NCBI GenBank assembly: GCA_964472415.1
Contig: CAYYLC010000004.1
Coordinates: 33,110-97,109 of the forward strand
Length of the DNA: 64,000 bases
DNA from: an uncultured Gammaproteobacteria bacterium
GTDB lineage: Bacteria; Patescibacteriota; Microgenomatia; Levybacterales; GWA1-39-11
Direction: 5' to 3'
Within the stretch, counting starts at the first letter, position 1. Each line of letters opens with the position of its first letter. Shown here piece after piece: positions 1 through 64,000 of this stretch. The notes beneath the pieces were generated by a model. That model was not told where the DNA came from. It searched no databases and was given only the letters and a program-made list of their open reading frames with translations. The position numbers were made by a program, and so were the translations under genes.

Positions 1-206
1 CGATCTCAGAATTGATAAAAAAATCTATGAAAATCGAAAAGGGTTCTCAAAAACCTGGAAGAGAATCAGCGGGAAAAATTACGCTCCAGCAAGCAAAAGA
101 TATTGCGGAGATAAAACTCGATGATTTAAATACAAAGGACGTTGATCAAGCGGCAAAAATAGTGCTCGGAGTTGCGCGAAGCATGGGAATCCAATCAGAA
201 AACTAA
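1..206 (+). CDS. rplK: 50S ribosomal protein L11, C-terminal part (gene starts upstream of the window)
   Basis: The translation '...GKITLQQAKDIAEIKLDDLNTKDVDQAAKIVLGVARSMGIQSEN' matches the conserved L11 C-terminal domain. It lies directly upstream of rplA, as in the canonical rplK-rplA operon. Confidence 0.8.
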   Translation, partial: ISELIKKSMKIEKGSQKPGRESAGKITLQQAKDIAEIKLDDLNTKDVDQAAKIVLGVARSMGIQSEN

Positions 207-213
207 AAATACT

Positions 214-1083
214 ATGGGAAAAGTTAGAGTAAAAACATTTGACGAAACAGAAAATGCTGAAGCTTTAGCAAAGAAAAAAGCAAAGCGTGAGGCAAAAAAA
301 AATCAGAAAGAAGCCTTAAAAGCTGAAAAAAAGCCAACAGTGCAAGACGAAACAGAAACAGTTTCTACTCCTGAGGAGAAAATTAAAACTTCTAACGAGG
401 AAATTACTACGCCTGAAGAAAACATAACTACTGTGGAGACTCCTACAGAAAAAGAGGCTAAGAAAAGAAAGAAAAAGGAAAAATTCCAAACAAAAAAAAC
501 AGATTCTGACCGTGTTTCTGCAAATAAAAGAATGGTCTCATCTACGGAAAAATATCCGCTTGAAAAAGCAGTAAAGCTCCTCGCTCAGTTCAAAAAAAGT
601 AGCTTTGATGAAAGCGTGGAATTGCATGTGAATGTAAAAGAAAAGGGAATTTCAGGAACCCTCAAACTTCCTCATGGAACAGGAAAAACACTCAAGATTG
701 AAGTTGCTGATGACGCGATAATTGAATCAATCTCAAATGGCAAAATTGACTTTGATGTACTCATTGCAACTCCTGATATGATGCCAAAACTTGCAAAAAT
801 TGCTCGGATTCTCGGACCACGAGGCCTCATGCCAAACCCTAAAAATGGAACAGTAACAACAAATCCAGATGAGGCTATTAAAAAACTCTCAGGTGGTGAA
901 ATGAGATTTAAAACTGAGGCAAAGGCAGCGGTTATTCACCTTCTCATTGGAAAGCTTTCATTTGGCGAAGACAAACTAAAAGAAAATGCCACTACTGCAC
1001 TCGAAGCAATTGGAGAAGGCAAGATTAAATCTGCAACACTCACCTCAACCATGTCCCCAGGCATAAAGCTTGCGATACACTAA
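214..1083 (+). CDS. rplA: 50S ribosomal protein L1, with an unusual ~100-aa Lys/Glu-rich N-terminal extension (alternative internal start at 532)
   Basis: The C-terminal ~180 aa align to L1 (LPHGTGK..., GPRGLMPNPKNGTVT). The N-terminal part is a low-complexity K/E/T-rich sequence. The 172 start in the ORF table overlaps rplK, so the ATG at 214 after the rplK stop is more plausible. Confidence 0.8.
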   Translation: MGKVRVKTFDETENAEALAKKKAKREAKKNQKEALKAEKKPTVQDETETVSTPEEKIKTSNEEITTPEENITTVETPTEKEAKKRKKKEKFQTKKTDSDRVSANKRMVSSTEKYPLEKAVKLLAQFKKSSFDESVELHVNVKEKGISGTLKLPHGTGKTLKIEVADDAIIESISNGKIDFDVLIATPDMMPKLAKIARILGPRGLMPNPKNGTVTTNPDEAIKKLSGGEMRFKTEAKAAVIHLLIGKLSFGEDKLKENATTALEAIGEGKIKSATLTSTMSPGIKLAIH

Positions 1084-1105
1084 TCACTTCTCTACAATAA
1101 ATCCT

Positions 1106-1768
1106 ATGAAGCCGATTGTTGCTATCTTTGCGCATCCTGATGATGAAACATTTGGGCCTGGCGGATTTCTTGCACTTCAAGCACAAAAACGTGACGTATA
1201 TTTGATTTGTGTTACTGATGGAGCAGCAGGAAAAAATAGCTCACAAACAAATGAAAATAACCTCTCCCTGCTCCGCAAAAAAGAACTTACCAATGCATCA
1301 CGAATCTTAGGAATAAAAAAAGTCTTCTTTTTCAGTTATTCTGATGGCACACTCTCAAACAATTTATACCATGAAATAGCAAAGAATATTAAAGACACCA
1401 TCAGAAAAATTGAGCCTGAAATACTCGTTACATTCGAACCTCATGGGATCTCAGGACACATAGACCATATCGCAATTAGCCTTATTACAACATTTGTATT
1501 TGAAAAAATAGACTCAATCAAAAAACTCTTATATTTTTGTATGAGCAAAGCCGAAAGCAAGGAAATTGGGAAGAATTATTTTATCCATTTTCCTGAAGGA
1601 TACAGCAAGAATGAGATAGACTTGGTAGTAGATGTGTCATCTGTATGGGAAAAAAGAATCAATGCACTCCTTGCTCATGAATCACAAAAACACGACTCTA
1701 AAAAGCTCATACACTATCTCTCAAAAAAACCAAAAAATGAGTTTTTTCTCGTAAAGGAAAGGAAATGA
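1106..1768 (+). CDS. PIG-L/LmbE-family N-acetylglucosaminyl deacetylase
   Basis: N-terminal 'IFAHPDDETFGPGG...ICVTDG' with a later 'HGISGHIDH' is the LmbE/PIG-L metal-binding signature. Confidence 0.6.
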   Translation: MKPIVAIFAHPDDETFGPGGFLALQAQKRDVYLICVTDGAAGKNSSQTNENNLSLLRKKELTNASRILGIKKVFFFSYSDGTLSNNLYHEIAKNIKDTIRKIEPEILVTFEPHGISGHIDHIAISLITTFVFEKIDSIKKLLYFCMSKAESKEIGKNYFIHFPEGYSKNEIDLVVDVSSVWEKRINALLAHESQKHDSKKLIHYLSKKPKNEFFLVKERK

Positions 1769-1775
1769 TCTGCAA

Positions 1776-2951
1776 TCATTGAAGTGCTTCTATCCCTGGA
1801 AGTGTCCCTTTCTCAATAAACTCCAACATTGCGCCACCACCGGTTGAAATATGGGTAATCTTATCCAAATATTCTTTCTTCGATATTGCAGCTATAGTGT
1901 CTCCTCCGCCTACTACAGAAGTTGCTGATTCATTTTCTGCAATTACATAATACAAAAAGTCTGTCCCGCGTCGAAACTGATCATTTTCAATATACCCAAC
2001 AGGCCCATTCCATACAATGGTTTTCGCATTCATGATAACTTTTGCATATCCTGCCATCGTTTCAGGCCCAATGTCTAATATGACGTCATTCACTCGCACA
2101 TCCTCCACCTTCCTAATATCATCTCCAATATCTTCATTATCCTTATCCCCCACTGCAACGTCGTCGGGCAAAATTATTGCTGTCCCATGCTTTTTTGCAG
2201 TTTTTTCAAGCTCCGTAAGCTCTTTCTCCATTCCTTTTTCATATAAACTTTTCCCGACTGGAAAACCTTTTGCAGCTAAAAATGTATTTGCAATTCCTCC
2301 GCCCAGAATCAAATAGTCTGCGATTTTTGTAAGACGGGTGAGAAGGTTAAATTTTGTCGAAACTTTTGCACCGCCAATAATCGCTACCAATGGGTGTTTA
2401 GGTTTTTTAATAAGCCCTCCAATAACTTCAATTTCGCGCTGAAGCAGCAATCCCCCATATGCAGGCAAAAACTTCGTAACACCTACTACAGAAGCACTCG
2501 CTCTGTGAGAAACGCCAAATCCATCATTTACAAATACGTCTGCGATATGAGCTAGTTTCTCAGAAAATTCTGAATCATTTCTCTTTTCACCTTCATAAAA
2601 TCTGATATTTTCTAATACAATTATCTCACCAACTCCCTGACGTTCAAGCTTTTTTGCTCCTTCTTCAGATAAAAAATCGTCTACTAATGTTATTTTCCCA
2701 TCCGGCAAATACCTCTTCAATCTGTTTTTCACAATTTCCAAAGAATATTTCTTATCACGCCCTTTCGGCCTACCCAGATGAGATACAATAATAAGTTTAT
2801 TTTTTTTATACAATTTTTCTATAGTAGGGAGTGTCTGACGAATGCGCTCGTCATCTCCTATGGTAAACTTTGGGGTAAGCGTTACGTTAAAATCAACCCG
2901 TAATAAAATTCTCTTATCCTTTATTTCTGCCTTATCAATAAAGTGAATCAT
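1776..2951 (-). CDS. pgk: phosphoglycerate kinase
   Basis: Full-length PGK similarity (RVDFNV, the hinge region, the C-terminal GGGDT.A motif). Confidence 0.9.
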   Translation of the reverse strand: MIHFIDKAEIKDKRILLRVDFNVTLTPKFTIGDDERIRQTLPTIEKLYKKNKLIIVSHLGRPKGRDKKYSLEIVKNRLKRYLPDGKITLVDDFLSEEGAKKLERQGVGEIIVLENIRFYEGEKRNDSEFSEKLAHIADVFVNDGFGVSHRASASVVGVTKFLPAYGGLLLQREIEVIGGLIKKPKHPLVAIIGGAKVSTKFNLLTRLTKIADYLILGGGIANTFLAAKGFPVGKSLYEKGMEKELTELEKTAKKHGTAIILPDDVAVGDKDNEDIGDDIRKVEDVRVNDVILDIGPETMAGYAKVIMNAKTIVWNGPVGYIENDQFRRGTDFLYYVIAENESATSVVGGGDTIAAISKKEYLDKITHISTGGGAMLEFIEKGTLPGIEALQ

Positions 2952-2952
2952 C

Positions 2953-4290
2953 TTAAAACTCTACGTATTTTCGCACTGTATGAGAAGTTCCTGCGATATT
3001 AAAGGCATCAAATAAAAATCCCACTTCTTCACTTAAAGCTTTTTTTATCTTTTCTTTAAATTCCTCCGGTAATGTCCAGCAGTCCTTCTTAAACTTTCCT
3101 ACAGATTTTTTTCGTAGTTTATAAATAAACTGTGTATCATTCCATCCTTCTTCTCGTTGAGATTCTAAATTTTCAAGCGTCCATGCATGCATTTTTTCTC
3201 GCAGATCTTCTGGAATATTTTCCATTATAATATTCTGAAACTCTGTAGATAGATGAACTTCAACCGTATCGTGTTCAGGGAATTTAGAAAACTCTTCCCT
3301 CGGCAAAGTAGAAGCTCCATGTTGAACAGTGCCCGCAATCTTGTATTTATCACGAGAAACACAGCTTATATCTTTAAGAACTGAAAAATCAATCTCTGCT
3401 CTCTTTACATTTCCATCTTTATCTGGAATCCCGCCATGAGATGTTCCAGTCTGCACACTCACCTTCACAAGCCCTTCTCTGTCTCCGATACTATCTAAAT
3501 ACCCTTCCATAAACGCCGTAAAATCGTCGGAGGTGCTGTTTTTCCCACCAATATGGCCTATCTCTCCACCAATCGAAACTCTCACCCCTGGTGGCTGTAA
3601 ATTCCTGATATATTTTGTGATTTCTGCAGTCATGTCGTAATTGTCTCTTTGCTGTTCAGATAAATCTTCTTTTTCTAAGTCTACAAGCGTAGAGGCATCA
3701 ATATCTATGTTATAGATATGCGCCATAAGACTATCTTTTATGAGGAGCTCAATATTATCAATCTCCTCTTGGGGATTTTTCTCAAATATCTTTTTTGTAA
3801 ACTGATAATGATCTCCTTGAATAAACACTGGACCTTCAAATCTTGCTTTTATTGCGCCTGCAAGAACTGATGCGCTAAATTCTTCGGGACGCTGATCTGT
3901 ATAGTCCATTTCGTGTCGCGCAAGCTCAAGGATAAATGCACCAGCTTCTCGCTTTTTTGCCTCTTCAAAAATAACTTGAGAAAAATCATAATTCATCATA
4001 CGAATATTCATTGCTGGCACACTAAATCCGGTAACTTCTCCACGCCCAATTGCCTTATATAGCTCAAGGATTGAGGCAGATTTTACACCAACTAACGGCG
4101 CAATCTTACGAATTAGAACTTGTGCAGCAAATTTAACCGATGAATCCTCAGAAAGCGCTGATGTATACGCAAGCGTATCAATTCCCTCAGCATAGAGTTT
4201 TTCAATGTTAGTAATTTCTAAAACATCGTCTCCTCTTACAAACGTAGAAACATATGAAGAAAACTCTTCACTATTATTTATAACCATCAT
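2953..4290 (-). CDS. class II fructose-bisphosphate aldolase family protein (long form)
   Basis: 'VPAMNIRMMNYDFSQVIFEEAKK...' matches the class II aldolase N-terminal barrel. A 'GDH' zinc-ligand region is present, as are C-terminal 'GGEIGHIGG' and 'VQHGAS' motifs. It sits adjacent to pgk. Confidence 0.55.
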   Translation of the reverse strand: MMVINNSEEFSSYVSTFVRGDDVLEITNIEKLYAEGIDTLAYTSALSEDSSVKFAAQVLIRKIAPLVGVKSASILELYKAIGRGEVTGFSVPAMNIRMMNYDFSQVIFEEAKKREAGAFILELARHEMDYTDQRPEEFSASVLAGAIKARFEGPVFIQGDHYQFTKKIFEKNPQEEIDNIELLIKDSLMAHIYNIDIDASTLVDLEKEDLSEQQRDNYDMTAEITKYIRNLQPPGVRVSIGGEIGHIGGKNSTSDDFTAFMEGYLDSIGDREGLVKVSVQTGTSHGGIPDKDGNVKRAEIDFSVLKDISCVSRDKYKIAGTVQHGASTLPREEFSKFPEHDTVEVHLSTEFQNIIMENIPEDLREKMHAWTLENLESQREEGWNDTQFIYKLRKKSVGKFKKDCWTLPEEFKEKIKKALSEEVGFLFDAFNIAGTSHTVRKYVEF

Positions 4291-4355
4291 ATCTACGATA
4301 ATGCATTTTTCACCATAATGTCAACATGAATTAAAATATTTGATATCATAAATAC

Positions 4356-4703
4356 ATGAAAAAAAATAATCGATTTGGTGGGATCATATGGACGGATCAT
4401 GCACTCTCTCGTATGAATGAACGCGGAATTCCCCAAGATTATGCTATACAGACATTCAAAAACCCGGATAAATCATATCCAAATAATAACGGGTTTAAAT
4501 ATATAAAACATATTGAGAACAAAAAAATTACACTCCTCATTATAAAAAACGACCAATACGAATGGGTCGCAATTTCCATCTGGATGGATCCACCCATGGA
4601 AGGAACAAATGACTATAAAAAACAAAGGCGTTATCAAGAATACAAAAAAGCATCATTCGGAAAGAAGATCTGGATGAGCATCCTCAAGCAGCTCGGAATA
4701 TAA
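4356..4703 (+). CDS. hypothetical protein
   Basis: 115-aa ORF in an intergenic gap. No recognisable domain. Confidence 0.3.
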   Translation: MKKNNRFGGIIWTDHALSRMNERGIPQDYAIQTFKNPDKSYPNNNGFKYIKHIENKKITLLIIKNDQYEWVAISIWMDPPMEGTNDYKKQRRYQEYKKASFGKKIWMSILKQLGI

Positions 4704-4844
4704 TATCAAAAATATCTCTTGTGGAACCTCTCGCAGTCTCGCTTCTTCTTACACTACCGGCATGGAATACGTGAGATATACAAATGAGCACACAAAAAGA
4801 AAATAGGGAATAAGGAGCAATTTTACAATTCTTAGGAGAGGAAA

Positions 4845-5582
4845 TTAATATTCTATAAATTTCACAATATTTGCATCAGTTCGGAGCTTTTCCATCATAG
4901 AAGCATACTGAGTCTGAAGTTTCTGCTGCTTTAATTGTTCACGGATTTGATCTCGAGTTTGCTCCACATTCTCAGCATTCTCTACTAAATCCGGATTTGT
5001 TTCAAGAAATTGATCCAATTCCTCATCACTCACCGCAACTTCATCTCCAAGCATCTTTTCTGCAGCAATTTGGATCTTTAGCTCCTCATTGAACTCATCT
5101 ATCGTAAGGCCTTGGGCTGTGAGAATCTGTTCAAAATTCTCCTGATTTCCTCCACTCACCTGATCCATAACCTCCTTACGACGAGCATCGACTTCTTCGG
5201 TGGTCGCAGTGATACCCTTCCGCTCTGCCTCCTGAAGAATAAGTGCTTTATCAATAAGTCTACTTAATATAGTTGCTCCATACTGGTTTTCTAATTCTGA
5301 AACAATTGCGAGCCGGGAGATTGGCTGATTGTTTACGGTAGCAGCAACAAAAAGCCCCCGATTAATATAAGCAATGATCCCGATGAGAATAAGCAGTATC
5401 GCTCCCAATATAATAAGTTTATTTCGCTTTGAAAGCTTATCTAAACTGAATGGATTCAGATTTAATCTTGACTTATCAGATTCGACACTCACGTTGCTTT
5501 GTACTTCTTTTTTTACAACTGGCTTCTTTGCAGGTGTTTTACGAGAAGGAGATTTTGCTTGAGCCTTTTTTGCTGTTGCCAT
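4845..5582 (-). CDS. membrane-anchored SurA N-terminal-domain-like chaperone protein
   Basis: K-rich N-terminus, one TM helix, then a region resembling the SurA/PpiD N-terminal chaperone domain (VNNQPISRLAIVSELE...LIDKALILQEAERKGI). Confidence 0.4.
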   Translation of the reverse strand: MATAKKAQAKSPSRKTPAKKPVVKKEVQSNVSVESDKSRLNLNPFSLDKLSKRNKLIILGAILLILIGIIAYINRGLFVAATVNNQPISRLAIVSELENQYGATILSRLIDKALILQEAERKGITATTEEVDARRKEVMDQVSGGNQENFEQILTAQGLTIDEFNEELKIQIAAEKMLGDEVAVSDEELDQFLETNPDLVENAENVEQTRDQIREQLKQQKLQTQYASMMEKLRTDANIVKFIEY

Positions 5583-5659
5583 AAAGCCTAGTATAAAGAA
5601 TATTTTCTAAAAAAACAATAATCTATTTTTTTCACTTTTCCTATAATAACAAGATCTTT

Positions 5660-6331
5660 TTATTCACAGGATTCTACGATTGTTTCTCCCAGAAATATAA
5701 TTTCTTTCTCAGTTTTTTCTATCGCAATTATTTGATATGGATTTGTAAGTGCCAAAGGAACAACACAATTTTTTCCAGGAGCTTTTTCTTTCACCATAAA
5801 CTCTATTTTTTCATCAGTAACTTTTATTTGCTGTAAATTTATTGCATATCCGCCAGATGGTTTTTGCCCCATGACGACTGCGATAGCGGTCTGATTCTCA
5901 AAATCTACAGAAGGCTCTACTGCAGCATCTGAAAAGATCGTATCCCACTCAGACTGAGAATTTATTATATAATTCCCCCGTTCGAGCTGTAATGGTAACT
6001 CATGTACCCCTTTTTGTATCTGAATTATTTTAGGTGGTATAGATTGAAGTGTTTCATAGTATGTTTTTCCATTTAGCGTACATTCCCGTGGAGTCACATA
6101 GGCAACTACATGCCCTGAAGTAACGCACTCCTCAAAACTCATCCCTAGGCCCTCTTTCAGGTTTGTGAATCCGATATAAAGAACAAATAATCCTACAAGA
6201 AAAATTCCTAAGATAACACCATAACTCAAATGCTTTTTCTGTGAAGTTTTAATTCTCTTTGCGATTTTAGAAGACTTTTTCTTAGGCATTATATCCAGTG
6301 TAGCACAAGAGTTAAAAAATGAAAATTTCAA
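5660..6331 (-). CDS. hypothetical membrane-anchored protein
   Basis: 223-aa ORF with a basic N-terminus and one TM helix. Confidence 0.35.
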   Translation of the reverse strand: MKFSFFNSCATLDIMPKKKSSKIAKRIKTSQKKHLSYGVILGIFLVGLFVLYIGFTNLKEGLGMSFEECVTSGHVVAYVTPRECTLNGKTYYETLQSIPPKIIQIQKGVHELPLQLERGNYIINSQSEWDTIFSDAAVEPSVDFENQTAIAVVMGQKPSGGYAINLQQIKVTDEKIEFMVKEKAPGKNCVVPLALTNPYQIIAIEKTEKEIIFLGETIVESCE

Positions 6332-6376
6332 TAAAATTGTAATTTTAGGTTAATTATTGTATTGTTTTAATTTAAT

Positions 6377-7027
6377 ATGGAACTTATTGTAATTACTGCT
6401 GCATTCGCAATTACCCATCTCATTTTTATCATGTACTACATTTGTCAGGCTGGACTAATTTTTAACCTAAGCATTCTAAAATGGTTTAAAAATAAAGCCA
6501 AAAAGAATGAAAAAATTTCATTGATTGATCTCTTCCTTATTCCTCTTTCCGTCGTCATTTGCTACTTGACCACTGGAACATTCAACTATGGCGGCTTTGG
6601 GTTCGGCAATCCATATAATGAATTAACTATTAACACATATGCTATCTTTCATTTTTTTGGAGATCTAAGAAGTCAACTTCTATTGTTTATTATAATTTTT
6701 ATGTCAATCTCTCTCCCACTACACTTATCACAACGATTATCGAAAAGGGGCTCGATAATAGTATTACTTGCAAACATTGGAGTTACAATTCTAATATTTC
6801 ATGGAGCAACTACCTGCACTGCTGGGCTAGAATGTCTTGGGTATTATTTCCTAATAATACCCAATATTATTGCCAACATACTACTTGTTATAAACATTAT
6901 TACATCAAACATGGTGATTACCAGAATAGTTCTACTTCTTGTAAGCCTTATTCATATAGGAACGCTACTTTATATCGCCTATGGATTAAACATGGGCAGC
7001 GTGTATGGAATTGAAATAATAAAATAG
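6377..7027 (+). CDS. hypothetical polytopic membrane protein
   Basis: 216-aa ORF with several hydrophobic segments. Confidence 0.35.
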   Translation: MELIVITAAFAITHLIFIMYYICQAGLIFNLSILKWFKNKAKKNEKISLIDLFLIPLSVVICYLTTGTFNYGGFGFGNPYNELTINTYAIFHFFGDLRSQLLLFIIIFMSISLPLHLSQRLSKRGSIIVLLANIGVTILIFHGATTCTAGLECLGYYFLIIPNIIANILLVINIITSNMVITRIVLLLVSLIHIGTLLYIAYGLNMGSVYGIEIIK

Positions 7028-7043
7028 CTACGCTTGTGAGCAG

Positions 7044-7883
7044 CTATTCCTCCTCCACGGTTAATGCTAAATATATTTTTCGACCGGTTGCAATCTCTAA
7101 CTCTCGCCGGGCCATCATACCGATTTCTTTAATACGACTCCCATTCTGTCCAATAATCATTTTTTTATATCGTTTTGGTGCGATGATTCGCGCCTTGATA
7201 AACGCAATATCTTTCTTTTTTCGATTCTCTATTTCATCTACCACCACGCGTATCATATACGGCAATTCTCGCCGCAGCCGTAAAAATGCCTTCTCCCGAA
7301 TAAGCTCTTCAAGAAACAATCTAGAATTTAAATTCAGCGCTTTATTTGGCAATGCTGCAGATTCAAATAATTCTTCACCTTCGGGAAGATGTTCAAATAT
7401 CCAATCAAGAATATGATTTATATTTTCTCCTTTCAGTGCAGATACTCGGACCACTTCTTCAAATTCATCTTCTAAAAATCGATACTGCTCATAATATGTC
7501 GTCCCTCGCTTATCAATTTTATTTATTACGAGAAGCTTCGGAATTTTTGTTTTCCTGAGTGCCCCAAGGACTCTATTCTCCTCAAGTCCACGCTTCCGCG
7601 TATGATCAATCAAATACACTATTGCATCTACATCTTCTGATAAGATATGTTCGGCCTCATTATTTATCTCTTTGAGTTTCGGGTTTTTCGTTTTTGCAAA
7701 AATTCCTGGCGTATCGATAAATAAAATCTGGCCTCGTGAATCTTCATATGCTGCCTCAATCGCAAATTGCGTAGTCTGAGGCTTTGGAGAAGTTATCGCT
7801 ACTTTTTGCCCAATGATTCGATTTATAAGCGTAGATTTACCGGCATTCGGCCTTCCGATTAACGCTACTGTTCCTGATTTCAT
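7044..7883 (-). CDS. era: GTPase Era
   Basis: G1 'GRPNAGKST' and 'DTPG', plus a C-terminal KH domain. Confidence 0.9.
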   Translation of the reverse strand: MKSGTVALIGRPNAGKSTLINRIIGQKVAITSPKPQTTQFAIEAAYEDSRGQILFIDTPGIFAKTKNPKLKEINNEAEHILSEDVDAIVYLIDHTRKRGLEENRVLGALRKTKIPKLLVINKIDKRGTTYYEQYRFLEDEFEEVVRVSALKGENINHILDWIFEHLPEGEELFESAALPNKALNLNSRLFLEELIREKAFLRLRRELPYMIRVVVDEIENRKKKDIAFIKARIIAPKRYKKMIIGQNGSRIKEIGMMARRELEIATGRKIYLALTVEEE

Positions 7884-7930
7884 AAAGATTATTATACCAG
7901 AACCTTTGAGGGAAAAATAGTATTATAGGA

Positions 7931-8692
7931 TTATTTAGTAGCTATTGCTAACCGTCCACCAAATCGCCGCTCACGGCGGGTAAAGTCGATAATCGCATCA
8001 ACAATATCTTTTGAACCGGAATTTGGAAGTAATTTTTCGATAAAGTAGAGCTCGGAATTAGTAGAAAGCCAACCCAAGTCAGAGGTTCGCTTTTCCCCAC
8101 TTGTTCGAATCACAAGATCTGCAGGTGGAACAATTCCATCTCCATCCCGATACTTAACTAATAATTCAGGAGTAATTCGCTTCACATTATCCGCAAGCAT
8201 TCGCTTAAAAATACGTAATTCCTGATCAGCTCCCGCATAATCAACTGCCAAAGAGAACACTGTCCCTGTATTATTCTTCGTAAGGCTTTCTGCCTCCTCA
8301 AATTTTTTCCTCAAATACTGGGGAATTCTATCCTTGCGACCAATATGAATAATCCGCGAATTTTTCTCCATCGCATCAGGGATCATTTCAGAAAGTGTAC
8401 TATTGATTACTTTCATGATCCCATCTGCCTCTTCTTTTGTTCGCGACCAATTATCAGCTGAAAATCCCCAGATCGTCACAAATTTTATAGGAAGCTGCCA
8501 CAGATCACCATAGATTGCTTTCACTACTTCAGCACCTGCTCTGTGACCATCAGTAATATTTTTTCTCGCAAGCTTCGCCCATCGTCCATTCCCATCAGGA
8601 ATCAAAAGGACATGGTTTGGAAATTTCTCGTGGGGTATTTTTTTGAGCTCTGGAAACTTCTCCCAGACAGTTTTTTTAGATTTTCTGAACAT
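7931..8692 (-). CDS. uppS: undecaprenyl-diphosphate synthase (isoprenyl transferase)
   Basis: 'HVLLIPDGNGRWA', 'FS.DNW.R' and a C-terminal 'ERRFGG' are UppS signatures. Confidence 0.85.
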   Translation of the reverse strand: MFRKSKKTVWEKFPELKKIPHEKFPNHVLLIPDGNGRWAKLARKNITDGHRAGAEVVKAIYGDLWQLPIKFVTIWGFSADNWSRTKEEADGIMKVINSTLSEMIPDAMEKNSRIIHIGRKDRIPQYLRKKFEEAESLTKNNTGTVFSLAVDYAGADQELRIFKRMLADNVKRITPELLVKYRDGDGIVPPADLVIRTSGEKRTSDLGWLSTNSELYFIEKLLPNSGSKDIVDAIIDFTRRERRFGGRLAIATK

Positions 8693-8740
8693 AAATAATT
8701 CGATTGGTATATTTTACTAAAAGGGCCTTCAAACTACAAA

Positions 8741-9358
8741 TCACAGGTACTTTCTGATAAATTTAGTCCTATGATGAGCCGTCGCCCCGAAATATCCTAA
8801 TGCATTTCTATGATCTGCCGTTCCATATCCTTTATTCTTATCCCATCCATATTGTGAGTATTCTCGTGCAAGATGTTTCATGTGTCTATCCCGTGTAACC
8901 TTCGCAAGAATCGAAGCAGCTGCAATACTAACACTTACTCTGTCTCCCTTAACAATTGGCGTCTGTAAGGCATTACCTGGAATTGAAAACGCATCAATAA
9001 GCATATGCAAGTTCTGGAAATCCTCTGCAGCCTTTTCATAAACTCTTTGCATACCAAGCGTAGTTGCTCTTCCAATACCCATTGTATTTATACTAGAAAG
9101 ATCAATAAGCTCTACATGAGAGAAGAGTGCATGAGTAGTAATTTCCTGAAAAAGTAATTCTCGTTTTTTTTCAGAGAGTAACTTCGAATCATTAATCTCG
9201 AACGCCAATAATTTTTCAGCATGAATCTTATCAAATAAAACTCCTGCGACCGCAAGAGGCCCTGCAAATGCCCCACGCCCTGCCTCATCTATTCCTAAAA
9301 CCTGCAAACCTGCCTTCCATAATGGTATTTCGAATTTAAAATCAGAAAGAATATGCAT
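8741..9358 (-). CDS. rnhB: ribonuclease HII
   Basis: N-terminal 'GIDEAGRGAFAGPLAVA' motif and RNase HII length. Confidence 0.85.
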   Translation of the reverse strand: MHILSDFKFEIPLWKAGLQVLGIDEAGRGAFAGPLAVAGVLFDKIHAEKLLAFEINDSKLLSEKKRELLFQEITTHALFSHVELIDLSSINTMGIGRATTLGMQRVYEKAAEDFQNLHMLIDAFSIPGNALQTPIVKGDRVSVSIAAASILAKVTRDRHMKHLAREYSQYGWDKNKGYGTADHRNALGYFGATAHHRTKFIRKYL

Positions 9359-9435
9359 ACCTTTTTATAGCAGGAAAAAATAATTGCTTCAAATTATCTT
9401 GCTCGAAAAAATATCATCTGGTACAATTCAGCGTT

Positions 9436-10188
9436 ATGAGCGCAGAACTTTTTCTTGAATCAAATACTTCCCAAAATAAAGAACTCTTAGAATTATCGAA
9501 TGAAGCACGAAGAAATTATGAAACACGCTCTCCCATAATCTTTCTTACTGAAACACTGATCGATAAAGCACATCAGGGCATGCGCAGCTACTCACAAAAC
9601 TATGAGCGAGAGGATGATAAATTGGTTGACCTTGCACGAGGATACGTTTTCCGAGATGAAGCCCGGATTGAATATGCAGCAAGTGTGTTTGGAAATATTA
9701 TCCTCGAACTAGATAATATCATGGATAAAGGAATTTTTGATTTGGAATCCTTTATTGAGCGAACAAACCAAAGTCTTGTTGGAACTGCTATTCCAAATCT
9801 TCCTGCAGCAGATAGCACTAGAGAAAAAAAGTATTCTCTTTCTGAAAAAGAGCTACAAACATTTTACGAAACGTATAGAAATGATCCAAGCTATGCTTCA
9901 TTCTTTAATAGGCGTAACAGTAAATTTCCTGCCAATTTTCAAAAATATGCTCACGCAGATGAGCACCTACTTGGTCTTACCGGATATACCCTTCCTCTAG
10001 TAGCACGAGAATGGAAAAGTATGGCAAAACATTTTCTCTATTATTATGATTCTCTTTATGAAAGAAATCTTGGGGATCTCGAGCAAATATATGATATGAA
10101 ACGTCAAGGATTTACGAATGACCAACTCAATTATTATACGAATCTATCAACAAGAGATATTCCTTCTATACACGAACAGGAGCAATAG
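9436..10188 (+). CDS. hypothetical protein (paralog of 11435..12151)
   Basis: 250-aa ORF. Its N-terminal 'NEARRNYETRSP' parallels 'NEQERKRNFESP' of the paralog. Confidence 0.4.
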   Translation: MSAELFLESNTSQNKELLELSNEARRNYETRSPIIFLTETLIDKAHQGMRSYSQNYEREDDKLVDLARGYVFRDEARIEYAASVFGNIILELDNIMDKGIFDLESFIERTNQSLVGTAIPNLPAADSTREKKYSLSEKELQTFYETYRNDPSYASFFNRRNSKFPANFQKYAHADEHLLGLTGYTLPLVAREWKSMAKHFLYYYDSLYERNLGDLEQIYDMKRQGFTNDQLNYYTNLSTRDIPSIHEQEQ

Positions 10189-11191
10189 CTTTTCGTGACC
10201 GTTTCCAAACATACAAAAGCGCCAAAATGCTCCCAATAGAAAAAATAGTAAATGCAGGGGAGAGATACACATCTCGTATTGCGCTTACCCCTTCTGAGCT
10301 AATAAGTGAACTTGCAATATTGTTGAAATAAAATAACGTGAGCGGATGGAGTGCAAATAATACAAGAGAATACTTCCCAATTACTTCTAGTGCGTAATTC
10401 TTCTGAATTATCTTACTCATTGCAATAACTGCAAAAATCCCGCTCAAAGAAGCTCCATAAAACAATATATAATTATTCAAATTATTCATCCGCATATCAA
10501 TCTGCTTTCCATACAGCGCGAAGTGAACACTCCCGAGAATCACACAGAGCAGCAGTGATCCGATAAAAAATCGTACCCTTCTGCTATCTATCAGAGAGTC
10601 AAGAACTGCCGGAAACTTTGTAGTAATCACAGATCCAGCCCCAAAAAACACTACAGCAGAAAGCGCAGTCTCAACACCAAATGGAAGCATAAGATCTGGA
10701 AACATGAGTGATACCCCAAACCCCAAAACTGAAACCACAATAAGCGCAATAATAAGCAGAGAAGTTTTTCTCACATATCGCGTAAATGCGGCAAATCCTA
10801 CCTTCGTGATAAATAAACATGGCAAAAACCACAGCACGATATTAAAAAATATACTACTACTATTCCCATACAAAATTCCTGTCATGTGTTGAACTACTAG
10901 GGGAGGATTAAGATAAGTAATATTGTTATTTACGATCCACAGAACATATGTCAGAATTGCAAAACCGAAATAGGGCACCAAAATCGCTTTAATAGACTTT
11001 TGGATGACTCTCCCTACGTTGTCATTTTTTACATAGTTAAATACGAGTCCCGAAATAAAGAAAAAAAGCGGCATATGAAATGCATAAATAAGATGCCGAT
11101 AACTATCAGCGGATAGTGAATGTCCATGAATGACTAAAATAATCCCAATTCCACGCGCGATATCAATCCACGAAATTCTCTGGGACAACAT
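10166..11191 (-). CDS. acyltransferase family 3 (membrane O-acyltransferase)
   Basis: 'WIDIARGIGIILVIHGHS' N-terminus and ~10 TM segments are typical of Acyl_transf_3. Confidence 0.65.
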   Translation of the reverse strand: MLSQRISWIDIARGIGIILVIHGHSLSADSYRHLIYAFHMPLFFFISGLVFNYVKNDNVGRVIQKSIKAILVPYFGFAILTYVLWIVNNNITYLNPPLVVQHMTGILYGNSSSIFFNIVLWFLPCLFITKVGFAAFTRYVRKTSLLIIALIVVSVLGFGVSLMFPDLMLPFGVETALSAVVFFGAGSVITTKFPAVLDSLIDSRRVRFFIGSLLLCVILGSVHFALYGKQIDMRMNNLNNYILFYGASLSGIFAVIAMSKIIQKNYALEVIGKYSLVLFALHPLTLFYFNNIASSLISSEGVSAIRDVYLSPAFTIFSIGSILALLYVWKRSRKAIAPVRV

Positions 11192-11434
11192 TTTTGCAGT
11201 ATCACAAATTTAATAGATTTTGTCAAAATAAGAATATGATAATTAAAAAAACTAAAAAAAATATAATAAAAATAAAAAAGTATGCGATTCCTCTTACCTT
11301 ATTAAATCATTATTATGTAACGATATTGAGGATATCTTATAAACGATAGTTATCCACACTATTTAAAAAATCTGTGAAAATTAACTCCGTGAAAAGTCGT
11401 ATACAATCAGCGAGAATCCATCATAACCCTACCC

Positions 11435-12151
11435 TTGATGAAGGTGAGTTTTCATATTATAATACTTCTTATGAGCATCGAGAATTTTTACAATAACTAT
11501 CCCCCTCATGAGGACCTATATAGTCAAGTAGCAAACGAGCAGGAACGAAAGCGCAATTTTGAATCCCCTACTAAATTTCTTGCAGAAAGAATGACCCATT
11601 ATGCTTCTGAAGAAGTACGGAGAATTAATGATGAACTCATCCAAAAATTCGGCATGCCCACATCAAGAGAAAACGCACAGTCTTTTCGGCGAAAATTAAC
11701 CCATGAGGCCTCACGCGAAATGAACACCATTGCTATCGGGAACTCCATAATGAGTCTTGAAGAAACTTTGCAAGATAAACAATTCGACCTCAATACGCTC
11801 GTAGCACGCATGAATAACTCAGTCGAAGGAACACTCCTAGAAAAAACCCAACTCGATAACGAAATTAATCCAATTGAAATTCTCGATACGCAAACTTACA
11901 AACAGATGGAAACAACTGCAAATAATGATCAAACATATACTGCGTTCTTTAAAAAACAGGGCTCCTATATGCCAAAACTCATGCGAGGATACCTGAATCA
12001 TATCAAGGTTTTCAAAAGTCCTGATTTAGATGGAATATTATATTATTGGGAAAATCGCGCACAATATTTGCATAAAAAAATCGACAGCACCCCAACACTC
12101 AATGACCTTGCAATGAGTGAGATTGATGAAATACTTAAAAAATTCTCTTAG
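11435..12151 (+). CDS. hypothetical protein (paralog of 9436..10188)
   Basis: 238-aa ORF with a similar N-terminal motif and central aromatic-rich region to the 9436 ORF. Confidence 0.4.
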   Translation: MMKVSFHIIILLMSIENFYNNYPPHEDLYSQVANEQERKRNFESPTKFLAERMTHYASEEVRRINDELIQKFGMPTSRENAQSFRRKLTHEASREMNTIAIGNSIMSLEETLQDKQFDLNTLVARMNNSVEGTLLEKTQLDNEINPIEILDTQTYKQMETTANNDQTYTAFFKKQGSYMPKLMRGYLNHIKVFKSPDLDGILYYWENRAQYLHKKIDSTPTLNDLAMSEIDEILKKFS

Positions 12152-12193
12152 AATTTTTCGCTATAGAGAAAGGAGTCGAGCTAATTTTATATG

Positions 12194-12264
12194 CAGGGGC
12201 AGAAGGAATCGAACCCTCAATAGAGGTTTTGGAGACCTCCGTTATACCGTTTAACTATACCCCT
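12194..12264 (-). tRNA. tRNA-Trp (anticodon CCA)
   Basis: Cloverleaf folded by hand on the minus strand. Acceptor AGGGGUA/UGCCCCU, D stem GTTA/TAAC, anticodon stem GAGGT/ACCTC with loop CTCCAAA, T arm GAGGG-TTCGATT-CCTTC. No encoded CCA. Confidence 0.7.
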
Positions 12265-12315
12265 ATAGAGCTCCCATTATATGCTATAATTGGGCTCAAG
12301 TAAACCATAATCTCA

Positions 12316-12849
12316 ATGAAGGAATCGTACGTCTCCCACAACTTTAACCATCCCGAAAACGTGCCATTTAAAATGCTTACTCCCAGAGAGCAAGACGTTC
12401 TGCAATATGTAGCAGATGGATTTACCCATGAAGAACAGGCAGACGCATTAGGGATTTCTGAAAAAACTGTCGAGCATCATATTAGGGGAGTTGCAAAAAT
12501 CGGGATGGATAAAACGAGCGATCCCCAAATCTCATCTTCAGTAGTTTTGACTGCTCTTATTTATGATGGAATAATGAACAACTACATTAACCATGAATTA
12601 GATACTGAACTACAAACCCCCTTAACACTCACTGCGCGTCAAGATGAATACATGAAAGGGCTCCTTCAGGGAAAAAGAGTAAAAGGAATTGCAGACTCCC
12701 TACAAATTAGCACAAAAACTGTTGAGATACACAGTAGGAATGTTAGTAAAAGACTTGGCGCAAAATCCTTTTATCACAAAATCGCACGGTATGCATATCT
12801 TCAAAAACATGGACTTATTCAGGTCAAAAATCGAAAAGAAAACGCATAA
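12316..12849 (+). CDS. transcriptional regulator with two tandem LuxR/GerE-type HTH domains
   Basis: Two copies of the LuxR HTH: 'LTPREQDVLQYVADGFTHEEQADALGISEKTVEHHIRGV' and 'LTARQDEYMKGLLQGKRVKGIADSLQISTKTVEIHSRNV'. No receiver or ligand domain. Confidence 0.55.
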   Translation: MKESYVSHNFNHPENVPFKMLTPREQDVLQYVADGFTHEEQADALGISEKTVEHHIRGVAKIGMDKTSDPQISSSVVLTALIYDGIMNNYINHELDTELQTPLTLTARQDEYMKGLLQGKRVKGIADSLQISTKTVEIHSRNVSKRLGAKSFYHKIARYAYLQKHGLIQVKNRKENA

Positions 12850-12891
12850 TCACTCTCTTTGCCTCTATTTTAGATTCTGCTATGATAAATA

Positions 12892-13560
12892 GTGGACAAT
12901 TTTCTGAAACGATTCACGCAAAAACAAATCACTATTGATAAAAACTGGAAATGGTACCTAGCTGCTTCTATTTTTCTCTTTATGCTCTTCACTCTCTTCA
13001 CGTATCTTGTAAATAAAAATGTTTTTATTCCATTTGATTTCGATATCACGGTAAAGCTTCAAGACAGGATCCCGATACGACTAGATGGATTTTTCTCAGC
13101 ATTATCTGTTCTCGGACGGTTCGAATACACTATTGCAGCTCTCGTAGGAATCCTTATCTGGAGACGGCGAATTTTTGGAATTATCCCATTTCTTCTCTTT
13201 GCCCTCGCACATATTATAGAAATTATTTTTAAAACTATGATAGAGCACGCTGGCCCACCGCGAATGTTCCTGCGATCTCAATTCAGCGACTTCCCAGGGC
13301 TCCACGTATTTACCGAAGGATCCTACCCATCCGGGCATTCATTACGTGCAGTATTTCTCTCTATCATCATTACGTTTCTGGTGTTTAAGGTCCAGAAACT
13401 TCCCAGGATTTTTAAGGTGTTAATTTTTCTGGGAACGTGTGTGCTTTTATTTATTGTACTATTATCCCGTGTATCACTCGGTGAACACTGGACTACAGAT
13501 GTAATTGGCGGAAGCTTATTAGGAGCATCGTTCGCATTTTTTGCGCTGATATTTATCTAG
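12892..13560 (+). CDS. PAP2-family phosphatase (possible undecaprenyl/lipid phosphate phosphatase)
   Basis: PAP2 motifs 'PSGHS' and 'SRVSLGEHWTTDVIGG', in a multi-TM protein. Confidence 0.6.
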   Translation: MDNFLKRFTQKQITIDKNWKWYLAASIFLFMLFTLFTYLVNKNVFIPFDFDITVKLQDRIPIRLDGFFSALSVLGRFEYTIAALVGILIWRRRIFGIIPFLLFALAHIIEIIFKTMIEHAGPPRMFLRSQFSDFPGLHVFTEGSYPSGHSLRAVFLSIIITFLVFKVQKLPRIFKVLIFLGTCVLLFIVLLSRVSLGEHWTTDVIGGSLLGASFAFFALIFI

Positions 13561-13567
13561 GAGGATT

Positions 13568-13741
13568 TTACTTGAGCTTTTCTACTTCTTTGTGCTCAGT
13601 TTTTTTCTTGCAATTTGGACAGTATTTTACCAACGCCAATTTTTCAGGTGTATTTATCTTGTTTCTGCTCGTTATATAATTTCGTCTTTTACAGGTCTTA
13701 CAATCAAGCCCAATTTTAATCCGCGTACCTTTCTTTGCCAT
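13568..13741 (-). CDS. rpmG: 50S ribosomal protein L33
   Basis: The minus-strand translation 'MAKKGTRIKIGLDCKTCKRRNYITSRNKINTPEKLALVKYCPNCKKKTEHKEVEKLK' is L33 with its C4 zinc ribbon. At 57 aa it falls below the ORF-track cutoff. Confidence 0.85.
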   Translation of the reverse strand: MAKKGTRIKIGLDCKTCKRRNYITSRNKINTPEKLALVKYCPNCKKKTEHKEVEKLK

Positions 13742-13948
13742 GGAAGCAATTATAAATTAAAAATAGACAATTAGCAAGGTTATTTGAGGGTGTTCTCCAA
13801 CTTCCTTTTTCTGTATATTTCCAATCTCAAAATTAACCCTCTATCAGGAATAAAAAAAACTCCTTACCCACAACCTCTCCAAAAAAATATTACTTTTGAA
13901 AAGCAATCTCGAACCCATAAAATCTCTCAGATTTTGGGTAGAAACCTG

Positions 13949-14020
13949 AGCCGACAGTGGGAATCGAACCCACGACCTTGTTCTTACCAAGAACACGCTC
14001 TACCACTGAGCCATGTCGGC
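13949..14020 (-). tRNA. tRNA-Thr (anticodon GGU)
   Basis: Minus-strand cloverleaf. Acceptor GCCGACA/TGTCGGC, D arm GCTC-AGTGGTA-GAGC, anticodon loop TTGGTAA, T arm GTGGG-TTCGATT-CCCAC. Confidence 0.85.
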
Positions 14021-14137
14021 TAGAGTAAGCTATTTTAGCAAGAAGAAAATTGAAAAACCACCCTCACCCATTGATCTATTACTAGAATACATTTTTTTTC
14101 AATTCATTGAGCTTGAAAATTAACTCCTGTTTATGCT

Positions 14138-17100
14138 ATGCTTGAACTCGTGAGCAGAATTTATCGTTATAAAAAGAAATTATTTTTCGTGCTCCTTACG
14201 ACACTTCTAATAAATACACTTGCTCCTCTTATGCTCCCTCTTTCTATTAAGGCTGCTTCAAATCCAACCTCTCGTATTGGGTGGGTTTCTGATGAAATAT
14301 CAACTGATGCACCCAATAATCGTAGAATGGTTCGCACATCCGATGGGACATTGCATCTTTTTGGAGCCACGCTCACAGGAGCCATGAATGTGTGTGATGG
14401 CATTCTAACTGCTGGACCATCTTGGTTTATGTCTACTGATAACGGAAATACATGGACCTGTCAGGACATAATTGACACGAATAATAGCCGATATTATTAT
14501 GCTGCCGCTGTAACAGATAATAATGACAATATCTATCTTATCTATTCAGGAGAAAATATTGCCTATAGGAAATTTACAAAAGGATCTGGATCTACATGGG
14601 AAATGGAAAATGCACAAGTCATCGTAGAAGGAAATGGCTCTAATACACATTCTTACGCCGTTGTAGAAATCGAAGATGAAACTCGATTATGGTTTGCGTA
14701 TCGACACTTTGGAGAGAATAAATCTGTACGAGCATATTATTCAGACAATCTCAGTTCTTCACCAACATGGAATCTGAGTGCTGAGCTTGACACGCCAGAC
14801 GCAAGTAGTCTCACGCACCGCCCAGCAATCGTGCGCTATGGGCCCCATATCGGAGTTTTGTATACTGCATATGACGGTCAAAATAGCATTCAGTGGAGAC
14901 ATCGATCCGATGGTGATGATCTTAATTCTTGGAGTCCTGCCGAAACTATTACAACCACTACTTCTACAAGCTCTTCATTTGCCGTAACAGTAGATAATAA
15001 CGAACACATCCATCTCGTTTATGGCGCTGCTGGAACAAGCAACAATACGATTGTGACATACCGAAACTTTGATGGCTCTACATGGTCATCACCTCTCACG
15101 ATAAGTGGGGCCGGCCATGCAGGGGGACACTCCCCAAGCATCACCACAGATGGCACTAATATATGGATATTCTATCAAGGAAGACACAGAGCAGGTGTTG
15201 GTATTTCAACAGTAATTGGGAGGGTCGTATATAGAAAAGGAACCCCACCCTTTGAGTCGGCAGACTTCGAAAACGAAGTTGTACTCAATACCTCAGATCG
15301 CGCTTATAATAAAGTTTTTACTCATGCCAATGGTATATATACTGATGTGTCCGCTCTATCTAATGGCCCCGGAGGCGTACCCCTGGTAAGCGAAATAGAT
15401 GATGCCGTGTATTTCGGACTTACAGAAAAATATCGGTCTATCTCTGGTATCGTTAACTCGAGAGGTACTGAAGGAACTCTCACTTACGAATACTGGGACG
15501 GATCTGAATGGACTACCTTAACTACATTCAGCACATATAATCCAAACTTTGCTAATTTTGCACTAGATTATGAGATAAATTTTGCACCACCAACTGACTG
15601 GGCAGAAACAGAGCTCGACAACACAAATGCACCAGGAACATACTACTATACTCGTGCCAGAGTCACTACACCATACGCCACAACCCCAAATGCCGATGAC
15701 TTCTGGGCATACCCACGGACCGGACCCATCCAACTTCTCAAAAAATCTATCGGTGGCATTCTTCCCATCGCGTGGTATGAAACATCTCCGTTTACAGTAG
15801 GCGCTGGGCTCATCCAATTCAACTCATTTTCTATTAACAATAGTCCCCTTACCCCCTCCTCTTTAGAAGGTCAAATAAATGGAGATTACACGAATGACAA
15901 CTCGCCTACCTTCACCTTTACGCTCTCAGATCCTGATGAATCTGATACTGTTGGATATCGCATTCAAGTTGATGATTCATCCGACTTCTCTTCGCCCATT
16001 ACTGACTACACTTCAGCGTTAGAAAATCAAGGCGTGAACTCATTTACAGTGGGACAAATTGCCGGATCGGGAAATTATTCTACTGGATCTCAAGGCCAAA
16101 AACTTTCTGATGGAAGCTACTATTGGCGTGTTAAAACAATCGACAGCTCTTCTTCCGAATCAAGTTACACAACGGCAAATTCTGGCAATGTAGCTTTTAT
16201 CATTGATACAACTACCCCATCAATTCCCGGCACTCCCACTACCGCATCTCCAACAAATAACACGGCCCCAAAATGGACGTGGAATGCATCTACAGATACA
16301 GGGTCAGATCTTTCTGATATGCCGTATATACTTCAGTGGTCACAAGATCCTACATTTATAACTGATGTAAAGTCCGCTACGATAGAAGAAAACTCCTACA
16401 CCCACACAACTCCTCTACCTGGAGGAACTTGGAACTTAAGAGTAAAGGCAATTGATGCCGCAGGCAACGAATCTGCTTATTCTATGCATGGAACTGTGAT
16501 TATTAGCACCAGTGCACCAACTGGCTCTATTACAATAAATCTCGATGCTGTATATACAAATGATACATCTGCTACATTATCAATATTTGCATCAGACGAA
16601 TTTGATGATGATGCCGATCTCTCTATGATTTTATCTGAAAATAGTGATTTTAGTGGCGCAAATTATGAAGCATATACACCAAGCAAGATCTGGACGTTCT
16701 CGGATCTCTTAGATGGAATAAAAACAATCTATATTAAGTTCAGAAACTCACTGAATAATGAGTCACCCGTATATTCTGACTCTATTACGCTTGATCAGAC
16801 AGAACCTAATGCATTTAGCCTAGAAAACCCGCGAGATAATACGTATACTAATAATGAAAGGCCTACATTTCGCTGGAAAGTTGCCGACACGGAAGACAAA
16901 GCATCAAAACTCTCCAAATATAAGCTAAGAATTGATAACGGAGATAGCGGAGATTTCAGTATTGATAATATCCCCGTCTCTCGTACGACTGATCTTGAAA
17001 CTGACTCATACATTATTCGCTATGAGAACTTCTCCGATTCCGATACCTCTAATAACTATATCTCTGTTCATACCAAATCTTCTTCAAGCTGGAGTTCAGG

Positions 17101-17839
17101 AAAAAATAACGGGAAGCTAAAAGAAGGAAGAATAAACTGGTCAGTAAGCGCTATAGATAATGCAGGGAATATAAGGACTGAAACACATACAATATTTCTC
17201 GACCGAAAAGGGCCAGAAATCACACTTACACAGGTTGATAATTCACTTCAATCTCCCCCGCTCAGAACCACCTCAATAAGTCCTAGGATTTTTGGGACTA
17301 TTACTGACTCGCTGACCGGAGATATTGAAGAAAAAATGGTTGTATCCGGACCTTCACATGTTGAAGTAATCATCGAAAAAGAAAATGCTTCTGGCATCTA
17401 TATCCCCCATAGCACCCGAACCCTTATCATCAATGAAAATTATTGGGAGAATACACACGATAAAGCATCACGGGGTGAAAATTCTTCTGCAAAATGGTCT
17501 CCATTCTCTTTAGAGTTTCCTGAGCCGCTCGCAGCAGGAACCTACCGACTACAGCTTACCGGGAGAGATTTTGCAGGTAATACCGGACCCTATACAACAG
17601 CAACGCTCCTCGTTGCAAATACTTTCAATGAGACTACTACTCATACAAATCGTCATGAAAACGCAGAAATAACTCCAGTAAAATCTCTGATCTCACCGAC
17701 CCCCTCCCCAGCACAATCTTCAACACAACCGGGCCTTGCATTAGACAGAAAGCATGAAGAATCTTTTTCTCTTATCACGCAAGTCTTTAATGTATTCCGC
17801 TCAATTTGGGAAAGTATTCAAAATCTATTCTCCAGATAA
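14138..17839 (+). CDS. large secreted/cell-surface protein with Asp-box (BNR)-like motif and Ig/FN3-like repeats
   Basis: N-terminal TM/signal, 'STDNGNTW' Asp-box and S/T-rich beta-rich repeats. 1233 aa. Confidence 0.5.
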   Translation: MLELVSRIYRYKKKLFFVLLTTLLINTLAPLMLPLSIKAASNPTSRIGWVSDEISTDAPNNRRMVRTSDGTLHLFGATLTGAMNVCDGILTAGPSWFMSTDNGNTWTCQDIIDTNNSRYYYAAAVTDNNDNIYLIYSGENIAYRKFTKGSGSTWEMENAQVIVEGNGSNTHSYAVVEIEDETRLWFAYRHFGENKSVRAYYSDNLSSSPTWNLSAELDTPDASSLTHRPAIVRYGPHIGVLYTAYDGQNSIQWRHRSDGDDLNSWSPAETITTTTSTSSSFAVTVDNNEHIHLVYGAAGTSNNTIVTYRNFDGSTWSSPLTISGAGHAGGHSPSITTDGTNIWIFYQGRHRAGVGISTVIGRVVYRKGTPPFESADFENEVVLNTSDRAYNKVFTHANGIYTDVSALSNGPGGVPLVSEIDDAVYFGLTEKYRSISGIVNSRGTEGTLTYEYWDGSEWTTLTTFSTYNPNFANFALDYEINFAPPTDWAETELDNTNAPGTYYYTRARVTTPYATTPNADDFWAYPRTGPIQLLKKSIGGILPIAWYETSPFTVGAGLIQFNSFSINNSPLTPSSLEGQINGDYTNDNSPTFTFTLSDPDESDTVGYRIQVDDSSDFSSPITDYTSALENQGVNSFTVGQIAGSGNYSTGSQGQKLSDGSYYWRVKTIDSSSSESSYTTANSGNVAFIIDTTTPSIPGTPTTASPTNNTAPKWTWNASTDTGSDLSDMPYILQWSQDPTFITDVKSATIEENSYTHTTPLPGGTWNLRVKAIDAAGNESAYSMHGTVIISTSAPTGSITINLDAVYTNDTSATLSIFASDEFDDDADLSMILSENSDFSGANYEAYTPSKIWTFSDLLDGIKTIYIKFRNSLNNESPVYSDSITLDQTEPNAFSLENPRDNTYTNNERPTFRWKVADTEDKASKLSKYKLRIDNGDSGDFSIDNIPVSRTTDLETDSYIIRYENFSDSDTSNNYISVHTKSSSSWSSGKNNGKLKEGRINWSVSAIDNAGNIRTETHTIFLDRKGPEITLTQVDNSLQSPPLRTTSISPRIFGTITDSLTGDIEEKMVVSGPSHVEVIIEKENASGIYIPHSTRTLIINENYWENTHDKASRGENSSAKWSPFSLEFPEPLAAGTYRLQLTGRDFAGNTGPYTTATLLVANTFNETTTHTNRHENAEITPVKSLISPTPSPAQSSTQPGLALDRKHEESFSLITQVFNVFRSIWESIQNLFSR

Positions 17840-17849
17840 GAAACGAGAT

Positions 17850-18419
17850 CTACGAGGAGCTCTTCGCAAGATAAGTATTATAAAAATCCTGTATCTTTGC
17901 CTTATATTCTTTCAAGCTGGAATTATTTTCAATAATAACGTCTGCGCTCATACCAAAATCTGAAATGTGTGTTTCTGTAGGCTCATCATCCTCAGCTAAA
18001 AACCTTTCAAATGATATATTCTTTTCTCCAATTTTTTCTGAGCGTTTTTTAATCCGCTCATACCGGATTTTCTGATCTGCCACTATATATACTAGGTAAT
18101 TTTTCTTAAAGCTCCTCACAAATTCTACATCACTTTCCCATCGAACGCCTCCTAAAATCACTATATCCGCCTCTTTGCTCTCTATCCGCCTCTTTACTGC
18201 ATGAGTCAATACTCCTTCACCAAATTGCCTGCTCATTGTTATCGCTAAATATTGTAAATTATGGCGTGTTTGAGGTAGGTTCCATAAATCCAATGTCTCT
18301 TTCAATAAATCAGAAAAGCGCATTACGAGTATCTTTTTATCACCTGCAATTTCTGGCAAGTACTCAGAGAACAAATCTTTTCCACTTCCAATCCTACCTA
18401 AAATTCCTATTAGTATCAT
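17850..18419 (-). CDS. P-loop kinase, putative (deoxy)nucleotide kinase
   Basis: Walker A 'GILGRIGSGKD' at the N-terminus. At ~190 aa it resembles dNMP/CoaE-like kinases. Confidence 0.45.
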   Translation of the reverse strand: MILIGILGRIGSGKDLFSEYLPEIAGDKKILVMRFSDLLKETLDLWNLPQTRHNLQYLAITMSRQFGEGVLTHAVKRRIESKEADIVILGGVRWESDVEFVRSFKKNYLVYIVADQKIRYERIKKRSEKIGEKNISFERFLAEDDEPTETHISDFGMSADVIIENNSSLKEYKAKIQDFYNTYLAKSSS

Positions 18420-18483
18420 GTGCTCATTGTAGGATATTTCAAACCTTGAAGCAAAACCATATCTCCTGTAAAATAGAAGCCTT

Positions 18484-18568
18484 GCTGCGATGGCGGAGCG
18501 GTCAATCGCAACAGACTGTAAATCTGTCGCCCGTTTGGGCTACGTAGGTTCAAATCCTACTCGCAGCA
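18484..18568 (+). tRNA. tRNA-Tyr (anticodon GUA), long variable arm
   Basis: Acceptor GCTGCGA/TCGCAGC, anticodon stem ACAGA/TCTGT with loop CTGTAAA, long variable arm CGCCCGTTTGGGCTAC, T arm GTAGG-TTCAAAT-CCTAC. Confidence 0.85.
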
Positions 18569-18946
18569 CATCTCACCTCGCCAAAATACTACAGATTGCA
18601 AATCTCCATCCTTACTATACCTTCTAAAAAACATCACTCAATAATATAGTGACCTATAATAGAATGCCAAGCGTGAAAGAGAATTATCACCCTATTAACT
18701 ACAGGATACTAATAACTCGTGGATAAGTTTTATTATAAGATGGATATTAAATTATAGGCTATAGATAGCTTCTTAAACCTGATTTGACTCATTCTTACAC
18801 CCTTAAACTTGGATATCATCGTGTTTAAAATATCTTGTCATTTCTTGCGCTCTCAACAGAATGCGAAGGCATAATCCCCACTAACTCCTCAGAATTTCCT
18901 AAAAATGTGCAATACATTCTCCTTAGCCATTATGAATCTTATAGTG

Positions 18947-18975
18947 TTGACTTTATATGATAATCTCGGTACAAT
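18947..18975 (+). promoter_or_regulatory. sigma70-like promoter candidate (TTGACT-17 bp-TACAAT)
   Basis: A near-consensus -35/-10 with exact 17-bp spacing, ~150 bp upstream of the 19123 ORF. Confidence 0.3.
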
Positions 18976-19122
18976 CGCACCATCAGTTCCTTCAAAAAAT
19001 ATTCTTTTTGCATAAATATTTTTTGAAACGCTCTTTAATAATCGTATCGCACCAACTCAGATAGAAGACGAGAATCTCTCGGCTCAATCTACCAAAGAGA
19101 GACACCAGGACAAGAGGAAACT

Positions 19123-19410
19123 ATGATTGAAGCTACTCTTTTCATCGCAGCATGCATCTTTGGGTTTATCGGATCTATCATGGTCATTATTTGGCTTATT
19201 TCCTTGCTCATTCTTAATAGATTCGCATTCCCCAATTTTGCTATTTGTGCATTTTCGCTGTTAGGCATGGGGTTCATTCTGTATGGCAGCGTGTTATTCT
19301 CCGAAGGAATTCCCTGGGGCATCCAGTACATTTTCATGGGTGGTCTATTTATTCCCTTCTGCATCTACTGTAATTACCGGACTACTATAGAAGGAGAAGA
19401 TAAGGTCTAA
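19123..19410 (+). CDS. small hypothetical membrane protein
   Basis: 95 aa with three hydrophobic helices. Preceded by a promoter-like element. Confidence 0.35.
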   Translation: MIEATLFIAACIFGFIGSIMVIIWLISLLILNRFAFPNFAICAFSLLGMGFILYGSVLFSEGIPWGIQYIFMGGLFIPFCIYCNYRTTIEGEDKV

Positions 19411-19475
19411 AATCACTATCACTCTCCACCAATACACATTCTCAAAGCTCTTAATTCAGGCTCAAGGAGGCCATA

Positions 19476-19796
19476 ATGCAGAACCGAATCTCTCTCCAAA
19501 CATTTACGACGCTTGTCATCATGGCAAACAAAAAGGAGAAAAACGTCAAATTTATCAAGCAGCATGATGCAAAAGAACTCTCATATCCATCGAGAAGACA
19601 TAAAAATCATGCACTTATCGTTGCGTTTCAAAGCCATTGTTTCTGGAAAAAAGAAACAGAAGTTGACGGAATTAAGTACCTACTGAGCACACTCAAAGCA
19701 AAATACAGTACTAAATTTCCAAGGCCAGAACCACCTATTGTCATCCGTTGTCCAATTACGATATTGGAGGAGCTCAACACTTCATCTCCAAAATAG
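19476..19796 (+). CDS. hypothetical protein
   Basis: 106-aa ORF with an unusual composition. It may be non-coding. Confidence 0.2.
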   Translation: MQNRISLQTFTTLVIMANKKEKNVKFIKQHDAKELSYPSRRHKNHALIVAFQSHCFWKKETEVDGIKYLLSTLKAKYSTKFPRPEPPIVIRCPITILEELNTSSPK

Positions 19797-19899
19797 GCGA
19801 TACGATTAACCGAAAGGGTGGTAGATGTATCTACCACCCTTTTTCCCACCCAATACTGCAAATATCTCATTTTCATATTTTGTCTCATAGTCTTGAAGA

Positions 19900-20598
19900 T
19901 TGTTTCTATATTTGATAGAATCGAGTCCAGACTTAAGTTATAGGAGGTATCATAGCTCACAAAGCTATAGCGCAAACCAACTATTAAGACTAGGTCGTTC
20001 TTTTACAACCTGGTTCAGGTCACATAATTCAAATCTACTGGGGGAAAACGTGAACAAGAAAACAGAGGCTGAAACACTCGTAGAACTGCAAAAAATCTCA
20101 GCTGGAGAAAATGTTACAAGTGACTTCCGATTCTTCACATCCACTTCTAAAGATCTCTCTGAAAACAAAAGAATCCAATTCAAAGAGATAATCCAAATGC
20201 TTGCCATGGAGCAGGAACAAATGGATATAGATAAGGAAACAGAGGCTGAGACACTCGTTGTAGAACTGCAAGAAATCCCCATTTCGGAGAAGATCGCAGT
20301 CGACCTTAAGTTCTTTGTACCGATTGATTCGGATCTTTCCGAAAACGGAAGAATCCAGATAAAGGAGATGATCCGAATATTTGCGACAGAGCATATGGAA
20401 AAGATCTCACTAGATCAAAAGCCGTATTTTGTAGACTGGGATGAGAGGGGGGAAGACGAGGGATTCGTCCAAGCAGAAAGCATAAGTGCTTTGCTGAAAA
20501 AATACAACCTCACGAAGTACAATGTTACTGTGAAAATCCTTATTCGCAAGCTGGATTCCGCAGCCTTTCCAGTACTTACTGGTGAAGAGAATGGATAA
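19900..20598 (+). CDS. hypothetical protein with internal ~60-aa tandem duplication (true start likely near 20050)
   Basis: Two copies of 'KETEAETLV.ELQ.I...(F/K)FF....DLSEN.RIQ.KE.I..(L/F)A.E'. The first ~50 codons overlap an antisense ORF, so the GTG at ~20050 is a better start. Confidence 0.4.
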   Translation: MFLYLIESSPDLSYRRYHSSQSYSANQLLRLGRSFTTWFRSHNSNLLGENVNKKTEAETLVELQKISAGENVTSDFRFFTSTSKDLSENKRIQFKEIIQMLAMEQEQMDIDKETEAETLVVELQEIPISEKIAVDLKFFVPIDSDLSENGRIQIKEMIRIFATEHMEKISLDQKPYFVDWDERGEDEGFVQAESISALLKKYNLTKYNVTVKILIRKLDSAAFPVLTGEENG

Positions 20599-20773
20599 AC
20601 TTAATGATCCCAAAAAAGGGGGCCTTATATTCCTTGGATTCTTAGGGTTCTTTTTTGGGCAATCATTCCTTCTCACTGGATTACCTGATATAGACATGTT
20701 GATCATTCTAAGCGTAATCATTACGCTCGTAGGGATAGCATTCATAGGCTGCGCATCCCTACTCAAGGAGTAA
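20582..20773 (+). CDS. small hypothetical membrane protein
   Basis: 63 aa with two TM helices. Its start overlaps the stop of the preceding ORF. Confidence 0.25.
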   Translation: MKRMDKLNDPKKGGLIFLGFLGFFFGQSFLLTGLPDIDMLIILSVIITLVGIAFIGCASLLKE

Positions 20774-20982
20774 AACCTGTAATTTGATGAGTATCTACTC
20801 TACGCATCACAACAGAAAATCATTTTGTGATTCTTGTTGCATGAAGTAGAGAAATACTCAAGACCGAACCAGACCTGGAGGGAGTTTAAATATATGTGCC
20901 AAAAAGCACTCGTCGGTTTTCACGCCGTGCATTATTTATTCTCCCTCCTTATTCTCACTCATTGATATACTTGAAACAAAAA

Positions 20983-21708
20983 TCACTCAAGACTTTTCAC
21001 GAAATCATATCCGAGAATTATTACGATCCTACTCTCACTCGACTCTCCTTCTGGCAATTCAGAAACAATTTCCCCTCCAATAACTTCAGAAATTCGCTCT
21101 GCCTCATGCTCAAATTCTTTATCAGAAGTTACGATCATTGTCTTTTCATATGGTTTATCATTTGCATCCAACCTATCGTCCACTGTCACAAATTCCAGTT
21201 CTTCTAACTGTTCCGTCGCGTCCTGAGTAATTCCTACGGTATTTGTTCCGTTCAGGATCAGCACACCCACCTCCTGAAATTCTTCCGGCGTAGGTGTAAT
21301 ACGCGCACTTTCTCCAATACCCTCTGGGGAATAATGTCCAGCATGTACAACTTTTTTAATAGTAGGCCGATAGATTACGCCCAGTTGAGAGTTTCTATAA
21401 AGTAATATCCTATCCCCATTCTGTGCTTTGTGAAAAAAATTATCATCAGGAAGATTTTCACGATCATTAACTGTCGCGATTGTCGGCACTTCATCTGGCA
21501 AAAGGTATTTCTCCTCTACTTCCCGGAGAAGCACTTCAATATCCTCTGAAGAGCCGGCTTGTTGAATATTTTGAGATTTGAGATTGAATCGCTGAATAAT
21601 CTGAGGAGAAAAGAATACCACACCACCCAAGAAGAAAAAGAGAGGGATGGCAAGAACTATAAACATCAAGCGGACACTTATTTCAAACGTATGAGAGTTC
21701 TCTGTCAT
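20983..21708 (-). CDS. membrane-anchored LytR_C-domain-like protein
   Basis: N-terminal TM helix. C-terminal 'VGVLILNGTNTVGITQDATEQLEELEFV...TMIVTSDKEFEHEAERISEVIGGEIV' fits the LytR C-terminal domain pattern. Confidence 0.45.
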   Translation of the reverse strand: MTENSHTFEISVRLMFIVLAIPLFFFLGGVVFFSPQIIQRFNLKSQNIQQAGSSEDIEVLLREVEEKYLLPDEVPTIATVNDRENLPDDNFFHKAQNGDRILLYRNSQLGVIYRPTIKKVVHAGHYSPEGIGESARITPTPEEFQEVGVLILNGTNTVGITQDATEQLEELEFVTVDDRLDANDKPYEKTMIVTSDKEFEHEAERISEVIGGEIVSELPEGESSESRIVIILGYDFVKSLE

Positions 21709-22399
21709 TGATCCATATTATGGATTCTTAAAAATAAAGAGTCAAATTATCTGCTTATCATCTAAGCCGCCGCAGTCCATGAGAGGTAATCGAAATAAGA
21801 AGCAAGTTTTTTTATTCTGGGCAAGATTTTTTTAAAGGGGCTATGAAATCTTACTTCTCACGGACTGCACATGTAAAATCGGTTTAACCAACTACTTTGC
21901 GTAGCTTGCTAAAAAGAAATATACGAGTTGGCGGGCGTGTTTTTTTGCATTTTTTACAACAGCTGCCACTACACCTCACCCCCTTTCATAATTGCTTTAT
22001 AAGTAAATAGTTCCATAGCTATCTAATCAATCCTTTTAATTTCATTGTCAAATTTCGGCATAGATTCCAATCGATCATAGGAAAACTCCTCCATCATGAG
22101 ATCAAAGATTTCAATATTTTCTGAAACGACTACAATTTCAAACTTTTGCTTAATTTTCATCTCATTGAATCAGTGACTTGCTCAAGATATGCCACACTAG
22201 CCCCGTCGGCATGAACATGTGGTCCTTCTACAAGAAAAAATGATGCGAGAAGAAATGATGCGATAAAAAGAAATGCTATTCTTTTGGGATGTGTGAAAAA
22301 TTTTCTATTTTGCCTCAATGAGCCGATTATTACTTTCATAGTTTTCTAGAATATACCCATTCAATCAGGTTCAGTTGAAGGGGTCAAATATAGTTTTAT

Positions 22400-22439
22400 T
22401 TTGCATAATATTGTATATAATTGCATAATATTGTATAGT
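22400..22439. repeat. tandem 20-bp direct repeat (TTGCATAATATTGTATA-N3) x2, operator-like
   Basis: 'ttgcataatattgtatataa' is followed at once by 'ttgcataatattgtatagtt' (18/20 identical). It ends 8 bp before the HTH gene start. Confidence 0.6.
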
Positions 22440-22446
22440 TAAAATT

Positions 22447-22722
22447 ATGGATAATTTTTATAATGTAAATCAAGCAGCCTTTATCATGAAAGTCCACCCA
22501 CTTACAATTCGCCGATATATTCGCGAAGGTGTATTGAAGGCGGTACGTCTCGGTGGAAATGTTCGGATAAAAGAACAAGATCTTCAGCATTTCATGCGCG
22601 ACTTTGAACCACGAAGCAAAAAAGAGACCTCGCCATTCCGAAAAATCTCACAACAAAAAAAATTCACTACGGCTGACCCATTTTTGAGGTTAAAAGGACG
22701 AGCAGTAACCGTTGACATATAG
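22447..22722 (+). CDS. excisionase/MerR-type HTH DNA-binding protein (candidate antitoxin)
   Basis: 'AAFIMKVHPLTIRRYIREGVLKAVRLGGNVRIKEQDL' is the Xis-family HTH. It lies 5 bp upstream of the PIN-like ORF. Confidence 0.55.
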   Translation: MDNFYNVNQAAFIMKVHPLTIRRYIREGVLKAVRLGGNVRIKEQDLQHFMRDFEPRSKKETSPFRKISQQKKFTTADPFLRLKGRAVTVDI

Positions 22723-22727
22723 ACCAA

Positions 22728-23150
22728 ATGGCATTATCAAAAAAAGTTATTATAGCTCCGGATGCAATATATTCGTATATTGACAGAGCATCTGATAAAC
22801 ATCAGCAAGCTGTCGCATTTTTCCGCTATTTCTCAGAAGAACATTATCGCGTGTTTGTTGATATATTAAGTATTAATGATGTATACAATGATATATATAA
22901 ACGCATGAGCCAAGACCTAGCAAAAGACTTCCTCCGAATTGTCTCTCTCTCAGATATGAATCTTATATACCCTGATGAAGGGGAAATAAAAGCAGCAGTT
23001 AAAGCACTTATAAACTATCGCTCATTGGATCTTACTTTTTCTCAAGCAGCACTTTCAGTGGTAGCATCTCGAAGAAATATTAATCAAGTCGCAACTTTTC
23101 AAACACTTACTCCCCTTTTTGGACTCCAGACATTCTACCTTCCTATCTAA
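22728..23150 (+). CDS. PIN-domain-like protein (candidate VapC-type toxin)
   Basis: 140 aa. The N-terminal 'KVIIAPDAIYSYIDRASDKHQQA' beta-strand plus Asp, the conserved acidic positions and the size are all PIN-like. It is tightly coupled to the HTH gene. Confidence 0.4.
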   Translation: MALSKKVIIAPDAIYSYIDRASDKHQQAVAFFRYFSEEHYRVFVDILSINDVYNDIYKRMSQDLAKDFLRIVSLSDMNLIYPDEGEIKAAVKALINYRSLDLTFSQAALSVVASRRNINQVATFQTLTPLFGLQTFYLPI

Positions 23151-23256
23151 CTATAGTTAATTGTATAGCAATAATATTTAAAGTATAGCAATATATCTTA
23201 ATTTTATCCTCACGTTGGTTTGGAAAAGAGATTTTTTTTGCTATAATTACCCTATT

Positions 23257-23327
23257 GCCTCTGTAGCTCAACGGCAGAGCGGCGGTTTTGTAAACCGTTG
23301 ATACGGGTTCGATTCCTGTCAGGGGCT
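23257..23327 (+). tRNA. tRNA-Thr (anticodon UGU)
   Basis: Acceptor GCCTCTG/CAGGGGC, D arm GCTC-AACGGCA-GAGC, anticodon stem GCGGT/ACCGT with loop TTTGTAA, T arm ACGGG-TTCGATT-CCTGT. Confidence 0.85.
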
Positions 23328-23399
23328 CACATAATTCAAACTTTGAGATAGCCCCTTTGCTATTAACTCAATATTTTTACTTATATAAAAAGGGCACAT

Positions 23400-24038
23400 T
23401 TATTTCCCTGCTTTTAGCCAATTTGCGCCAGCATATACTATTGGAGAAGACATTACACCCCACATCATTTTAAAAATAAGATACGGAACAGTCATTTGAA
23501 TTATGAAAGCACCAGTAAACTCAGGGGTTAATTTATAAAATGCGAGGAACATGAACACAAATGAGTCAATAGTTAGCGAAAGAAGTGTTGAAGCGTTTGT
23601 TCGTAACCAAAGGAATTTTCCCTCGGTTTGTTTTTTCCAAAAATTAAACGACCATACATCATGAAACTGAGATATCAAAAATGCAACGATTGATGCGGCT
23701 ACTATTCTGGCAGATGTCCCAAATATCGCACTATACTCTGCATCCTGAGTAAATCGACTCGCAGGAGGGAGCCATACAAAAAATATAATGAATGCCAGAA
23801 ACACCGTAAGTGTTACAACTCCTGCAATAACTAACTCCTGAGCCTTTCTCTTACCATACACCTCTTCTACAATATCTGTCATAAGAAATGATAATGGTAC
23901 AATAAGAAACGCTACAGATACCGCAAACGGGCCGAAGGGGATAATTTTCGCACCCAATACATTCATCCCAATCATAAACCCGATAAAAAGCCCAAAGATA
24001 ATAGAAAATCGCATATCGCGTGAAAGAGATAATTTCAT
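23400..24038 (-). CDS. YhhQ/Vut-family (queuosine-precursor transporter-like) membrane protein
   Basis: 212 aa with 6 TM helices. 'GPFAVSVAFLIVPLSFLMTDIVEEVYG' resembles the conserved N-terminal region of YhhQ/DUF165. Confidence 0.5.
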   Translation of the reverse strand: MKLSLSRDMRFSIIFGLFIGFMIGMNVLGAKIIPFGPFAVSVAFLIVPLSFLMTDIVEEVYGKRKAQELVIAGVVTLTVFLAFIIFFVWLPPASRFTQDAEYSAIFGTSARIVAASIVAFLISQFHDVWSFNFWKKQTEGKFLWLRTNASTLLSLTIDSFVFMFLAFYKLTPEFTGAFIIQMTVPYLIFKMMWGVMSSPIVYAGANWLKAGK

Positions 24039-24099
24039 TGCTAGAATTCTAACAAATAGAAGTTAGCTCGACAAGAGAAGATATTTTCTAACTATATTC

Positions 24100-24142
24100 A
24101 AAGACAAAGAAAAAGCCCCGTGCGAAAATATATGCACGGGGC
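24100..24142 (-). terminator. rho-independent terminator (minus strand)
   Basis: A 9-bp GC stem (GCCCCGTGC...GCACGGGGC) with a 10-nt loop, followed on the minus strand by TTTTTCTTTGTCTTT. Confidence 0.55.
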
Positions 24143-24149
24143 TAAAAAT

Positions 24150-24500
24150 AAATTCTCCATGATAGAAATCCTTGATCCGACAGCAATTGTCGGAATAGTA
24201 TATTTCACACGGTTCGTTGGCAAAGAGCTACCTTCGCCTGATGAAGCCTTGCTTTCCCCCACAAGGCGTCGAGATAGCACGAATTGACGTGCTTCGCTCT
24301 GCTAACCTCACGCCTTTCCGGGCTGCGAAGCGATTTGCTTCGCGTTCCAGATATACAGCGCGCTGCTTTTCTGTCATCTGACTCGAGCTATCCTCGAGTC
24401 TCTGACTATACTCATCCCTGGGCGGCAACACACCCTCCTAGTGGTGTTTCTAGGCCAGAACTACTTCTGGCATTCTCAACGAACACAATAATTATATATA
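24150..24500 (-). ncRNA. GC-rich structured segment: candidate unidentified ncRNA or small basic-protein gene (67-aa GTG-start ORF 24228..24431)
   Basis: Local GC is ~52-55% against a ~35% background. There are several perfect hairpins (e.g. GCGAAGC-gattt-GCTTCGC). It is capped by the terminator at 24100..24142. The identity is not resolved. Confidence 0.25.
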
Positions 24501-24557
24501 ATATTATAGGTTTGTCAAGGGGTGAACTGCAGTATCAGAAGGGACACCTTAAGGGAT

Positions 24558-25154
24558 TTATTTATCAAACTCAAAAATACCATAAAAACTCCTTGCATCA
24601 TCAGATCCAGCATATGAATGCAACGGCTGAGGTCTTAGTGTTCGCGCTGGAAGAATGACCTCTTGTTCGGGCTCTATCATCTTCTCTCCAATAATTAACC
24701 CGTTCACTGTCTCGAGAAATTGCCAACTGCGCTCTGATGAGTCCTCATCTGGCAACGACAATCCTTGTTCATCTTTGACATCCAATATGCCATTTTCTTT
24801 CGTAGATATATCCACAAAATGATGCTCGCCATTTACCACCATCCCTATATAGAGCTCTTCGCCATACTTAGTCTTATTATAAGCTGCCTGCACCTCTCCC
24901 TCATCTTCGTTATTAAGCTGAAATTTAAATGTATTTTTATAAGAATTCTCATTTATCCATTCTCCACTTTCCTGAAGGGATTCTAAAAACGGAAGCGCAA
25001 GCGCATCATTCAATACTTTAGCTGCACGCCCTTGAATAGCTTCGCAACTCAATTGATGAGATTCCATGTTCGAATCTGGGGTTGTTTCTCTAGGAGACGA
25101 ATGATCCAAAGCATCGGGAGATACTCTGTATGATAAATCCTCAATTCTAGACAT
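24558..25154 (-). CDS. hypothetical protein (on GC-rich island)
   Basis: 198-aa acidic ORF with a codon composition unlike the surrounding genome. Confidence 0.35.
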   Translation of the reverse strand: MSRIEDLSYRVSPDALDHSSPRETTPDSNMESHQLSCEAIQGRAAKVLNDALALPFLESLQESGEWINENSYKNTFKFQLNNEDEGEVQAAYNKTKYGEELYIGMVVNGEHHFVDISTKENGILDVKDEQGLSLPDEDSSERSWQFLETVNGLIIGEKMIEPEQEVILPARTLRPQPLHSYAGSDDARSFYGIFEFDK

Positions 25155-25354
25155 CTACTTATAGAAAATCACACTCTTCTCCTCTCTGTCAAGAGCTTTT
25201 TCAAAAAAATTTAAACCGAAGACTCCGATTTTTAAGGGATTTAGGAAGAAATAGTGACGGGAAAGATATACAGAAAATTCTGCATAAAACGACTAACGTC
25301 GCACTCCTCCCGCCACTAAAAATGGCACCACCTCAATTCTTTTTGCTTATAGAC

Positions 25355-25789
25355 TCAGACTTTACAAGGTCTAAAACGAACACTCATCAGACAATTTCTA
25401 TCTGGCCGCAAATCACGACATTTAAAATGCCAGATATTTCGCCCTTCCTCTCGCTCACCATTCTGGAACTCACTATTCTGCAACTCAAGAATGGGCTGGA
25501 GAGAAACAGGAACTGGAAGACTATCACCCTCAAGGATGATTATGACTTCAGAAATATACCCCCTCTCATCGAAAACGTGAGGAGAGATCTGCACTGTGTA
25601 TGCTGCACAAGAAACTTGGAATCCTCTCTCAGAAGGCTTCTCATCAAGAAGATTGACAAGATCACCCCCATAAAAAACAGGGATGCTTAGAGACTCGATA
25701 AGAGCCATAGGCGGCTCCCATGGTTCTGTCTGAGGATGGTGCGATGATGATTGCATAGCCTCGGTTGAAATGACCTGCATCGAGTTCAT
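25355..25789 (-). CDS. hypothetical protein (on GC-rich island)
   Basis: 144-aa ORF. It is preferred over the overlapping plus-strand ORF because it is co-oriented with the rest of the island. Confidence 0.3.
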   Translation of the reverse strand: MNSMQVISTEAMQSSSHHPQTEPWEPPMALIESLSIPVFYGGDLVNLLDEKPSERGFQVSCAAYTVQISPHVFDERGYISEVIIILEGDSLPVPVSLQPILELQNSEFQNGEREEGRNIWHFKCRDLRPDRNCLMSVRFRPCKV

Positions 25790-25816
25790 TCTTCTATCCC
25801 TTCTCGCGACAATCGC

Positions 25817-26122
25817 TCATGTATGTCTTGAATCGTACTGATACGTACTAATTCGAAACCATACTCCATACTCTATCAAAGAATATGGTGGTTCAGAATC
25901 AGAGCGCAAGCTCAGCGCTAAATAGTGCTGGAATTGCAATCTTTCACTCTTCTTTATGAATTGTGGCGGGGTTGATTCCTGTTCTACACAGCAGAAAAAA
26001 GATCGTACTATTACCCGACCTCTTATCTTGATAAATTCCCTCCCAACATGTGATTCGTAAAGCAAAAAGTATTGCTCCACGAGAAAAAGACGAGAGATCC
26101 TCCTCCTCTTTTCATGGAGCAA
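25817..26122 (-). CDS. hypothetical protein (on GC-rich island)
   Basis: 101-aa ORF. Confidence 0.25.
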   Translation of the reverse strand: MLHEKRRRISRLFLVEQYFLLYESHVGREFIKIRGRVIVRSFFCCVEQESTPPQFIKKSERLQFQHYLALSLRSDSEPPYSLIEYGVWFRISTYQYDSRHT

Positions 26123-26420
26123 TTTGAAGTGATGTTAATGTACTCTTTCTGATTCGAAATTAATCTTGCAAATTAGAGATAATTTGAATCAAATCGAAAG
26201 TATATTATATACCTTCCTGCAAGATTTATTGCAAATAAGAAATGTGGTGGGAAATAAAAGATTATCTCCTACGAGAACAGCAGATAATAACTATCTCCCA
26301 CCACGAATTTTACCCTCTATGAGGGTACCGTATTTCCTCTGAAAATCGGTGTTATAATGCACCCTTATCTCTTTTTCTAAGAGATAATAAAATCCAGAGC
26401 AAGCTGAATTGTCGACATGT

Positions 26421-26819
26421 TCAGATAGATACGGCAAGGAAAAAGGAATAGCTCCTCCGAAAAAGTCCGGGGAACATTGCCATACCCTGGCTATCAAATC
26501 GTGTCACATATGGGTAGCCACGACCTGATTTTCTCACGAGAACTAACTGGACCTTCTCAAAGAAAAGGGCATGTTGTACCTGAAATTGACTCTGCACTAA
26601 CTGCAGACTGCAATGGATGTCAATCTCCCCTTTCTCCGTCTTGGTCGGCTGAATTGTAAAACTCAGCAGACACTGGGTGAAGGAATGGGATTGGTGAGAT
26701 TGATTTGTGTCTATGCGCAGGTCCCGCGCATAAACCTCTTGGACTATTTCCGAAACTTGCATCGCCTGAGTCTTGTACCGAATCACAACGCCTCCTCGGC
26801 AAACTTCCTTGCCAAACAT
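26421..26819 (-). CDS. hypothetical protein (on GC-rich island)
   Basis: 132-aa ORF. Confidence 0.25.
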   Translation of the reverse strand: MFGKEVCRGGVVIRYKTQAMQVSEIVQEVYARDLRIDTNQSHQSHSFTQCLLSFTIQPTKTEKGEIDIHCSLQLVQSQFQVQHALFFEKVQLVLVRKSGRGYPYVTRFDSQGMAMFPGLFRRSYSFFLAVSI

Positions 26820-27106
26820 TTTGAGACATGATCCCCACAGGCATTGCAGTACTCCTCCTGCATTTGTTGAAAATGATGTTCGTATTCTACGATTGCTCGT
26901 AGGTCACCTTGGACTTTTGTGCTCCATCCACAGGAGCACAAAATACTCCACTTGCCATCCTCAAGTTCTCTCACCTGCACCATTTCGTGTTGTGCAGGCA
27001 CTATGCGTCTTTGAGACACTGATCGACTCCTTTCATTGTAAATACGTGTGATTTCTGCCTCACGAGGAAAACGCATCTCTTGCGTCCTCTTCATGAGGCA
27101 GAACAT
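26783..27106 (-). CDS. hypothetical Cys-containing protein (on GC-rich island)
   Basis: 107 aa with 'CSCGWS' and 'CNACGDH', a possible zinc-binding pair. Confidence 0.3.
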   Translation of the reverse strand: MFCLMKRTQEMRFPREAEITRIYNERSRSVSQRRIVPAQHEMVQVRELEDGKWSILCSCGWSTKVQGDLRAIVEYEHHFQQMQEEYCNACGDHVSKCLARKFAEEAL

Positions 27107-27256
27107 AGAGGGCTGTTAAAGAGCAATTCCCCCAACTAATAACCCATGCAAAACGGATTTATATCGGGGAAATTCAGATGTAAAGTATATCAAATAATTA
27201 GTATTATGTCAATGACTATGGGATTATTTTTGAACGTAAGTCTATAAGATTTTATG

Positions 27257-27328
27257 AGCCGAAGGTGGGATTTGAACCCACGACTTACTCTTTACGAAAG
27301 AGTTACTCTACCTCTGAGTTACTTCGGC
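27257..27328 (-). tRNA. tRNA-Thr (anticodon CGU)
   Basis: Minus-strand cloverleaf. Acceptor GCCGAAG/CTTCGGC, anticodon stem ACTCT/AGAGT with loop TTCGTAA, T arm GTGGG-TTCAAAT-CCCAC. Confidence 0.85.
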
Positions 27329-27906
27329 ACAATAATTTTCAAATTATAACAAAAAATTATCCTTATCTCCTTCTCAAAGAATAATTATTTCTTCGCCTCA
27401 AATTATTGAAAAAGAGAGGAGGTACGTATATACATTCAGCCTCACGAATATATTATCAAATATAGTCAAATTACATCAATTTACAACCGATCTATATCAG
27501 AGACTTGAGGGAATTTTGTTATCAACTTAATTTGAGGTGAACAAAACAATACGAATCACATGTTGAGGAATAATATCTGGCTCCCAAGTCTTTATAACGC
27601 ATCGATTTCCCCTTATATCCAGGTGAGTAGGACTCATCCGCCAACCAAGGCTGACAGATATATGGCCCGTACACTCGAATAAACTGAGATTACTCGTATT
27701 GATTAGTCGTAGAGAAAAACAATTATGCGTTTTAAAGAGCTTTAGAGCCATAGCCAGAATACCCTAGAACCAGAATAAAGTCAAGCAAATATACTGAAAA
27801 TTTTATCTATCATTATTTATATAGAAATATAACTTACAGTATAGTAATAATTCATATTTTTCTATCACATTCTCACAAAAAATATCTATTTTTGCTAAAA
27901 TAACAT

Positions 27907-28686
27907 ATGGATCTTGTCTCTCTTACTATACTCTCGCTCATAGAGGGGGTCACTGAATTTCTCCCTATATCTTCAACTGGGCACCTTATCCTTGCTTCAA
28001 ATCTCTTGGCACTCCCAAATACTGACTTTCTCAAAACATTTCAAATCGTTATCCAGCTCGGCGCAGTACTTGCAGTAATACATCTATACTGGAAACAAAT
28101 ATATCAAAATCCTAGTCTCCTCAAAAAACTTGTCTTCGGCATGACTCCGACTATTATTGTAGGGACAACTCTCTATCCTATTCTCAAAAGTGTCTTATTA
28201 GAAAGCAGTCAAATTGTATCAATCAGCCTTATTATTGGAGGAATTCTCATTATTTTTATAGAACACAAGCTCAAAAAGTATGAAAGGGGCATACGAAAAT
28301 CTACACAAGAATTGCAAAATATCACTAACAGGCAGGCATTTATTACAGGTCTGACCCAAAGCATCGCAATAATTCCAGGAGTCAGTCGTTCTGGTGCCAG
28401 TATCTTTGGCGGAATGCTATTTGGGATGAATAGAAAAACTGCGACCGAATTCTCATTCCTTCTCGCACTTCCGACGATTGCTGCCGCGAGTGGATTTGAT
28501 CTTATTCAAACTGCGCCATCTTTCTCTCAGAAAGAAATACTATATCTGATAGCTGGAATCATGCTCTCGTTTATCGTAGCGCTATTCGCCATAAAATGGC
28601 TCCTCAAATATATAACCACGCATTCTTTTGTGGTATTTGGATGGTATCGAATTATTCTAGGGATAATCTTTCTTATAATCCTATAA
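27907..28686 (+). CDS. uppP: undecaprenyl-diphosphatase
   Basis: 'EGVTEFLPISSTGHLIL' N-terminus and overall UppP/BacA topology. Confidence 0.85.
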   Translation: MDLVSLTILSLIEGVTEFLPISSTGHLILASNLLALPNTDFLKTFQIVIQLGAVLAVIHLYWKQIYQNPSLLKKLVFGMTPTIIVGTTLYPILKSVLLESSQIVSISLIIGGILIIFIEHKLKKYERGIRKSTQELQNITNRQAFITGLTQSIAIIPGVSRSGASIFGGMLFGMNRKTATEFSFLLALPTIAAASGFDLIQTAPSFSQKEILYLIAGIMLSFIVALFAIKWLLKYITTHSFVVFGWYRIILGIIFLIIL

Positions 28687-28979
28687 TATTGACTTTAAGG
28701 TAAAATCTAGCATACTTGCGCCACATTATCGAGGCAAATATATTGCACTACTTACTCACGATGATCGCTTCCCCGTCTACTCGGCGAGATACAAATTCTT
28801 TAACAATTCTCTTACGCACTTGTCCCACGGAAAGATGGCACTCTTATATTATCGTCTGTTCGTGGAAAAAACAAAATCAAAGCCCTAAAAGAGGAAAGGG
28901 GCACCATGTGTAGAAGGAGAGAGCTTGTTTTTCCCTACACGCCAACCTATTTTATAGATTTCACCCATGCTAACGAGTA

Positions 28980-28988
28980 TGCTATAAT
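28980..28988 (+). promoter_or_regulatory. extended -10 element (TGcTATAAT) directly upstream of the transposase-like gene
   Basis: 'tatgctataat' lies 9-17 bp upstream of the ATG at 28997. No good -35 is present. Confidence 0.3.
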
Positions 28989-28996
28989 CCCCTCAA

Positions 28997-29641
28997 ATGC
29001 CATCAAAATACGTTTTACGAGACTTCAAGCAGGGTGAATACTACCACGTCGCAAATTATGGCGTAGACAAACGGAGTATATTTGAAGATGAAGAGGATTT
29101 TAGAACCTTTCTCTACTATCTAAAAGTATATCTACTTCCCAAAGAAACACTTGAAAAAATGCCCAATCTCCCCAAACGAATGCTCTCAAAAAATAGACAT
29201 TCAGAGGTAGAGCTTCTCTCATATAGCCTCATGCCAAACCATTTTCATTTATTACTGGGCGAAAAAGAGCTCGGCGGAATATCCTTAATCATGAAGCAAC
29301 TCTCAAATGCGTACACCAAGTATTTTAATGAGCGCCACAAACGCTCCGGTAGCTTATTTGAAGGCCCTTTTAAAGCCGCACATGTCAAAAGCGATGAAAT
29401 CATACAAGTCACCCGCTACATTCACCTAAACCCATTCCTTGCGGGACTCGTAGATGATCCTGATAAATACCGCTGGTCTGACTTTCCAACGTACACAAAT
29501 TCGCAAGAGGTGAATATCTCAAACACAAGCCCAGTACTTTCACAATTCAATACGCCAGCTGACTACAAACATTTTGTGCATAACTACATGGACTATGCTG
29601 AAAAAATAAAGGGACTCGACCACGTTTTAATAGATAATTAA
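28997..29641 (+). CDS. IS200/IS605-like Y1 (HUH) transposase family protein (PF01797-like, long form)
   Basis: HUH motif 'LMPNHFHLLL' and a downstream catalytic-Tyr region 'VTRYIHLNP...DPDKYRWSDF'. At 214 aa it is longer than canonical IS200 TnpA. Confidence 0.6.
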   Translation: MPSKYVLRDFKQGEYYHVANYGVDKRSIFEDEEDFRTFLYYLKVYLLPKETLEKMPNLPKRMLSKNRHSEVELLSYSLMPNHFHLLLGEKELGGISLIMKQLSNAYTKYFNERHKRSGSLFEGPFKAAHVKSDEIIQVTRYIHLNPFLAGLVDDPDKYRWSDFPTYTNSQEVNISNTSPVLSQFNTPADYKHFVHNYMDYAEKIKGLDHVLIDN

Positions 29642-29836
29642 AGCTATCTATATCAAACTTCTCTTTTCTTCTACCATCTCACTCAAACTACAGAAAAAAT
29701 TCTGTGAACATTTCATAAGAAAAAGCTCCACCGAAGCTCTCTCAACAAACAGATATCCAAATAAAATAAGAGGATATGCAACAATTCCGCTGCACATTTT
29801 AAAAAAAAGATTAGGAGGAAAGCAGCTTAGATGAAT

Positions 29837-30049
29837 TTACGAATCTGTTTTTTGCTGAATACCCAAAAGGTATAATACTGCTTCTTTTTTATACCGTCTA
29901 TCACCACGAGAATTGATACGAATCGCAGGGAGCTTGCCACGCTTACCCCATCGTTTAATTGTTAGTGGAGAGACTCGCAATAATTCGGCAACTTCACGGA
30001 CAGTGAGGAGATCTGGTAATTCTGCTATTGATATCTTTTGATTAGCCAT
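29837..30049 (-). CDS. excisionase/MerR-type HTH DNA-binding protein
   Basis: 'LLTVREVAELLRVSPLTIKRWGKRGKLPAIRINSRGDRRYKKEAV' is an Xis-family HTH, the same family as 22447..22722. Confidence 0.55.
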   Translation of the reverse strand: MANQKISIAELPDLLTVREVAELLRVSPLTIKRWGKRGKLPAIRINSRGDRRYKKEAVLYLLGIQQKTDS

Positions 30050-30470
30050 TTTCTAAATCTTAACTAAACCTACTGTATCTAATGTAGTAAAACAACCACA
30101 CATTGTCAAGGGCAAAAACAAAGTAAAAAGCAAAATGATATTATTTAATATATATTGATTCATATTGCTATATATTTGAGCGTAAGTACTATCAAACAAT
30201 ACTCTAATACTATATTTTATATCAATACACTACCAGGTCTCACCCATTTCCTCCATGAAAACTTGCTGCTTTTAAAACGTATTTACTTTTTACATCCACC
30301 AGAAAAAGACATTTTTTCAAAATAATATAATAAGAACAATAATCAGTATATTCAGAAATAAGCGAGGAGATCTCTCGATAAAACGAAACCTTCTCTATTA
30401 AAATATGAAAAAAGTATGACTTGAAAAACCATAATGTTCACTCTTCAATATATGTCTCTTTTTGAACTAA

Positions 30471-31232
30471 TTACTTTGAGGGAGAAAAACGCTCTTGAAG
30501 TACTTTGAATACAAACATCGGAAGTGCTTTTTGCCTTTTAAACCTCCACGGCTGAATAATAAGTCGAAACAGCCACTCAAGCCCAATACTCCTCATAATT
30601 TTTGGGGCACGCGGAACAGATCCACTTAAAAAATCAAATGCACCACCGACTCCCATCGCTGAGGTTACAGGAAGATTTGAGAGATTTTTCGCTATCCACT
30701 TCTCTTGCTTTGGCGATCCCAATGCCACAAACAACATGTCTATATGCTTCCCTTTCAGTTCTCTTATATCCCATTTATCATTTTCATATACAACTTTGAG
30801 ATTTGGATAGATTTTTTTTAAGCAGCTGGAAGTCTTCACTGCTACACCCGGGGCTGCACCAAAAAATCCCGTCGTTAAGCCCTGTTCTGCACATTTTGAT
30901 ACTAACTCTTGCATGAAATCTACTCCAGTAAGACGACTCTTGATGCCCAATCCGAGGAATCGTGCTGCCATGAGCACACCAATACCATCCGAAAGAGACC
31001 ATTGAGCCTGATTAAGGACAGATCTATACTCCTTATCCTTCAAAGCTATCATTATAAGTTCTGGGTTTGGGGTTACTATATAGAATTTATCCTTCCGATA
31101 CTTCAGTCCTTTAATGATTTCTAAAAGGATATAATCCTTTTTTTCCGTGGAAAGAGAAACTCCTAATAATGTAGTCACAGATAATCTCTTCATAATACTA
31201 AAAGACTTTATACATATCGCACAATTCACCAA
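30471..31232 (-). CDS. WecB/TagA/CpsF-family glycosyltransferase
   Basis: 'IVTPNPE', 'DG.G' and a C-terminal 'GLEWLFRL..QPWRFKRQ' are characteristic of Glyco_tran_WecB. Confidence 0.7.
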   Translation of the reverse strand: MVNCAICIKSFSIMKRLSVTTLLGVSLSTEKKDYILLEIIKGLKYRKDKFYIVTPNPELIMIALKDKEYRSVLNQAQWSLSDGIGVLMAARFLGLGIKSRLTGVDFMQELVSKCAEQGLTTGFFGAAPGVAVKTSSCLKKIYPNLKVVYENDKWDIRELKGKHIDMLFVALGSPKQEKWIAKNLSNLPVTSAMGVGGAFDFLSGSVPRAPKIMRSIGLEWLFRLIIQPWRFKRQKALPMFVFKVLQERFSPSK

Positions 31233-31485
31233 TTTTACTATAATTCGTTCACTTTTTATACTCTAGATTTATCTCAAAATATCAATATAATCTAAAATAG
31301 ACTGCAAATTTTAGATATTTTACATATATCAATATAATAATATCTATAAGTCATCTCAATTTGGAACAATTTAGGACCAGATTGTGAAAACTACCCTCTA
31401 TTTATTATGAAATGTACAAATTTTCCCAAAATATTCAAAATCAAATATAGATATAATATTTACTTATAAGATAAAATAGATTTTC

Positions 31486-32493
31486 CTACTTTTTATTGAT
31501 GCTTCTTTTATATAATTCTAAATTTTCTATAGCGACCCCTGTTCCACGCACCACACAATACAATGGGTCTTCAGCAACATATGCTGGAACTCCTGTTTCA
31601 CGAGTAATGTATTTATCTATATTTCTCAAAAGCATAGTGCCTCCGGTAAGAACTATCCCCTTCTCAATAATGTCAGATGACAACTCTGGAGGAGTCTTCT
31701 CAAAAACCTCACGTATAGCTGAGATAATTTTTTTCAGGATCGGCTCGATCCCTTCAAAGACTTGCCCTTCGGTAATCTCTTCTTGCCGCGGCAAACCAGA
31801 AACACTATCGCGGCCTCGAATCTCCATCTTTTTTTCAGAGCTTTCTGAAGGAATTGCATTTCCTAATTTTATTTTCATGTCCTCAGATGAACGCTCTCCA
31901 ATCAATATTCCGAATTTCTTCCTGACATAGTTCACCATTGCCTCCTGAAGTGCATCGCCACCAACGCGTACAGATGCGTGATTTACAATCCCACCCAAAG
32001 AAATCACCGCAACGTCTGTAGTTCCGCCTCCACTATCCAAAATCATATGCCCGCTCGCTTGAGCTATCGGAATTTTTGCACCAATTGCAGCTGCTAACGG
32101 CTCTTCTATTAAATACACCGCCCGAGCTCCCGCAGCATGAGTCGCATCAAGCACTGCCCGTTTTTCTACCTGAGTAATTCCTGAAGGAATACACACCATA
32201 ACTTCAGGTTTTATCAAACGAGATTTCCCTGACACTTTCTGGATAAAATACTCAAGCATCGATTGTGTCACCTGATAATCAGCGATCACTCCGTCTTTGA
32301 GCGGTCGAGATGCAACAATATTTCCTGGTGTTCTCCCAAGCATGTCTTTTGCCTCGAGCCCTACAGCAACAACTTGATTCGTGTCTGCGCGTACTGCAAC
32401 AACTGTCGGCTCATTCAACACAACACCCTGCCCACCGAGATACACGAGCATATTCGCCGTCCCTAAATCTATTCCTATTCGTTTACTAAACAT
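31486..32493 (-). CDS. mreB: rod shape-determining protein MreB
   Basis: 'IGIDLGTANMLVY' and actin-fold motifs throughout. 335 aa. Confidence 0.9.
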   Translation of the reverse strand: MFSKRIGIDLGTANMLVYLGGQGVVLNEPTVVAVRADTNQVVAVGLEAKDMLGRTPGNIVASRPLKDGVIADYQVTQSMLEYFIQKVSGKSRLIKPEVMVCIPSGITQVEKRAVLDATHAAGARAVYLIEEPLAAAIGAKIPIAQASGHMILDSGGGTTDVAVISLGGIVNHASVRVGGDALQEAMVNYVRKKFGILIGERSSEDMKIKLGNAIPSESSEKKMEIRGRDSVSGLPRQEEITEGQVFEGIEPILKKIISAIREVFEKTPPELSSDIIEKGIVLTGGTMLLRNIDKYITRETGVPAYVAEDPLYCVVRGTGVAIENLELYKRSINKK

Positions 32494-32721
32494 TGTGATA
32501 AAAATAATATGCGCGAAATGCTAAACGTAGAAATATATCTAAATACTACCTTTCTATATCATTCTTGCCTAGCTATTATTTACTATAACAGTACATAAAA
32601 TCCGTTGCAAGTATAGGTAATAAGAGTATATCCCAAAGAAAATATTTGATATGGTATAATACACTTTTATTACTCCCGAAGACTTGATTCCTGAAATTAT
32701 TTCCGAGATACTTATACAACT

Positions 32722-33936
32722 ATGGTAAAACACGTCAAAAGCCCGATGCTCAGGACTATTCTGATTGTTCTCGTAATATCTATTGTTGCGATTGGGGCAA
32801 TAGCATATGGAAAGGGCTACCGCATCACAAAAGACGAATCTGGGCGACAAATTGTTGCCGGAACTGGATTGCTCGTAATCACCTCTTCCCCTGATGGCGC
32901 CCGGACATTTATTGATGGCGAGCTTTCAACCGCAACAGATGACACAATAAATCTCAAACCTGGCAAATATACAGTAAAGATTGAAAAGGATGGATATTTT
33001 CCTTGGGAAAAAGAAATAGTAATAAAAAACGAACAGGTTACCGAAACAAATGCACTTCTTTTCCCAAAAGCTCCTCAACTTACCAATCTCACGACTACAG
33101 GAATCTCAAACCCCGTTTCAGATAGTAAGGGGCAAATACTTGCCTACACCGTAGCATCTGCTTCTGCAAATTTGAATGGCGTTTATATCATGAATCTTAA
33201 TCGAGGATTTCTGCCTATCGGAGATGCACACCGACAAATCAGTAGTAATCTCATTGATAACTTTTCAGAAGCGACACTCGAGTTTTCACCAGATAGCTCA
33301 GAGCTTCTCGCAACCATAACACCTACCGCAAGTGGTTCAGCAAGAAGCTACTTGTTGCGAACAAATGAATTCAATCCTTCACCACTACTCGTTACCGCAA
33401 GTGCAGATACTATTCGTGAAAACTGGAAACAAGATATGGAAGAAATTCTCGATGAACGACTTCGCTCGATGCCGAAAAATGCTAGAATTCTTGCAAAAGA
33501 GTATTTTGCAAATCCTCTCTTTTCACCAGAAGAAGACAATATTCTCTATACAGCATCAGCTTCCGGAACGCTCTCTATAGCAATCAACCCGCCCATCCCG
33601 AGCACAAACTCTACTCCTGAGGTACGAAACGTCGTAGAGGGAAATCTTTATGTTTACAATATTAAAGACGATAAAAATTATCTATTTCGTGAAAAAACTG
33701 AAGATACAGAATTTCCACAATTTATCTGGCATCCTGATAACAGACATCTCTACTATATAGAAAACAATAGGATTAACTCGGTAGAATATGACGGATTCAA
33801 TAAAACAACTGTGTACGCTGGACCATTTATCAATAATTTTCTTGTACCATGGCCGGATGGAGCTGGCATGGTCATTCTTACGAGTTTTAACGATTCATCC
33901 ATTCCCCCAAATCTTTATCGCATCATCTTTAAATAG
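32722..33936 (+). CDS. membrane-anchored PEGA-domain protein with beta-rich C-terminal region
   Basis: N-terminal TM helix. 'LLVITSSPDGARTFIDGELSTATDDTINLKPGKYTVKIEKDGYFPWEKEIVIK' is a PEGA domain. Confidence 0.45.
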   Translation: MVKHVKSPMLRTILIVLVISIVAIGAIAYGKGYRITKDESGRQIVAGTGLLVITSSPDGARTFIDGELSTATDDTINLKPGKYTVKIEKDGYFPWEKEIVIKNEQVTETNALLFPKAPQLTNLTTTGISNPVSDSKGQILAYTVASASANLNGVYIMNLNRGFLPIGDAHRQISSNLIDNFSEATLEFSPDSSELLATITPTASGSARSYLLRTNEFNPSPLLVTASADTIRENWKQDMEEILDERLRSMPKNARILAKEYFANPLFSPEEDNILYTASASGTLSIAINPPIPSTNSTPEVRNVVEGNLYVYNIKDDKNYLFREKTEDTEFPQFIWHPDNRHLYYIENNRINSVEYDGFNKTTVYAGPFINNFLVPWPDGAGMVILTSFNDSSIPPNLYRIIFK

Positions 33937-33981
33937 AAAATTCAACTTGCGACTTTCCCGAAAATACGAAATACTTATCGT

Positions 33982-34839
33982 ATGAGAAAAGCAGTATTTT
34001 TTTGTACGGTTCTACTATTCACTACTATCACGACTCCACTGCACGCCCAGACGATGACTTTTCCGGAAAAATCGCAATCAGGGAACACAACAGTAAACGC
34101 TACCGTAGGTGACAGATTTATAACAGTTACCGGCTATCAATCTCCCAATGCATCCGTAGTCATAGAAACGCTTCGGAGAATTTTTATGAGCTCAACTACT
34201 GCTGATGGGAATGGGCATTTTACAATCTCAGAACTCCTTATCACAGATGACTTTCCAGGATTCTGCTTTACCGCGATAGACTTTCGGAGAGTTGGAGAGT
34301 CCGAATCTTGTGTGGAAATAGAAAAAATTACCCGCGACGGCGAAACATACGAGGATATTTTCCTTCCACCGACTATTGGGCTTTCAAAAAAACTTATAAC
34401 AGTCGGAGAAAACGCGCAGATATTTGGATATTCTATGCCACATGCTCAAGTAAATATTCAGTTCAATAATGAAACAGTTACTATTCAATCAGATGAAACA
34501 GGATACTACGAATATATTTTCGAGAACCCTCCCGCCGGAACATATGCATTCTCATCTCGTGGAGTCCTTGGTGAAAAAACATCCCTAGATCCAGAAAATA
34601 AAGCTATCCTTGAGGTGATTACCCTTCCTGAAAAAATTCGTGATGATATAACCGGTTTTGCACAAGATATTGATGACCGATTCCCGGGAATTCTGTTTCT
34701 CGCACCACTTCTTCTGATTTTCATTGCACTGCTTATACTTCTCTTCTGGAAAACACAGCCGAAATTTCTTTTCATTATATTTGACAAATTCAAAAAGCGA
34801 CATCCAATGCACCACGATTACTTCCTATTCCAACACTAA
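33982..34839 (+). CDS. hypothetical surface protein (signal peptide plus C-terminal TM anchor)
   Basis: Signal peptide ending '...PLHA|QT', a beta-rich body and a C-terminal hydrophobic helix with a basic tail. Confidence 0.35.
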   Translation: MRKAVFFCTVLLFTTITTPLHAQTMTFPEKSQSGNTTVNATVGDRFITVTGYQSPNASVVIETLRRIFMSSTTADGNGHFTISELLITDDFPGFCFTAIDFRRVGESESCVEIEKITRDGETYEDIFLPPTIGLSKKLITVGENAQIFGYSMPHAQVNIQFNNETVTIQSDETGYYEYIFENPPAGTYAFSSRGVLGEKTSLDPENKAILEVITLPEKIRDDITGFAQDIDDRFPGILFLAPLLLIFIALLILLFWKTQPKFLFIIFDKFKKRHPMHHDYFLFQH

Positions 34840-35030
34840 TCTTGTATTCATTCTTTGGTGCAGATTTCTATAGACTCATATTTATATAAAAAATACGCGC
34901 TGCCAATACACTCTATGAAACTTTTCCAAAAAAAACCCAATTTATCCTAATATACTACGTGGGGTCATTTATCATGAATTTATATTTTTTCCTTGACAAG
35001 ACTATATAAATGTGTCTTAAATAATATTGT

Positions 35031-36542
35031 ATGATTTCTAGAATTTATCTTCTTCTGCCTTTGCTGGGCATAAGCATCGGTATTACAGGGCTCTTCCTTT
35101 TTGTTTTCACGAAAAATGCTCACGCAGCAACACTTATAAACGCAAGTAACACTATTACAACATCTCGCCCTTCAGCCGCTTCACCCTTTTCTTCAGATGT
35201 TTCTGGTACTGACACTACAGCAGCGATTCTGAATAATGGATCGTTCTATCTTGCATCAGATTCTGCACAAATCAGACAAGGGCAAAGTGGCGCACTTATT
35301 GATGCAGCAACAATTATCGCTTCACAATCTGCAGCACTCACTACTGTGTATTTTTCAGAGGCTGTCGGCGCTGGGGCTGGAGCTGACTCAGATGTTCTCA
35401 TTGTACCAATCACTGCTATGCATAGAATCCAATTTACTATACCTCAAACGATTCCTACCTCTGGAGACATTGTACTCACCTTCCCAATACTTGAGACTGG
35501 AGATGCAAATAATGAAGCTTCTCCTTCTGCCTCTACATTCCAGTTCAACGACCTCGATACGAACGCTGCCACACTCATTCACGTAGTAGATGATGGAACG
35601 GATATCACCGCAAATATTACTGCCGCTGCCACAAATCCTGCGAGCGCTGGGGACTCACCAGAGATCATCATTACCCTTAATAGTGGAAGCATTGTCTCAG
35701 GAAGCGTTGTAGATATATTTATCGGTTGCACAACTATTGCAGCTGGTGACTGCTCTGCCCAGACACCGACACTCATTAACCCGACAAAGACTGCATCAGC
35801 TGGGACTGCTGATGTCTGGAAAATAAATGCTCAGACTCGAGATGCATCTGATGTGAATCTCGATAACGCTACTATTGCTATCGGCACTATTGAATCTGTT
35901 ACCGTTCGGGCAACTGTAGATCCAACACTCTCCTTCACTATTTCTGGGATTGGAAATGGATCAGCAATTAATCTCGGAAACACGACCGGATGCTTGCAAA
36001 CGGAAACAACAAATGCTGGGATTGATTCTACTTCTACTGAGGTAAACCTTGGACTCCTCGCTAATACTCCATCAGGAACTGATGTAAAAGTAGGAAATAT
36101 TGCAGCACAAAGAATCAACATAACCACGAATGCTGCTGGAGGATATATTCTCGCTGCAACATCATCCGGACAACTCATCAACCCAGAAACCGGATTTTTC
36201 CTTAACTCCTCTACCACTCCGACTGCATTCCCTTCAAGTGGCGCTGACTGGTTCGGTATTCATCCGTGTGGACTTGATGTAACTACTGCCACGTGGAATT
36301 CTACTGCAAGTACTGCATGTAGCAGCTTTGTAAGTGGTTCAACAGATCCGATTTGTCTGTATGCGTGGCCTACACAGAGTGCACCACTTACTCTTGCATC
36401 AGATGCAGTAGGACCTATTGGTAACTCACTTGTTACTGGAAATGGAGTAATTTCTGTTGCGTACGCCGCGTCTGTAGATCCGGGAATCCCCCCAGGATCA
36501 TATAGAACAGTAATAACGTATGTGGCAACACCAGTATTCTAG
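35031..36542 (+). CDS. secreted S/T-rich surface protein with WxL-like C-terminal domain (CscB/C-like), paralog A
   Basis: Signal peptide (AHA|A) and a C-terminal ~180 aa with 'LSFTISGIGNGSAINLGN...' and a terminal 'YRTVITYVATPVF'. These parallel WxL domain features ('l.l.svP..inFG', a terminal 'Y.GTLTWTL...P'). Confidence 0.45.
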   Translation: MISRIYLLLPLLGISIGITGLFLFVFTKNAHAATLINASNTITTSRPSAASPFSSDVSGTDTTAAILNNGSFYLASDSAQIRQGQSGALIDAATIIASQSAALTTVYFSEAVGAGAGADSDVLIVPITAMHRIQFTIPQTIPTSGDIVLTFPILETGDANNEASPSASTFQFNDLDTNAATLIHVVDDGTDITANITAAATNPASAGDSPEIIITLNSGSIVSGSVVDIFIGCTTIAAGDCSAQTPTLINPTKTASAGTADVWKINAQTRDASDVNLDNATIAIGTIESVTVRATVDPTLSFTISGIGNGSAINLGNTTGCLQTETTNAGIDSTSTEVNLGLLANTPSGTDVKVGNIAAQRINITTNAAGGYILAATSSGQLINPETGFFLNSSTTPTAFPSSGADWFGIHPCGLDVTTATWNSTASTACSSFVSGSTDPICLYAWPTQSAPLTLASDAVGPIGNSLVTGNGVISVAYAASVDPGIPPGSYRTVITYVATPVF

Positions 36543-36579
36543 AGTTGAGATTATATAAAAATTAATAAATAATAAAAAT

Positions 36580-37563
36580 ATGAAACATCCTGCTCAAGCA
36601 AAATATTTTATAAAAATAACACTCCCCGCAATCCTTATTTCCTTCTTCTTCGTGGCTCTCGCTCAGATCGTATTCGCACAAGAAGCACCTCAAAGAAGCA
36701 TCACAATATCTCCGCCAACCATTGAGCATACTCTTATCCCAGGAGAACGTGCTGAAGGGGTTCTCAAAGTTACAAATGGAGGAAATACTGACCTCACATT
36801 CCAGGCAAATATTCATGACTTTATCGTAGAAGATAAGATTGGAACTCCAAATCTTCTTGCTGATGAAACCTTAACTGAAAAATATTCTGCTGCCACTTGG
36901 CTTGCAGTGACGCCAAATTCCTTCACTGTTCCAGCAGGAACTACGAAGGAGCTAAGCTATTTTCTTCAGGTGCCAGCTGATGCTGCACCAGGCGGAAGAT
37001 ACGCTGCAGTAGTCTATGAGCCAGTTAATATTCTAGATGTTGAAGGGACCGGTGCTGGAGTAAACACCCAATCACTTTCACTCTTTTACATAACTATTGA
37101 TGGACCAATCACAGAAGATGCTGAAGTTGTAAATTTTTCTATTCCAGGATTTTCTGAATATCCTCCTGTAACTGTTTCTACAGAAATTAAAAATAATGGT
37201 CCGCTTCATATTAAACCAAGCGGAAGTATTATTATCCGGAATATGTTTGGCAAAGAAATCGCACGACATGAATTCACTGGCGGAAACATCTTCCCAGAGG
37301 CAACACTCCTGTATGAAAATGAGTTTTTCTCAGATTCAAAGATTCGCGTTGGGCGCTATACGGCAGAACTTTCCACAGCATTTGGTCGCGATCTCAATAT
37401 CCCCCTTGAAGCAACCGCATCATTCATCATCTTCCCTTGGAAAATTGCAGCAGGAATCGCACTTCTTATCGCAATCCTCGTAGTCACAGTTGTGCTCATA
37501 AGAAATAAAAAAACACCTAAAAATCCTCGACCCGAAGCGACGCCTCAACCAACCATAAAATAG
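36580..37563 (+). CDS. DUF916/DUF3324-like cell-surface protein with C-terminal TM anchor (CscA-like)
   Basis: Signal peptide, 'ITISPPTIEHTLIPGERAEGVLKVTNGGNTDLTF' (DUF916-like pattern), a later 'IIIRNMFGKEIARHEF' (DUF3324-like), a C-terminal TM helix and a basic tail. Confidence 0.45.
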   Translation: MKHPAQAKYFIKITLPAILISFFFVALAQIVFAQEAPQRSITISPPTIEHTLIPGERAEGVLKVTNGGNTDLTFQANIHDFIVEDKIGTPNLLADETLTEKYSAATWLAVTPNSFTVPAGTTKELSYFLQVPADAAPGGRYAAVVYEPVNILDVEGTGAGVNTQSLSLFYITIDGPITEDAEVVNFSIPGFSEYPPVTVSTEIKNNGPLHIKPSGSIIIRNMFGKEIARHEFTGGNIFPEATLLYENEFFSDSKIRVGRYTAELSTAFGRDLNIPLEATASFIIFPWKIAAGIALLIAILVVTVVLIRNKKTPKNPRPEATPQPTIK

Positions 37564-37572
37564 GGAAATAGT

Positions 37573-39051
37573 TTGACAGAAGATTTTATTTCTGCGCACA
37601 ATAATACAATGAAGATAATTTTTGTACTTATGATATCCGCAATTCTCTTTTTTGTAAAAATCTCTCATGCGAATGCGGCAGACCTTATCAATACTCGTGA
37701 CACACTCTCAACTTCTCGCCCATCAGCAGCTTCTCCTTTTACCAGTAATGCAGCCTCTAATGACCGGACTATTACAATTTTGAATAACGGATCGTTCTAT
37801 CTTGCATCAGATTCTGCACAAATAATCCGACACTCAACAGGCACAATTCTCGCAACTGATATTCCTATATCTTCTCAATCTGCGGGGCTTTCTACTATCT
37901 ATCTCGGAGATGATATCGGTACGAATACAACTTCAGGAGATGATATATTGCTCGTTCCAATTACCTCAACTCATACCATACGATTTACTACTGCCTCAGA
38001 AATCCCCGCTGGTGGAGATATACTCCTTACATTTCCGGGAGCAGCGAATAACTCTGCTTCTCCTTCTGCAACTACGTTTGCCTTTAATGGGCTAAATAGC
38101 ACTGGTGGACTTCCAGGAGGAATTTCTAGTCATAACATTTCATGTAATACAAATTCCTTTGTTTTTTCTCCACAAATCATGTGTGAAACAACAGGCTCAG
38201 TTCCGGCTGGCACTACAATAACTATTCTTATTGGCTGCACTGCACAGTCCGGTGGAAATTGTACGACTCAATCTCCGACACTCATCAATCCAACAAAGAC
38301 TACAACCACTGGAACCGCAGATATCTGGAAAATATTTATCCAGACCCGAGATGCAACAGACATAGAACTCGACTCTGCAACCGTTGCAATCGGCACAATA
38401 GATTCTGTTACTGTTCGTGCGTCTATTGATCCCTCTCTTACCTTTGCAATTACAGGAATCGGAAATGGTTCAGCAGTTAACCTTGGAAACACGACCGGAT
38501 GCTTGCAAACGGAAATTACCAATTCGGGCCTCAATTCAACCGCAACTGAAATAAATCTTGGACTCCTTGCAGATACTCCATCAGGAATTGATGTAAGAGT
38601 AGGAAATATTGCAGCACAACGAATCAATATTAGCACCAATGCTGCGAATGGCTATACGCTATCAGCAACATCATCCGGTCAACTTATCAATCCTACCACT
38701 GGATTTTTCCTCGCATCTTCTACCACTCCAACCGCATTCCCTTCAAATAGTTCAGATTGGTTCGGTATCCATCCGTGTGGACTTGATGTAACTACTGCCA
38801 CGTGGAATTCTACTGCAAGTACTAGCTGCAATACGTATATTTCGGGTTCAACAGATCCGATTTGTCTGTATGCGTGGCCTACACAGAGTGCACCACTTAC
38901 TCTTGCATCAGATGCAGTAGGACCTATTGGTAACTCACTTGTTACTGGAAATGGAGTAATTTCTGTTGCGTACGCCGCGTCTACTGATGCAGGCGTTCCC
39001 CCAGGAAGTTATTCTACAGTTATCACCTATACTGCAACTCCAGTCTTCTAG
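37573..39051 (+). CDS. secreted S/T-rich surface protein with WxL-like C-terminal domain, paralog A'
   Basis: Same architecture as 35031..36542. The 3' region contains 138 identical nucleotides. Confidence 0.45.
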   Translation: MTEDFISAHNNTMKIIFVLMISAILFFVKISHANAADLINTRDTLSTSRPSAASPFTSNAASNDRTITILNNGSFYLASDSAQIIRHSTGTILATDIPISSQSAGLSTIYLGDDIGTNTTSGDDILLVPITSTHTIRFTTASEIPAGGDILLTFPGAANNSASPSATTFAFNGLNSTGGLPGGISSHNISCNTNSFVFSPQIMCETTGSVPAGTTITILIGCTAQSGGNCTTQSPTLINPTKTTTTGTADIWKIFIQTRDATDIELDSATVAIGTIDSVTVRASIDPSLTFAITGIGNGSAVNLGNTTGCLQTEITNSGLNSTATEINLGLLADTPSGIDVRVGNIAAQRINISTNAANGYTLSATSSGQLINPTTGFFLASSTTPTAFPSNSSDWFGIHPCGLDVTTATWNSTASTSCNTYISGSTDPICLYAWPTQSAPLTLASDAVGPIGNSLVTGNGVISVAYAASTDAGVPPGSYSTVITYTATPVF

Positions 39052-40757
39052 TTCAAATATATACCCTCGCGAGAAACAACGGGTTCTGATGAATTTTCTA
39101 CTCCTACAAGCGGAAGAGTAAATTCAATCGTTGTACCTTGTCCTTCTTGTGATTCCAAAGAGATAACCCCTCCATGCGCATCAACGACTGCTTTCGTAAT
39201 AAATAATCCAAGGCCTGTTCCGCTCCCGCGGTGCTGAATGCTCGTTTGATAAAACTTAGTAAACAGCTCCTTTTGAAGACTTTTTGGTATCCCTATACCA
39301 GTATCACTCACCACAATATGAATGTTCTTTTTATCGGTAAAGATGCGGATCAAAACTCTTCCATTTTCATGGTTATACTTAATCGCATTGGAAAGAAGAT
39401 TATTGAAAATTTGCTCGATTCTGAGCGGATCAAAATGAAAAATGGGTACATCCCCATCTTTTTCAAAATCTATCGTTATATGGCGCTTCTCGGCAAGAAT
39501 CTGAAACATTTTAACCCGATCCTCGATCAATTTTATGATGTCTGAAGGCTTTGGCTCTGTCTCAAATTTCCCTGACTGAATACGCGCAGCATCAAGCAGC
39601 TGATTGATATCATTGAGCATTCGCTCAGAAGAAGATTGGATTGTATCCATCATTTTTTTTCGATTCCCAGAAGACATCTCTCCAGAACTCAAAAGTTCTA
39701 TTCCGCCTTTTATGGATGTAAGCGGTGCACGAAGTTCGTGGACAATCATATTCGTAAAATTCTCCCGTAATCTCTCTGACTCATATTCCAACGTCACATC
39801 CTGCATAGTTATCGCAACACCAATTACTCGCAATGTCGCATTATCAAAAACAGGATTTATCGAAAGATTAAACTGCTTTCCAAATAACTCAATCCCCCGC
39901 AACACTTTCAGCTTTCTCTCTTTCATAACTGTTCTTACTTCTAACACAAAATTCCCTTCATACTGGAATTGAGAAAATACAATATCTGTATCAATTGGCC
40001 CGCTCAATCTCAAATAGCTTCGTGCAGCATTATTGATGGTTATCAGTTTGAGCTGTCCCTGCTCCATCATAAAAAGGATCGCACCAGAAGAAAGGCTATA
40101 AATAAGAGATTGAATCTTCCCCTTCTCAGTATCAATCACATTCTCAAGCCGACCTATCGCAAGCTGAGTCTGATTTACAATTTTATAGAGAAGACTCATA
40201 TCTTTATCCTGATAGATTCTTTTTTCCGGAGATGTGATAGAGATAATCCCCACAAATTTATTATTCAACACTAACGGAATATTAAAATATGAATTTGGAA
40301 CCACATCAAAAGATGTATCTTTATTTCGCAATGGTATTTTCTCACCTATCATTACTGCCGGATACTCAGATATTTTGAAATGCTCTAATGTATCATCAAG
40401 AGTAAAAAGCGCAGTCTGAATAATAGATTTTACCTCTTTCATGTACCCATCAGAAACGTGGTCTTTTATAAAACTCTCAAAGATAATTTCCCCATCAGAA
40501 ACAACTGCATACGAAGCGGTCTTAAGAGGAAAAAGACGCTCTGCAGTAACTGCAATAGTCCTTGCTATATCTTGCGTTTTGAGGCTGTATCCTATCTTAT
40601 CATTTACTTCATGTAAAATATTTAACTCATACAACTGCCTACCTAATTCTTTTTGGGTTTCAAAAAGTCTCTTTCGATTCTTTTCCCAGAGAAATGAAAA
40701 TACGACAGCAAGTGATCCGAACAATACTACCGAAGCAAACAAAAACGGAACAAGCAT
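39048..40757 (-). CDS. sensor histidine kinase (TM, GAF/PAS-like, HisKA, HATPase_c)
   Basis: H-box 'HELRAPLTSIKGG', N-box 'LLSNAIKYN', G1 'VSDTGIGI', G2 'GTGLGLFI'. Confidence 0.8.
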   Translation of the reverse strand: MLVPFLFASVVLFGSLAVVFSFLWEKNRKRLFETQKELGRQLYELNILHEVNDKIGYSLKTQDIARTIAVTAERLFPLKTASYAVVSDGEIIFESFIKDHVSDGYMKEVKSIIQTALFTLDDTLEHFKISEYPAVMIGEKIPLRNKDTSFDVVPNSYFNIPLVLNNKFVGIISITSPEKRIYQDKDMSLLYKIVNQTQLAIGRLENVIDTEKGKIQSLIYSLSSGAILFMMEQGQLKLITINNAARSYLRLSGPIDTDIVFSQFQYEGNFVLEVRTVMKERKLKVLRGIELFGKQFNLSINPVFDNATLRVIGVAITMQDVTLEYESERLRENFTNMIVHELRAPLTSIKGGIELLSSGEMSSGNRKKMMDTIQSSSERMLNDINQLLDAARIQSGKFETEPKPSDIIKLIEDRVKMFQILAEKRHITIDFEKDGDVPIFHFDPLRIEQIFNNLLSNAIKYNHENGRVLIRIFTDKKNIHIVVSDTGIGIPKSLQKELFTKFYQTSIQHRGSGTGLGLFITKAVVDAHGGVISLESQEGQGTTIEFTLPLVGVENSSEPVVSREGIYLN

Positions 40758-40949
40758 AAATTAAGAGTAGCACTCCGAGGAAATAAGAATCAAGATGATG
40801 GTGTCCCACCGCCTCAAAAGAAACGATGGGACGGGAATGTAGGCTATGATGGGATAGCGACGTTACTCCGCCTCCTCTCAAAGGAGAAACTTGCGCTCTT
40901 CGCCTAAAGATAAAATGGGCCGCTCTTTTGACTCCTTTTCGAGTTGAGC

Positions 40950-41276
40950 TTACACCTCCTGAAGAACTTCAGACATCCATCTCTGAATATAAACAGTAGC
41001 CTCAGGAAGAAGGCCCAGAAGCTCATCATGAAGAGACTCGAAATCCACCCCATCACGCTCAAACTCTTCTTGAACCTTCTGAAATTTTTCTCTTGCACTG
41101 TTGAGCGCGCTCTTTCCCTGCTCTATGGCATCCTTAATAATCTTGAATCTTTCTTGGACTGTCTTGAGCTCTACTTTTCGACAAACTACGTTCTCTGATA
41201 CTCCCTGGATTCTTCTAATCAATTTCCAATGAAGAATAGGAACTCTTGTTTTTTCTAGATCTTCAAGCTGCTCCAT
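40950..41276 (-). CDS. hypothetical protein
   Basis: 108-aa helical, charged ORF. Confidence 0.3.
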   Translation of the reverse strand: MEQLEDLEKTRVPILHWKLIRRIQGVSENVVCRKVELKTVQERFKIIKDAIEQGKSALNSAREKFQKVQEEFERDGVDFESLHDELLGLLPEATVYIQRWMSEVLQEV

Positions 41277-41289
41277 CCAGTCCTGGACG

Positions 41290-41650
41290 TACCAGATTGC
41301 TTCATACTTGAGCTATTTTAGTTGCAGATATTGTCTCGATAATTCCTAAAACTCCAGGATTCCTACTCGCCAAATACAAGACCGAACACGGGTAGCTCAA
41401 TCCAGCTGAACCAGGCGCTGACACGCCTAGTTTCGATTGAAGCACTTTGAGACGCCTTGCGGATATCCTCCGCGCAACACGAGCAACCATATGTGTCGCC
41501 TCTGGCCGTTCTGAGGCTCGTGAAAGCAAATCAAACCTCTCCTTCTTAATGGAACTCCTCATTGGCCATGAAGAACCCCTCCCTAACCTACATTGGTAAT
41601 GTGCGATTCCCAGAAAAACATCACACAGCATGTACGTAATGCTTCTGGAA
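41290..41650. other. GC-rich (~50%) segment without convincing coding potential; candidate structured RNA
   Basis: Composition shift. The only ORF (41302..41631, minus) is R/S-rich and of low complexity. The strand is not determined. Confidence 0.2.
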
Positions 41651-41702
41651 GTACAATGCGCAAATTATTTGAAATTAAAGAAGATTTGTCAAACTATAGA
41701 TT

Positions 41703-42047
41703 CTATTTCGTCAGATTTTCGAGCTTGTCTGCGGTTTTCTTACTGCCAATCACGATAATATACGTCCCGATCACAAAGCATGCACCCTTTATAAGAAAAA
41801 CTCCCACAGACGCGAGATCACTATACGTAATCTGCAGGTACGTATTCACGGCGTCGATAATAATCCCTAATGCAAGAAACAGTACGCCTGTTGCGATTGT
41901 CTTAAATCCATGTGCGAGAATCCCGCTCCCGAATTTTTTTGTAACCTGATACATAATCACTGCTGCAGCCATTGCAGCAAAGGCGGCGACAAATGAAACT
42001 CCCTGCACGAGGATGGTAAGAAATTGGAGGTTTTGCAATAAATCCAT
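41703..42047 (-). CDS. hypothetical small membrane protein
   Basis: 114 aa with 3-4 TM helices. Confidence 0.35.
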   Translation of the reverse strand: MDLLQNLQFLTILVQGVSFVAAFAAMAAAVIMYQVTKKFGSGILAHGFKTIATGVLFLALGIIIDAVNTYLQITYSDLASVGVFLIKGACFVIGTYIIVIGSKKTADKLENLTK

Positions 42048-42067
42048 GGCAGTTTTTTAATCTAATT

Positions 42068-42631
42068 TCATTGTGACACATCATTCGTTTTATTTTCAAG
42101 TCCTGGCGCTGGTGAGAAAGAAGAGCTTCCCAATTCTGACAATGCCTTATTAATACTCTCCATATCTTCTTTCGCAAGACCCACTGCAGGTGCAGTGGCC
42201 TCTATCGGAGCCTGCTCTGACTGTCTCGGATTTTGTGAAACTCCATCAGAAAAAGGATTCGCCCCCATAACAGGTGCTGGCAGAGGATTATTTTGAACCT
42301 GTTTTACAGGTTCAACCTGTGAAGGCCCTGTGGAAATATGAGGAGTCAAATTATTACTCGAGATAGTCATCACACCGGGATATGTTGTCAGAATAGACTC
42401 CATAGTCTTTTTCACAATTGTTCCGGAAAGCTCTACGAACTGATTTATAAGGAGTTGGAGAATCGCTTGCGCATCACCATTTATATTTGTCACTTCTCCA
42501 CTTGTATTTATTTCTATCCCTTGGACATTTTTTACCTTCGCAAGTGTTATATCAGGACCGAGTACGATCATCTGCTTTTTTATAAGTTCTGTGAAGATTT
42601 TTTTATAGTCTCCGTCTGTCTGTGGCTGCAT
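42068..42631 (-). CDS. hypothetical protein with Pro-rich C-terminal tail
   Basis: 187-aa ORF immediately downstream of the receiver gene (operon-like). Confidence 0.35.
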   Translation of the reverse strand: MQPQTDGDYKKIFTELIKKQMIVLGPDITLAKVKNVQGIEINTSGEVTNINGDAQAILQLLINQFVELSGTIVKKTMESILTTYPGVMTISSNNLTPHISTGPSQVEPVKQVQNNPLPAPVMGANPFSDGVSQNPRQSEQAPIEATAPAVGLAKEDMESINKALSELGSSSFSPAPGLENKTNDVSQ

Positions 42632-42673
42632 AATAAATGAAATTTTTACTTTCTAACGTATATCATTCTCATC

Positions 42674-43045
42674 TTATTCTCCTAAAATCGTCTTTACTTT
42701 CGCTACCAAATCATCTGCTGAAACTTGATATTTAAGAATATAATCTTGTGCGCCAAAATTCAGTGCCTCTTTTACCATATCGTCATGCCCAAAATTCGTA
42801 AGCATAGAAACATGGATTTGGGCACTTGCTGGATTCGCCTTAATAGCTTTCAACGCTTCATTACCACTCATATTCGGCATCATCTGATCAAGCAAAATCA
42901 AATCAAACTGTTGTGACGCAGAAAGATCTACTGCTTCTTTTCCATTCCCCGCAATCACAACTTCATACCCCGCAGCTTGTAACGCCACGTAGTATACATT
43001 TCGTATCTCCTCCTCATCATCCACGAGGAGGATCCTTTTTGCCAT
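42674..43045 (-). CDS. single-domain response regulator (CheY-like receiver)
   Basis: 'ILLVDDEEEIR', 'DLILLDQMMPNMSG' and a conserved K region in 'DYILKY'. No output domain. Confidence 0.8.
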   Translation of the reverse strand: MAKRILLVDDEEEIRNVYYVALQAAGYEVVIAGNGKEAVDLSASQQFDLILLDQMMPNMSGNEALKAIKANPASAQIHVSMLTNFGHDDMVKEALNFGAQDYILKYQVSADDLVAKVKTILGE

Positions 43046-43225
43046 ATCTTAACCGTAGCACTCTGAAAAATAAAAATCAAGGATTTGAAGAAATCACAAA
43101 ATATAAGTATAAACCACCCCTAGAGAAGATCTACTACCAATCCCTTTTTTTTCAGATCATCGATAGAACTACTCCCAAGACCTTACGAGAAACCTACAGA
43201 GAGTATCAAAAAATCAATCAGATGT

Positions 43226-44059
43226 TCACTGAACCACGTTAAACCCTTGACCATTACTGGTAATTACGATATCACCTTCAAAAGTTGTTTTATATTGTAA
43301 GTCAGCATTTTTCAACGCCTCTATAACCTCCTTATGCGGATGGTCAAAACGGTTGTCTTTTCCGGCGGAAATAATGGATAGTTCTGGACGAAAATTCTCA
43401 AAGGTTTTTTCATCAGTTCCCGTTCGTGATCCGTGATGCGAGAGCTTAAAAATATCGATATGATTTAAATCAGGTAATAGGATATTGAGATATTCTTTAT
43501 CAACATCACCTGGCAAAATAGCCTCAAAATCCTGATAGTCCAGAAGCATTACCAGCGAACTATTATTCCTATCATCATCTACGTCGGTAAATGCTTTCGG
43601 CGGCCAGAGAATGTCGAGCTGTAACTGCTCATTCACTTTTATACTCTCCCCCTGCTCAAGCCTACGAATGGGAACGTTGAGCTTTTCTAGCTTCTGAAGA
43701 AGCGCCTGATACCCCAAAACGTCACTATCCCCGTGACTCGTCGCAAAATGGGTGACCGTGTAGCTATCCAAAACATCCAGAAACCCTGCGTAATGATCAC
43801 TATCAGCATGCGTTACCACCATAAGCTCAATATTCCGGTCAAATAAACTCATATGACGATTTAAACACTCCACAATACTTCCATCAGGTCCGCCATCTAT
43901 CACTATATCTTCGGAAAATGCTCTCATATAAATCCCATCTCCCTGCCCTACGTTACAAAACACCATAAAAAATGGACTCTTTGAAGCGACATAGAACTGT
44001 GAAATTAAAATCCCCACTATGATAATAAATGAGGCTATTAAAAATCCTACAAGTTTCAT
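43226..44059 (-). CDS. comEC: ComEC/Rec2 C-terminal metallo-beta-lactamase domain protein (separate ORF)
   Basis: N-terminal TM helix, then an MBL fold ('VGQGDG', 'HADSDH'). Its start overlaps the stop of the upstream ORF (ATGA). Confidence 0.7.
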   Translation of the reverse strand: MKLVGFLIASFIIIVGILISQFYVASKSPFFMVFCNVGQGDGIYMRAFSEDIVIDGGPDGSIVECLNRHMSLFDRNIELMVVTHADSDHYAGFLDVLDSYTVTHFATSHGDSDVLGYQALLQKLEKLNVPIRRLEQGESIKVNEQLQLDILWPPKAFTDVDDDRNNSSLVMLLDYQDFEAILPGDVDKEYLNILLPDLNHIDIFKLSHHGSRTGTDEKTFENFRPELSIISAGKDNRFDHPHKEVIEALKNADLQYKTTFEGDIVITSNGQGFNVVQ

Positions 44060-45285
44060 TTAATTTTCTTTCTCCGCACTAAAAACCATACCAAAAGTAC
44101 ATAATAAACTACCGCCACAGGAAACGCTAGGCTTGTAATACTCAAGGGAATATAGAATTTTGAACCAAATCCTACCACAATCGTAAAATATTTAAGCAAT
44201 GGATACAAAAGAAGCAAGAATGGGGCTGCGAGTGCCGAATGAATAAGTCCCACTATGCCACTAATGAGTCCAAATACCATAATAATCGGGATCGTCCAAA
44301 GTAGCAACATATTCATAAAAATTGAAAGGAGATTTACTTCACCAAAGGCAAATAGTAAAAATGGCAAGGCCCCGATCTGTGCTGATATCGTCGTCGCAAA
44401 ATCCTCCTTGACAATTCGCGGTATGAAATACGAAACAGCGCGAATGATCTTTTGAAAAAGGACTATTCCCAACGTCGCACTAAATGAAAGCTGAAAAGAA
44501 ATTTCTGATAGGAGTTTTGGGCTCATCATAAGCATTAGCCACCCGGAAAGAATAAGAGATAAAAATGCAACGCGCTGTCTCCCTAAGACCATTCCAACAA
44601 ATGCAAATGACGCCATAATGCTTGCTCTCACAATTGGACTATTAAATCCTGTCAAAAGTGCGTAGAAGAATAAAAGCGTAATCGTTATAAAAACTGCATA
44701 CTTCTTTCGCATAATTCTTCCTAATACTAAAAACACCACACCAGAAACAAGTGCTATATTTGAACCTGACGCAACTACTACATGTAACATGCCGGAACGG
44801 ATCAATTCTTCACGAAACGTTTCACGAAGTCCATCCTCCACTCCCAAAACAATTCCAGCAATTAGTCCTGCTTCTTGCGAAGGTAGATGTAATTTATAGG
44901 CTAGTAAAACTTTTTGGCGGATAAATCCAATAATTGCTAATCTTCTATCAGGGGAATATTTGAGCTCAGGATCTTTCAGGATCAATTGCTCTGGCGCACG
45001 AAGATCATGACTGCTAGAACGACTTTCTATAATGCCCTCCATGAGTATATTCTCACCATAATTAAACTCGGGATACCGTGGCAAACTAACAAGAAGATTT
45101 TCCTTGTAAAAATATTGGTTAAATTCAGTTTTTTGCGGAAGTTCAAGAAATGTATGCTCTACTTTCACATGCTGCCCAGCCTGAAACTTACTCTCTGGAG
45201 AAAAAAACACCACTAAGCGAACACAGAGAGCAAAAATGAGTACAAGAACCACGAGAAAAAGCGTCTCATATTGCCTTAATTTCAT
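44056..45285 (-). CDS. comEC: ComEC/Rec2 competence channel domain protein (N-terminal part)
   Basis: Polytopic membrane protein with Competence-domain topology. Directly followed by the MBL ORF. Confidence 0.7.
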   Translation of the reverse strand: MKLRQYETLFLVVLVLIFALCVRLVVFFSPESKFQAGQHVKVEHTFLELPQKTEFNQYFYKENLLVSLPRYPEFNYGENILMEGIIESRSSSHDLRAPEQLILKDPELKYSPDRRLAIIGFIRQKVLLAYKLHLPSQEAGLIAGIVLGVEDGLRETFREELIRSGMLHVVVASGSNIALVSGVVFLVLGRIMRKKYAVFITITLLFFYALLTGFNSPIVRASIMASFAFVGMVLGRQRVAFLSLILSGWLMLMMSPKLLSEISFQLSFSATLGIVLFQKIIRAVSYFIPRIVKEDFATTISAQIGALPFLLFAFGEVNLLSIFMNMLLLWTIPIIMVFGLISGIVGLIHSALAAPFLLLLYPLLKYFTIVVGFGSKFYIPLSITSLAFPVAVVYYVLLVWFLVRRKKIK

Positions 45286-45287
45286 AG

Positions 45288-46025
45288 CTATGGGGCTACA
45301 ACTAAATCTTTTATCGCCTCAAAGACACTGACTCCCACGACTTTTCTCACAATCAAATCATTCACACTCTCATAAGGCCTACCAGAAATAATTTTCTCAG
45401 CAGTCACTGAGCCTATTCTTGGAAGTTCTTCGAGCTTACTTTTCGAGGCCGAATTGAGATTTATCAATCCATCTGAAGTTGAAACGTCCCCCAAAACTTC
45501 TGTAACTTCTTCGCCCTGAAATGGGATATATAGCTTCATTCCATCGACAAGAAGTTGTGCTTGATTAAGATTTTTACTGAGATATTCTTCATTCACATCA
45601 TCAATAAAATCTCCGGCAGATTGTATCGCATCACTAATTCGAGCACCTTGTGAAAATTCATATACACCAGGGTTATTTACCGCACCTGAGATATCGATAA
45701 AAATTGATTTCGCTTCATTTTCTACTTCATCAGATACAAATTCTATTCCCGAATTCTGCTGTTCTGAAAAAAACTGCAGCCCGCCCACAATAAGCATAAG
45801 CACCCCTCCAAGAACCAAGATAACAAGTAAAATATTTTTCTTAAAAAGACTAGCAGTACTATTTAGCGAGAATAATTCACTTTTCTCGTCCATGAAAATA
45901 GTATAGAGGATAGAAATGGCAAATGATATATGATGAACAGAGAAAAAACTGGGGCGGGAGTCGGATAGAACCGACCAACCCGCCCATATTGACAAACAGA
46001 CCCTATACAAGCAAAACCTCTTCAA
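45288..46025 (-). CDS. comEA: competence protein ComEA (TM, SLBB, helix-hairpin-helix)
   Basis: C-terminal 'LNSASKSKLEELPRIGSVTAEKIISGRP' HhH pair. An N-terminal TM helix. Confidence 0.7.
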   Translation of the reverse strand: MKRFCLYRVCLSIWAGWSVLSDSRPSFFSVHHISFAISILYTIFMDEKSELFSLNSTASLFKKNILLVILVLGGVLMLIVGGLQFFSEQQNSGIEFVSDEVENEAKSIFIDISGAVNNPGVYEFSQGARISDAIQSAGDFIDDVNEEYLSKNLNQAQLLVDGMKLYIPFQGEEVTEVLGDVSTSDGLINLNSASKSKLEELPRIGSVTAEKIISGRPYESVNDLIVRKVVGVSVFEAIKDLVVAP

Positions 46026-46537
46026 GAATGAAGCTGAACAGCCTTCCTAAATTTCTTAAGAACCCTGTCTGGCATAAGCTGCTTCGGGTACAACAAAACA
46101 GCAGACCTAGATCCATCATCTAAATAATGTCCGAAGACAATGAAGGCGATGGGAAGACTTCTAGTCAAAGCATTCTGGATTGTTAAATCCCATATATCTT
46201 TTTCTCCTTGAGAACCTGAACTGAAATCTGAAAGAATGAACTCCTCAAGAATCCTCCTTTGTTTTGCAAGATACTCCTCTCTAATCCTGAACTTATGGAT
46301 TTGCCCTCTAACTCTCTGGGGATCTGGCGAAGAGGAGCTTATCGAAATATAAATATATGATGGATCGATCGGAAGCAGCAGAGCAAATGCTTCCGGAAAA
46401 AACGGTGCGTCTCGGAATTCGTCTAATCCAACATTGGAGTATCCTGCATCTTGAATGTCACCAGTACGCCAAACGTTGATAAAGTTGTTGAACATCCGCT
46501 GAACCTGATGTGCTTGATCTTGGCTAATACTTGCCAT
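46022..46537 (-). CDS. hypothetical protein (co-operonic with comEA)
   Basis: 171-aa ORF with a 4-bp overlap with the comEA start. Confidence 0.35.
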   Translation of the reverse strand: MASISQDQAHQVQRMFNNFINVWRTGDIQDAGYSNVGLDEFRDAPFFPEAFALLLPIDPSYIYISISSSSPDPQRVRGQIHKFRIREEYLAKQRRILEEFILSDFSSGSQGEKDIWDLTIQNALTRSLPIAFIVFGHYLDDGSRSAVLLYPKQLMPDRVLKKFRKAVQLHS

Positions 46538-46728
46538 AATAAAGCCTTTTTTCCTTTCTGCTTATCCCGACTCTTCAGCCGGAATAGTGTCAATGTACGT
46601 ATGTCCCGATTAACGGAACTCGACGGAATCAAGCCTAAAAAAACACTGCTCCGCAAAACGGCTATGCTTTCGGCTGAAAACCTCAGCGCAATTATATACT
46701 TCCTTTTGGAAGAAATCAAACTATGGGT

Positions 46729-49341
46729 CTAGATTACGAAGTTGACTATTTTTCCACGGACATAAATTGTCTTTTTAATTTCTTTTCCCTCAAGATATTT
46801 ATTGGCAGTCTCTTTTGCCATCTTTTCAATTTCACTTTGATTTTCTCTCTTTTCCTTGTTCACTTCTAGCTCAAACTCTCCCCTTCTCTTGCCGTTAATT
46901 TGAACTACGATAGTTACACTTGAGCTCAAAATCTTATTTTCATCATACTGAGGCCATTCTGACGTGTGAATTGAATTTGAATTTCCCATCCTGCTCCATA
47001 ATTCTTCAGTCAAGTGAACTGCAAATGGAGATAAGAGCTTTAGATAGACCTCTTTTTCTTCTCTTGAGACGAATTCTGTCTTTGTAAGCTCGTTATGCCA
47101 TTCCATAAGTGACGCTATGGCTGTGTTATACTTCAAACTAGCTATATCCTCTGTCACCTTTTTTATCGTCTTATTCATCATAATAATCCTTTCATCATTT
47201 AAGTCACCATCCTCAGACAAGCTAAAAAGCCTCCAAACTCTTTTTAGATATCTAAATATGCCCTCTATTCCACTATCCTTAAAATCTCCACCATCACTAT
47301 ATGGACCTAGAAACATCAAATAAGTTCTTAAACTATCTGCTCCATATTTATTGATATATTCATCCGGCACAACAACATTTCCTTTGGATTTACTCATCTT
47401 CGCTCCGTCTTTAATAATAAGACCATGAGCGTAAAATCGTGAAAATGGCTCTTCAAAGCTCAAAAGCTTCAAATCGGATAGCACCATCGTGACAAAACGC
47501 GAATAGAGAAGGTGTAGCACACTATGCTCTGCACCGCCAATATACATATCGACAGGAAGCCATTTACTAACTCTATCTATATCGAAAGCTTCATTTTCTA
47601 TATCAGTATTTGGGTATCTCAAGAAATACCACGCGCTATCCAAAAATGTATCTGATACATCAGTTTCACGAGTAGCAGGACTGCCGCACTCGGGACACGT
47701 AGTCTCATAAAATTCCGGATGATTCGCGAGTGGCGCCTTACCAGTCCCCATAGGTTTCCAGTCTTCTACCTCAGGAAGCTTTACGGGCAATTCGTCATCG
47801 GAAACCGGATACCATCCAGCCATATTATCAAAAGTATGGGAACCTTCTCCTTCTTCTTGGCTTTTGATTTTTAGTGAAATCTCTTTCCTATCTGTAGTGG
47901 TAAACCAAGATTTTCCTCCATGGGCACATTTCTCACAATAAATCATCGGGATTGGTGGCCCCCAATATCTTTGCCGTGAGATGAGCCAATCCCTCAAATG
48001 AAACTGCACGTTCTTTGTACCTATTCCCCGCGACTCTAAGTCGGTAATTACTTTCTGCATATCGTGTGGTACGTGAAAACCGTCCCAATTATCTGAACCT
48101 ATAATAATTCCTTGACCGAGATAGGCATTTTCCATTTTCACGTTGTCTTCATTTTCAACTTTCCCTTGTATTACTGGGATTATCTCAAGATTATACTTCT
48201 TAGCAAACTCGAAGTCTCTCTGATCATGAGCTGGGACTGCCATAATCGCACCCGTCCCATAGGATCCTAAAACGTAATCTGCCACCCATATCGGGATCTG
48301 CTTCCCATTCACTGGGTTTATTGCATACAATCCGGTAAACACTCCTGTTTTTTCTTTCCCTTCTGCAGTTCGCTCTATTTCTGAGACGCTCTTCGCCTCA
48401 GCAATATATTTTTTTACCTCATCTGACTTAATTTGTGAAAGAATTCTGTGCTCTGGTGCCACAACCAAAAATGTCGCTCCATAAAGAGTATCCGGGCGTG
48501 TAGTAAAAACCTTAATAGTACTTTCCGATGAAAATTGAGCGTCGTCAGAACGAATATCCGCATCAATTACTTCAAACTCTACTTCCGCACCTTCGGACCT
48601 CCCAATCCAATTCCGCTGCGCTATTTTAACTCGTTCAGTCCAATCAAGGTCATCCAAATTATCCAGAAGCCTCTGAGCATACTTCGTTATACGGAAGAAC
48701 CATTGCTCCAGATCTTTCTTTTGGACCTTGCTACCACACCGCTCACATAATCCTGCTATCACCTGCTCATCAGAAAGGACTGTCATGCACGAAGGACACC
48801 AGTTCACTTCTGCTTTCTTACGATACGCAAGGCCATTTTTAAACATCTGGATAAATAACCACTGGGTCCACTGATAATAATCTGGATTATAGGTCTCAAC
48901 AGTCCGAGTAAAGTCAAAGCTATTTCCAATAGAGCGCAATTGTCGATAAAAATTTTTCTCAGAAATTTCAGCCTGAGCAGCCGGATGGCGACCCACCTTT
49001 AATGCATAGTTTTCACTATGAATCCCAAACCCATCAAGTCCAATCGGCTCAAACACCTCATTTCCTTGCATTCTCTTAAAACGCCCGTATATATCTGCAC
49101 CAGTAAACGCATACATATTACCTACATGAAGCCCTTCTGCTGATGGATACGGGAACATCATCAGATTATAAAAAGGCATAGATCTTTTTCCTACCGTAGA
49201 CGAAGTTGAAGCATCTTGACTCAGCACTTCTGATACGCTTTTGCTAACAGCCTCAATATCAGGAGAATAAACCCTGTCACTCTCCCATTTCTTCTGCCAT
49301 TTCGGTTCGATTTCGTTTGGTTTGTACTTATTATCTTTCAT
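46729..49341 (-). CDS. leuS: leucine--tRNA ligase
   Basis: HIGH-region 'PYPSAEGLHVGN', 'KMSKSKGN', editing domain. 870 aa. Confidence 0.9.
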   Translation of the reverse strand: MKDNKYKPNEIEPKWQKKWESDRVYSPDIEAVSKSVSEVLSQDASTSSTVGKRSMPFYNLMMFPYPSAEGLHVGNMYAFTGADIYGRFKRMQGNEVFEPIGLDGFGIHSENYALKVGRHPAAQAEISEKNFYRQLRSIGNSFDFTRTVETYNPDYYQWTQWLFIQMFKNGLAYRKKAEVNWCPSCMTVLSDEQVIAGLCERCGSKVQKKDLEQWFFRITKYAQRLLDNLDDLDWTERVKIAQRNWIGRSEGAEVEFEVIDADIRSDDAQFSSESTIKVFTTRPDTLYGATFLVVAPEHRILSQIKSDEVKKYIAEAKSVSEIERTAEGKEKTGVFTGLYAINPVNGKQIPIWVADYVLGSYGTGAIMAVPAHDQRDFEFAKKYNLEIIPVIQGKVENEDNVKMENAYLGQGIIIGSDNWDGFHVPHDMQKVITDLESRGIGTKNVQFHLRDWLISRQRYWGPPIPMIYCEKCAHGGKSWFTTTDRKEISLKIKSQEEGEGSHTFDNMAGWYPVSDDELPVKLPEVEDWKPMGTGKAPLANHPEFYETTCPECGSPATRETDVSDTFLDSAWYFLRYPNTDIENEAFDIDRVSKWLPVDMYIGGAEHSVLHLLYSRFVTMVLSDLKLLSFEEPFSRFYAHGLIIKDGAKMSKSKGNVVVPDEYINKYGADSLRTYLMFLGPYSDGGDFKDSGIEGIFRYLKRVWRLFSLSEDGDLNDERIIMMNKTIKKVTEDIASLKYNTAIASLMEWHNELTKTEFVSREEKEVYLKLLSPFAVHLTEELWSRMGNSNSIHTSEWPQYDENKILSSSVTIVVQINGKRRGEFELEVNKEKRENQSEIEKMAKETANKYLEGKEIKKTIYVRGKIVNFVI

Positions 49342-49526
49342 AGCAATACTGTCTTTAACCTGCTATAAGTATATTCCAGTATTAAAGACTATTTCGCCTC
49401 AATTCTAGAAATACTCACTCTCTATTTCCTATAGATCATTTTACCAAAAGAACCTATATATTTATAGCGTATTGAGAAAATAGTATGCAAACTGAAAGAA
49501 AAGGGCATTTTATACAAGAATTATAC

Positions 49527-49925
49527 TTATTTTCGCTTCTTTTTAGTGCCAAGCGTTATCGTAACATGATCTATGGTCGCCTCAAATCTTCCAAGAAATT
49601 GCGCCCACTGCGGATCTTTTTCAAGCCTACCAAAAAACATCTTGACCCCACTCCCTTTAGCTTTTAACTTTTCATTCATTCGCCACACGGTGGGCGTAGA
49701 TACATTGAGAACTTTCGCGATTGTCCGTTGATCATAACCTTTCAAAAGCATGAATGCTACAGTAAGCCGCTTTGAAATAATAGTTCGCTCCGTACTACTC
49801 AGAATATCTTGGAAAAAAAAGGCAGACTCTGTTTGCCCACTAAGCTCACTCACTCCTTTCAAGAATAAATCAGATACTCCTTCCTCAATACTCTTTTCAA
49901 GTTTCCGTTTAGAAGTTTGAGCCAT
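49527..49925 (-). CDS. TrpR/YerC/YecD-family HTH protein
   Basis: 'ERTIISKRLTVAFMLLKGYDQRTIAKVLNVSTPTVWR' matches the TrpR-like YerC/YecD family. Confidence 0.6.
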   Translation of the reverse strand: MAQTSKRKLEKSIEEGVSDLFLKGVSELSGQTESAFFFQDILSSTERTIISKRLTVAFMLLKGYDQRTIAKVLNVSTPTVWRMNEKLKAKGSGVKMFFGRLEKDPQWAQFLGRFEATIDHVTITLGTKKKRK

Positions 49926-50019
49926 AAATATAGATTACACGATTTAAGTCGATGTTGCAATACTTTTATTTTTTCACCCCCAACTCCAACTCTAAGATCT
50001 TTTATGATATTATTAGGAG

Positions 50020-50622
50020 ATGAGCTATCTCACCAAATATATAGCGGTTATTCTCTCCTTCCTTTTCACCGGGATCATAAAAAGTAGCCCACTCGAATCC
50101 CAAATGGGTTTTATCCTCGCTGCGCTCATTATCTTTGCCATCATATACATAATAAGCCAACGAAGAAATCCTACATTTAACAAACTCTTCTCTGGCAACC
50201 CCCCTGAAATATTTTTTATTAGTAGCATCGTAATTCTTATGATAGAAGTATCGGGAGGAGCGAACTCATCACTCTACTTTTTGAGCTATTTTCTCTTGTT
50301 TGGCCTCCCCTTAATTAGCACACCTTATATGTCTCTCGCAGTGACGCTCTGCTTTATAGCATTCTATATGCCAGATCTCCTCCGAAGCTTTAACACTGAT
50401 ATAATCCTCAAGATAGGCTCATTTCTCCTCCTCCTCCCTTTATCGTATTTTCTTTCAAATGAGCTCATGAAACGCTCTCGTGAAAATGAAGACCTCAAAG
50501 ATCTTGCAGAAAAAATTGAACTCGAGGCAACAGAGTTGGAAGCAAATGAAGCTGATATGCATGAGAGGGAAAAGCTCGACGAGATCATAGAATCCGCTGA
50601 AAAAATAAAGGATCAATCATGA
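50020..50622 (+). CDS. hypothetical membrane protein with acidic coiled-coil tail
   Basis: 4 TM helices and a C-terminal E/D-rich helix. Its stop overlaps the start of the next gene (ATGA). Confidence 0.4.
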   Translation: MSYLTKYIAVILSFLFTGIIKSSPLESQMGFILAALIIFAIIYIISQRRNPTFNKLFSGNPPEIFFISSIVILMIEVSGGANSSLYFLSYFLLFGLPLISTPYMSLAVTLCFIAFYMPDLLRSFNTDIILKIGSFLLLLPLSYFLSNELMKRSRENEDLKDLAEKIELEATELEANEADMHEREKLDEIIESAEKIKDQS

Positions 50623-51377
50623 ATAGCTTATCTCGCCTTCTTATAGCCTCAGGAATTACCATTAGCAGTCTCTCTATTCTTATGATAGGAACACAAGTTT
50701 ACGCCCAACAAGGTGGTGGCAGACTCTCTAATGATCAATACATCTTACATGAGGGGAACTTCAACTATACTTCTGGAAAAGGAGCAAATGATGAATTTGA
50801 CCTCACATTTACAGGTGGCGAGATCGCTCAAGGTCAATTTTCTGGAGATAATTATACGGTATATTCAGGTTTCCAATACTATTACACGATTATCCCTTTT
50901 GAGTTTTCTGTTTCGAGTCAATTCATAGATTTTGGCCCTCTAATTCCAGGAACTCCGGTAACACGCACAAATCGCCTTACACTGTCAAATGGATCAGCAT
51001 TTGGGTATGAAGTACTTGCATATGAGAATCATGCTCTGAGAATAGACTCTACAGGCGTAGATATACCCGACACCACTTGCGACTCAGGAACGTGCTCGGA
51101 AACCACAAGCGATGAATGGGTCACAAATACTACATATGGATTCGGGTATCGATGTGAGAACATTACCGGCTCTGAATGTAATGCAGCCTTTACTCCTAAT
51201 TCTTATAAGCAATTTTCAAATCTTGAGCAAAATGAAACACCTGAGGCTGTTATGAGCGGTGATGATGTCGGAGAAGGATTTGAGGTAGAAATGATTTACA
51301 AAGTCAATGTATCTTCCACACAGCCTGCAGGGCTCTATCAAAACCACATTACCTATATCGCAACGCCAAGCATATAA
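50619..51377 (+). CDS. secreted protein with WxL-like domain (short paralog of 35031/37573 C-terminal domain)
   Basis: Signal peptide (VYA|QQ), 'FEFSVSSQFIDFGPLIPG' and a terminal 'YQNHITYIATPSI', the same C-terminal signature as the 35-39 kb paralogs. Confidence 0.4.
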   Translation: MNSLSRLLIASGITISSLSILMIGTQVYAQQGGGRLSNDQYILHEGNFNYTSGKGANDEFDLTFTGGEIAQGQFSGDNYTVYSGFQYYYTIIPFEFSVSSQFIDFGPLIPGTPVTRTNRLTLSNGSAFGYEVLAYENHALRIDSTGVDIPDTTCDSGTCSETTSDEWVTNTTYGFGYRCENITGSECNAAFTPNSYKQFSNLEQNETPEAVMSGDDVGEGFEVEMIYKVNVSSTQPAGLYQNHITYIATPSI

Positions 51378-51692
51378 CATCCTCCATTTCACGGATAAAT
51401 CACCTACAATTGCATACTTTCATGAGTAAACAAGATTGTAAGAATTAAGTAAATTTAATTTATACTGATATATCAATCTAAAGTAAAATTGTGAATTGTT
51501 ATCATCATACTATGTATTCTGCTAAATTCTTATCATGTGGAAAATACCCATTATAAGAATCTGTTGATACTTTTTGATATATTAAATGAAATGTGAAATT
51601 TGAGCTCATGAAAATCGTGGATATATACCGAATTATTCCAATATGATGAAAATTACTAGAAACTTGAAGCTATTCTGGAATGAAAATATTTC

Positions 51693-52745
51693 GTGGAATA
51701 TCATAAACAATCCCACGTTTTTTTCTTTGAATTACCGTACGCAATATACGATAATATCTATATGCAAAAACATTTCCTGGTAGCATTGTTCTTATTGCTT
51801 GCTATAGCACCCACTGCAAATGCACAACAATTTCATGTTGGAATAGAGCCTACGAGTATCTATATTGACGCCACTCCACCCTCAAATGTACAAGCACCCT
51901 TCCTCCTTAAAAATCTTTCAGGGAGAAACGTCGAACTGAAGCCAAAGCTCATCCCTTTTGAACCAGACATGAATGGGAAGGTAAAACTTCTTATTAACGA
52001 AGGGCAAAACCTTGACTCAATTATCCGTGAAAGACTTACAATTATTGATGAAAATGAAGCTATTGGCTCGATACACCTTACCCCTGGAGAGACCAAACAA
52101 CTTCGCCTCTTTCTCGAACTGAAGCCGGGAGATCCTGTAGGTGACTATTATTTCAGCCTCGTTTTTATGGCTGAAGGAAATGAGCTCGACCAAACCAGCA
52201 CATCTTCAATTCCTGCTGGAATCACTACGAACGTAATGCTCTCCATTGGCCCAAAAGAGCCACCTTCAGCTTCAATACAAGAGTTTTCTACAAACTCATT
52301 CACAACCAAAGGTCCAGTCGCATTCAGCCTCAAAGTAGAAAATAATGGCAACCATCTCATCCAGCCAAAAGGCACCATTGCTATTAAAAATATGCTTGGA
52401 AAAGAAGTAGGGAGGCTCGAAATATTGCCCCAATATCTTCTTGCAAACTCAAGCCGACTCCTCATTGATTCAAATCAAGCCTCTCCTTCGGCTCAAATAG
52501 ACTCATTCATACAAGACCTAGAACTCACTCAACCTGCAGCTATATGGGGAGAGAAATTCCTTTTCGGATTCTATACTGCTGAGGCGAGACTCACATTTGA
52601 TAATAGCAATGAACCTATCTCACAAAAAACGCAGTTTCTCGCGATTCCCCTTCAAGTAATCTTTTTCCTATCGGGAGTTATTTTTATAACTTTAGGCATT
52701 CTCCTCCGCGTAAAGCTTCGAATAAGAAGAAAAAATACTCCATAA
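51693..52745 (+). CDS. DUF916/DUF3324-like cell-surface protein with C-terminal TM anchor (paralog of 36580..37563)
   Basis: 'IAIKNMLGKEVGRLEI' parallels 'IIIRNMFGKEIARHEF'. It has a signal peptide and a C-terminal TM helix plus an RIRRKNTP tail. The true start is probably the internal Met 'MQKHFLVALFLLL'. Confidence 0.4.
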   Translation: MEYHKQSHVFFFELPYAIYDNIYMQKHFLVALFLLLAIAPTANAQQFHVGIEPTSIYIDATPPSNVQAPFLLKNLSGRNVELKPKLIPFEPDMNGKVKLLINEGQNLDSIIRERLTIIDENEAIGSIHLTPGETKQLRLFLELKPGDPVGDYYFSLVFMAEGNELDQTSTSSIPAGITTNVMLSIGPKEPPSASIQEFSTNSFTTKGPVAFSLKVENNGNHLIQPKGTIAIKNMLGKEVGRLEILPQYLLANSSRLLIDSNQASPSAQIDSFIQDLELTQPAAIWGEKFLFGFYTAEARLTFDNSNEPISQKTQFLAIPLQVIFFLSGVIFITLGILLRVKLRIRRKNTP

Positions 52746-53451
52746 TATCTTAGAATAAAAATATATTCTCCCATATATTAAGAACTCTATTATAAAAATA
52801 AAGGACTATATTTTTTTTCTATATGCCACAATAAAATACGCAATAATTACCAATAGTACTCAAATACCATATCAAGAAAAGATAAATTAGTATATGATAT
52901 ATTTATCACTCTATATTCTCATTTGACAATCAATATCTTATATTATTAATTTCCCCATATTATTTCTAATTTTCATTTATAATTAGAACGTCATTATAAC
53001 TTCCAGAGTTTAAAACTGTGCGGTAATTACGTGAAAAAATTGCAAGAGGCTCAGCCGTTCCATGAAATTTCACAGCCTCTACTGTCTTTCCCCGCATAAT
53101 TGAGGCTAAAGACATGATACATGATTCTATTTGATATTGTTTGATATTATTTTTTTTCACATGCGGTAAATCGTTTGTTTACGTGCAAAGAGCGTGGAAG
53201 TCTCCTTATTTAATTTTTACGGAGTTTTCATCAGTCTCTTACCAAGTAAATGAATATATCAAAATAGATAAAACTATAAACTACAAAATAGGGTCCTGTT
53301 GACAGCTATCATGCACACATACTAACCTAGTATTAGTCCTATGTATAATCGATATAATCAGTATAATCTTCACCTCAAACAGCGGATATGCGGTAATCTT
53401 TTTGTTTTTTCAAAAAAAGATTTAATTTCCTAATTTCACACGAATTTATTT

Positions 53452-56400
53452 ATGGAATTTATTGCACTTTTCAAAGACTATCTTTCAAAGAAGAAAATAA
53501 CAAACAAGACGACTGTCAAAAACTATCTCTCTGATATTCGTCATTTTGTGAATTGGTATGAGAAATCATTTGGTATCGCCTTTTCTCCAACAGAATTTAC
53601 CGATGATATTATAAAGCTCTATGAAGGATCTTCTGGTGCTCCGATCCTGGGTGGAAATATTTCAACAGAGAACAAGCTCTCACACTCCTCCCTGAAGCGC
53701 CATCTTTCCTCATTGAGAAAGTTTGCACTATTTCTGACAGAAAATAAACAAGTAGAGAAGAATCCATTTCATCAAGGAAAGGTTAATGGACAGGACTCGA
53801 CACCTGTCGATATTTGGCATATTCAGGAATTCAAAGATTACCTGAAATTTAAGAAAGCATCCCCTCTAACAATAAAGAACTATCTCACAGATATACATTC
53901 TTTCCGGAGATGGTATGAGAACTCTCTCGGGGAGAATTCTGAAGATTTAAGCTTTCCTCGTATCAATAATACGATCGTTTCTGAATACAAAACCCGCCTC
54001 CACGAATATAAAGGTGCTGCACCACGCACAATTAACCGAAAGCTTTCTTCTCTAAGAAAATATGTTGAATTTGCCATCGGCGCATACTACATGAGTGAAA
54101 ACACACTCCATGAAACGACTGCCACAAAACCATTCCTCATCTCCGAAAATGAGGCCAAAGAAGAGAATAAGCTATCACTTACTGAGATAAAATCCCACAA
54201 AATCAATCTAAACTATTCCTCCTTTCCCCCTATCAGACTTATCCAAACTCTGATAATTCTGCCCTATCTCTTCCTTGAAGGATTTCTCGCAGCAAAAATT
54301 GCAGAACTTCTCGGAACAGTAGCACCCCTCACTCTTGCTGCACAGAAACTTACTCCAGCTCCAAAAATATCCTCAATTCCCACCAAACCTTCTGAACTTT
54401 TAAAGGTAAAAGGATATGAGAAAAAGTTCTACGCTCCCCAAGATATTTCCACGAGCAATCTCTCGTCTCCTGAAAAAATCTGGCATAAACTAAAACACAA
54501 TAGACCGAAATGGTATAAAAAATATCATAATACTCCAATAGTTCACTATATTCATTTTGCGATTCTTATCATTTTTGCTGCAGGGGTCGGAGTTGCGCTC
54601 TATAGAAACTTAGTAACTGATACAAAAAGCCCACTCTTTGCAGCCCCCACCTCTCCACCTCGAGTACTCTCCTTCCAAGGTCGGCTTACTGATAATTTGA
54701 ATAATCCCATAACCACTGCGACTGATATTCGCTTCGCGATATATGATGATATTGCAGCATCCGGGTCTGCACTGCTCTGGCAAGAAGTCCATCACGCAAC
54801 AAATCCTGACCAAGATGGAATTTTTTCTGTTTTACTCGGAACTCAAACTGCGATTCCTGATAGTGTATTTTTAGAAAATAATGACATCTATTTAGGAGTA
54901 ACGATCGAACAAACAGAAGAATTAGCACCTCGGAGAAGAATTGCATCAGTTCCCTATGCCGCAAATTCAGAAAGCCTCCAAGGAATGCGCCCCATCACTG
55001 ACACAAGCGCTGGAACCACAAACGTTGTTCTTGCACTCGATTCTTCTGGAGATCTCACAATAGGCGGAGCCGCAAATCCAACATTTTCCGCAACAGGAGG
55101 CCAATTCTCTCTTTCCGGCGATATTTTACTCCTGACAACCGAAACCGGCACAGATTCAAACATAGTACTCTCTCCTGATGGAATCGGTCAGATTGATTTG
55201 CAGAAAACGCTTGTAAATACTTCAACTAACGGAAATCTTGTCCCTGGGGGAGTAGAAGTTAATGATAAATTTGGTGTACTTGCTACAGAATCTGCAGTTG
55301 CCGCATTTATCGTGAATAATGACGGGCTTTCAGATATTTTCACTGCATCCGCATCAGGTGCAACCCGTTTTACTATAGAAAGTGATGGAACATTGATTGC
55401 TCCTAACTACAATACTGCCGGAGGAGTACTCTGGGCAAATGGAAGCGGAGAGATTAACCAATCAACAGGTGGCCTCTCTGGACAATGCCTCCAATCTACT
55501 GGGGGAACTGCTCCCACGTGGGGAGCATGTGACAGCTCGGCTGGTGGTATGTTCCAAGAGCTTGCTGGTGCGATCATACCAAACAATACAACACTTGATT
55601 TTCTCCTCGGTGGAACCGCTACCTCATCCGCCAAATTCTCGGTTCTTAACATGAATTCGGGAACACCAATCGCATCAATATCGGCAAATTTTGGTAACAA
55701 CGCAACCTACCTAACTGGAGATGGAACTCTTGCAACTACAAACCGTCGTGATCTTATCCTCGGAAACTCCTCCTCCTATAATACAACGGGGAATGTTCTT
55801 ATAAACACGAACGGAACAGGGAGAGTCGGGATTGGTACAGGAGCACCATCAACCAAACTTGATGTAAATGGATCAGGAGGCGTAGCGCTATTTGGAACTG
55901 CAAGTCTTGTTGATCAATATATCTCCCTAAGAAGTCCCTCAACGGGAGTATCATTTGGTATTGATGCAAATCTCAATGGAGGAAGCGGCGCGGGACTCAT
56001 ACAAGCAGGGACCAGCAAAGCCCTCGCGTTTGATGCAAACAATGGAACATTCGGCTCTGCCACCACGCCAGATTTATATATTGATACTACAGGGTATGTT
56101 GGGATTGGTGATGCATCACCTACTGCTCTTTTCACGGTAGGAAATGGTGACCTTTTCCAAGTTAACGCAAGCGGCGCAATTGCAGCCGCAACGGGAATAA
56201 CTTCATCTGGCACTATCACCCTTTCAAATCTTAATACAAATGGAGGAATACTATACGCAAACGGATCAGGAGTACTTACCCAAACCGGAGCTGGTACCTC
56301 TTCTCAATGTCTTCTCGGTGGCACTACTCCTACATGGGGAACATGCGCTGATGGAGCTGGCGCATTTACGATCGATGCAGCAAATGGACTAACTGTCCAG

Positions 56401-59400
56401 AATAACACAACCACAGACTTTCTGATCGGAGGGACAGCAACAAGTAGTGCGAAATTTGCATTAACAAATGTGGATTCTGGTCCTCCTACATTTACTGTAG
56501 GGAGTGGGGATCCGATATTGAAAGGGACGTATAATACGAGCGGAGGTGTTGAGGACATCTATGTATCTGGAAAATATGTGTATGTAGCGGATGGCAGCTC
56601 TGGCCTACAGATAATAGACGCATCGGATCCTTCATCTCCAACACTTGTTGGAACATACGATACAAGTGGGAATGCACTCGGGGTTCATGTATCGGGTAAA
56701 TATGCATACATCGCAGACGATACTGTAGGACTTCGAATCATCGACATCTCGGATCCTTCATCTCCAACACTTGTTGGAACATACAATACAAGTGGGAATG
56801 CTCGGAGCATTTATGTCTCAGGAAAATATGCGTATGTAGCAGACGGATTTTCTGGCCTACATATCATTGACATCTCGGATCCTTCGTCACCAACTCTTAC
56901 GGGAACATATGACACAAGTGGATACAGCTACGATGTCTATGTCTCAGGAAAATATGCGTATGTAGCAGATGATAGTGACTTGAAGATCATCGACATCTCG
57001 GATCCTTCATCTCCAACACTTGTTGGAACATACAATACAAGTGGGAATGCTCGGAGCATTTATGTCTCAGGAAAATATGCGTATGTAGGAGATCTAAGCT
57101 CTGGGATTCAGATTGTAAACATCTCGGATCCTTCGTCACCAACTCTTACAGCAGATGGTCCTGGAGGAGCTCATGATGTCTATGTCTCAGGAAAATATGC
57201 ATATGTGCCAAATGGAACGGGCGACTTTCAGCTTATTGACATCTCGGATCCTTCGTCACCAACTCTTACGGGAACATATGACACAAGTGGAGACGCTCGG
57301 AGCATTTATGTCTCAGGAAAATATGCGTATGTAGGAGATCTAAGCTCTGGTCTTCAAATTCTCGAACTCCCCGGCATAGACACTCCGACACTACATACAG
57401 GGAATATTGAAACAGGAAGTATTACCATAACTGAAAATGCAGATATAGGAAACAACCTATATGTACATAATGGACTGAATGTAGGAAATGGTGGTATTTA
57501 TTCACAGGGAGCACTCGGTATATTTTCAGGAACTTCTGGGACAAATCTTATCCAAGGAAATCCTACTGGAAAAGCACTTCTTACCTTGAATAATACCGGT
57601 GGATCTGATATCTTCACCGCCTCTGCTTCCGGTACTACTCTCTTTACCATAACGAATGCTGGAGGATTACGGCTTGGAACAGATGAAGGGACTTCTGGTG
57701 AGTGCCTGCTTTCAGGTGGTGTTGGAGCAGGTGCAAGCTGGGGATCGTGTGGCGCATCTTCCCAATGGACTACCACTGGATCTGATATTTACTACAATAC
57801 CGGGAATGTGGGAATCGGAACATCTGACATAACTGCAAAATTTGAAATATTATCCAACCTTGGCACTGGACATGCAGCATCAATTTCTGCTATAACTGCC
57901 AAATCATCACTTCTCGTCACCAATGATGGAACCGGAGATCTTATCACCGCATCTGCCTCTGGTAGCACAAAGTTCACTGTAGATAATGAGGGAAATATTT
58001 ACCTTTATGGGCAGATTATCGGTATGGGGGCTGACTTTGCTGAATATTATGAAAAAGAAGATTCTGATGAAGAATTTCTTGCAGGAAGTTTAGTATGTCT
58101 TGCAATAAACGGTACTGTTACAAATTGCAAAAATTCAGATACTACTCAGAAATTACTCGGCGTCGTATCAGACAATGCAATTATTGCAGGTAATGGAGAT
58201 AAAAAGGACGACAATAACTATGTCCTTGTAGGGCTTTTAGGACAGCTCCATGTACGGGTCACAGGAGATATACAAGCTGGAGATCCACTCACGATGTCTA
58301 ATCTTTCTGGCGTCGCAGAAAAAGCAACACAAGAAGGATTTATCATCGGATATGCCATGGAATCAAGTTCAAACACCAAAGATCGAATTATTACATCAAT
58401 TAAGTCGACGTACTACAATCCAAATCTCGCGCTCAATATCGCAGGTGACAATGCAGAAGAATTTGCTGCATCGCTCAATATAAAAAATACTGATGGAACA
58501 ATTGCTATTACTGATGTATCAGGAGCTATCATAAAACGTGCAGAGGCATTCTCACACGTCATCTCAGCAAATATAAATGCCGGAATTGTAAACGCACAAA
58601 AAGTTACGGGAAATGTTATAACAGGTACTACTGGTGCATTCCAAAGCCTTACTGCAACAACTGCAAACATCACCTCTGCCTCATTCAATTCGATTAGTAT
58701 TGGTTCAGAAAATGTTCTTATAGCAGGAACTTCTCTTCGCGACTATATCGCAGAGATCGTTGCAGAAAACATTGAAAATGTAAACTTTTCAAATGGTGAG
58801 GAAATCATTTCCCCGCTTGCCTCAATCGACCAGATAAATACGAATATTATCTCCCCACTTGCTGATGACAGTAGTGTGGAGATCGAACTGAAAAAAGATA
58901 GTATTGCGATACATAATACTGAAACTCAAGAAACCGTAGCTGAAATTGATCATGAGGGGAATGCTCGTTTTATCGGAGACATTGAAGCAAATGATGCAAC
59001 ATTTTCAGGGACACTATCAGCTGATAGAATAATCGCAGGAAATATCGATGGACTTGACGAGAAAATCTCTTCTATCGCAGGAAGCCTTGCACAGAACCAT
59101 CCTACTCCATCCTCACCTTCAGCAGATATCACTTCTACAGACGAATTTCAGGTGGGGAATCTCTATGCAGATCTTGGGATTTATTCGGAAGGATTAACGA
59201 TCCTGGGCACTACTACCACAAGTCAACTTACTGCAATGGATAGTATTGCAGTAGGGACTGGATTCGTGATAAACGAAAATTCAATCAATACATTGGGGAA
59301 AACACTTGAAATTCAACCGCTCCGTCAAGGAGCCATCAGCTTCATGGCTGGAAAAGTAATTATTGATACCGACGGAAACATGAATATCAATGGGAATCTT

Positions 59401-59934
59401 AATATTGCAGGAATTTTAAATGCTACAGAAGGAATCTTCTCAAGTATCCAAACGCATAGCCTCGCAACGAACATTATCTCTCCACTTCCAGACTCAGACT
59501 TGGTAATCCAGCTCGGAAATGATAGTAGCGCATCTACTTCGGGGAATGTACGATTCGCAAACACAAAAGGAGAAGAAGTCCTCAAAATTTCCGGTGAAGG
59601 GGACATCGTCTCATCAGGATCTGCGACATTTGAGAAGCTCAGCTTTAACTTAGTCGGTGAAGCAATTGCTAGCTCAGACACCACAGCTATCGCCACAAGC
59701 TCCGCCGGATTCGCAACTATCCAAAAAAATAGACCAGAGCTTACTATCTATAATGAAAAGATCACAAAAGATTCATTGATTTACATAACTCCGATAGGAA
59801 ACATTCAGGACAAATCCATACATCTTCTACGCCAAGTCCCTCATACAGAGGGAAGTGATGGCAGCTTTACCGTAGGAGCATCAGGAACCCCTGCAACTCA
59901 AGATATCCAATTCAACTGGCTGATTGTGAATTAA
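53452..59934 (+). CDS. giant (2160 aa) membrane protein: tandem tyrosine-recombinase core-binding-like (SAM-like) N-terminal domains, one TM helix, extracellular LVIVD-repeat beta-propeller and fibre-like C-terminal region
   Basis: Residues ~1-100 and ~120-230 each match the integrase N-terminal core-binding pattern (KNYLSDIRHFVNWY...; TIKNYLTDIHSFRRWY...TINRKLSSLRKYVEF). A TM helix 'IVHYIHFAILIIFAAGVGVALY' follows. There are at least 9 LVIVD repeats ('SGKYAYVAD...L.IIDISDPSSPTL.GTY.TSG'). Confidence 0.6.
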   Translation: MEFIALFKDYLSKKKITNKTTVKNYLSDIRHFVNWYEKSFGIAFSPTEFTDDIIKLYEGSSGAPILGGNISTENKLSHSSLKRHLSSLRKFALFLTENKQVEKNPFHQGKVNGQDSTPVDIWHIQEFKDYLKFKKASPLTIKNYLTDIHSFRRWYENSLGENSEDLSFPRINNTIVSEYKTRLHEYKGAAPRTINRKLSSLRKYVEFAIGAYYMSENTLHETTATKPFLISENEAKEENKLSLTEIKSHKINLNYSSFPPIRLIQTLIILPYLFLEGFLAAKIAELLGTVAPLTLAAQKLTPAPKISSIPTKPSELLKVKGYEKKFYAPQDISTSNLSSPEKIWHKLKHNRPKWYKKYHNTPIVHYIHFAILIIFAAGVGVALYRNLVTDTKSPLFAAPTSPPRVLSFQGRLTDNLNNPITTATDIRFAIYDDIAASGSALLWQEVHHATNPDQDGIFSVLLGTQTAIPDSVFLENNDIYLGVTIEQTEELAPRRRIASVPYAANSESLQGMRPITDTSAGTTNVVLALDSSGDLTIGGAANPTFSATGGQFSLSGDILLLTTETGTDSNIVLSPDGIGQIDLQKTLVNTSTNGNLVPGGVEVNDKFGVLATESAVAAFIVNNDGLSDIFTASASGATRFTIESDGTLIAPNYNTAGGVLWANGSGEINQSTGGLSGQCLQSTGGTAPTWGACDSSAGGMFQELAGAIIPNNTTLDFLLGGTATSSAKFSVLNMNSGTPIASISANFGNNATYLTGDGTLATTNRRDLILGNSSSYNTTGNVLINTNGTGRVGIGTGAPSTKLDVNGSGGVALFGTASLVDQYISLRSPSTGVSFGIDANLNGGSGAGLIQAGTSKALAFDANNGTFGSATTPDLYIDTTGYVGIGDASPTALFTVGNGDLFQVNASGAIAAATGITSSGTITLSNLNTNGGILYANGSGVLTQTGAGTSSQCLLGGTTPTWGTCADGAGAFTIDAANGLTVQNNTTTDFLIGGTATSSAKFALTNVDSGPPTFTVGSGDPILKGTYNTSGGVEDIYVSGKYVYVADGSSGLQIIDASDPSSPTLVGTYDTSGNALGVHVSGKYAYIADDTVGLRIIDISDPSSPTLVGTYNTSGNARSIYVSGKYAYVADGFSGLHIIDISDPSSPTLTGTYDTSGYSYDVYVSGKYAYVADDSDLKIIDISDPSSPTLVGTYNTSGNARSIYVSGKYAYVGDLSSGIQIVNISDPSSPTLTADGPGGAHDVYVSGKYAYVPNGTGDFQLIDISDPSSPTLTGTYDTSGDARSIYVSGKYAYVGDLSSGLQILELPGIDTPTLHTGNIETGSITITENADIGNNLYVHNGLNVGNGGIYSQGALGIFSGTSGTNLIQGNPTGKALLTLNNTGGSDIFTASASGTTLFTITNAGGLRLGTDEGTSGECLLSGGVGAGASWGSCGASSQWTTTGSDIYYNTGNVGIGTSDITAKFEILSNLGTGHAASISAITAKSSLLVTNDGTGDLITASASGSTKFTVDNEGNIYLYGQIIGMGADFAEYYEKEDSDEEFLAGSLVCLAINGTVTNCKNSDTTQKLLGVVSDNAIIAGNGDKKDDNNYVLVGLLGQLHVRVTGDIQAGDPLTMSNLSGVAEKATQEGFIIGYAMESSSNTKDRIITSIKSTYYNPNLALNIAGDNAEEFAASLNIKNTDGTIAITDVSGAIIKRAEAFSHVISANINAGIVNAQKVTGNVITGTTGAFQSLTATTANITSASFNSISIGSENVLIAGTSLRDYIAEIVAENIENVNFSNGEEIISPLASIDQINTNIISPLADDSSVEIELKKDSIAIHNTETQETVAEIDHEGNARFIGDIEANDATFSGTLSADRIIAGNIDGLDEKISSIAGSLAQNHPTPSSPSADITSTDEFQVGNLYADLGIYSEGLTILGTTTTSQLTAMDSIAVGTGFVINENSINTLGKTLEIQPLRQGAISFMAGKVIIDTDGNMNINGNLNIAGILNATEGIFSSIQTHSLATNIISPLPDSDLVIQLGNDSSASTSGNVRFANTKGEEVLKISGEGDIVSSGSATFEKLSFNLVGEAIASSDTTAIATSSAGFATIQKNRPELTIYNEKITKDSLIYITPIGNIQDKSIHLLRQVPHTEGSDGSFTVGASGTPATQDIQFNWLIVN

Positions 59935-60037
59935 AAATACACATATAATAAAGCTCTCTTCTAAAATAGATACTACCCATAATAAAATATTACAGATATG
60001 GAGAATTTGAGGCTAAGATAGAAAACACTCTGACAGA

Positions 60038-61042
60038 CTAATAATATGTTTCATCATCTTCAAACCCTATTGCTCGTCTTCCATATTTTTCAGGATTTTT
60101 ATCTTCTAACTCTTTCATCGCATCATACAGTTGCCCCACATTGAGAAATCGCTCTGGGTATTTTTCCAAATAAGCTTCTGTAACCCTCAGAGCATCCTGT
60201 AATTCCATAAGATTAATTCGTGTCTCAGCATCAAAAGTATTGAGCTGTTTGTTATGGAGATGCCGGATAAAATTATATACTCTCCCAACCTCACTAGGAA
60301 TCTCCATGCGAGCCCACGATACCTCATCAATCCGTGCACCAGTAGGATTGATATTTATTTGCTCATGGACTTTTTGGATCTGATCTTTTACTGTATCTGT
60401 CTGAATTCTCCCGAGCTCTTTTTCAAGATTAAACTTTTCCGTCAAACTCCCTGCTTGTTTTTCCTTCACAGATTCATCCCACTGCTTTGCATACCGTTCA
60501 TTCGTACGCTCTTCTTGCTCTAATTCTATTTTTTTACAAGCATCCATAAACTTCTCGCCCCTCTCACTCCCTTCCCATAATTGCGCTGCTGCGTAAATCA
60601 CTTTTTTATTAGGAACCCTCCGAATATTTCCAGATTCATGCTTCACCAACGTATGTGCGTACATAATGCTCAAAAAATCATACATACCATCGCGATCAGT
60701 TGTATAAATCTGAAGCCTTGAGCTCCCTTTATTCGATGCTTTTGCATCAAACAGCTCGTAATCCTCAAACTTCCTAATCAAATGCCGCATCAAAGATTCA
60801 GATCCTCTCTGAGATTCTGGGAGAACATTGAAATTACTATACAGATCATCCTCTAACTCTTTCACTGTAGGAATCATACAAACAACGTCTGGTGAAGCAT
60901 ATTGGAACTTTTCCTCAGCACCCTGTATAAAATCTCGAAAATTCTTATCTTGAACAGTATCAAATTCATTTGATCCCTGCTCTCCACCCTGCTGCAGCTC
61001 TGTTTGAAAATTTTTATCTTGAAATGATCGTTCGCGCTCCAT
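60038..61042 (-). CDS. hypothetical cytoplasmic protein
   Basis: 334-aa charged ORF with no recognised motif. Confidence 0.4.
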   Translation of the reverse strand: MERERSFQDKNFQTELQQGGEQGSNEFDTVQDKNFRDFIQGAEEKFQYASPDVVCMIPTVKELEDDLYSNFNVLPESQRGSESLMRHLIRKFEDYELFDAKASNKGSSRLQIYTTDRDGMYDFLSIMYAHTLVKHESGNIRRVPNKKVIYAAAQLWEGSERGEKFMDACKKIELEQEERTNERYAKQWDESVKEKQAGSLTEKFNLEKELGRIQTDTVKDQIQKVHEQININPTGARIDEVSWARMEIPSEVGRVYNFIRHLHNKQLNTFDAETRINLMELQDALRVTEAYLEKYPERFLNVGQLYDAMKELEDKNPEKYGRRAIGFEDDETYY

Positions 61043-61261
61043 AGGTACGTATTATACAAAATTAAAGCAGTATGGAAAAGTCACGACGTCACCCTCTATA
61101 TATCATCTCACAAATTTGTTATAATATAGGATAACTTTTGTGTGGGCAAGAATTTGCTTTTTTGCTATTCACGAGAGGAAACATTCGATCTAGTTCTTTA
61201 AAAAGGAGGAAAAACGATTTAAATCAAATCGGTCCGAATAAGGTTCAAAAGGAGAAGAGAG

Positions 61262-62572
61262 ATGGAGCAACTTAAATCCATCAAACAAGAACTTATCATT
61301 GTCGGAATCGGAATCTTAGGAATATTTGCCATAATTATTGGTACTATCCCTACAAACATCAGCGCACAAGGGGAAACGAATCTCCGGGTCCCGAAAGAAC
61401 TCGTGGTTACTCCAGGAGAACATGATACTGTCTATGTTTATGAGCTCTCATTCAGGTGGAATCTTTTCACCTGGTATGGGATTGACCAAACACCAGACGA
61501 GGCGCTTGCGACAAGCACAATGGAGAACGGGACAGATCCTGAATCTGTCATCACTGCTATCTATAGCTTTGATGCAGCAACACAAAGTTGGAAAGGGTAT
61601 TTTCCCCGGATGGATCACATCCCTGGGGCAAATGATCTCGAACTCCTCGAGAAGGGAAAAGGATACTTTATCGCTATTCATGAAGTATTCGATACAAAAA
61701 ACGATACAGATATCCTCTGGGGAGTTTGGTCAAATCCAATTGAGAAAACTCCTACACCCACAGAAACCATAGCGGAAACCCCGAGTGCAACAATCACAGA
61801 AACAGTTACTCAGGAGCCGACTTCAACACCAACACCGACACCGACAAGAACAGTTACGAATACACCAACCGTAACGCCAACAATGACAGCAACAATAACG
61901 GCAACCACAACACCGACACCAAGCCCTACAAACACCGTAACACCAACACCAACACCAACACCAACACCAACACCAACTCATACTCAGGAGCCGACTTCAA
62001 CACCAACACCAACACCGACAAGAACAGTTACGAATACACCAACCGTAACGCCAACAATGACAGCAACAATAACGGCAACCACAACACCGACACCAAGCCC
62101 TACAAACACCGTAACACCAACACCAACTAATACTCAGGAGCCGACTTCAACACCAACACCGAACTGTGAACGACTTGGGGGATCTACGTATACGGGTAAC
62201 TTCATCAATGAGCCACCGGATGCGCAAGATGTTTTCGTAACTCACCGACGCCCTTGCCAAGGGGATATAGTAACAGTGCGTGCGACGTTCAGCCCCGACT
62301 CACCAATTTCCGGTATGTATTTCAGATTTGCATTGGGAGATGAGTCTGAGGGACGATCAATGTCATGCATGGGAAAATATCCTATGCAAAACGTCGGGAA
62401 TAATGTATGGGAAGCAACGGTAGCCTATACGCAAACTGCACGCTATGCATTCGGCTATCAAATAGTAGCTGCAAATCCAGAGGGCAATATTGCCTTTACA
62501 GAACTTTCAACAGGAGGTAGCGGGGGATATTTCAATTACTCTAGCTGCAAGAATCCACCGGACGCACCATAA
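61262..62572 (+). CDS. membrane-anchored secreted protein with Thr/Pro-rich tandem repeats and Cys-containing C-terminal domain
   Basis: N-terminal TM helix, then a (TPTP)n linker carrying a perfect ~49-aa duplication. The C-terminal domain has 6 Cys. Confidence 0.45.
61806..62165. repeat. intragenic tandem repeat (~150-170 bp unit, ~2.2 copies) encoding the TP-rich linker
   Basis: 'actcaggagccgacttcaacaccaacacc...caaacaccgtaacaccaacaccaac' is repeated near-identically. A third partial copy starts at ~62133. Confidence 0.7.
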
Positions 62573-62805
62573 ATAATCGTGCCTAGATCGAAACCTTTTG
62601 TGCTGGATGGGAGTCTTCCTCCCCTCCAGCACACTACTCTACCAAAATCTCAATAAAAATATCCATTAAAACAAGACTCCAAATAGAATGTTAAAAATCT
62701 TAATCGAAAGGGGCGCTCTATATCTGAAATCCACATGAAGCATCCCCCATATATAGCCAGAAGATGCAAAAATATCACTACTTATACGGATAATTTCAAA
62801 AACTA

Positions 62806-64000
62806 CTACAAACCACTAATGCCCAATATAGTTAAGGAGTCTGAAAATATTGCTGCCACATACGCATAGCCACCTGAAACATGTACAACTTGAGGCCCAT
62901 TCATATTTGTACTGTCAGTATATGAGTCCTTAACTACTGGACTAGCAGGATTTGTAATATCTATAAGGATGAGGCTATCCGAACTGCTACTGGCTATGTA
63001 TGCATAATTTCCAGAGGTATATATTGAAGTTACACCGCCACCAGAGCCAAAATTTGAAGAAGGGATTTCAGATACTTTTACAGGACTTGTAGGGTTTGAG
63101 ATGTCTGCAATGATAAAGTCCCCAACAAGATATTCTCCTAAATACAAATAGTTCCCATCTATATGAAGATTTTGAAATCCAAGACCAATTGAAGGCATGG
63201 CATCTGCTGACACAATACTTGGTGATGCTGGATTTGAAATATCGATAATTGAAAGATTGCTACTATTCATGCTTATTACATACGCATAATTCCCTGAAAC
63301 AACTACATTGCTGGGTGCATTAAGATTTGTAGAGTCAATTACTGATCCAACAATGGTAGGATTTGCTGGGTTTGAGATGTCAATAACTACGAGAGAATCG
63401 CTGCCTTGAGCCGTCATATACGCATAATTCCCTGAAACATATACAGAATTAGCAAAATCCAAGCGTGTAGAATCGGCAACTGATCCAACAATGGTAGGAT
63501 TTGCTGGGTTTGAGATGTTAATAACTGAAAGAGAATCACTCGTTCTCCCCGCAACATACGCATAATTCCCTGAAACAGCTAAACCGTCAGGCCACAGCGT
63601 AGGGTCAGTCATTGATCCAACAATGGTAGGATTTGCTGGGTTTGAGATGTCAATAACTGAAAGAGACTGGCTATTTAAACTCGTAACATACGCATAACTC
63701 CCTGAGGCTACTACGTCATTGGCTCCATCAAGATTTGTAGAGTCGATTAATGATCCTGCAAGTACTATTTCAGCGCAGGAATTTGTAAGAGAATACGCAT
63801 TATCATCACAATCAAGCACTGGATTATTTACTATTCGAGAATAATAATTATAGTTCGTACTTATTGTATTCCGCCTTGCACCACCCTCAGGCTGTGCACC
63901 CACATACTGCTCACTGTTTGCAATATATCCATCACCGTCAGCATCAATAACCCAAATAGCGCCAGATCGCAAAGAACCTGCAGGAGACACCGTGATATAG
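62806..64000 (-). CDS. LVIVD-repeat surface protein, C-terminal part (N-terminus beyond window end)
   Basis: Repeats 'SGNYAYV...SDSL.VIDISNPANPTIVGS' (at least 7 copies). The ORF runs to the window edge. Confidence 0.5.
   Translation of the reverse strand, partial: YITVSPAGSLRSGAIWVIDADGDGYIANSEQYVGAQPEGGARRNTISTNYNYYSRIVNNPVLDCDDNAYSLTNSCAEIVLAGSLIDSTNLDGANDVVASGSYAYVTSLNSQSLSVIDISNPANPTIVGSMTDPTLWPDGLAVSGNYAYVAGRTSDSLSVINISNPANPTIVGSVADSTRLDFANSVYVSGNYAYMTAQGSDSLVVIDISNPANPTIVGSVIDSTNLNAPSNVVVSGNYAYVISMNSSNLSIIDISNPASPSIVSADAMPSIGLGFQNLHIDGNYLYLGEYLVGDFIIADISNPTSPVKVSEIPSSNFGSGGGVTSIYTSGNYAYIASSSSDSLILIDITNPASPVVKDSYTDSTNMNGPQVVHVSGGYAYVAAIFSDSLTILGISGL

What the first reader, a model, noticed from the sequence alone, without database searches (positions are those of the whole stretch)
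50020..52745. Second, reduced copy of the WxL-like/DUF916-like pair preceded by a 4-TM protein
The pair consists of 50619..51377 (252 aa) and 51693..52745 (DUF916-like).
- The shorter protein ends in 'YQNHITYIATPSI' and has 'FEFSVSSQFIDFGPLIPG', the same domain signature as the 35-39 kb paralogs.
- The DUF916-like protein shares the 'I.I.NM.GKE..R' block and the C-terminal anchor with 36580..37563.

Two dispersed loci with the same pairing argue for a genuine functional module rather than chance similarity. The upstream 4-TM protein (stop/start overlap ATGA) may be a membrane partner.
Basis: seen in the sequence. Interest (0 to 1): 0.6.

Follow-up and report, generated by a model that had tools for sequence, protein, structure and literature searches.

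The report
Split Pam-type pilus operon, tip half
These three genes are not a shrunken duplicate but the starter half (a membrane protein, a tip-like subunit and a membrane-anchored chaperone) of a recently described pilus found only in ultrasmall CPR bacteria; the rod half lies 11 kb away in this genome and in the same operon in most relatives.

Summary
The ORFs, quoted motifs and ATGA overlap are all present. The chaperone-like proteins C (51762-52745) and E (36580-37563) are true paralogs (28% identity, E 7e-16). The 252-aa protein B shares only its C-terminal domain with pilins D/F, but significantly at profile level (hhalign 96.9%, E 1.5e-10).

The best identification is a Pam-type pilus of Candidate Phyla Radiation bacteria (Troman et al. 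2026), here in a Levybacteria-like genome:
- B matches NCBIfam PamT over its full length (E 1.4e-8, far below the curated cut-off), as do all 38 family members tested.
- C is predicted as two beta-sandwich domains plus a C-terminal membrane helix. It resembles chaperone-usher chaperones and the E. faecium WxLIP structure.
- Orthologs of C pass Pfam's threshold for DUF916.
- No pilin domain matches the WxL model.

"Second, reduced copy" is wrong. Each of A, B, C, D/F and E has its own ortholog in related genomes. In 31 of 51 informative genomes they form one operon, A-B-C-pilin-E; 13 are split as here.

Membrane protein A is conserved upstream of B (59 of 76 loci), and its function is unknown.

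Filament assembly is inferred, not shown. This is a new member of a known kind. The DUF916 link to Firmicutes WxL clusters was not found in the literature searched.

The parts
50020..50622 (+). Gene A: polytopic membrane protein (about 6 hydrophobic segments) with an acidic, helical C-terminal tail. It is the first gene of the operon. Function unknown.
   Evidence: ORF. ATGA overlap with B. Orthologs lie directly upstream of the B homolog in 59 of 76 loci. Conserved motifs TG..S..FFL.YF and LDEIIEEAE.L. Only 171 clusters at 50% identity (E <= 0.001) in 1.8 billion representative proteins. No informative Pfam or NCBIfam match.
50619..51377 (+). Gene B: secreted single-domain PamT-like subunit. 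It has a signal peptide, a conserved Gly-rich segment at 31-93, and a truncated-Ig Pam pilin C-terminal domain at about 95-252 with four conserved Cys.
51378..51761 (+). Long AT-rich B-C spacer, typical of the split form of the operon.
   Evidence: Spacers of about 390-880 nt in 12 of the 13 split-type loci (52 nt in L051), against mostly under 130 nt in the complete operons. Not conserved beyond the closest relative. No Rfam match. No excess of promoter- or terminator-like sites.
51762..52745 (+). Gene C: signal peptide, two beta-sandwich domains and a C-terminal membrane helix followed by basic residues. A DUF916/WxLIP-type, PamC/D-like membrane-anchored chaperone candidate ('chaperone 1'). 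The alternative GTG start at 51693 is unlikely.
35031..36542 (+). Gene D: two-domain PamA-like major pilin candidate (rod half of the system).
   Evidence: 64% identical to F. Orthologous to the fourth operon gene in relatives. 13 of 33 family members hit NF058581 Pam_pilin_C, best E 1.9e-8. Its C-terminal domain aligns to B.
36580..37563 (+). Gene E: second membrane-anchored chaperone-like protein ('chaperone 2'), a paralog of C.
   Evidence: BLASTP against C E 7e-16. Orthologous to the fifth operon gene in relatives at 33-46% identity, distinct from the C lineage. Weak PF06030 hit, E 0.11.
37573..39051 (+). Gene F: second PamA-like pilin paralog. The real start is probably internal, at about 37609 or 37630.
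   Evidence: A 473-aa protein (P0177, 64% identical to D) from the same 104,792-bp public contig is taken here to be F's product; this was not checked directly.
33982..34839 (+). Gene G: signal peptide, two Ig-like (Big_6 / CarboxypepD_reg-like) domains and a C-terminal membrane helix. A conserved neighbour of the operon and a speculative PamR-like anchor.
   Evidence: Sub-threshold Pfam hits. Orthologs sit next to chaperone 2 in relatives.
53452..59934 (+). Giant 2160-aa surface protein, a conserved downstream neighbour. It corresponds to the 'tail fibre-like protein' that co-localises with pam operons.
   Evidence: Pfam on record: Phage_int_SAM, LVIVD, Peptidase_G2 (faint). Homologs follow the operon in most loci. 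The Pam paper's neighbourhood analysis describes such a protein.

Best explanation
The locus at 50020-52745 is the initiation half of a Pam-type pilus system. Pam pili are a donor-strand-exchange pilus restricted to CPR/Patescibacteria. The window appears to come from a Levybacteria-like (Microgenomates group) genome.

Proposed parts:
- B is exported by Sec and consists essentially of one truncated Ig-like Pam pilin domain with an open groove. It is the PamT-like subunit proposed to nucleate and cap the filament tip.
- C is exported and stays tethered to the cytoplasmic membrane by its C-terminal helix. Its two Ig-like domains are proposed to act as a PapD/FimC-like chaperone: it would insert a strand into B's groove until the linker strand of an incoming two-domain pilin displaces it.
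- The incoming pilins are D and F, encoded at 35-39 kb and served by the paralogous chaperone E.
- A is a conserved polytopic membrane protein translationally coupled to B. It is inferred to be a membrane partner, perhaps an assembly or anchoring platform.

Shown here: homology, predicted folds, orthology and gene linkage.

Inferred by analogy with the cryo-EM and AlphaFold work on Ca. Mycosynbacter amalyticus: donor-strand exchange, tip position, chaperone activity and filament formation.

The two dispersed loci are one ancestral operon (A-B-C-pilin-E) that has been split and whose pilin gene has been duplicated.
For: NCBIfam:
- B hits PamT over nearly the whole model (E 1.4e-8) and Pam_pilin_C.
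- 38 of 38 and 37 of 38 family members hit these models, best E 9.6e-17 and 2e-10.
- 13 of 33 D-family members hit Pam_pilin_C.

Domain sharing: B 99-252 aligns to D 334-503 by hhalign, E 1.5e-10.

Folds:

Orthology and linkage:
- Each window gene has its own ortholog in the single operon of L006-L008.
- Of 51 loci with at least 6 kb downstream, 31 are complete and 13 are split like the window.
- A chaperone-like gene follows B in 71 of 75 loci, and A precedes it in 59 of 76.

Taxonomy: the loci whose titles name a lineage are Levybacteria, Woesebacteria, Shapirobacteria or Microgenomates, a class in which the Pam paper reports PamA homologs. The giant 'tail-fibre-like' neighbour is also as reported there.
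Against: - The scores fall far below NCBIfam's curated cut-offs: 34 against 240 bits for PamT, and 22 against 55 for Pam_pilin_C.
- D and F themselves give no NCBIfam hit.
- No direct comparison with the M. amalyticus proteins or the cryo-EM structures was possible. They are absent from the PDB copy searched, and the afdb50 library was unavailable.
- B has a strongly conserved N-terminal segment (31-93) that is modelled with low confidence. It could contain a donor-like strand, which would make B an adaptor rather than a tip.
- No filament has been observed in this lineage.
Confidence: 0.7

Rival explanations
1. It is a WxL-cluster-like, non-filamentous surface complex. B (small) and D/F (large) would be surface adhesins held at the envelope by the membrane-anchored WxLIP-type proteins C and E, as proposed for the Firmicutes Csc/WxL clusters. 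No polymerisation would be involved.
For: - Orthologs of C pass Pfam's threshold for WxLIP_PGBD/DUF916.
- The cluster logic is the same: small protein, large protein with the shared C-terminal domain, and a two-Ig protein with a membrane helix.
Against: - No WxL (PF13731) or DUF3324 match in any family member or consensus sequence.
- The pilin domains do match the Pam pilin model, which derives from proteins seen as filaments by cryo-EM.
- The WxL model itself is largely based on prediction.
Confidence: 0.15
2. It is an independent, reduced duplicate of the 35-39 kb module. On this view there are two separately functioning pilin + DUF916 pairs.
For: Both loci contain one protein with the shared C-terminal domain followed by a chaperone-like paralog.
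Against: - C and E are only 22-28% identical, and each has closer orthologs (33-57% and 33-46%) occupying different positions of one operon in relatives.
- B-type and D-type proteins coexist in that operon in 31 of 51 genomes.
- B is a distinct, highly conserved family with 34 invariant columns, not a truncated D.
Confidence: 0.05
3. One of the two paralogs C and E is not a chaperone but the PamR-like terminator or membrane anchor of the filament. The locus would then encode the tip plus the anchor.
For: - PamR is also described as two FnIII-like domains plus a C-terminal membrane helix.
Against: - The two-domain superpositions are longer with chaperone-usher chaperones (174 and 161 residues).
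- In complete operons each pilin-type gene is followed by one paralog (B-C, pilin-E), which fits dedicated chaperones.
- Another conserved neighbour, G, with two Ig-like domains and a membrane helix, could fill the anchor role.
Confidence: 0.1

Closest known systems
Pam pilus of Candidatus Mycosynbacter amalyticus (PamA/B/E pilins, PamT tip, PamC/D membrane-anchored chaperones, PamR). Troman et al., bioRxiv 10.64898/2026.03.03.709456. NCBIfam NF058579 and NF058581.
   Same: - Found only in CPR bacteria.
- All parts are Sec-secreted.
- A small single-domain subunit the same length as the PamT model.
- Large pilins of about 500 aa with the shared C-terminal domain and paired cysteines.
- Two paralogous two-domain proteins with a C-terminal membrane helix.
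- No usher.
- A giant tail-fibre-like protein as neighbour.
   Different: - Very divergent in sequence: all hits are below the curated cut-offs, and this is Microgenomatia rather than Saccharimonadia.
- A smaller gene set, with no recognisable PamB, PamE or PamR.
- An additional conserved polytopic membrane protein (A) leads the operon.
- The operon is split in this genome.
- The chaperones carry a recognisable DUF916 signature.
WxL / Csc surface-protein clusters of Lactobacillales and Bacillales: small WxL, large WxL and WxLIP (DUF916 + DUF3324 + membrane helix).
   Same: - The same three-part logic and similar protein sizes.
- The chaperone-like protein's first domain belongs to the same Pfam family (PF06030) in orthologs.
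- Fold match to the solved WxLIP structure.
- A C-terminal motif YxxxITYxAxP that recalls the distal WxL motif YXXX(L/I/V)TWXLXXXP.
   Different: - No W-x-L motifs and no PF13731 or PF11797 (DUF3324) hits.
- No LPxTG protein was seen.
- The host lineage is CPR, not Firmicutes.
- WxL proteins are thought to bind peptidoglycan rather than to polymerise.
[quoted passage not shown]
   Same: - A truncated Ig-like pilin fold.
- A two-domain boomerang chaperone fold.
- Presumed donor-strand complementation and exchange.
- A tip subunit lacking a donor strand.
   Different: - No usher and no outer membrane.
- The chaperone is membrane-anchored.
- The rod pilins have an extra N-terminal domain.
- No sequence-level similarity: no PapD_N, PapD_C or Fimbrial Pfam hits.

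Membership tests
Pam pilus system (CPR) | Subunit carries the Pam pilin C-terminal truncated-Ig domain (NCBIfam NF058581, cut-off 55 bits). | tested here: inconclusive
   B scores 22.4 bits (E 1e-4), below the cut-off. However, 37 of 38 B-family and 13 of 33 D-family members hit the model, best E 2e-10 and 1.9e-8. Homology is supported, but curated membership is not reached.
Pam pilus system (CPR) | PamT equivalog (NF058579, cut-off 240 bits): single-domain tip subunit of about 240 aa. | tested here: not met
   B scores 34.4 bits (E 1.4e-8) and covers profile positions 10-239 of 241. All 38 relatives hit the model, best 9.6e-17. B is a distant homolog with the same architecture, not an equivalog by NCBI's threshold.
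Pam pilus system (CPR) | Two-beta-domain PapD/FimC-like chaperone retained by a C-terminal transmembrane helix. | tested here: met
Pam pilus system (CPR) | Pilins and chaperones are encoded together in one operon. | tested here: met
   One operon, A-B-C-pilin-E, in 31 of 51 informative related genomes. It is split into two loci 11 kb apart in this window and in 13 relatives.
Pam pilus system (CPR) | N-terminal Sec signal peptides on all components. | tested here: met
   Seen in the sequence: B begins MNSLSRLLIASGITISSLSILMIGTQVYA|QQ and C begins MQKHFLVALFLLLAIAPTANA|QQ. No dedicated signal-peptide predictor was run.
Pam pilus system (CPR) | Restricted to CPR/Patescibacteria. | tested here: met
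   Every one of the 80 best species-representative loci whose title names a lineage is Levybacteria, Woesebacteria, Shapirobacteria, Microgenomates or 'Patescibacteria group'. Many MAG records carry an evidently wrong 'Gammaproteobacteria' title, and a few are titled only 'bacterium'.
Pam pilus system (CPR) | Subunits polymerise by donor-strand exchange into extracellular filaments. | not testable with these tools
   This needs multimer prediction or cryo-EM/ET.
WxL / Csc cluster | C-terminal WxL domain with two Trp-x-Leu motifs (PF13731). | tested here: not met
   No PF13731 hit in 38 B-family members, 33 D-family members or the consensus sequences. B has a single Trp (W167, 'EWV'). There is only a motif-level resemblance, YxxxITYxAxP against YXXX(L/I/V)TWXLXXXP.
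WxL / Csc cluster | WxLIP first domain, DUF916/PGBD (PF06030, threshold 27.3 bits). | tested here: inconclusive
   The window's C gives no hit and E gives E 0.11. Orthologs of C reach 28-31 bits, and 11 of 32 family members hit the model. Membership holds by orthology, not by the window protein's own score.
WxL / Csc cluster | WxLIP second domain, DUF3324/HBD (PF11797). | tested here: not met
   No hit in any of the 32 family members at E <= 0.1. A second Ig-like domain is present only at fold level.
Chaperone-usher pili | An outer-membrane usher, plus PapD_N/PapD_C chaperone and fimbrial subunit sequence families. | tested here: not met
   No such Pfam hits for A, B, C, D, E or F or for the families. 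A is a 200-aa helical membrane protein, not a beta-barrel usher. The similarity is at fold level only.

The most novel reading that the evidence does not exclude
The Microgenomatia operon may be a sequence-level bridge showing that CPR Pam pili and the Firmicutes WxL/Csc clusters are one ancient family of usher-less, membrane-anchored-chaperone systems. On this reading DUF916/WxLIP corresponds to PamC/D, the small WxL protein to PamT, and the large WxL protein to PamA. The WxL domain would be a diverged Pam pilin C-terminal domain in which G-Y-x-L and YxxxITYxAxP became G-W-x-L and YxxxLTWxLxxxP.

This would imply that WxL proteins are assembled, and perhaps polymerised, by donor-strand complementation. 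It would also imply that the conserved membrane protein A is a previously unnoticed component of such machines.
Probability: 0.4. Interest if true: 0.7.

Novelty: new member of a known kind. Interest (0 to 1): 0.45.

Why it matters
CPR bacteria are mostly uncultured episymbionts, and how they attach to hosts is a central open question. The Pam pilus has been seen experimentally in only one Saccharimonadia species.

This locus shows what a minimal Pam-like gene set looks like in Levybacteria (Microgenomatia):
- It consists of a membrane protein, a tip-like subunit, chaperone 1, a pilin and chaperone 2, next to a giant tail-fibre-like protein.
- The set can be split across the genome without loss of any part.
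- It includes a conserved polytopic membrane protein not mentioned in the published model.

It also ties the Pam chaperones to Pfam DUF916. That offers a testable evolutionary and mechanistic link to the poorly understood WxL surface-protein clusters of enterococci, listeriae and lactobacilli.

Tried and rejected
- **PDB sequence searches.** Searches with the B and C family profiles and with a DUF916-positive ortholog found nothing relevant. The Pam structures are evidently not in the PDB copy.
- **AlphaFold database.** The Foldseek afdb50 library was not available. Comparison with M. amalyticus Pam models or with WxL models was therefore impossible.
- **Firmicutes WxLIP genes.** tblastn of a DUF916-positive ortholog against 72,556 plasmids, intended to reach Firmicutes WxLIP and WxL genes, gave no match.
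- **WxL domain.** PF13731 was looked for in 71 family members and in the consensus sequences, and was absent.
- **B-C spacer.** It was checked for an RNA family, promoter or terminator excess, and conservation. There was nothing beyond 63 nt shared with the closest relative. It was rejected as a structured element.
- **Protein A.** phmmer against 1.8 billion representatives found a small family of about 200-aa proteins (171 clusters at E <= 0.001). Pfam scans of distant members were uninformative.
- **TrpR/YerC-like gene.** The gene at 49527-49925 was considered as a dedicated regulator. This was rejected as unsupported, because the gene is absent from that position in the more distant operons.
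- **Chance or compositional similarity.** Rejected on the basis.
Full report
**Observation**

The three ORFs are present as described:
- A at 50020-50622 (200 aa).
- B at 50619-51377 (252 aa).
- C, an ORF open from GTG 51693 to 52745.

The A stop and the B start overlap as ATGA, and the quoted peptide strings are all there. Public gene calls and the signal-peptide-like N-terminus MQKHFLVALFLLLAIAPTANA place the start of C at ATG 51762, giving 327 aa. Family-averaged hydropathy gives A about six hydrophobic segments and an acidic helical tail of about 55 residues, rather than four transmembrane segments.

**Is the similarity to the 35-39 kb genes real?**

- C and E (36580-37563) align over 229 residues at 28% identity, E 7e-16. 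The alignment includes the IxIxNMxGKE block and the C-terminal hydrophobic helix.
- B aligns to D (35031-36542) and F (37573-39051) only over the last 28 residues by BLASTP (E 8e-4 and 8e-3).
- I built family alignments: A1 (38 B-type proteins, 34 invariant columns including four Cys) and A3 (33 D-type proteins).
- hhalign aligns B 99-252 with D 334-503 over 147 columns, at probability 96.9% and E 1.5e-10.
- Local HMM searches of all window ORFs find only B, D and F for this domain, and only C and E for the chaperone-like family.

**What the proteins are**

Pfam gives nothing significant for A, B, C, D or F. For E it gives only a weak PF06030 (DUF916 / WxLIP_PGBD) hit at E 0.11.

NCBIfam release 20 gives two hits for B:
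- NF058579, 'CPR-type pilus protein PamT': E 1.4e-8, 34 bits, protein residues 15-250 against profile positions 10-239 of 241.
- NF058581, 'Pam pilus system pilin subunit' C-terminal domain: E 1e-4.

Both are far below the curated cut-offs (240 and 55 bits). However, all 38 B-family members hit PamT (best 9.6e-17) and 37 hit Pam_pilin_C (best 2e-10). Thirteen of 33 D-family members also hit Pam_pilin_C (best 1.9e-8).

These models derive from a 2026 preprint (10.64898/2026.03.03.709456), which reports the following:
- Cryo-EM of filaments from the CPR parasite Ca. Mycosynbacter amalyticus identified pilins PamA and PamB.
- The operon also encodes PamT, a single truncated Ig domain proposed to be the tip.
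- Homologs were found only in CPR, chiefly Saccharimonadia and Microgenomatia.
- A tail-fibre-like protein co-localises with the operon.

**Structure predictions**

B:
- Mean pLDDT 76.9, about 90 for residues 95-250, and below 50 for the conserved segment 30-90.
- The top Foldseek hits are CsuE, FimG and the PapG pilin domain, at weak E values of about 1e-3 to 1e-2.

C:
- Mean pLDDT 82.9.
- Two beta-sandwich domains (26-137 and 154-294) followed by a helix at 297-325.

**DUF916 and WxL**

Eleven of 32 C/E-family members hit PF06030. Orthologs of C in L005, L008, P0146 and P0149 exceed the gathering threshold, at 28-31 bits against 27.3, covering profile positions 19-119 of 121. 'DUF916-like' is therefore correct at family level.

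WxL clusters comprise a small WxL protein, a large WxL protein and WxLIP (DUF916 + DUF3324 + membrane helix). [quoted passage not shown] This is the same logic as the Pam model.

However, no member or consensus of the B or D families hits the WxL model PF13731, and none of the C/E family hits DUF3324. What remains is a motif resemblance:
- YxxxITYxAxP here against the distal WxL motif YXXX(L/I/V)TWXLXXXP.
- G-Y-x-[LV] here against G-W-x-L.

I could not test this resemblance statistically. Neither the Pam preprint nor my literature searches connect Pam with WxL or DUF916.

**Genomic context: the decisive result**

Gene neighbourhoods of B homologs show one plus-strand operon beside leuS in L006, L007 and L008. 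Its order is:
1. A-like membrane protein.
2. B-like subunit.
3. C-like protein.
4. A pilin of about 470 aa.
5. E-like protein.

After these come a Big_6/CarboxypepD_reg-like protein on the opposite strand and a giant protein with Phage_int_SAM and Peptidase_S74 or G2 domains.

BLASTP shows that each window protein has its own ortholog there:
- A at 28-30% identity.
- B at 48-53%.
- C at 33-36%.
- D and F at 38-48%.
- E at 33-46%.
- G at 32-39%.

C and E cross-match only at 19-28%.

A scan of one genome per species found 206 loci. The best 80 whose titles name a lineage are Levybacteria, Woesebacteria, Shapirobacteria or Microgenomates, and the closest is a Levyibacteriota MAG at 73% identity. 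Counts from those loci:
- A chaperone-like gene directly follows B in 71 of 75.
- A precedes B in 59 of 76, usually within a few bases or overlapping.
- Of 51 loci with at least 6 kb downstream, 31 have the complete operon.
- Thirteen have the window's split form, B-C then the giant gene. Twelve of these have a long B-C spacer of about 390-880 nt; the thirteenth, L051, has 52 nt.

The window therefore carries one system in two pieces. The rod half (G, D, E, F) lies at 33982-39051, and the initiation half (A, B, C) at 50020-52745, next to the giant protein at 53452-59934. It is not a 'second, reduced copy'.

**Mechanism**

The following is inference by analogy with the Pam model.
- B and C are exported by Sec.
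- C remains tethered by its C-terminal helix, with the basic residues after the helix on the cytoplasmic side. It caps the open groove of B.
- The linker strand of the first D/F subunit, itself held by E, displaces C. Further D/F subunits then add at the base.
- The gene order in complete operons, B-C then pilin-E, fits a dedicated chaperone for each subunit type.
- A is translationally coupled to B and restricted to this lineage: 171 clusters at 50% identity (E <= 0.001), with no informative Pfam match. It is a candidate membrane platform, but nothing tests this.

Three uncertainties remain:
- B's conserved but poorly modelled segment 31-93 might contain a donor-like strand, which would make B an adaptor rather than a tip.
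- C or E might be a PamR-like anchor.
- No filament has been seen in Microgenomatia.

**Verdict**

This is a real, conserved module. It is best described as a divergent member of the recently described Pam pilus, so it is a new member of a known kind. The WxL label and the duplication reading were not.

Three points go beyond the published description:
- The split-operon architecture.
- The conserved membrane protein A.
- The DUF916 bridge to the Firmicutes WxL clusters.

Noticed in passing
window 53339-53370: CTATGTATAATCGATATAATCAGTATAATCTT: three TATAAT boxes spaced 9 nt apart, the first in an extended TGTATAAT form. The element lies about 80 nt upstream of the giant gene. It is 31/32 identical in relatives L004/L009, L010 and L012, although the surrounding intergenic DNA is not conserved. 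It looks like a conserved strong promoter or leader for the giant surface-protein gene.
   Followed up: partly
window 53452-59934: A 2160-aa protein with N-terminal phage-integrase SAM-like repeats, LVIVD beta-propeller repeats and a Peptidase_G2/S74-like C-terminus. Homologs follow the pilus operon in most related genomes. It matches the 'tail fibre-like protein' that the Pam paper found co-localised with pam operons.
   Followed up: partly
window 33982-34839: A 285-aa protein with a signal peptide, two Big_6/CarboxypepD_reg-like Ig domains and a C-terminal membrane helix. It is a conserved neighbour of chaperone 2 in relatives, usually on the opposite strand. It could be the analogue of the RbmA-like anchor PamR; this was not tested.
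   Followed up: partly
window 50709-50897 (B residues 31-93): This segment of B is among the most conserved in the family (motif around G..G..N..V..GFQY, with many invariant Gly), yet AlphaFold models it with pLDDT below 50. 'KVRAGFQY' in the family consensus resembles 'TVRATV' just before the C-terminal domain of the D family. It is possibly a donor-like or partner-dependent strand.
   Followed up: no
window 51378-51761, and loci L009-L014, L023, L033, L046, L052, L067, L083: A long, non-conserved AT-rich spacer between B and C occurs in 12 of the 13 split-type operons but in few complete operons. This suggests that C gained its own promoter when the operon was rearranged.
   Followed up: partly
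window 49527-49925 (minus strand): A TrpR/YerC-like small DNA-binding protein is transcribed divergently from A. It is present in the same place only in the closest relatives (L002, L004) and absent in the more distant operons, so it is probably not a dedicated regulator.
   Followed up: partly
loci L010-L016 and many others: Many species-representative MAG records that carry this Levybacteria-type operon are titled 'uncultured Gammaproteobacteria bacterium' (TPA_asm records). This is evidently a labelling error in the public titles.
   Followed up: no
window 32722-33936: A 404-aa protein with an N-terminal membrane anchor and a PEGA domain (E 4.9e-12) lies directly upstream of gene G. Its link to the pilus genes was not examined.
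   Followed up: no

What the first reader, a model, noticed from the sequence alone, without database searches (positions are those of the whole stretch)
53452..59934. Giant membrane protein fusing cytoplasmic tandem recombinase core-binding-like domains to an extracellular LVIVD propeller
The first ~230 aa contain two consecutive copies of the fold-defining pattern of the tyrosine-recombinase N-terminal SAM-like core-binding domain:
- Copy 1: 'KNYLSDIRHFVNWYEKS...LSHSSLKRHLSSLRKFALFL'.
- Copy 2: 'TIKNYLTDIHSFRRWYENS...TINRKLSSLRKYVEFAI'.
- There is no catalytic integrase domain.

These are followed by a predicted cytoplasmic linker, a single TM helix (~residue 365) and ~1800 extracellular residues that include at least 9 LVIVD beta-propeller repeats and fibre-like G/S/T-rich repeats.

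A DNA-binding-type domain tethered inside the membrane to a huge surface-exposed adhesin-like structure is an unusual architecture. It might couple surface contact (e.g. with a host cell) to DNA binding or regulation, or it may repurpose the SAM-like fold as a protein-interaction module.
Basis: partly seen in the sequence, partly recalled or inferred. Interest (0 to 1): 0.8.

Follow-up and report, generated by a model that had tools for sequence, protein, structure and literature searches.

The report
Membrane-anchored surface fibre with recombinase-like cytoplasmic domains
This 2160-residue protein of an uncultured CPR (Levybacteria-like) bacterium joins two DNA-recombinase 'core-binding' domains inside the cell, through one membrane helix, to a long phage-tail-fibre-like surface fibre; it belongs to a large, conserved but undescribed family encoded next to CPR pilus genes, so it may link contact at the cell surface to DNA.

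Summary

It is not a one-off. The N-terminal module, a Bdellovibrio-MAT-like domain after the TM helix, an autoproteolytic chaperone (IMC) domain and a tailspike-tip-like C-terminal β-sandwich form a frame conserved across CPR bacteria, mainly Levybacteria: up to 643 clusters at 50% identity and at least 365 genome loci. The LVIVD propeller is cargo shared only with the two closest orthologues.

The gene follows a Pam-pilin-like gene and a membrane-anchored chaperone-like gene in about 80% of loci. It is preceded by a gene-specific element of exactly three 9-bp direct repeats.

Best reading: a trimeric, N-terminally anchored surface fibre whose cytoplasmic CB domains bind DNA. The anatomy is shown; DNA binding and signalling are inferred.

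It is a new variant of known kinds (MAT fibres, ToxR-like regulators, MrpR-like ex-recombinases). Interest 0.68.

The parts
53452..59934 (+). Whole ORF, 2160 aa: CB x2, linker, TM, tail-fibre-like ectodomain
   Evidence: The exact protein is an unnamed singleton in public data.
53455..53742 (+). Core-binding (SAM-like) domain 1, aa 2-97
   Evidence: Pfam and NCBIfam; tblastn with Xer proteins E ~1e-5; four helices at pLDDT above 90; family-conserved T21 K23 N24 Y25 D28 ... S80 R83 S86 L88 R89 K90 F91.
53821..54081 (+). Core-binding (SAM-like) domain 2, aa 124-210
54082..54465 (+). Cytoplasmic linker, aa 211-338, with the 'FPPIRL' motif and a long semi-hydrophobic helix (259-300)
   Evidence: Low pLDDT at 222-250 and 304-320; helix 259-300 at pLDDT ~80. 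The helix is absent from the short members P0015 and P0020 and is not a conserved TM segment.
54466..54618 (+). Conserved basic juxtamembrane motif (KIWHKLKHNRPKWYKKYH) and TM helix, aa 339-389
   Evidence: Kyte-Doolittle 2.18 and 6 K/R before the helix; helix 362-389; motif conserved in 130 of 138 representatives; mean charge +5.5.
54637..55011 (+). β-rich 'fibre start' domain, aa ~396-520, a distant relative of the Bdellovibrio MAT N-terminal domain
   Evidence: NF053851 at E 4.7e-10 (39.5 bits, below the cutoff of 60); 49 of 56 family members hit this model and no other.
55012..56538 (+). G/S/T-rich fibre modules, aa 521-1029, with 'DIFTASASG' units and Cys-pair loops (679/693, 953/965)
   Evidence: Composition; repeats and cysteine positions; shared with orthologues.
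56539..57441 (+). Seven-bladed LVIVD β-propeller, aa ~1030-1330; lineage-specific cargo
   Evidence: PF08309 at E 1.8e-92 with 7 stretches; 7 blade cores; DNA tandem repeat of period 126/249 at 56556-57350; found only in the L001 and L003 orthologues; 0 of 138 representatives.
57934..58386 (+). Intramolecular-chaperone / autoproteolysis domain (Peptidase_G2 type), aa ~1495-1645, with the motif G-A-D1528-F-A-E1531-Y
   Evidence: PF11962 at 37.4 bits against a cutoff of 25; motif position; region found in 89 of 138 representatives; some members carry S74 instead.
58387..59673 (+). Ile-rich post-IMC fibre region, aa 1646-2074, with 'NIISPL' motifs
   Evidence: Conserved in 100 of 138 representatives; motif positions.
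59674..59931 (+). Conserved C-terminal β-sandwich, aa ~2075-2160, ending FNWLIVN; tailspike/tail-fibre-tip-like
53343..53368 (+). Three direct 9-bp repeats, GTATAATCGATATAATCAGTATAATC, 84 nt upstream of the ATG; a gene-specific conserved cis-element
   Evidence: Unique in the window. On the coding strand upstream of the orthologous gene in 64 of 79 loci (400-nt window) and 70 of 81 loci (wider window). Exactly three units in 63 of 70. No Rfam hit; not a stable RNA fold.
53285..53328 (+). Conserved promoter-like box: family consensus TACTCTAGGnCCTTGACA (TTGACA at 53299-53304), then a weak -10-like hexamer 18 nt downstream (TAACCT)
   Evidence: Alignment of upstream regions; regex hit in 35 of 79 loci; not called by the simple sigma-70 scan.
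50619..51377 (+). Syntenic partner 1: secreted 252-aa Pam-pilin-like (PamT-like) protein
   Evidence: NF058579 PamT at E 1.4e-8, full length but below the cutoff. 69 of 76 orthologues hit CPR_Pam_pilin_C and 42 hit PamT. Upstream of the fibre gene in 61-63 of 80 loci.
51693..52745 (+). Syntenic partner 2: chaperone-like protein with a signal peptide and a C-terminal TM anchor (public gene call starts at 51762, 327 aa)
   Evidence: Upstream in 68-69 of 80 loci. The family profile hits the solved E. faecium WxLIP1 at E 5.6e-5. Same layout as the PamC/PamD chaperones of the preprint.

Best explanation
The gene encodes a cell-surface fibre of a CPR (Levybacteria-type) bacterium.

Shown by tool results:
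- The polypeptide starts in the cytoplasm with two tyrosine-recombinase core-binding domains and has no catalytic domain.
- It crosses the membrane once (N-in).
- Outside the cell it continues as a phage-tail-fibre/MAT-like fibre: a MAT-N-like base domain, G/S/T-rich fibre modules with disulfide-type Cys pairs, a 7-bladed LVIVD propeller as variable adhesive cargo, an intramolecular-chaperone/autoprotease domain, an Ile-rich shaft and a conserved tailspike-tip-like β-sandwich.
- It is the conserved last gene of a cluster that also encodes a Pam-type pilin-like protein and a membrane-anchored chaperone-like protein.

Inferred:
- The fibre is a homotrimer, because IMC domains and MAT fibres are trimer-specific.
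- It serves host or prey contact in an episymbiotic lifestyle.
- The cytoplasmic tandem CB modules, three per trimer, retain the ancestral activity of the fold and bind DNA. The protein would then be a membrane-tethered DNA binder (ToxR-like logic, built from an MrpR/SroF-like ex-recombinase domain) that ties the fibre base to the chromosome or regulates transcription.
- The most obvious candidate target is the gene-specific set of exactly three 9-bp direct repeats just downstream of its own promoter-like box.

For: No catalytic domain.

Topology:
- One strong TM helix with a basic juxtamembrane segment (+5.5 on average).
- K+R is 14.8% in aa 1-365 against 3-5% in the ectodomain, and all 8 Cys lie in the ectodomain as 4 close pairs.
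- The second hydrophobic helix is absent from short members and weakly hydrophobic across the family.

Fibre nature: Bdello_MAT_N in 49 of 56 members; Peptidase_G2 above the gathering score; the C-terminal domain fold matches tailspike and tail-fibre tips; MAT precedent (PMC10769870).

Family and conservation.

Pam context. The preprint 10.64898/2026.03.03.709456 states that a 'tail fibre-like protein' co-localises with the pam operon.

DNA-binding inference:
- The invariant residues sit in the same T..Y..D and R..S(S/A)LR helix motifs that characterise canonical recombinase CB domains.
- Both CB domains are net basic across the family (+4.8 and +3.9), with conserved K/R clusters.
- Fold hits include the DNA-bound ex-recombinase regulators SroF, MrpR, Ndc10 and ALOG (MrpR abstract PMC10516654).

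Candidate target.
Against: - No experiment or calculation here shows DNA binding, trimerisation, surface exposure or autocleavage.
- Topology rests on hydropathy, charge and cysteine arguments; no dedicated predictor was available.
- In this particular protein the helix at 262-284 reaches Kyte-Doolittle 1.82, so a two-TM topology is not strictly excluded.
- The triple repeat is made of TATAAT-like units, so it could simply be stacked -10 elements or an unstructured 5'UTR site for another factor. Its link to the CB module is only a coincidence of numbers (three repeats, presumed trimer).
- The Pam, WxLIP and MAT-N matches are all below the curated family cutoffs.
- The C-terminal domain shows no sequence-profile similarity to the Pam pilin-like or chaperone-like partners, so a physical link between fibre and pilus proteins is unsupported.
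- Identity with the preprint's 'tail fibre-like protein' could not be verified. No Mycosynbacter or other cultured-strain homologue was found.
Confidence: 0.5

Rival explanations
1. Same surface fibre, but the cytoplasmic tandem CB module no longer binds DNA. It would be a protein-interaction or structural hub at the fibre base, for example docking to a cytoplasmic partner or the cytoskeleton, helping three chains assemble, or acting as a bulky stop-transfer anchor that keeps the N-terminus in the cell.
For: - The module is followed by a conserved 'FPPxRLxQK' motif and a long helix that could mediate oligomerisation or membrane association.
- Members with only one CB domain exist (P0064, P0079, P0114), so a fixed two-site DNA geometry is not required.
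- Nothing here demonstrates DNA binding.
Against: - The residues under strongest selection are the recombinase-type helix motifs, together with conserved K/R clusters. That is more typical of a retained nucleic-acid surface.
- A mere anchor would not need roughly 230 conserved residues in hundreds of lineages.
Confidence: 0.3
2. Two-TM topology: the helix at 262-284 also spans the membrane, so the CB domains lie outside the cell at the base of the fibre. There they would bind extracellular DNA, for example for the nucleotide scavenging or DNA uptake on which CPR bacteria depend.
For: - The 262-284 segment reaches Kyte-Doolittle 1.82 in this protein.
- The 285-364 loop is very basic and would satisfy the positive-inside rule as a cytoplasmic loop.
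- comEC and neighbouring genes lie 8 kb upstream and are syntenic.
Against: - There is no signal peptide, and the N-terminal 260 residues are highly basic and folded, which is unfavourable for N-tail translocation.
- The helix is missing from short family members that keep both the CB module and the C-terminal domain (P0015, P0020).
- Across 107 members the mean maximum hydropathy of that region is 1.31, against 1.95 for the real TM helix. Only 7% exceed 1.9, and almost all carry charged residues in it.
- There are no cysteines in aa 1-390, while the ectodomain has 4 Cys pairs.
- The comEC synteny is explained by general conservation of this chromosomal region; leuS is syntenic too.
Confidence: 0.05
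3. Not a functional unit: an integrase remnant fused by mis-assembly or frameshift to a surface protein, or a piece of a prophage or mobile element (integrase fragment plus tail fibre).
For: - Public pipelines label relatives 'site-specific integrase, partial'.
- The ectodomain resembles phage tail fibres.
- PHROGs places aa 124-247 in the integrase family.
Against: [quoted passage not shown]
- The locus is fixed next to leuS and the Pam-like genes (52-69 of 80 loci).
- No phage structural genes or catalytic integrase lie nearby.
- The exact sequence occurs on two public contigs.
Confidence: 0.02

Closest known systems
Bdellovibrio bacteriovorus MAT (mosaic adhesive trimer) chimeric fibre proteins (PMC10769870)
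   Same: A conserved β-rich domain sits directly after the export signal; the post-TM domain here hits NF053851 in 49 of 56 family members. Both have a long fibre, swappable adhesive modules and an autoproteolytic chaperone domain (S74 in MATs; G2 here, S74 in some relatives). Both occur in bacteria that attach to other bacteria.
   Different: MATs have a cleavable signal peptide and no cytoplasmic part. Here a ~360-aa cytoplasmic region with two CB domains plus a TM helix replaces it. In this family the IMC domain lies mid-protein and is followed by ~500 conserved residues and a conserved tip domain. The matches are below the curated cutoff.
Tyrosine recombinases (XerC/XerD, phage integrases): the N-terminal core-binding domain
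   Different: There is no catalytic domain, the CB domain is duplicated in tandem, and it is tethered to the membrane. It cannot be a recombinase.
Ex-recombinase DNA-binding regulators: SPβ MrpR (PMC10516654), phi3T SroF (PDB 9rd5), yeast Ndc10, plant ALOG domain
   Same: Recombinase-derived folds that have lost recombination and act as DNA binders or repressors at repeated elements. They appear among the fold hits.
   Different: Those proteins are soluble, and MrpR and SroF keep the whole (inactive) recombinase fold. Here only the CB domain is kept, in two copies, fused to a membrane anchor and a giant ectodomain.
ToxR/CadC/TcpP-type membrane-bound one-component regulators (my own knowledge of these families)
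   Same: The logic of the layout: an N-terminal cytoplasmic DNA-binding domain, a single TM helix and an extracytoplasmic domain.
   Different: ToxR-type proteins use a winged-helix OmpR-like domain and small periplasmic sensor domains. Here the domain is a tandem CB and the 'sensor' is a 1770-aa fibre. DNA binding is unproven.
Pam pili of CPR bacteria (bioRxiv 10.64898/2026.03.03.709456) and Firmicute WxL/WxLIP clusters (PMC10599100)
   Same: The two genes upstream are a Pam-pilin-like protein and a membrane-anchored, two-domain chaperone-like protein related to WxLIP. The preprint reports a 'tail fibre-like protein' that consistently co-localises with pam operons.
   Different: The giant protein is neither a pilin nor a chaperone, and shows no profile similarity to either. 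The preprint does not describe its CB domains or TM anchor. Identity with that protein is unverified.

Membership tests
Tyrosine recombinase / phage integrase family | N-terminal core-binding (SAM-like) domain | tested here: met
Tyrosine recombinase / phage integrase family | C-terminal catalytic domain (PF00589, with the R-K-H-R-H/W-Y active site) | tested here: not met
   No PF00589 hit. The XerC model scores 71-77 bits against a cutoff of 335 and aligns only model positions 2-98. tblastn with 14 Xer proteins finds no catalytic-domain match anywhere in the window. Not a member.
MAT (mosaic adhesive trimer) fibre superfamily | Conserved ~130-aa β-rich N-terminal domain directly after the export signal | tested here: inconclusive
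   NF053851 at E 4.7e-10, 39.5 bits against a cutoff of 60, covering model positions 11-78 of 162. 49 of 56 family members hit it and nothing else. Homology is likely; membership is below threshold.
MAT (mosaic adhesive trimer) fibre superfamily | Cleavable signal peptide / fully secreted protein | tested here: not met
   The N-terminus is a 360-aa basic cytoplasmic region. The only export signal is the internal TM helix at 362-389.
MAT (mosaic adhesive trimer) fibre superfamily | Intertwined trimeric β-helix/prism shaft | not tested
Peptidase_G2 / intramolecular chaperone autoprocessing domain | Domain match above the curated score; acidic cleavage motif | tested here: met
   PF11962 at 37.4 bits against a cutoff of 25. 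The G-A-D1528-F-A-E1531-Y motif is present, and xD[FLIVY]AE is found in 77 of 138 representatives. Self-cleavage itself is not testable here.
LVIVD β-propeller repeat proteins | Tandem LVIVD repeats | tested here: met
   PF08309 at E 1.8e-92, with 7 repeats of ~41-42 aa.
Pam pilus system (CPR) | Being a Pam pilin (truncated Ig-like C-domain) or a PamC/D chaperone | tested here: not met
   The giant protein has no hit to the Pam models, and its C-terminal domain shows no hhalign similarity to the pilin-like or chaperone-like families. It is a neighbour of the system, not a component by homology.
Pam pilus system (CPR) | Genomic association with Pam pilin and membrane-anchored chaperone genes | tested here: met
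   A PamT-like gene lies upstream in 61-63 of 80 loci and a chaperone-like gene in 68-69 of 80. 69 of 76 pilin-like proteins hit CPR_Pam_pilin_C, below the cutoff. The chaperone-like profile hits WxLIP1 at E 5.6e-5. A PapD-like fold for the chaperone was not tested.
ToxR-like membrane-bound transcription regulators (works-like comparison only) | Cytoplasmic N-terminal DNA-binding domain + single TM + extracytoplasmic domain | tested here: met
   The layout is met, but the DNA-binding domain is a different fold (CB, not winged helix), so this is an analogy and not membership.
ToxR-like membrane-bound transcription regulators (works-like comparison only) | Sequence-specific binding to promoter DNA while membrane-tethered | not testable with these tools
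   Only a candidate site exists: the triple 9-bp repeat at 53343-53368, conserved in 70 of 81 loci.

The most novel reading that the evidence does not exclude
The protein is a contact- or force-sensing transmembrane transcription factor of a new type. It would be a trimeric surface fibre whose three cytoplasmic tandem core-binding modules sit on the exactly-three 9-bp direct repeats just downstream of its own promoter. Engagement of the fibre with a host cell, or IMC or intramembrane cleavage, would change or release that DNA binding. Attachment of an ultrasmall episymbiont would thereby be wired directly to gene expression, without a two-component system.
Probability: 0.15. Interest if true: 0.9.

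Novelty: new variant of a known kind. Interest (0 to 1): 0.68.

Why it matters
CPR/Patescibacteria make up a large share of bacterial diversity and appear to live attached to other microbes, yet how they recognise hosts and turn contact into a cellular response is largely unknown.

This family is large, conserved at a fixed locus beside the newly discovered Pam pilus genes, and currently mislabelled 'site-specific integrase, partial'. If the cytoplasmic CB modules bind DNA, it would be the first example of a recombinase core-binding domain used as a membrane-tethered DNA binder, and a direct physical link between a surface adhesin and the chromosome.

Even if they do not, the work defines a modular adhesin scaffold: constant ends and swappable cargo such as the LVIVD propeller. 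That scaffold is likely to determine host range. The work also corrects an annotation error that propagates through hundreds of genomes.

The conserved triple-repeat element gives a concrete, testable target.

Tried and rejected
1. Split recombinase. I looked for a separately encoded catalytic domain. tblastn with 14 Xer proteins found none in the window.

2. Second TM helix at 262-284. Rejected as a conserved feature, from the short homologues and family hydropathy.

3. The C-terminal domain as a Pam-pilin/WxL-type domain, or as a free donor strand for the PamT-like protein. hhalign found no similarity, and AF2 packs the FNWLIVN strand into the β-sandwich. Multimer modelling was not possible, so the question is not settled.

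4. TGCGGTAA, present three times upstream (5 in the window against 0.9 expected). It is not conserved across loci beyond close relatives, and its strand is inconsistent. A local curiosity.

5. The leader as a structured RNA or riboswitch. No Rfam hit; folding z-score +0.65. My fold_alignment attempt used poorly registered coordinates and is uninformative.

6. The ATP-synthase neighbourhood reported for pam operons. The 32.7-39 kb ORFs have no family hits and are not ATP synthase.

7. Single-sequence PDB searches of the N-terminus and the ectodomain returned nothing. PHROGs gave only 'integrase' for aa 124-247 and two unknown-function families.

8. NCBIfam found no PamC/PamD-type hit for the chaperone-like family.

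9. The AFDB fold library was not available.

10. Searches for a link to cultured Saccharibacteria or Mycosynbacter found no named homologue. Five literature searches aimed at the CB-TM-fibre architecture itself found no description of it.

Full report
**1. The observation**

ORF 53452-59934 (+) is intact: 2160 aa, with an ATG start and an N-terminus typical of its relatives.

Pfam finds Phage_int_SAM_1/4/5 in two stretches. For aa 1-360 the score is 68.7 bits against a gathering score of 22.3 (E 5.3e-19). It also finds LVIVD (E 1.8e-92, 7 stretches) and Peptidase_G2/IMC (37.4 bits against 25).

NCBIfam aligns aa 126-226 to positions 2-98 of the XerC model, at 71-77 bits against a cutoff of 335. 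Only the N-terminal domain of a recombinase is present. Genuine Xer proteins used as tblastn queries hit copy 2 (E 1e-13 to 1e-16) and copy 1 (E ~1e-5), and hit no catalytic domain anywhere in the 64 kb.

There are seven blades, with cores at 1038, 1080, 1122, 1164, 1205, 1245 and 1287. They are encoded by a DNA tandem array of period 126/249.

**2. The cytoplasmic module**

I built an alignment of 39 homologues (A1). AlphaFold2 on it gives two four-helix units (2-97 and 124-210) at pLDDT above 90, a disordered linker, a long helix (259-300, pLDDT ~80), two short juxtamembrane helices and the TM helix (362-389). pTM is only 0.39, so the arrangement between domains is uncertain.

The family's invariant residues (T140 K142 N143 Y144 D147; R196 S199 S200 R202, with equivalents in copy 1) fall in the T..Y..D and R..SxLR helix motifs shared with canonical recombinases. 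Both domains are net basic across the family, at +4.8 and +3.9.

**3. Topology**

There is one strong hydrophobic helix (Kyte-Doolittle 2.18), preceded by KLKHNRPKWYKKYH. That juxtamembrane segment averages +5.5 across the family. Residues 1-365 contain 14.8% K+R, against 3-5% in the ectodomain. All eight cysteines are in the ectodomain, as four close pairs. There is no N-terminal signal peptide.

The weaker hydrophobic helix at 262-284 (Kyte-Doolittle 1.82) is the only threat to an N-in model. It is absent from the short family members P0015 and P0020, which keep both the CB module and the C-terminal domain. In 107 relatives the maximum hydropathy of that region averages 1.31, against 1.95 for the true TM helix, and the segment almost always contains charged residues.

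I take N-in as about 85-90% likely. No dedicated topology predictor was available.

**4. The ectodomain**

- **Fibre start.** A β-rich domain (~396-520) directly follows the TM helix. It matches the N-terminal domain model of Bdellovibrio MAT fibres (E 4.7e-10). That model is hit in 49 of 56 family members, and it is the only family hit. All scores are below the curated cutoff.
- **Fibre modules.** G/S/T-rich modules with repeated 'DIFTASASG' units and Cys-pair loops come next.
- **LVIVD propeller.** Seven blades, as described in section 1.
- **IMC domain.** A Peptidase_G2-type intramolecular chaperone domain carries G-A-D1528-F-A-E1531-Y.
- **Shaft.** An Ile-rich region follows.

Trimerisation is an inference. 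It rests on what IMC domains and MAT fibres do (PMC10769870).

**5. A family, not a one-off**

The N-terminal 400 aa retrieve about 63 clusters that have SAM-like domains and no catalytic domain. Those with a source name are mostly labelled 'site-specific integrase, partial', from Levybacteria or Patescibacteria.

An exhaustive profile search of 1.84 billion representatives gives 643 proteins at E <= 1e-30. Most of the best 150 match the full N-terminal profile, and they range from about 400 to 6048 aa.

Local phmmer on the 138 newly retrieved representatives finds:

| Segment | Representatives with it (of 138) |
|---|---|
| CB1 | 137 |
| CB2 | 138 |
| Juxtamembrane/TM motif | 130 |
| Fibre start | 138 |
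| IMC | 89 |
| Post-IMC region | 100 |
| C-terminal domain | 118 |
| LVIVD | 0 |

The ends are therefore constant and the middle is variable. LVIVD occurs only in the two closest orthologues, L001 and L003. Minimal members of 350-420 aa consist of CB, TM and the C-terminal domain only. Single-CB variants exist. Some members use an S74 chaperone domain instead of G2.

In species-representative genomes, at least 365 loci were confirmed. The informative organism names are mostly Candidatus Levyibacteriota, with some Patescibacteria, Paceibacterota and Saccharimonadales labels. The exact protein is an unnamed singleton in public data.

**6. Genomic context**

The two same-strand genes upstream have homologues upstream of the fibre gene in 61-63 and 68-69 of 80 loci. 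Divergent leuS is found in 52. This is a fixed chromosomal locus, not a mobile element.

- **The 252-aa secreted protein.** It aligns over its full length to NCBIfam 'CPR-type pilus protein PamT' (E 1.4e-8, below the cutoff). Of 76 orthologues and paralogues, 69 hit CPR_Pam_pilin_C and 42 hit PamT.
- **The 350-aa protein.** It has a signal peptide and a C-terminal TM anchor. Its family profile hits the solved E. faecium WxL-interacting protein WxLIP1 (E 5.6e-5), a two-Ig-domain, membrane-anchored partner of WxL surface proteins (PMC10599100).
- **Expanded loci.** About 16 loci also carry a ~480-aa two-domain pilin-like gene and a second chaperone-like gene.

This mirrors the pam operon of Ca. 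Mycosynbacter amalyticus, which has donor-strand-exchange pili, a PamT tip pilin, and PamC/D chaperones with C-terminal TM helices. The authors of that work remark that 'a tail fibre-like protein' consistently co-localises with the operon. They do not characterise it and never mention integrase-like domains (bioRxiv 10.64898/2026.03.03.709456).

I could not verify that their protein is a member of this family. The C-terminal domain shows no profile similarity to the pilin-like or chaperone-like proteins.

**7. A gene-specific upstream element**

The 706-bp intergenic region contains a family-conserved block, in this order:
- A TACTCTAGGnCCTTGACA box (TTGACA at 53299-53304).
- A weak -10-like hexamer.
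- Three direct 9-bp repeats at 53343-53368 (family consensus ATAATCCGTATAATCCGTATAATCTCGAGGCTA).
- A variable leader.

The triple repeat is unique in the window. It lies on the coding strand upstream of the orthologous gene in 64 of 79 loci (400-nt window) and in 70 of 81 loci (wider window). Almost all other hits in 1.22 Mb are also just upstream of the same gene. Exactly three units are present in 63 of 70 loci, and never more than three.

TTTTCAC[AG] boxes are about 25-fold enriched in the same regions. There is no Rfam match, and the leader does not fold better than shuffled sequences (z +0.65). A DNA-level or unstructured-RNA role is therefore more likely than a riboswitch.

**8. Mechanism**

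*Shown:* the domain anatomy, family conservation, synteny and the cis-element.

*Inferred:*
- The ectodomain is a trimeric, surface-exposed adhesive fibre. Its variable middle (here a 7-bladed propeller) provides binding specificity, and its constant tip and base serve assembly or a conserved partner.
- The IMC domain self-cleaves after trimerisation. Because it lies mid-protein, that would separate the membrane-anchored part (up to about residue 1527) from the C-terminal ~630 residues.
- The three cytoplasmic tandem-CB modules bind DNA. The support is the retained recombinase-type conserved helices, the family-wide basic charge, and solved precedents in which recombinase-derived folds act as non-recombining DNA binders: MrpR (PMC10516654), and SroF, Ndc10 and ALOG.

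The triple repeat is the obvious candidate target. That would give a ToxR-like, membrane-tethered autoregulator or a nucleoid tether. The match between three repeats and a presumed trimer is suggestive only.

The main rival is that the CB module has become a protein-interaction or assembly hub.

**9. Verdict**

The finding is real and its architectural reading is right. The LVIVD propeller is incidental. The true subject is a large, unannotated CPR family that combines a MAT-like fibre with a cytoplasmic tandem recombinase core-binding module, beside Pam-pilus-like genes.

It is not a recombinase, because the defining catalytic domain is absent. It is not a canonical MAT protein, because it has no signal peptide and its matches are sub-threshold. 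It is not a Pam component by homology.

I rate it a new variant of known kinds, with interest 0.68. The most novel reading is a contact-sensing trimeric transmembrane transcription factor, at about 15% probability.

Noticed in passing
window 53343-53368 (also 53285-53328): Three direct 9-bp repeats (GTATAATC-GATATAATC-AGTATAATC) lie downstream of a conserved TTGACA box. The element is specific to the upstream region of this gene family: present in 70 of 81 loci, with exactly three units in 63 of 70. Its function is unknown.
   Followed up: yes
window 53019-53026, 53162-53169, 53389-53396: TGCGGTAA occurs three times on the coding strand within 380 bp upstream of the gene (5 in the window against 0.9 expected). 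It is conserved only in the closest relatives (L001, L008), not across the family.
   Followed up: yes
window 53068, 53155, 53434; upstream regions of L001-L080: TTT(T)CAC[AG] boxes recur upstream of the fibre gene in 58-64 loci, about 25-fold enriched over the rest of the loci. They may be a second regulatory motif.
   Followed up: partly
window 62806-64000 (-), runs off the window: A second LVIVD-propeller protein (6 repeats seen in the window). The public gene call gives 1057 aa, with a faint purple-acid-phosphatase N-domain hit. Homologues occur only in L001 and L003. LVIVD modules therefore appear to be a local speciality of this lineage.
   Followed up: partly
window 50020-50622 (+): A 200-aa polytopic membrane protein with an acidic coiled-coil tail. 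Its stop overlaps the start of the PamT-like gene, so they are probably in one operon. Homologues are present in 40 of 80 loci. No family assignment.
   Followed up: partly
L005, L007, L015, L017, L020, L024, L026, L028, L029, L049, L058, L059, L064, L067, L071 (between the chaperone-like gene and the fibre gene): Expanded versions of the cluster carry a ~480-aa two-domain pilin-like protein (PamA/B-like, with the same C-terminal ...Y.n.ITY..T..F motif) and a second membrane-anchored chaperone-like protein.
   Followed up: partly
alignment A2 (window 51693-52745 and orthologues): The CPR chaperone-like family shows sequence-profile similarity to Firmicute WxLIP (DUF916/DUF3324; PDB 9i25, 9i1y; E 5.6e-5). 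This hints that CPR Pam clusters and Gram-positive WxL surface-protein clusters are evolutionarily related.
   Followed up: partly
window 61262-62572 (+): A 436-aa secreted protein with a duplicated Thr/Pro-rich block (…[48 protein letters not shown]… twice). No family hits.
   Followed up: no
window 32722-39051 (+): Five consecutive same-strand ORFs (404, 285, 503, 327 and 492 aa) have no NCBIfam hit. I had suspected ATP synthase because of the published pam neighbourhood, but they are not.
   Followed up: partly
window 28997-29641 (+): A 214-aa ORF with a sub-threshold match to REP-associated tyrosine transposase (E 3e-12).
   Followed up: no
window 14138-17839 (+): Another large (1233-aa) probable surface protein, with Big_13 / Ig-like domain hits.
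   Followed up: no
window 1-64000: GC skew is negative in 31 of the 32 2-kb bins across the window, and cumulative skew falls steadily to -4.4, regardless of gene orientation. This is consistent with a single replichore or a strong strand-composition bias.
   Followed up: no
PDB 9i5v chain 14 (not in the window): A 401-aa chain deposited as 'ribosome-associated translation inhibitor RaiA' has an N-terminal ~100 residues that match the family's CB-domain profile (E 1.9e-10). It is probably a recombinase-like N-terminus on that entry's sequence.
   Followed up: no
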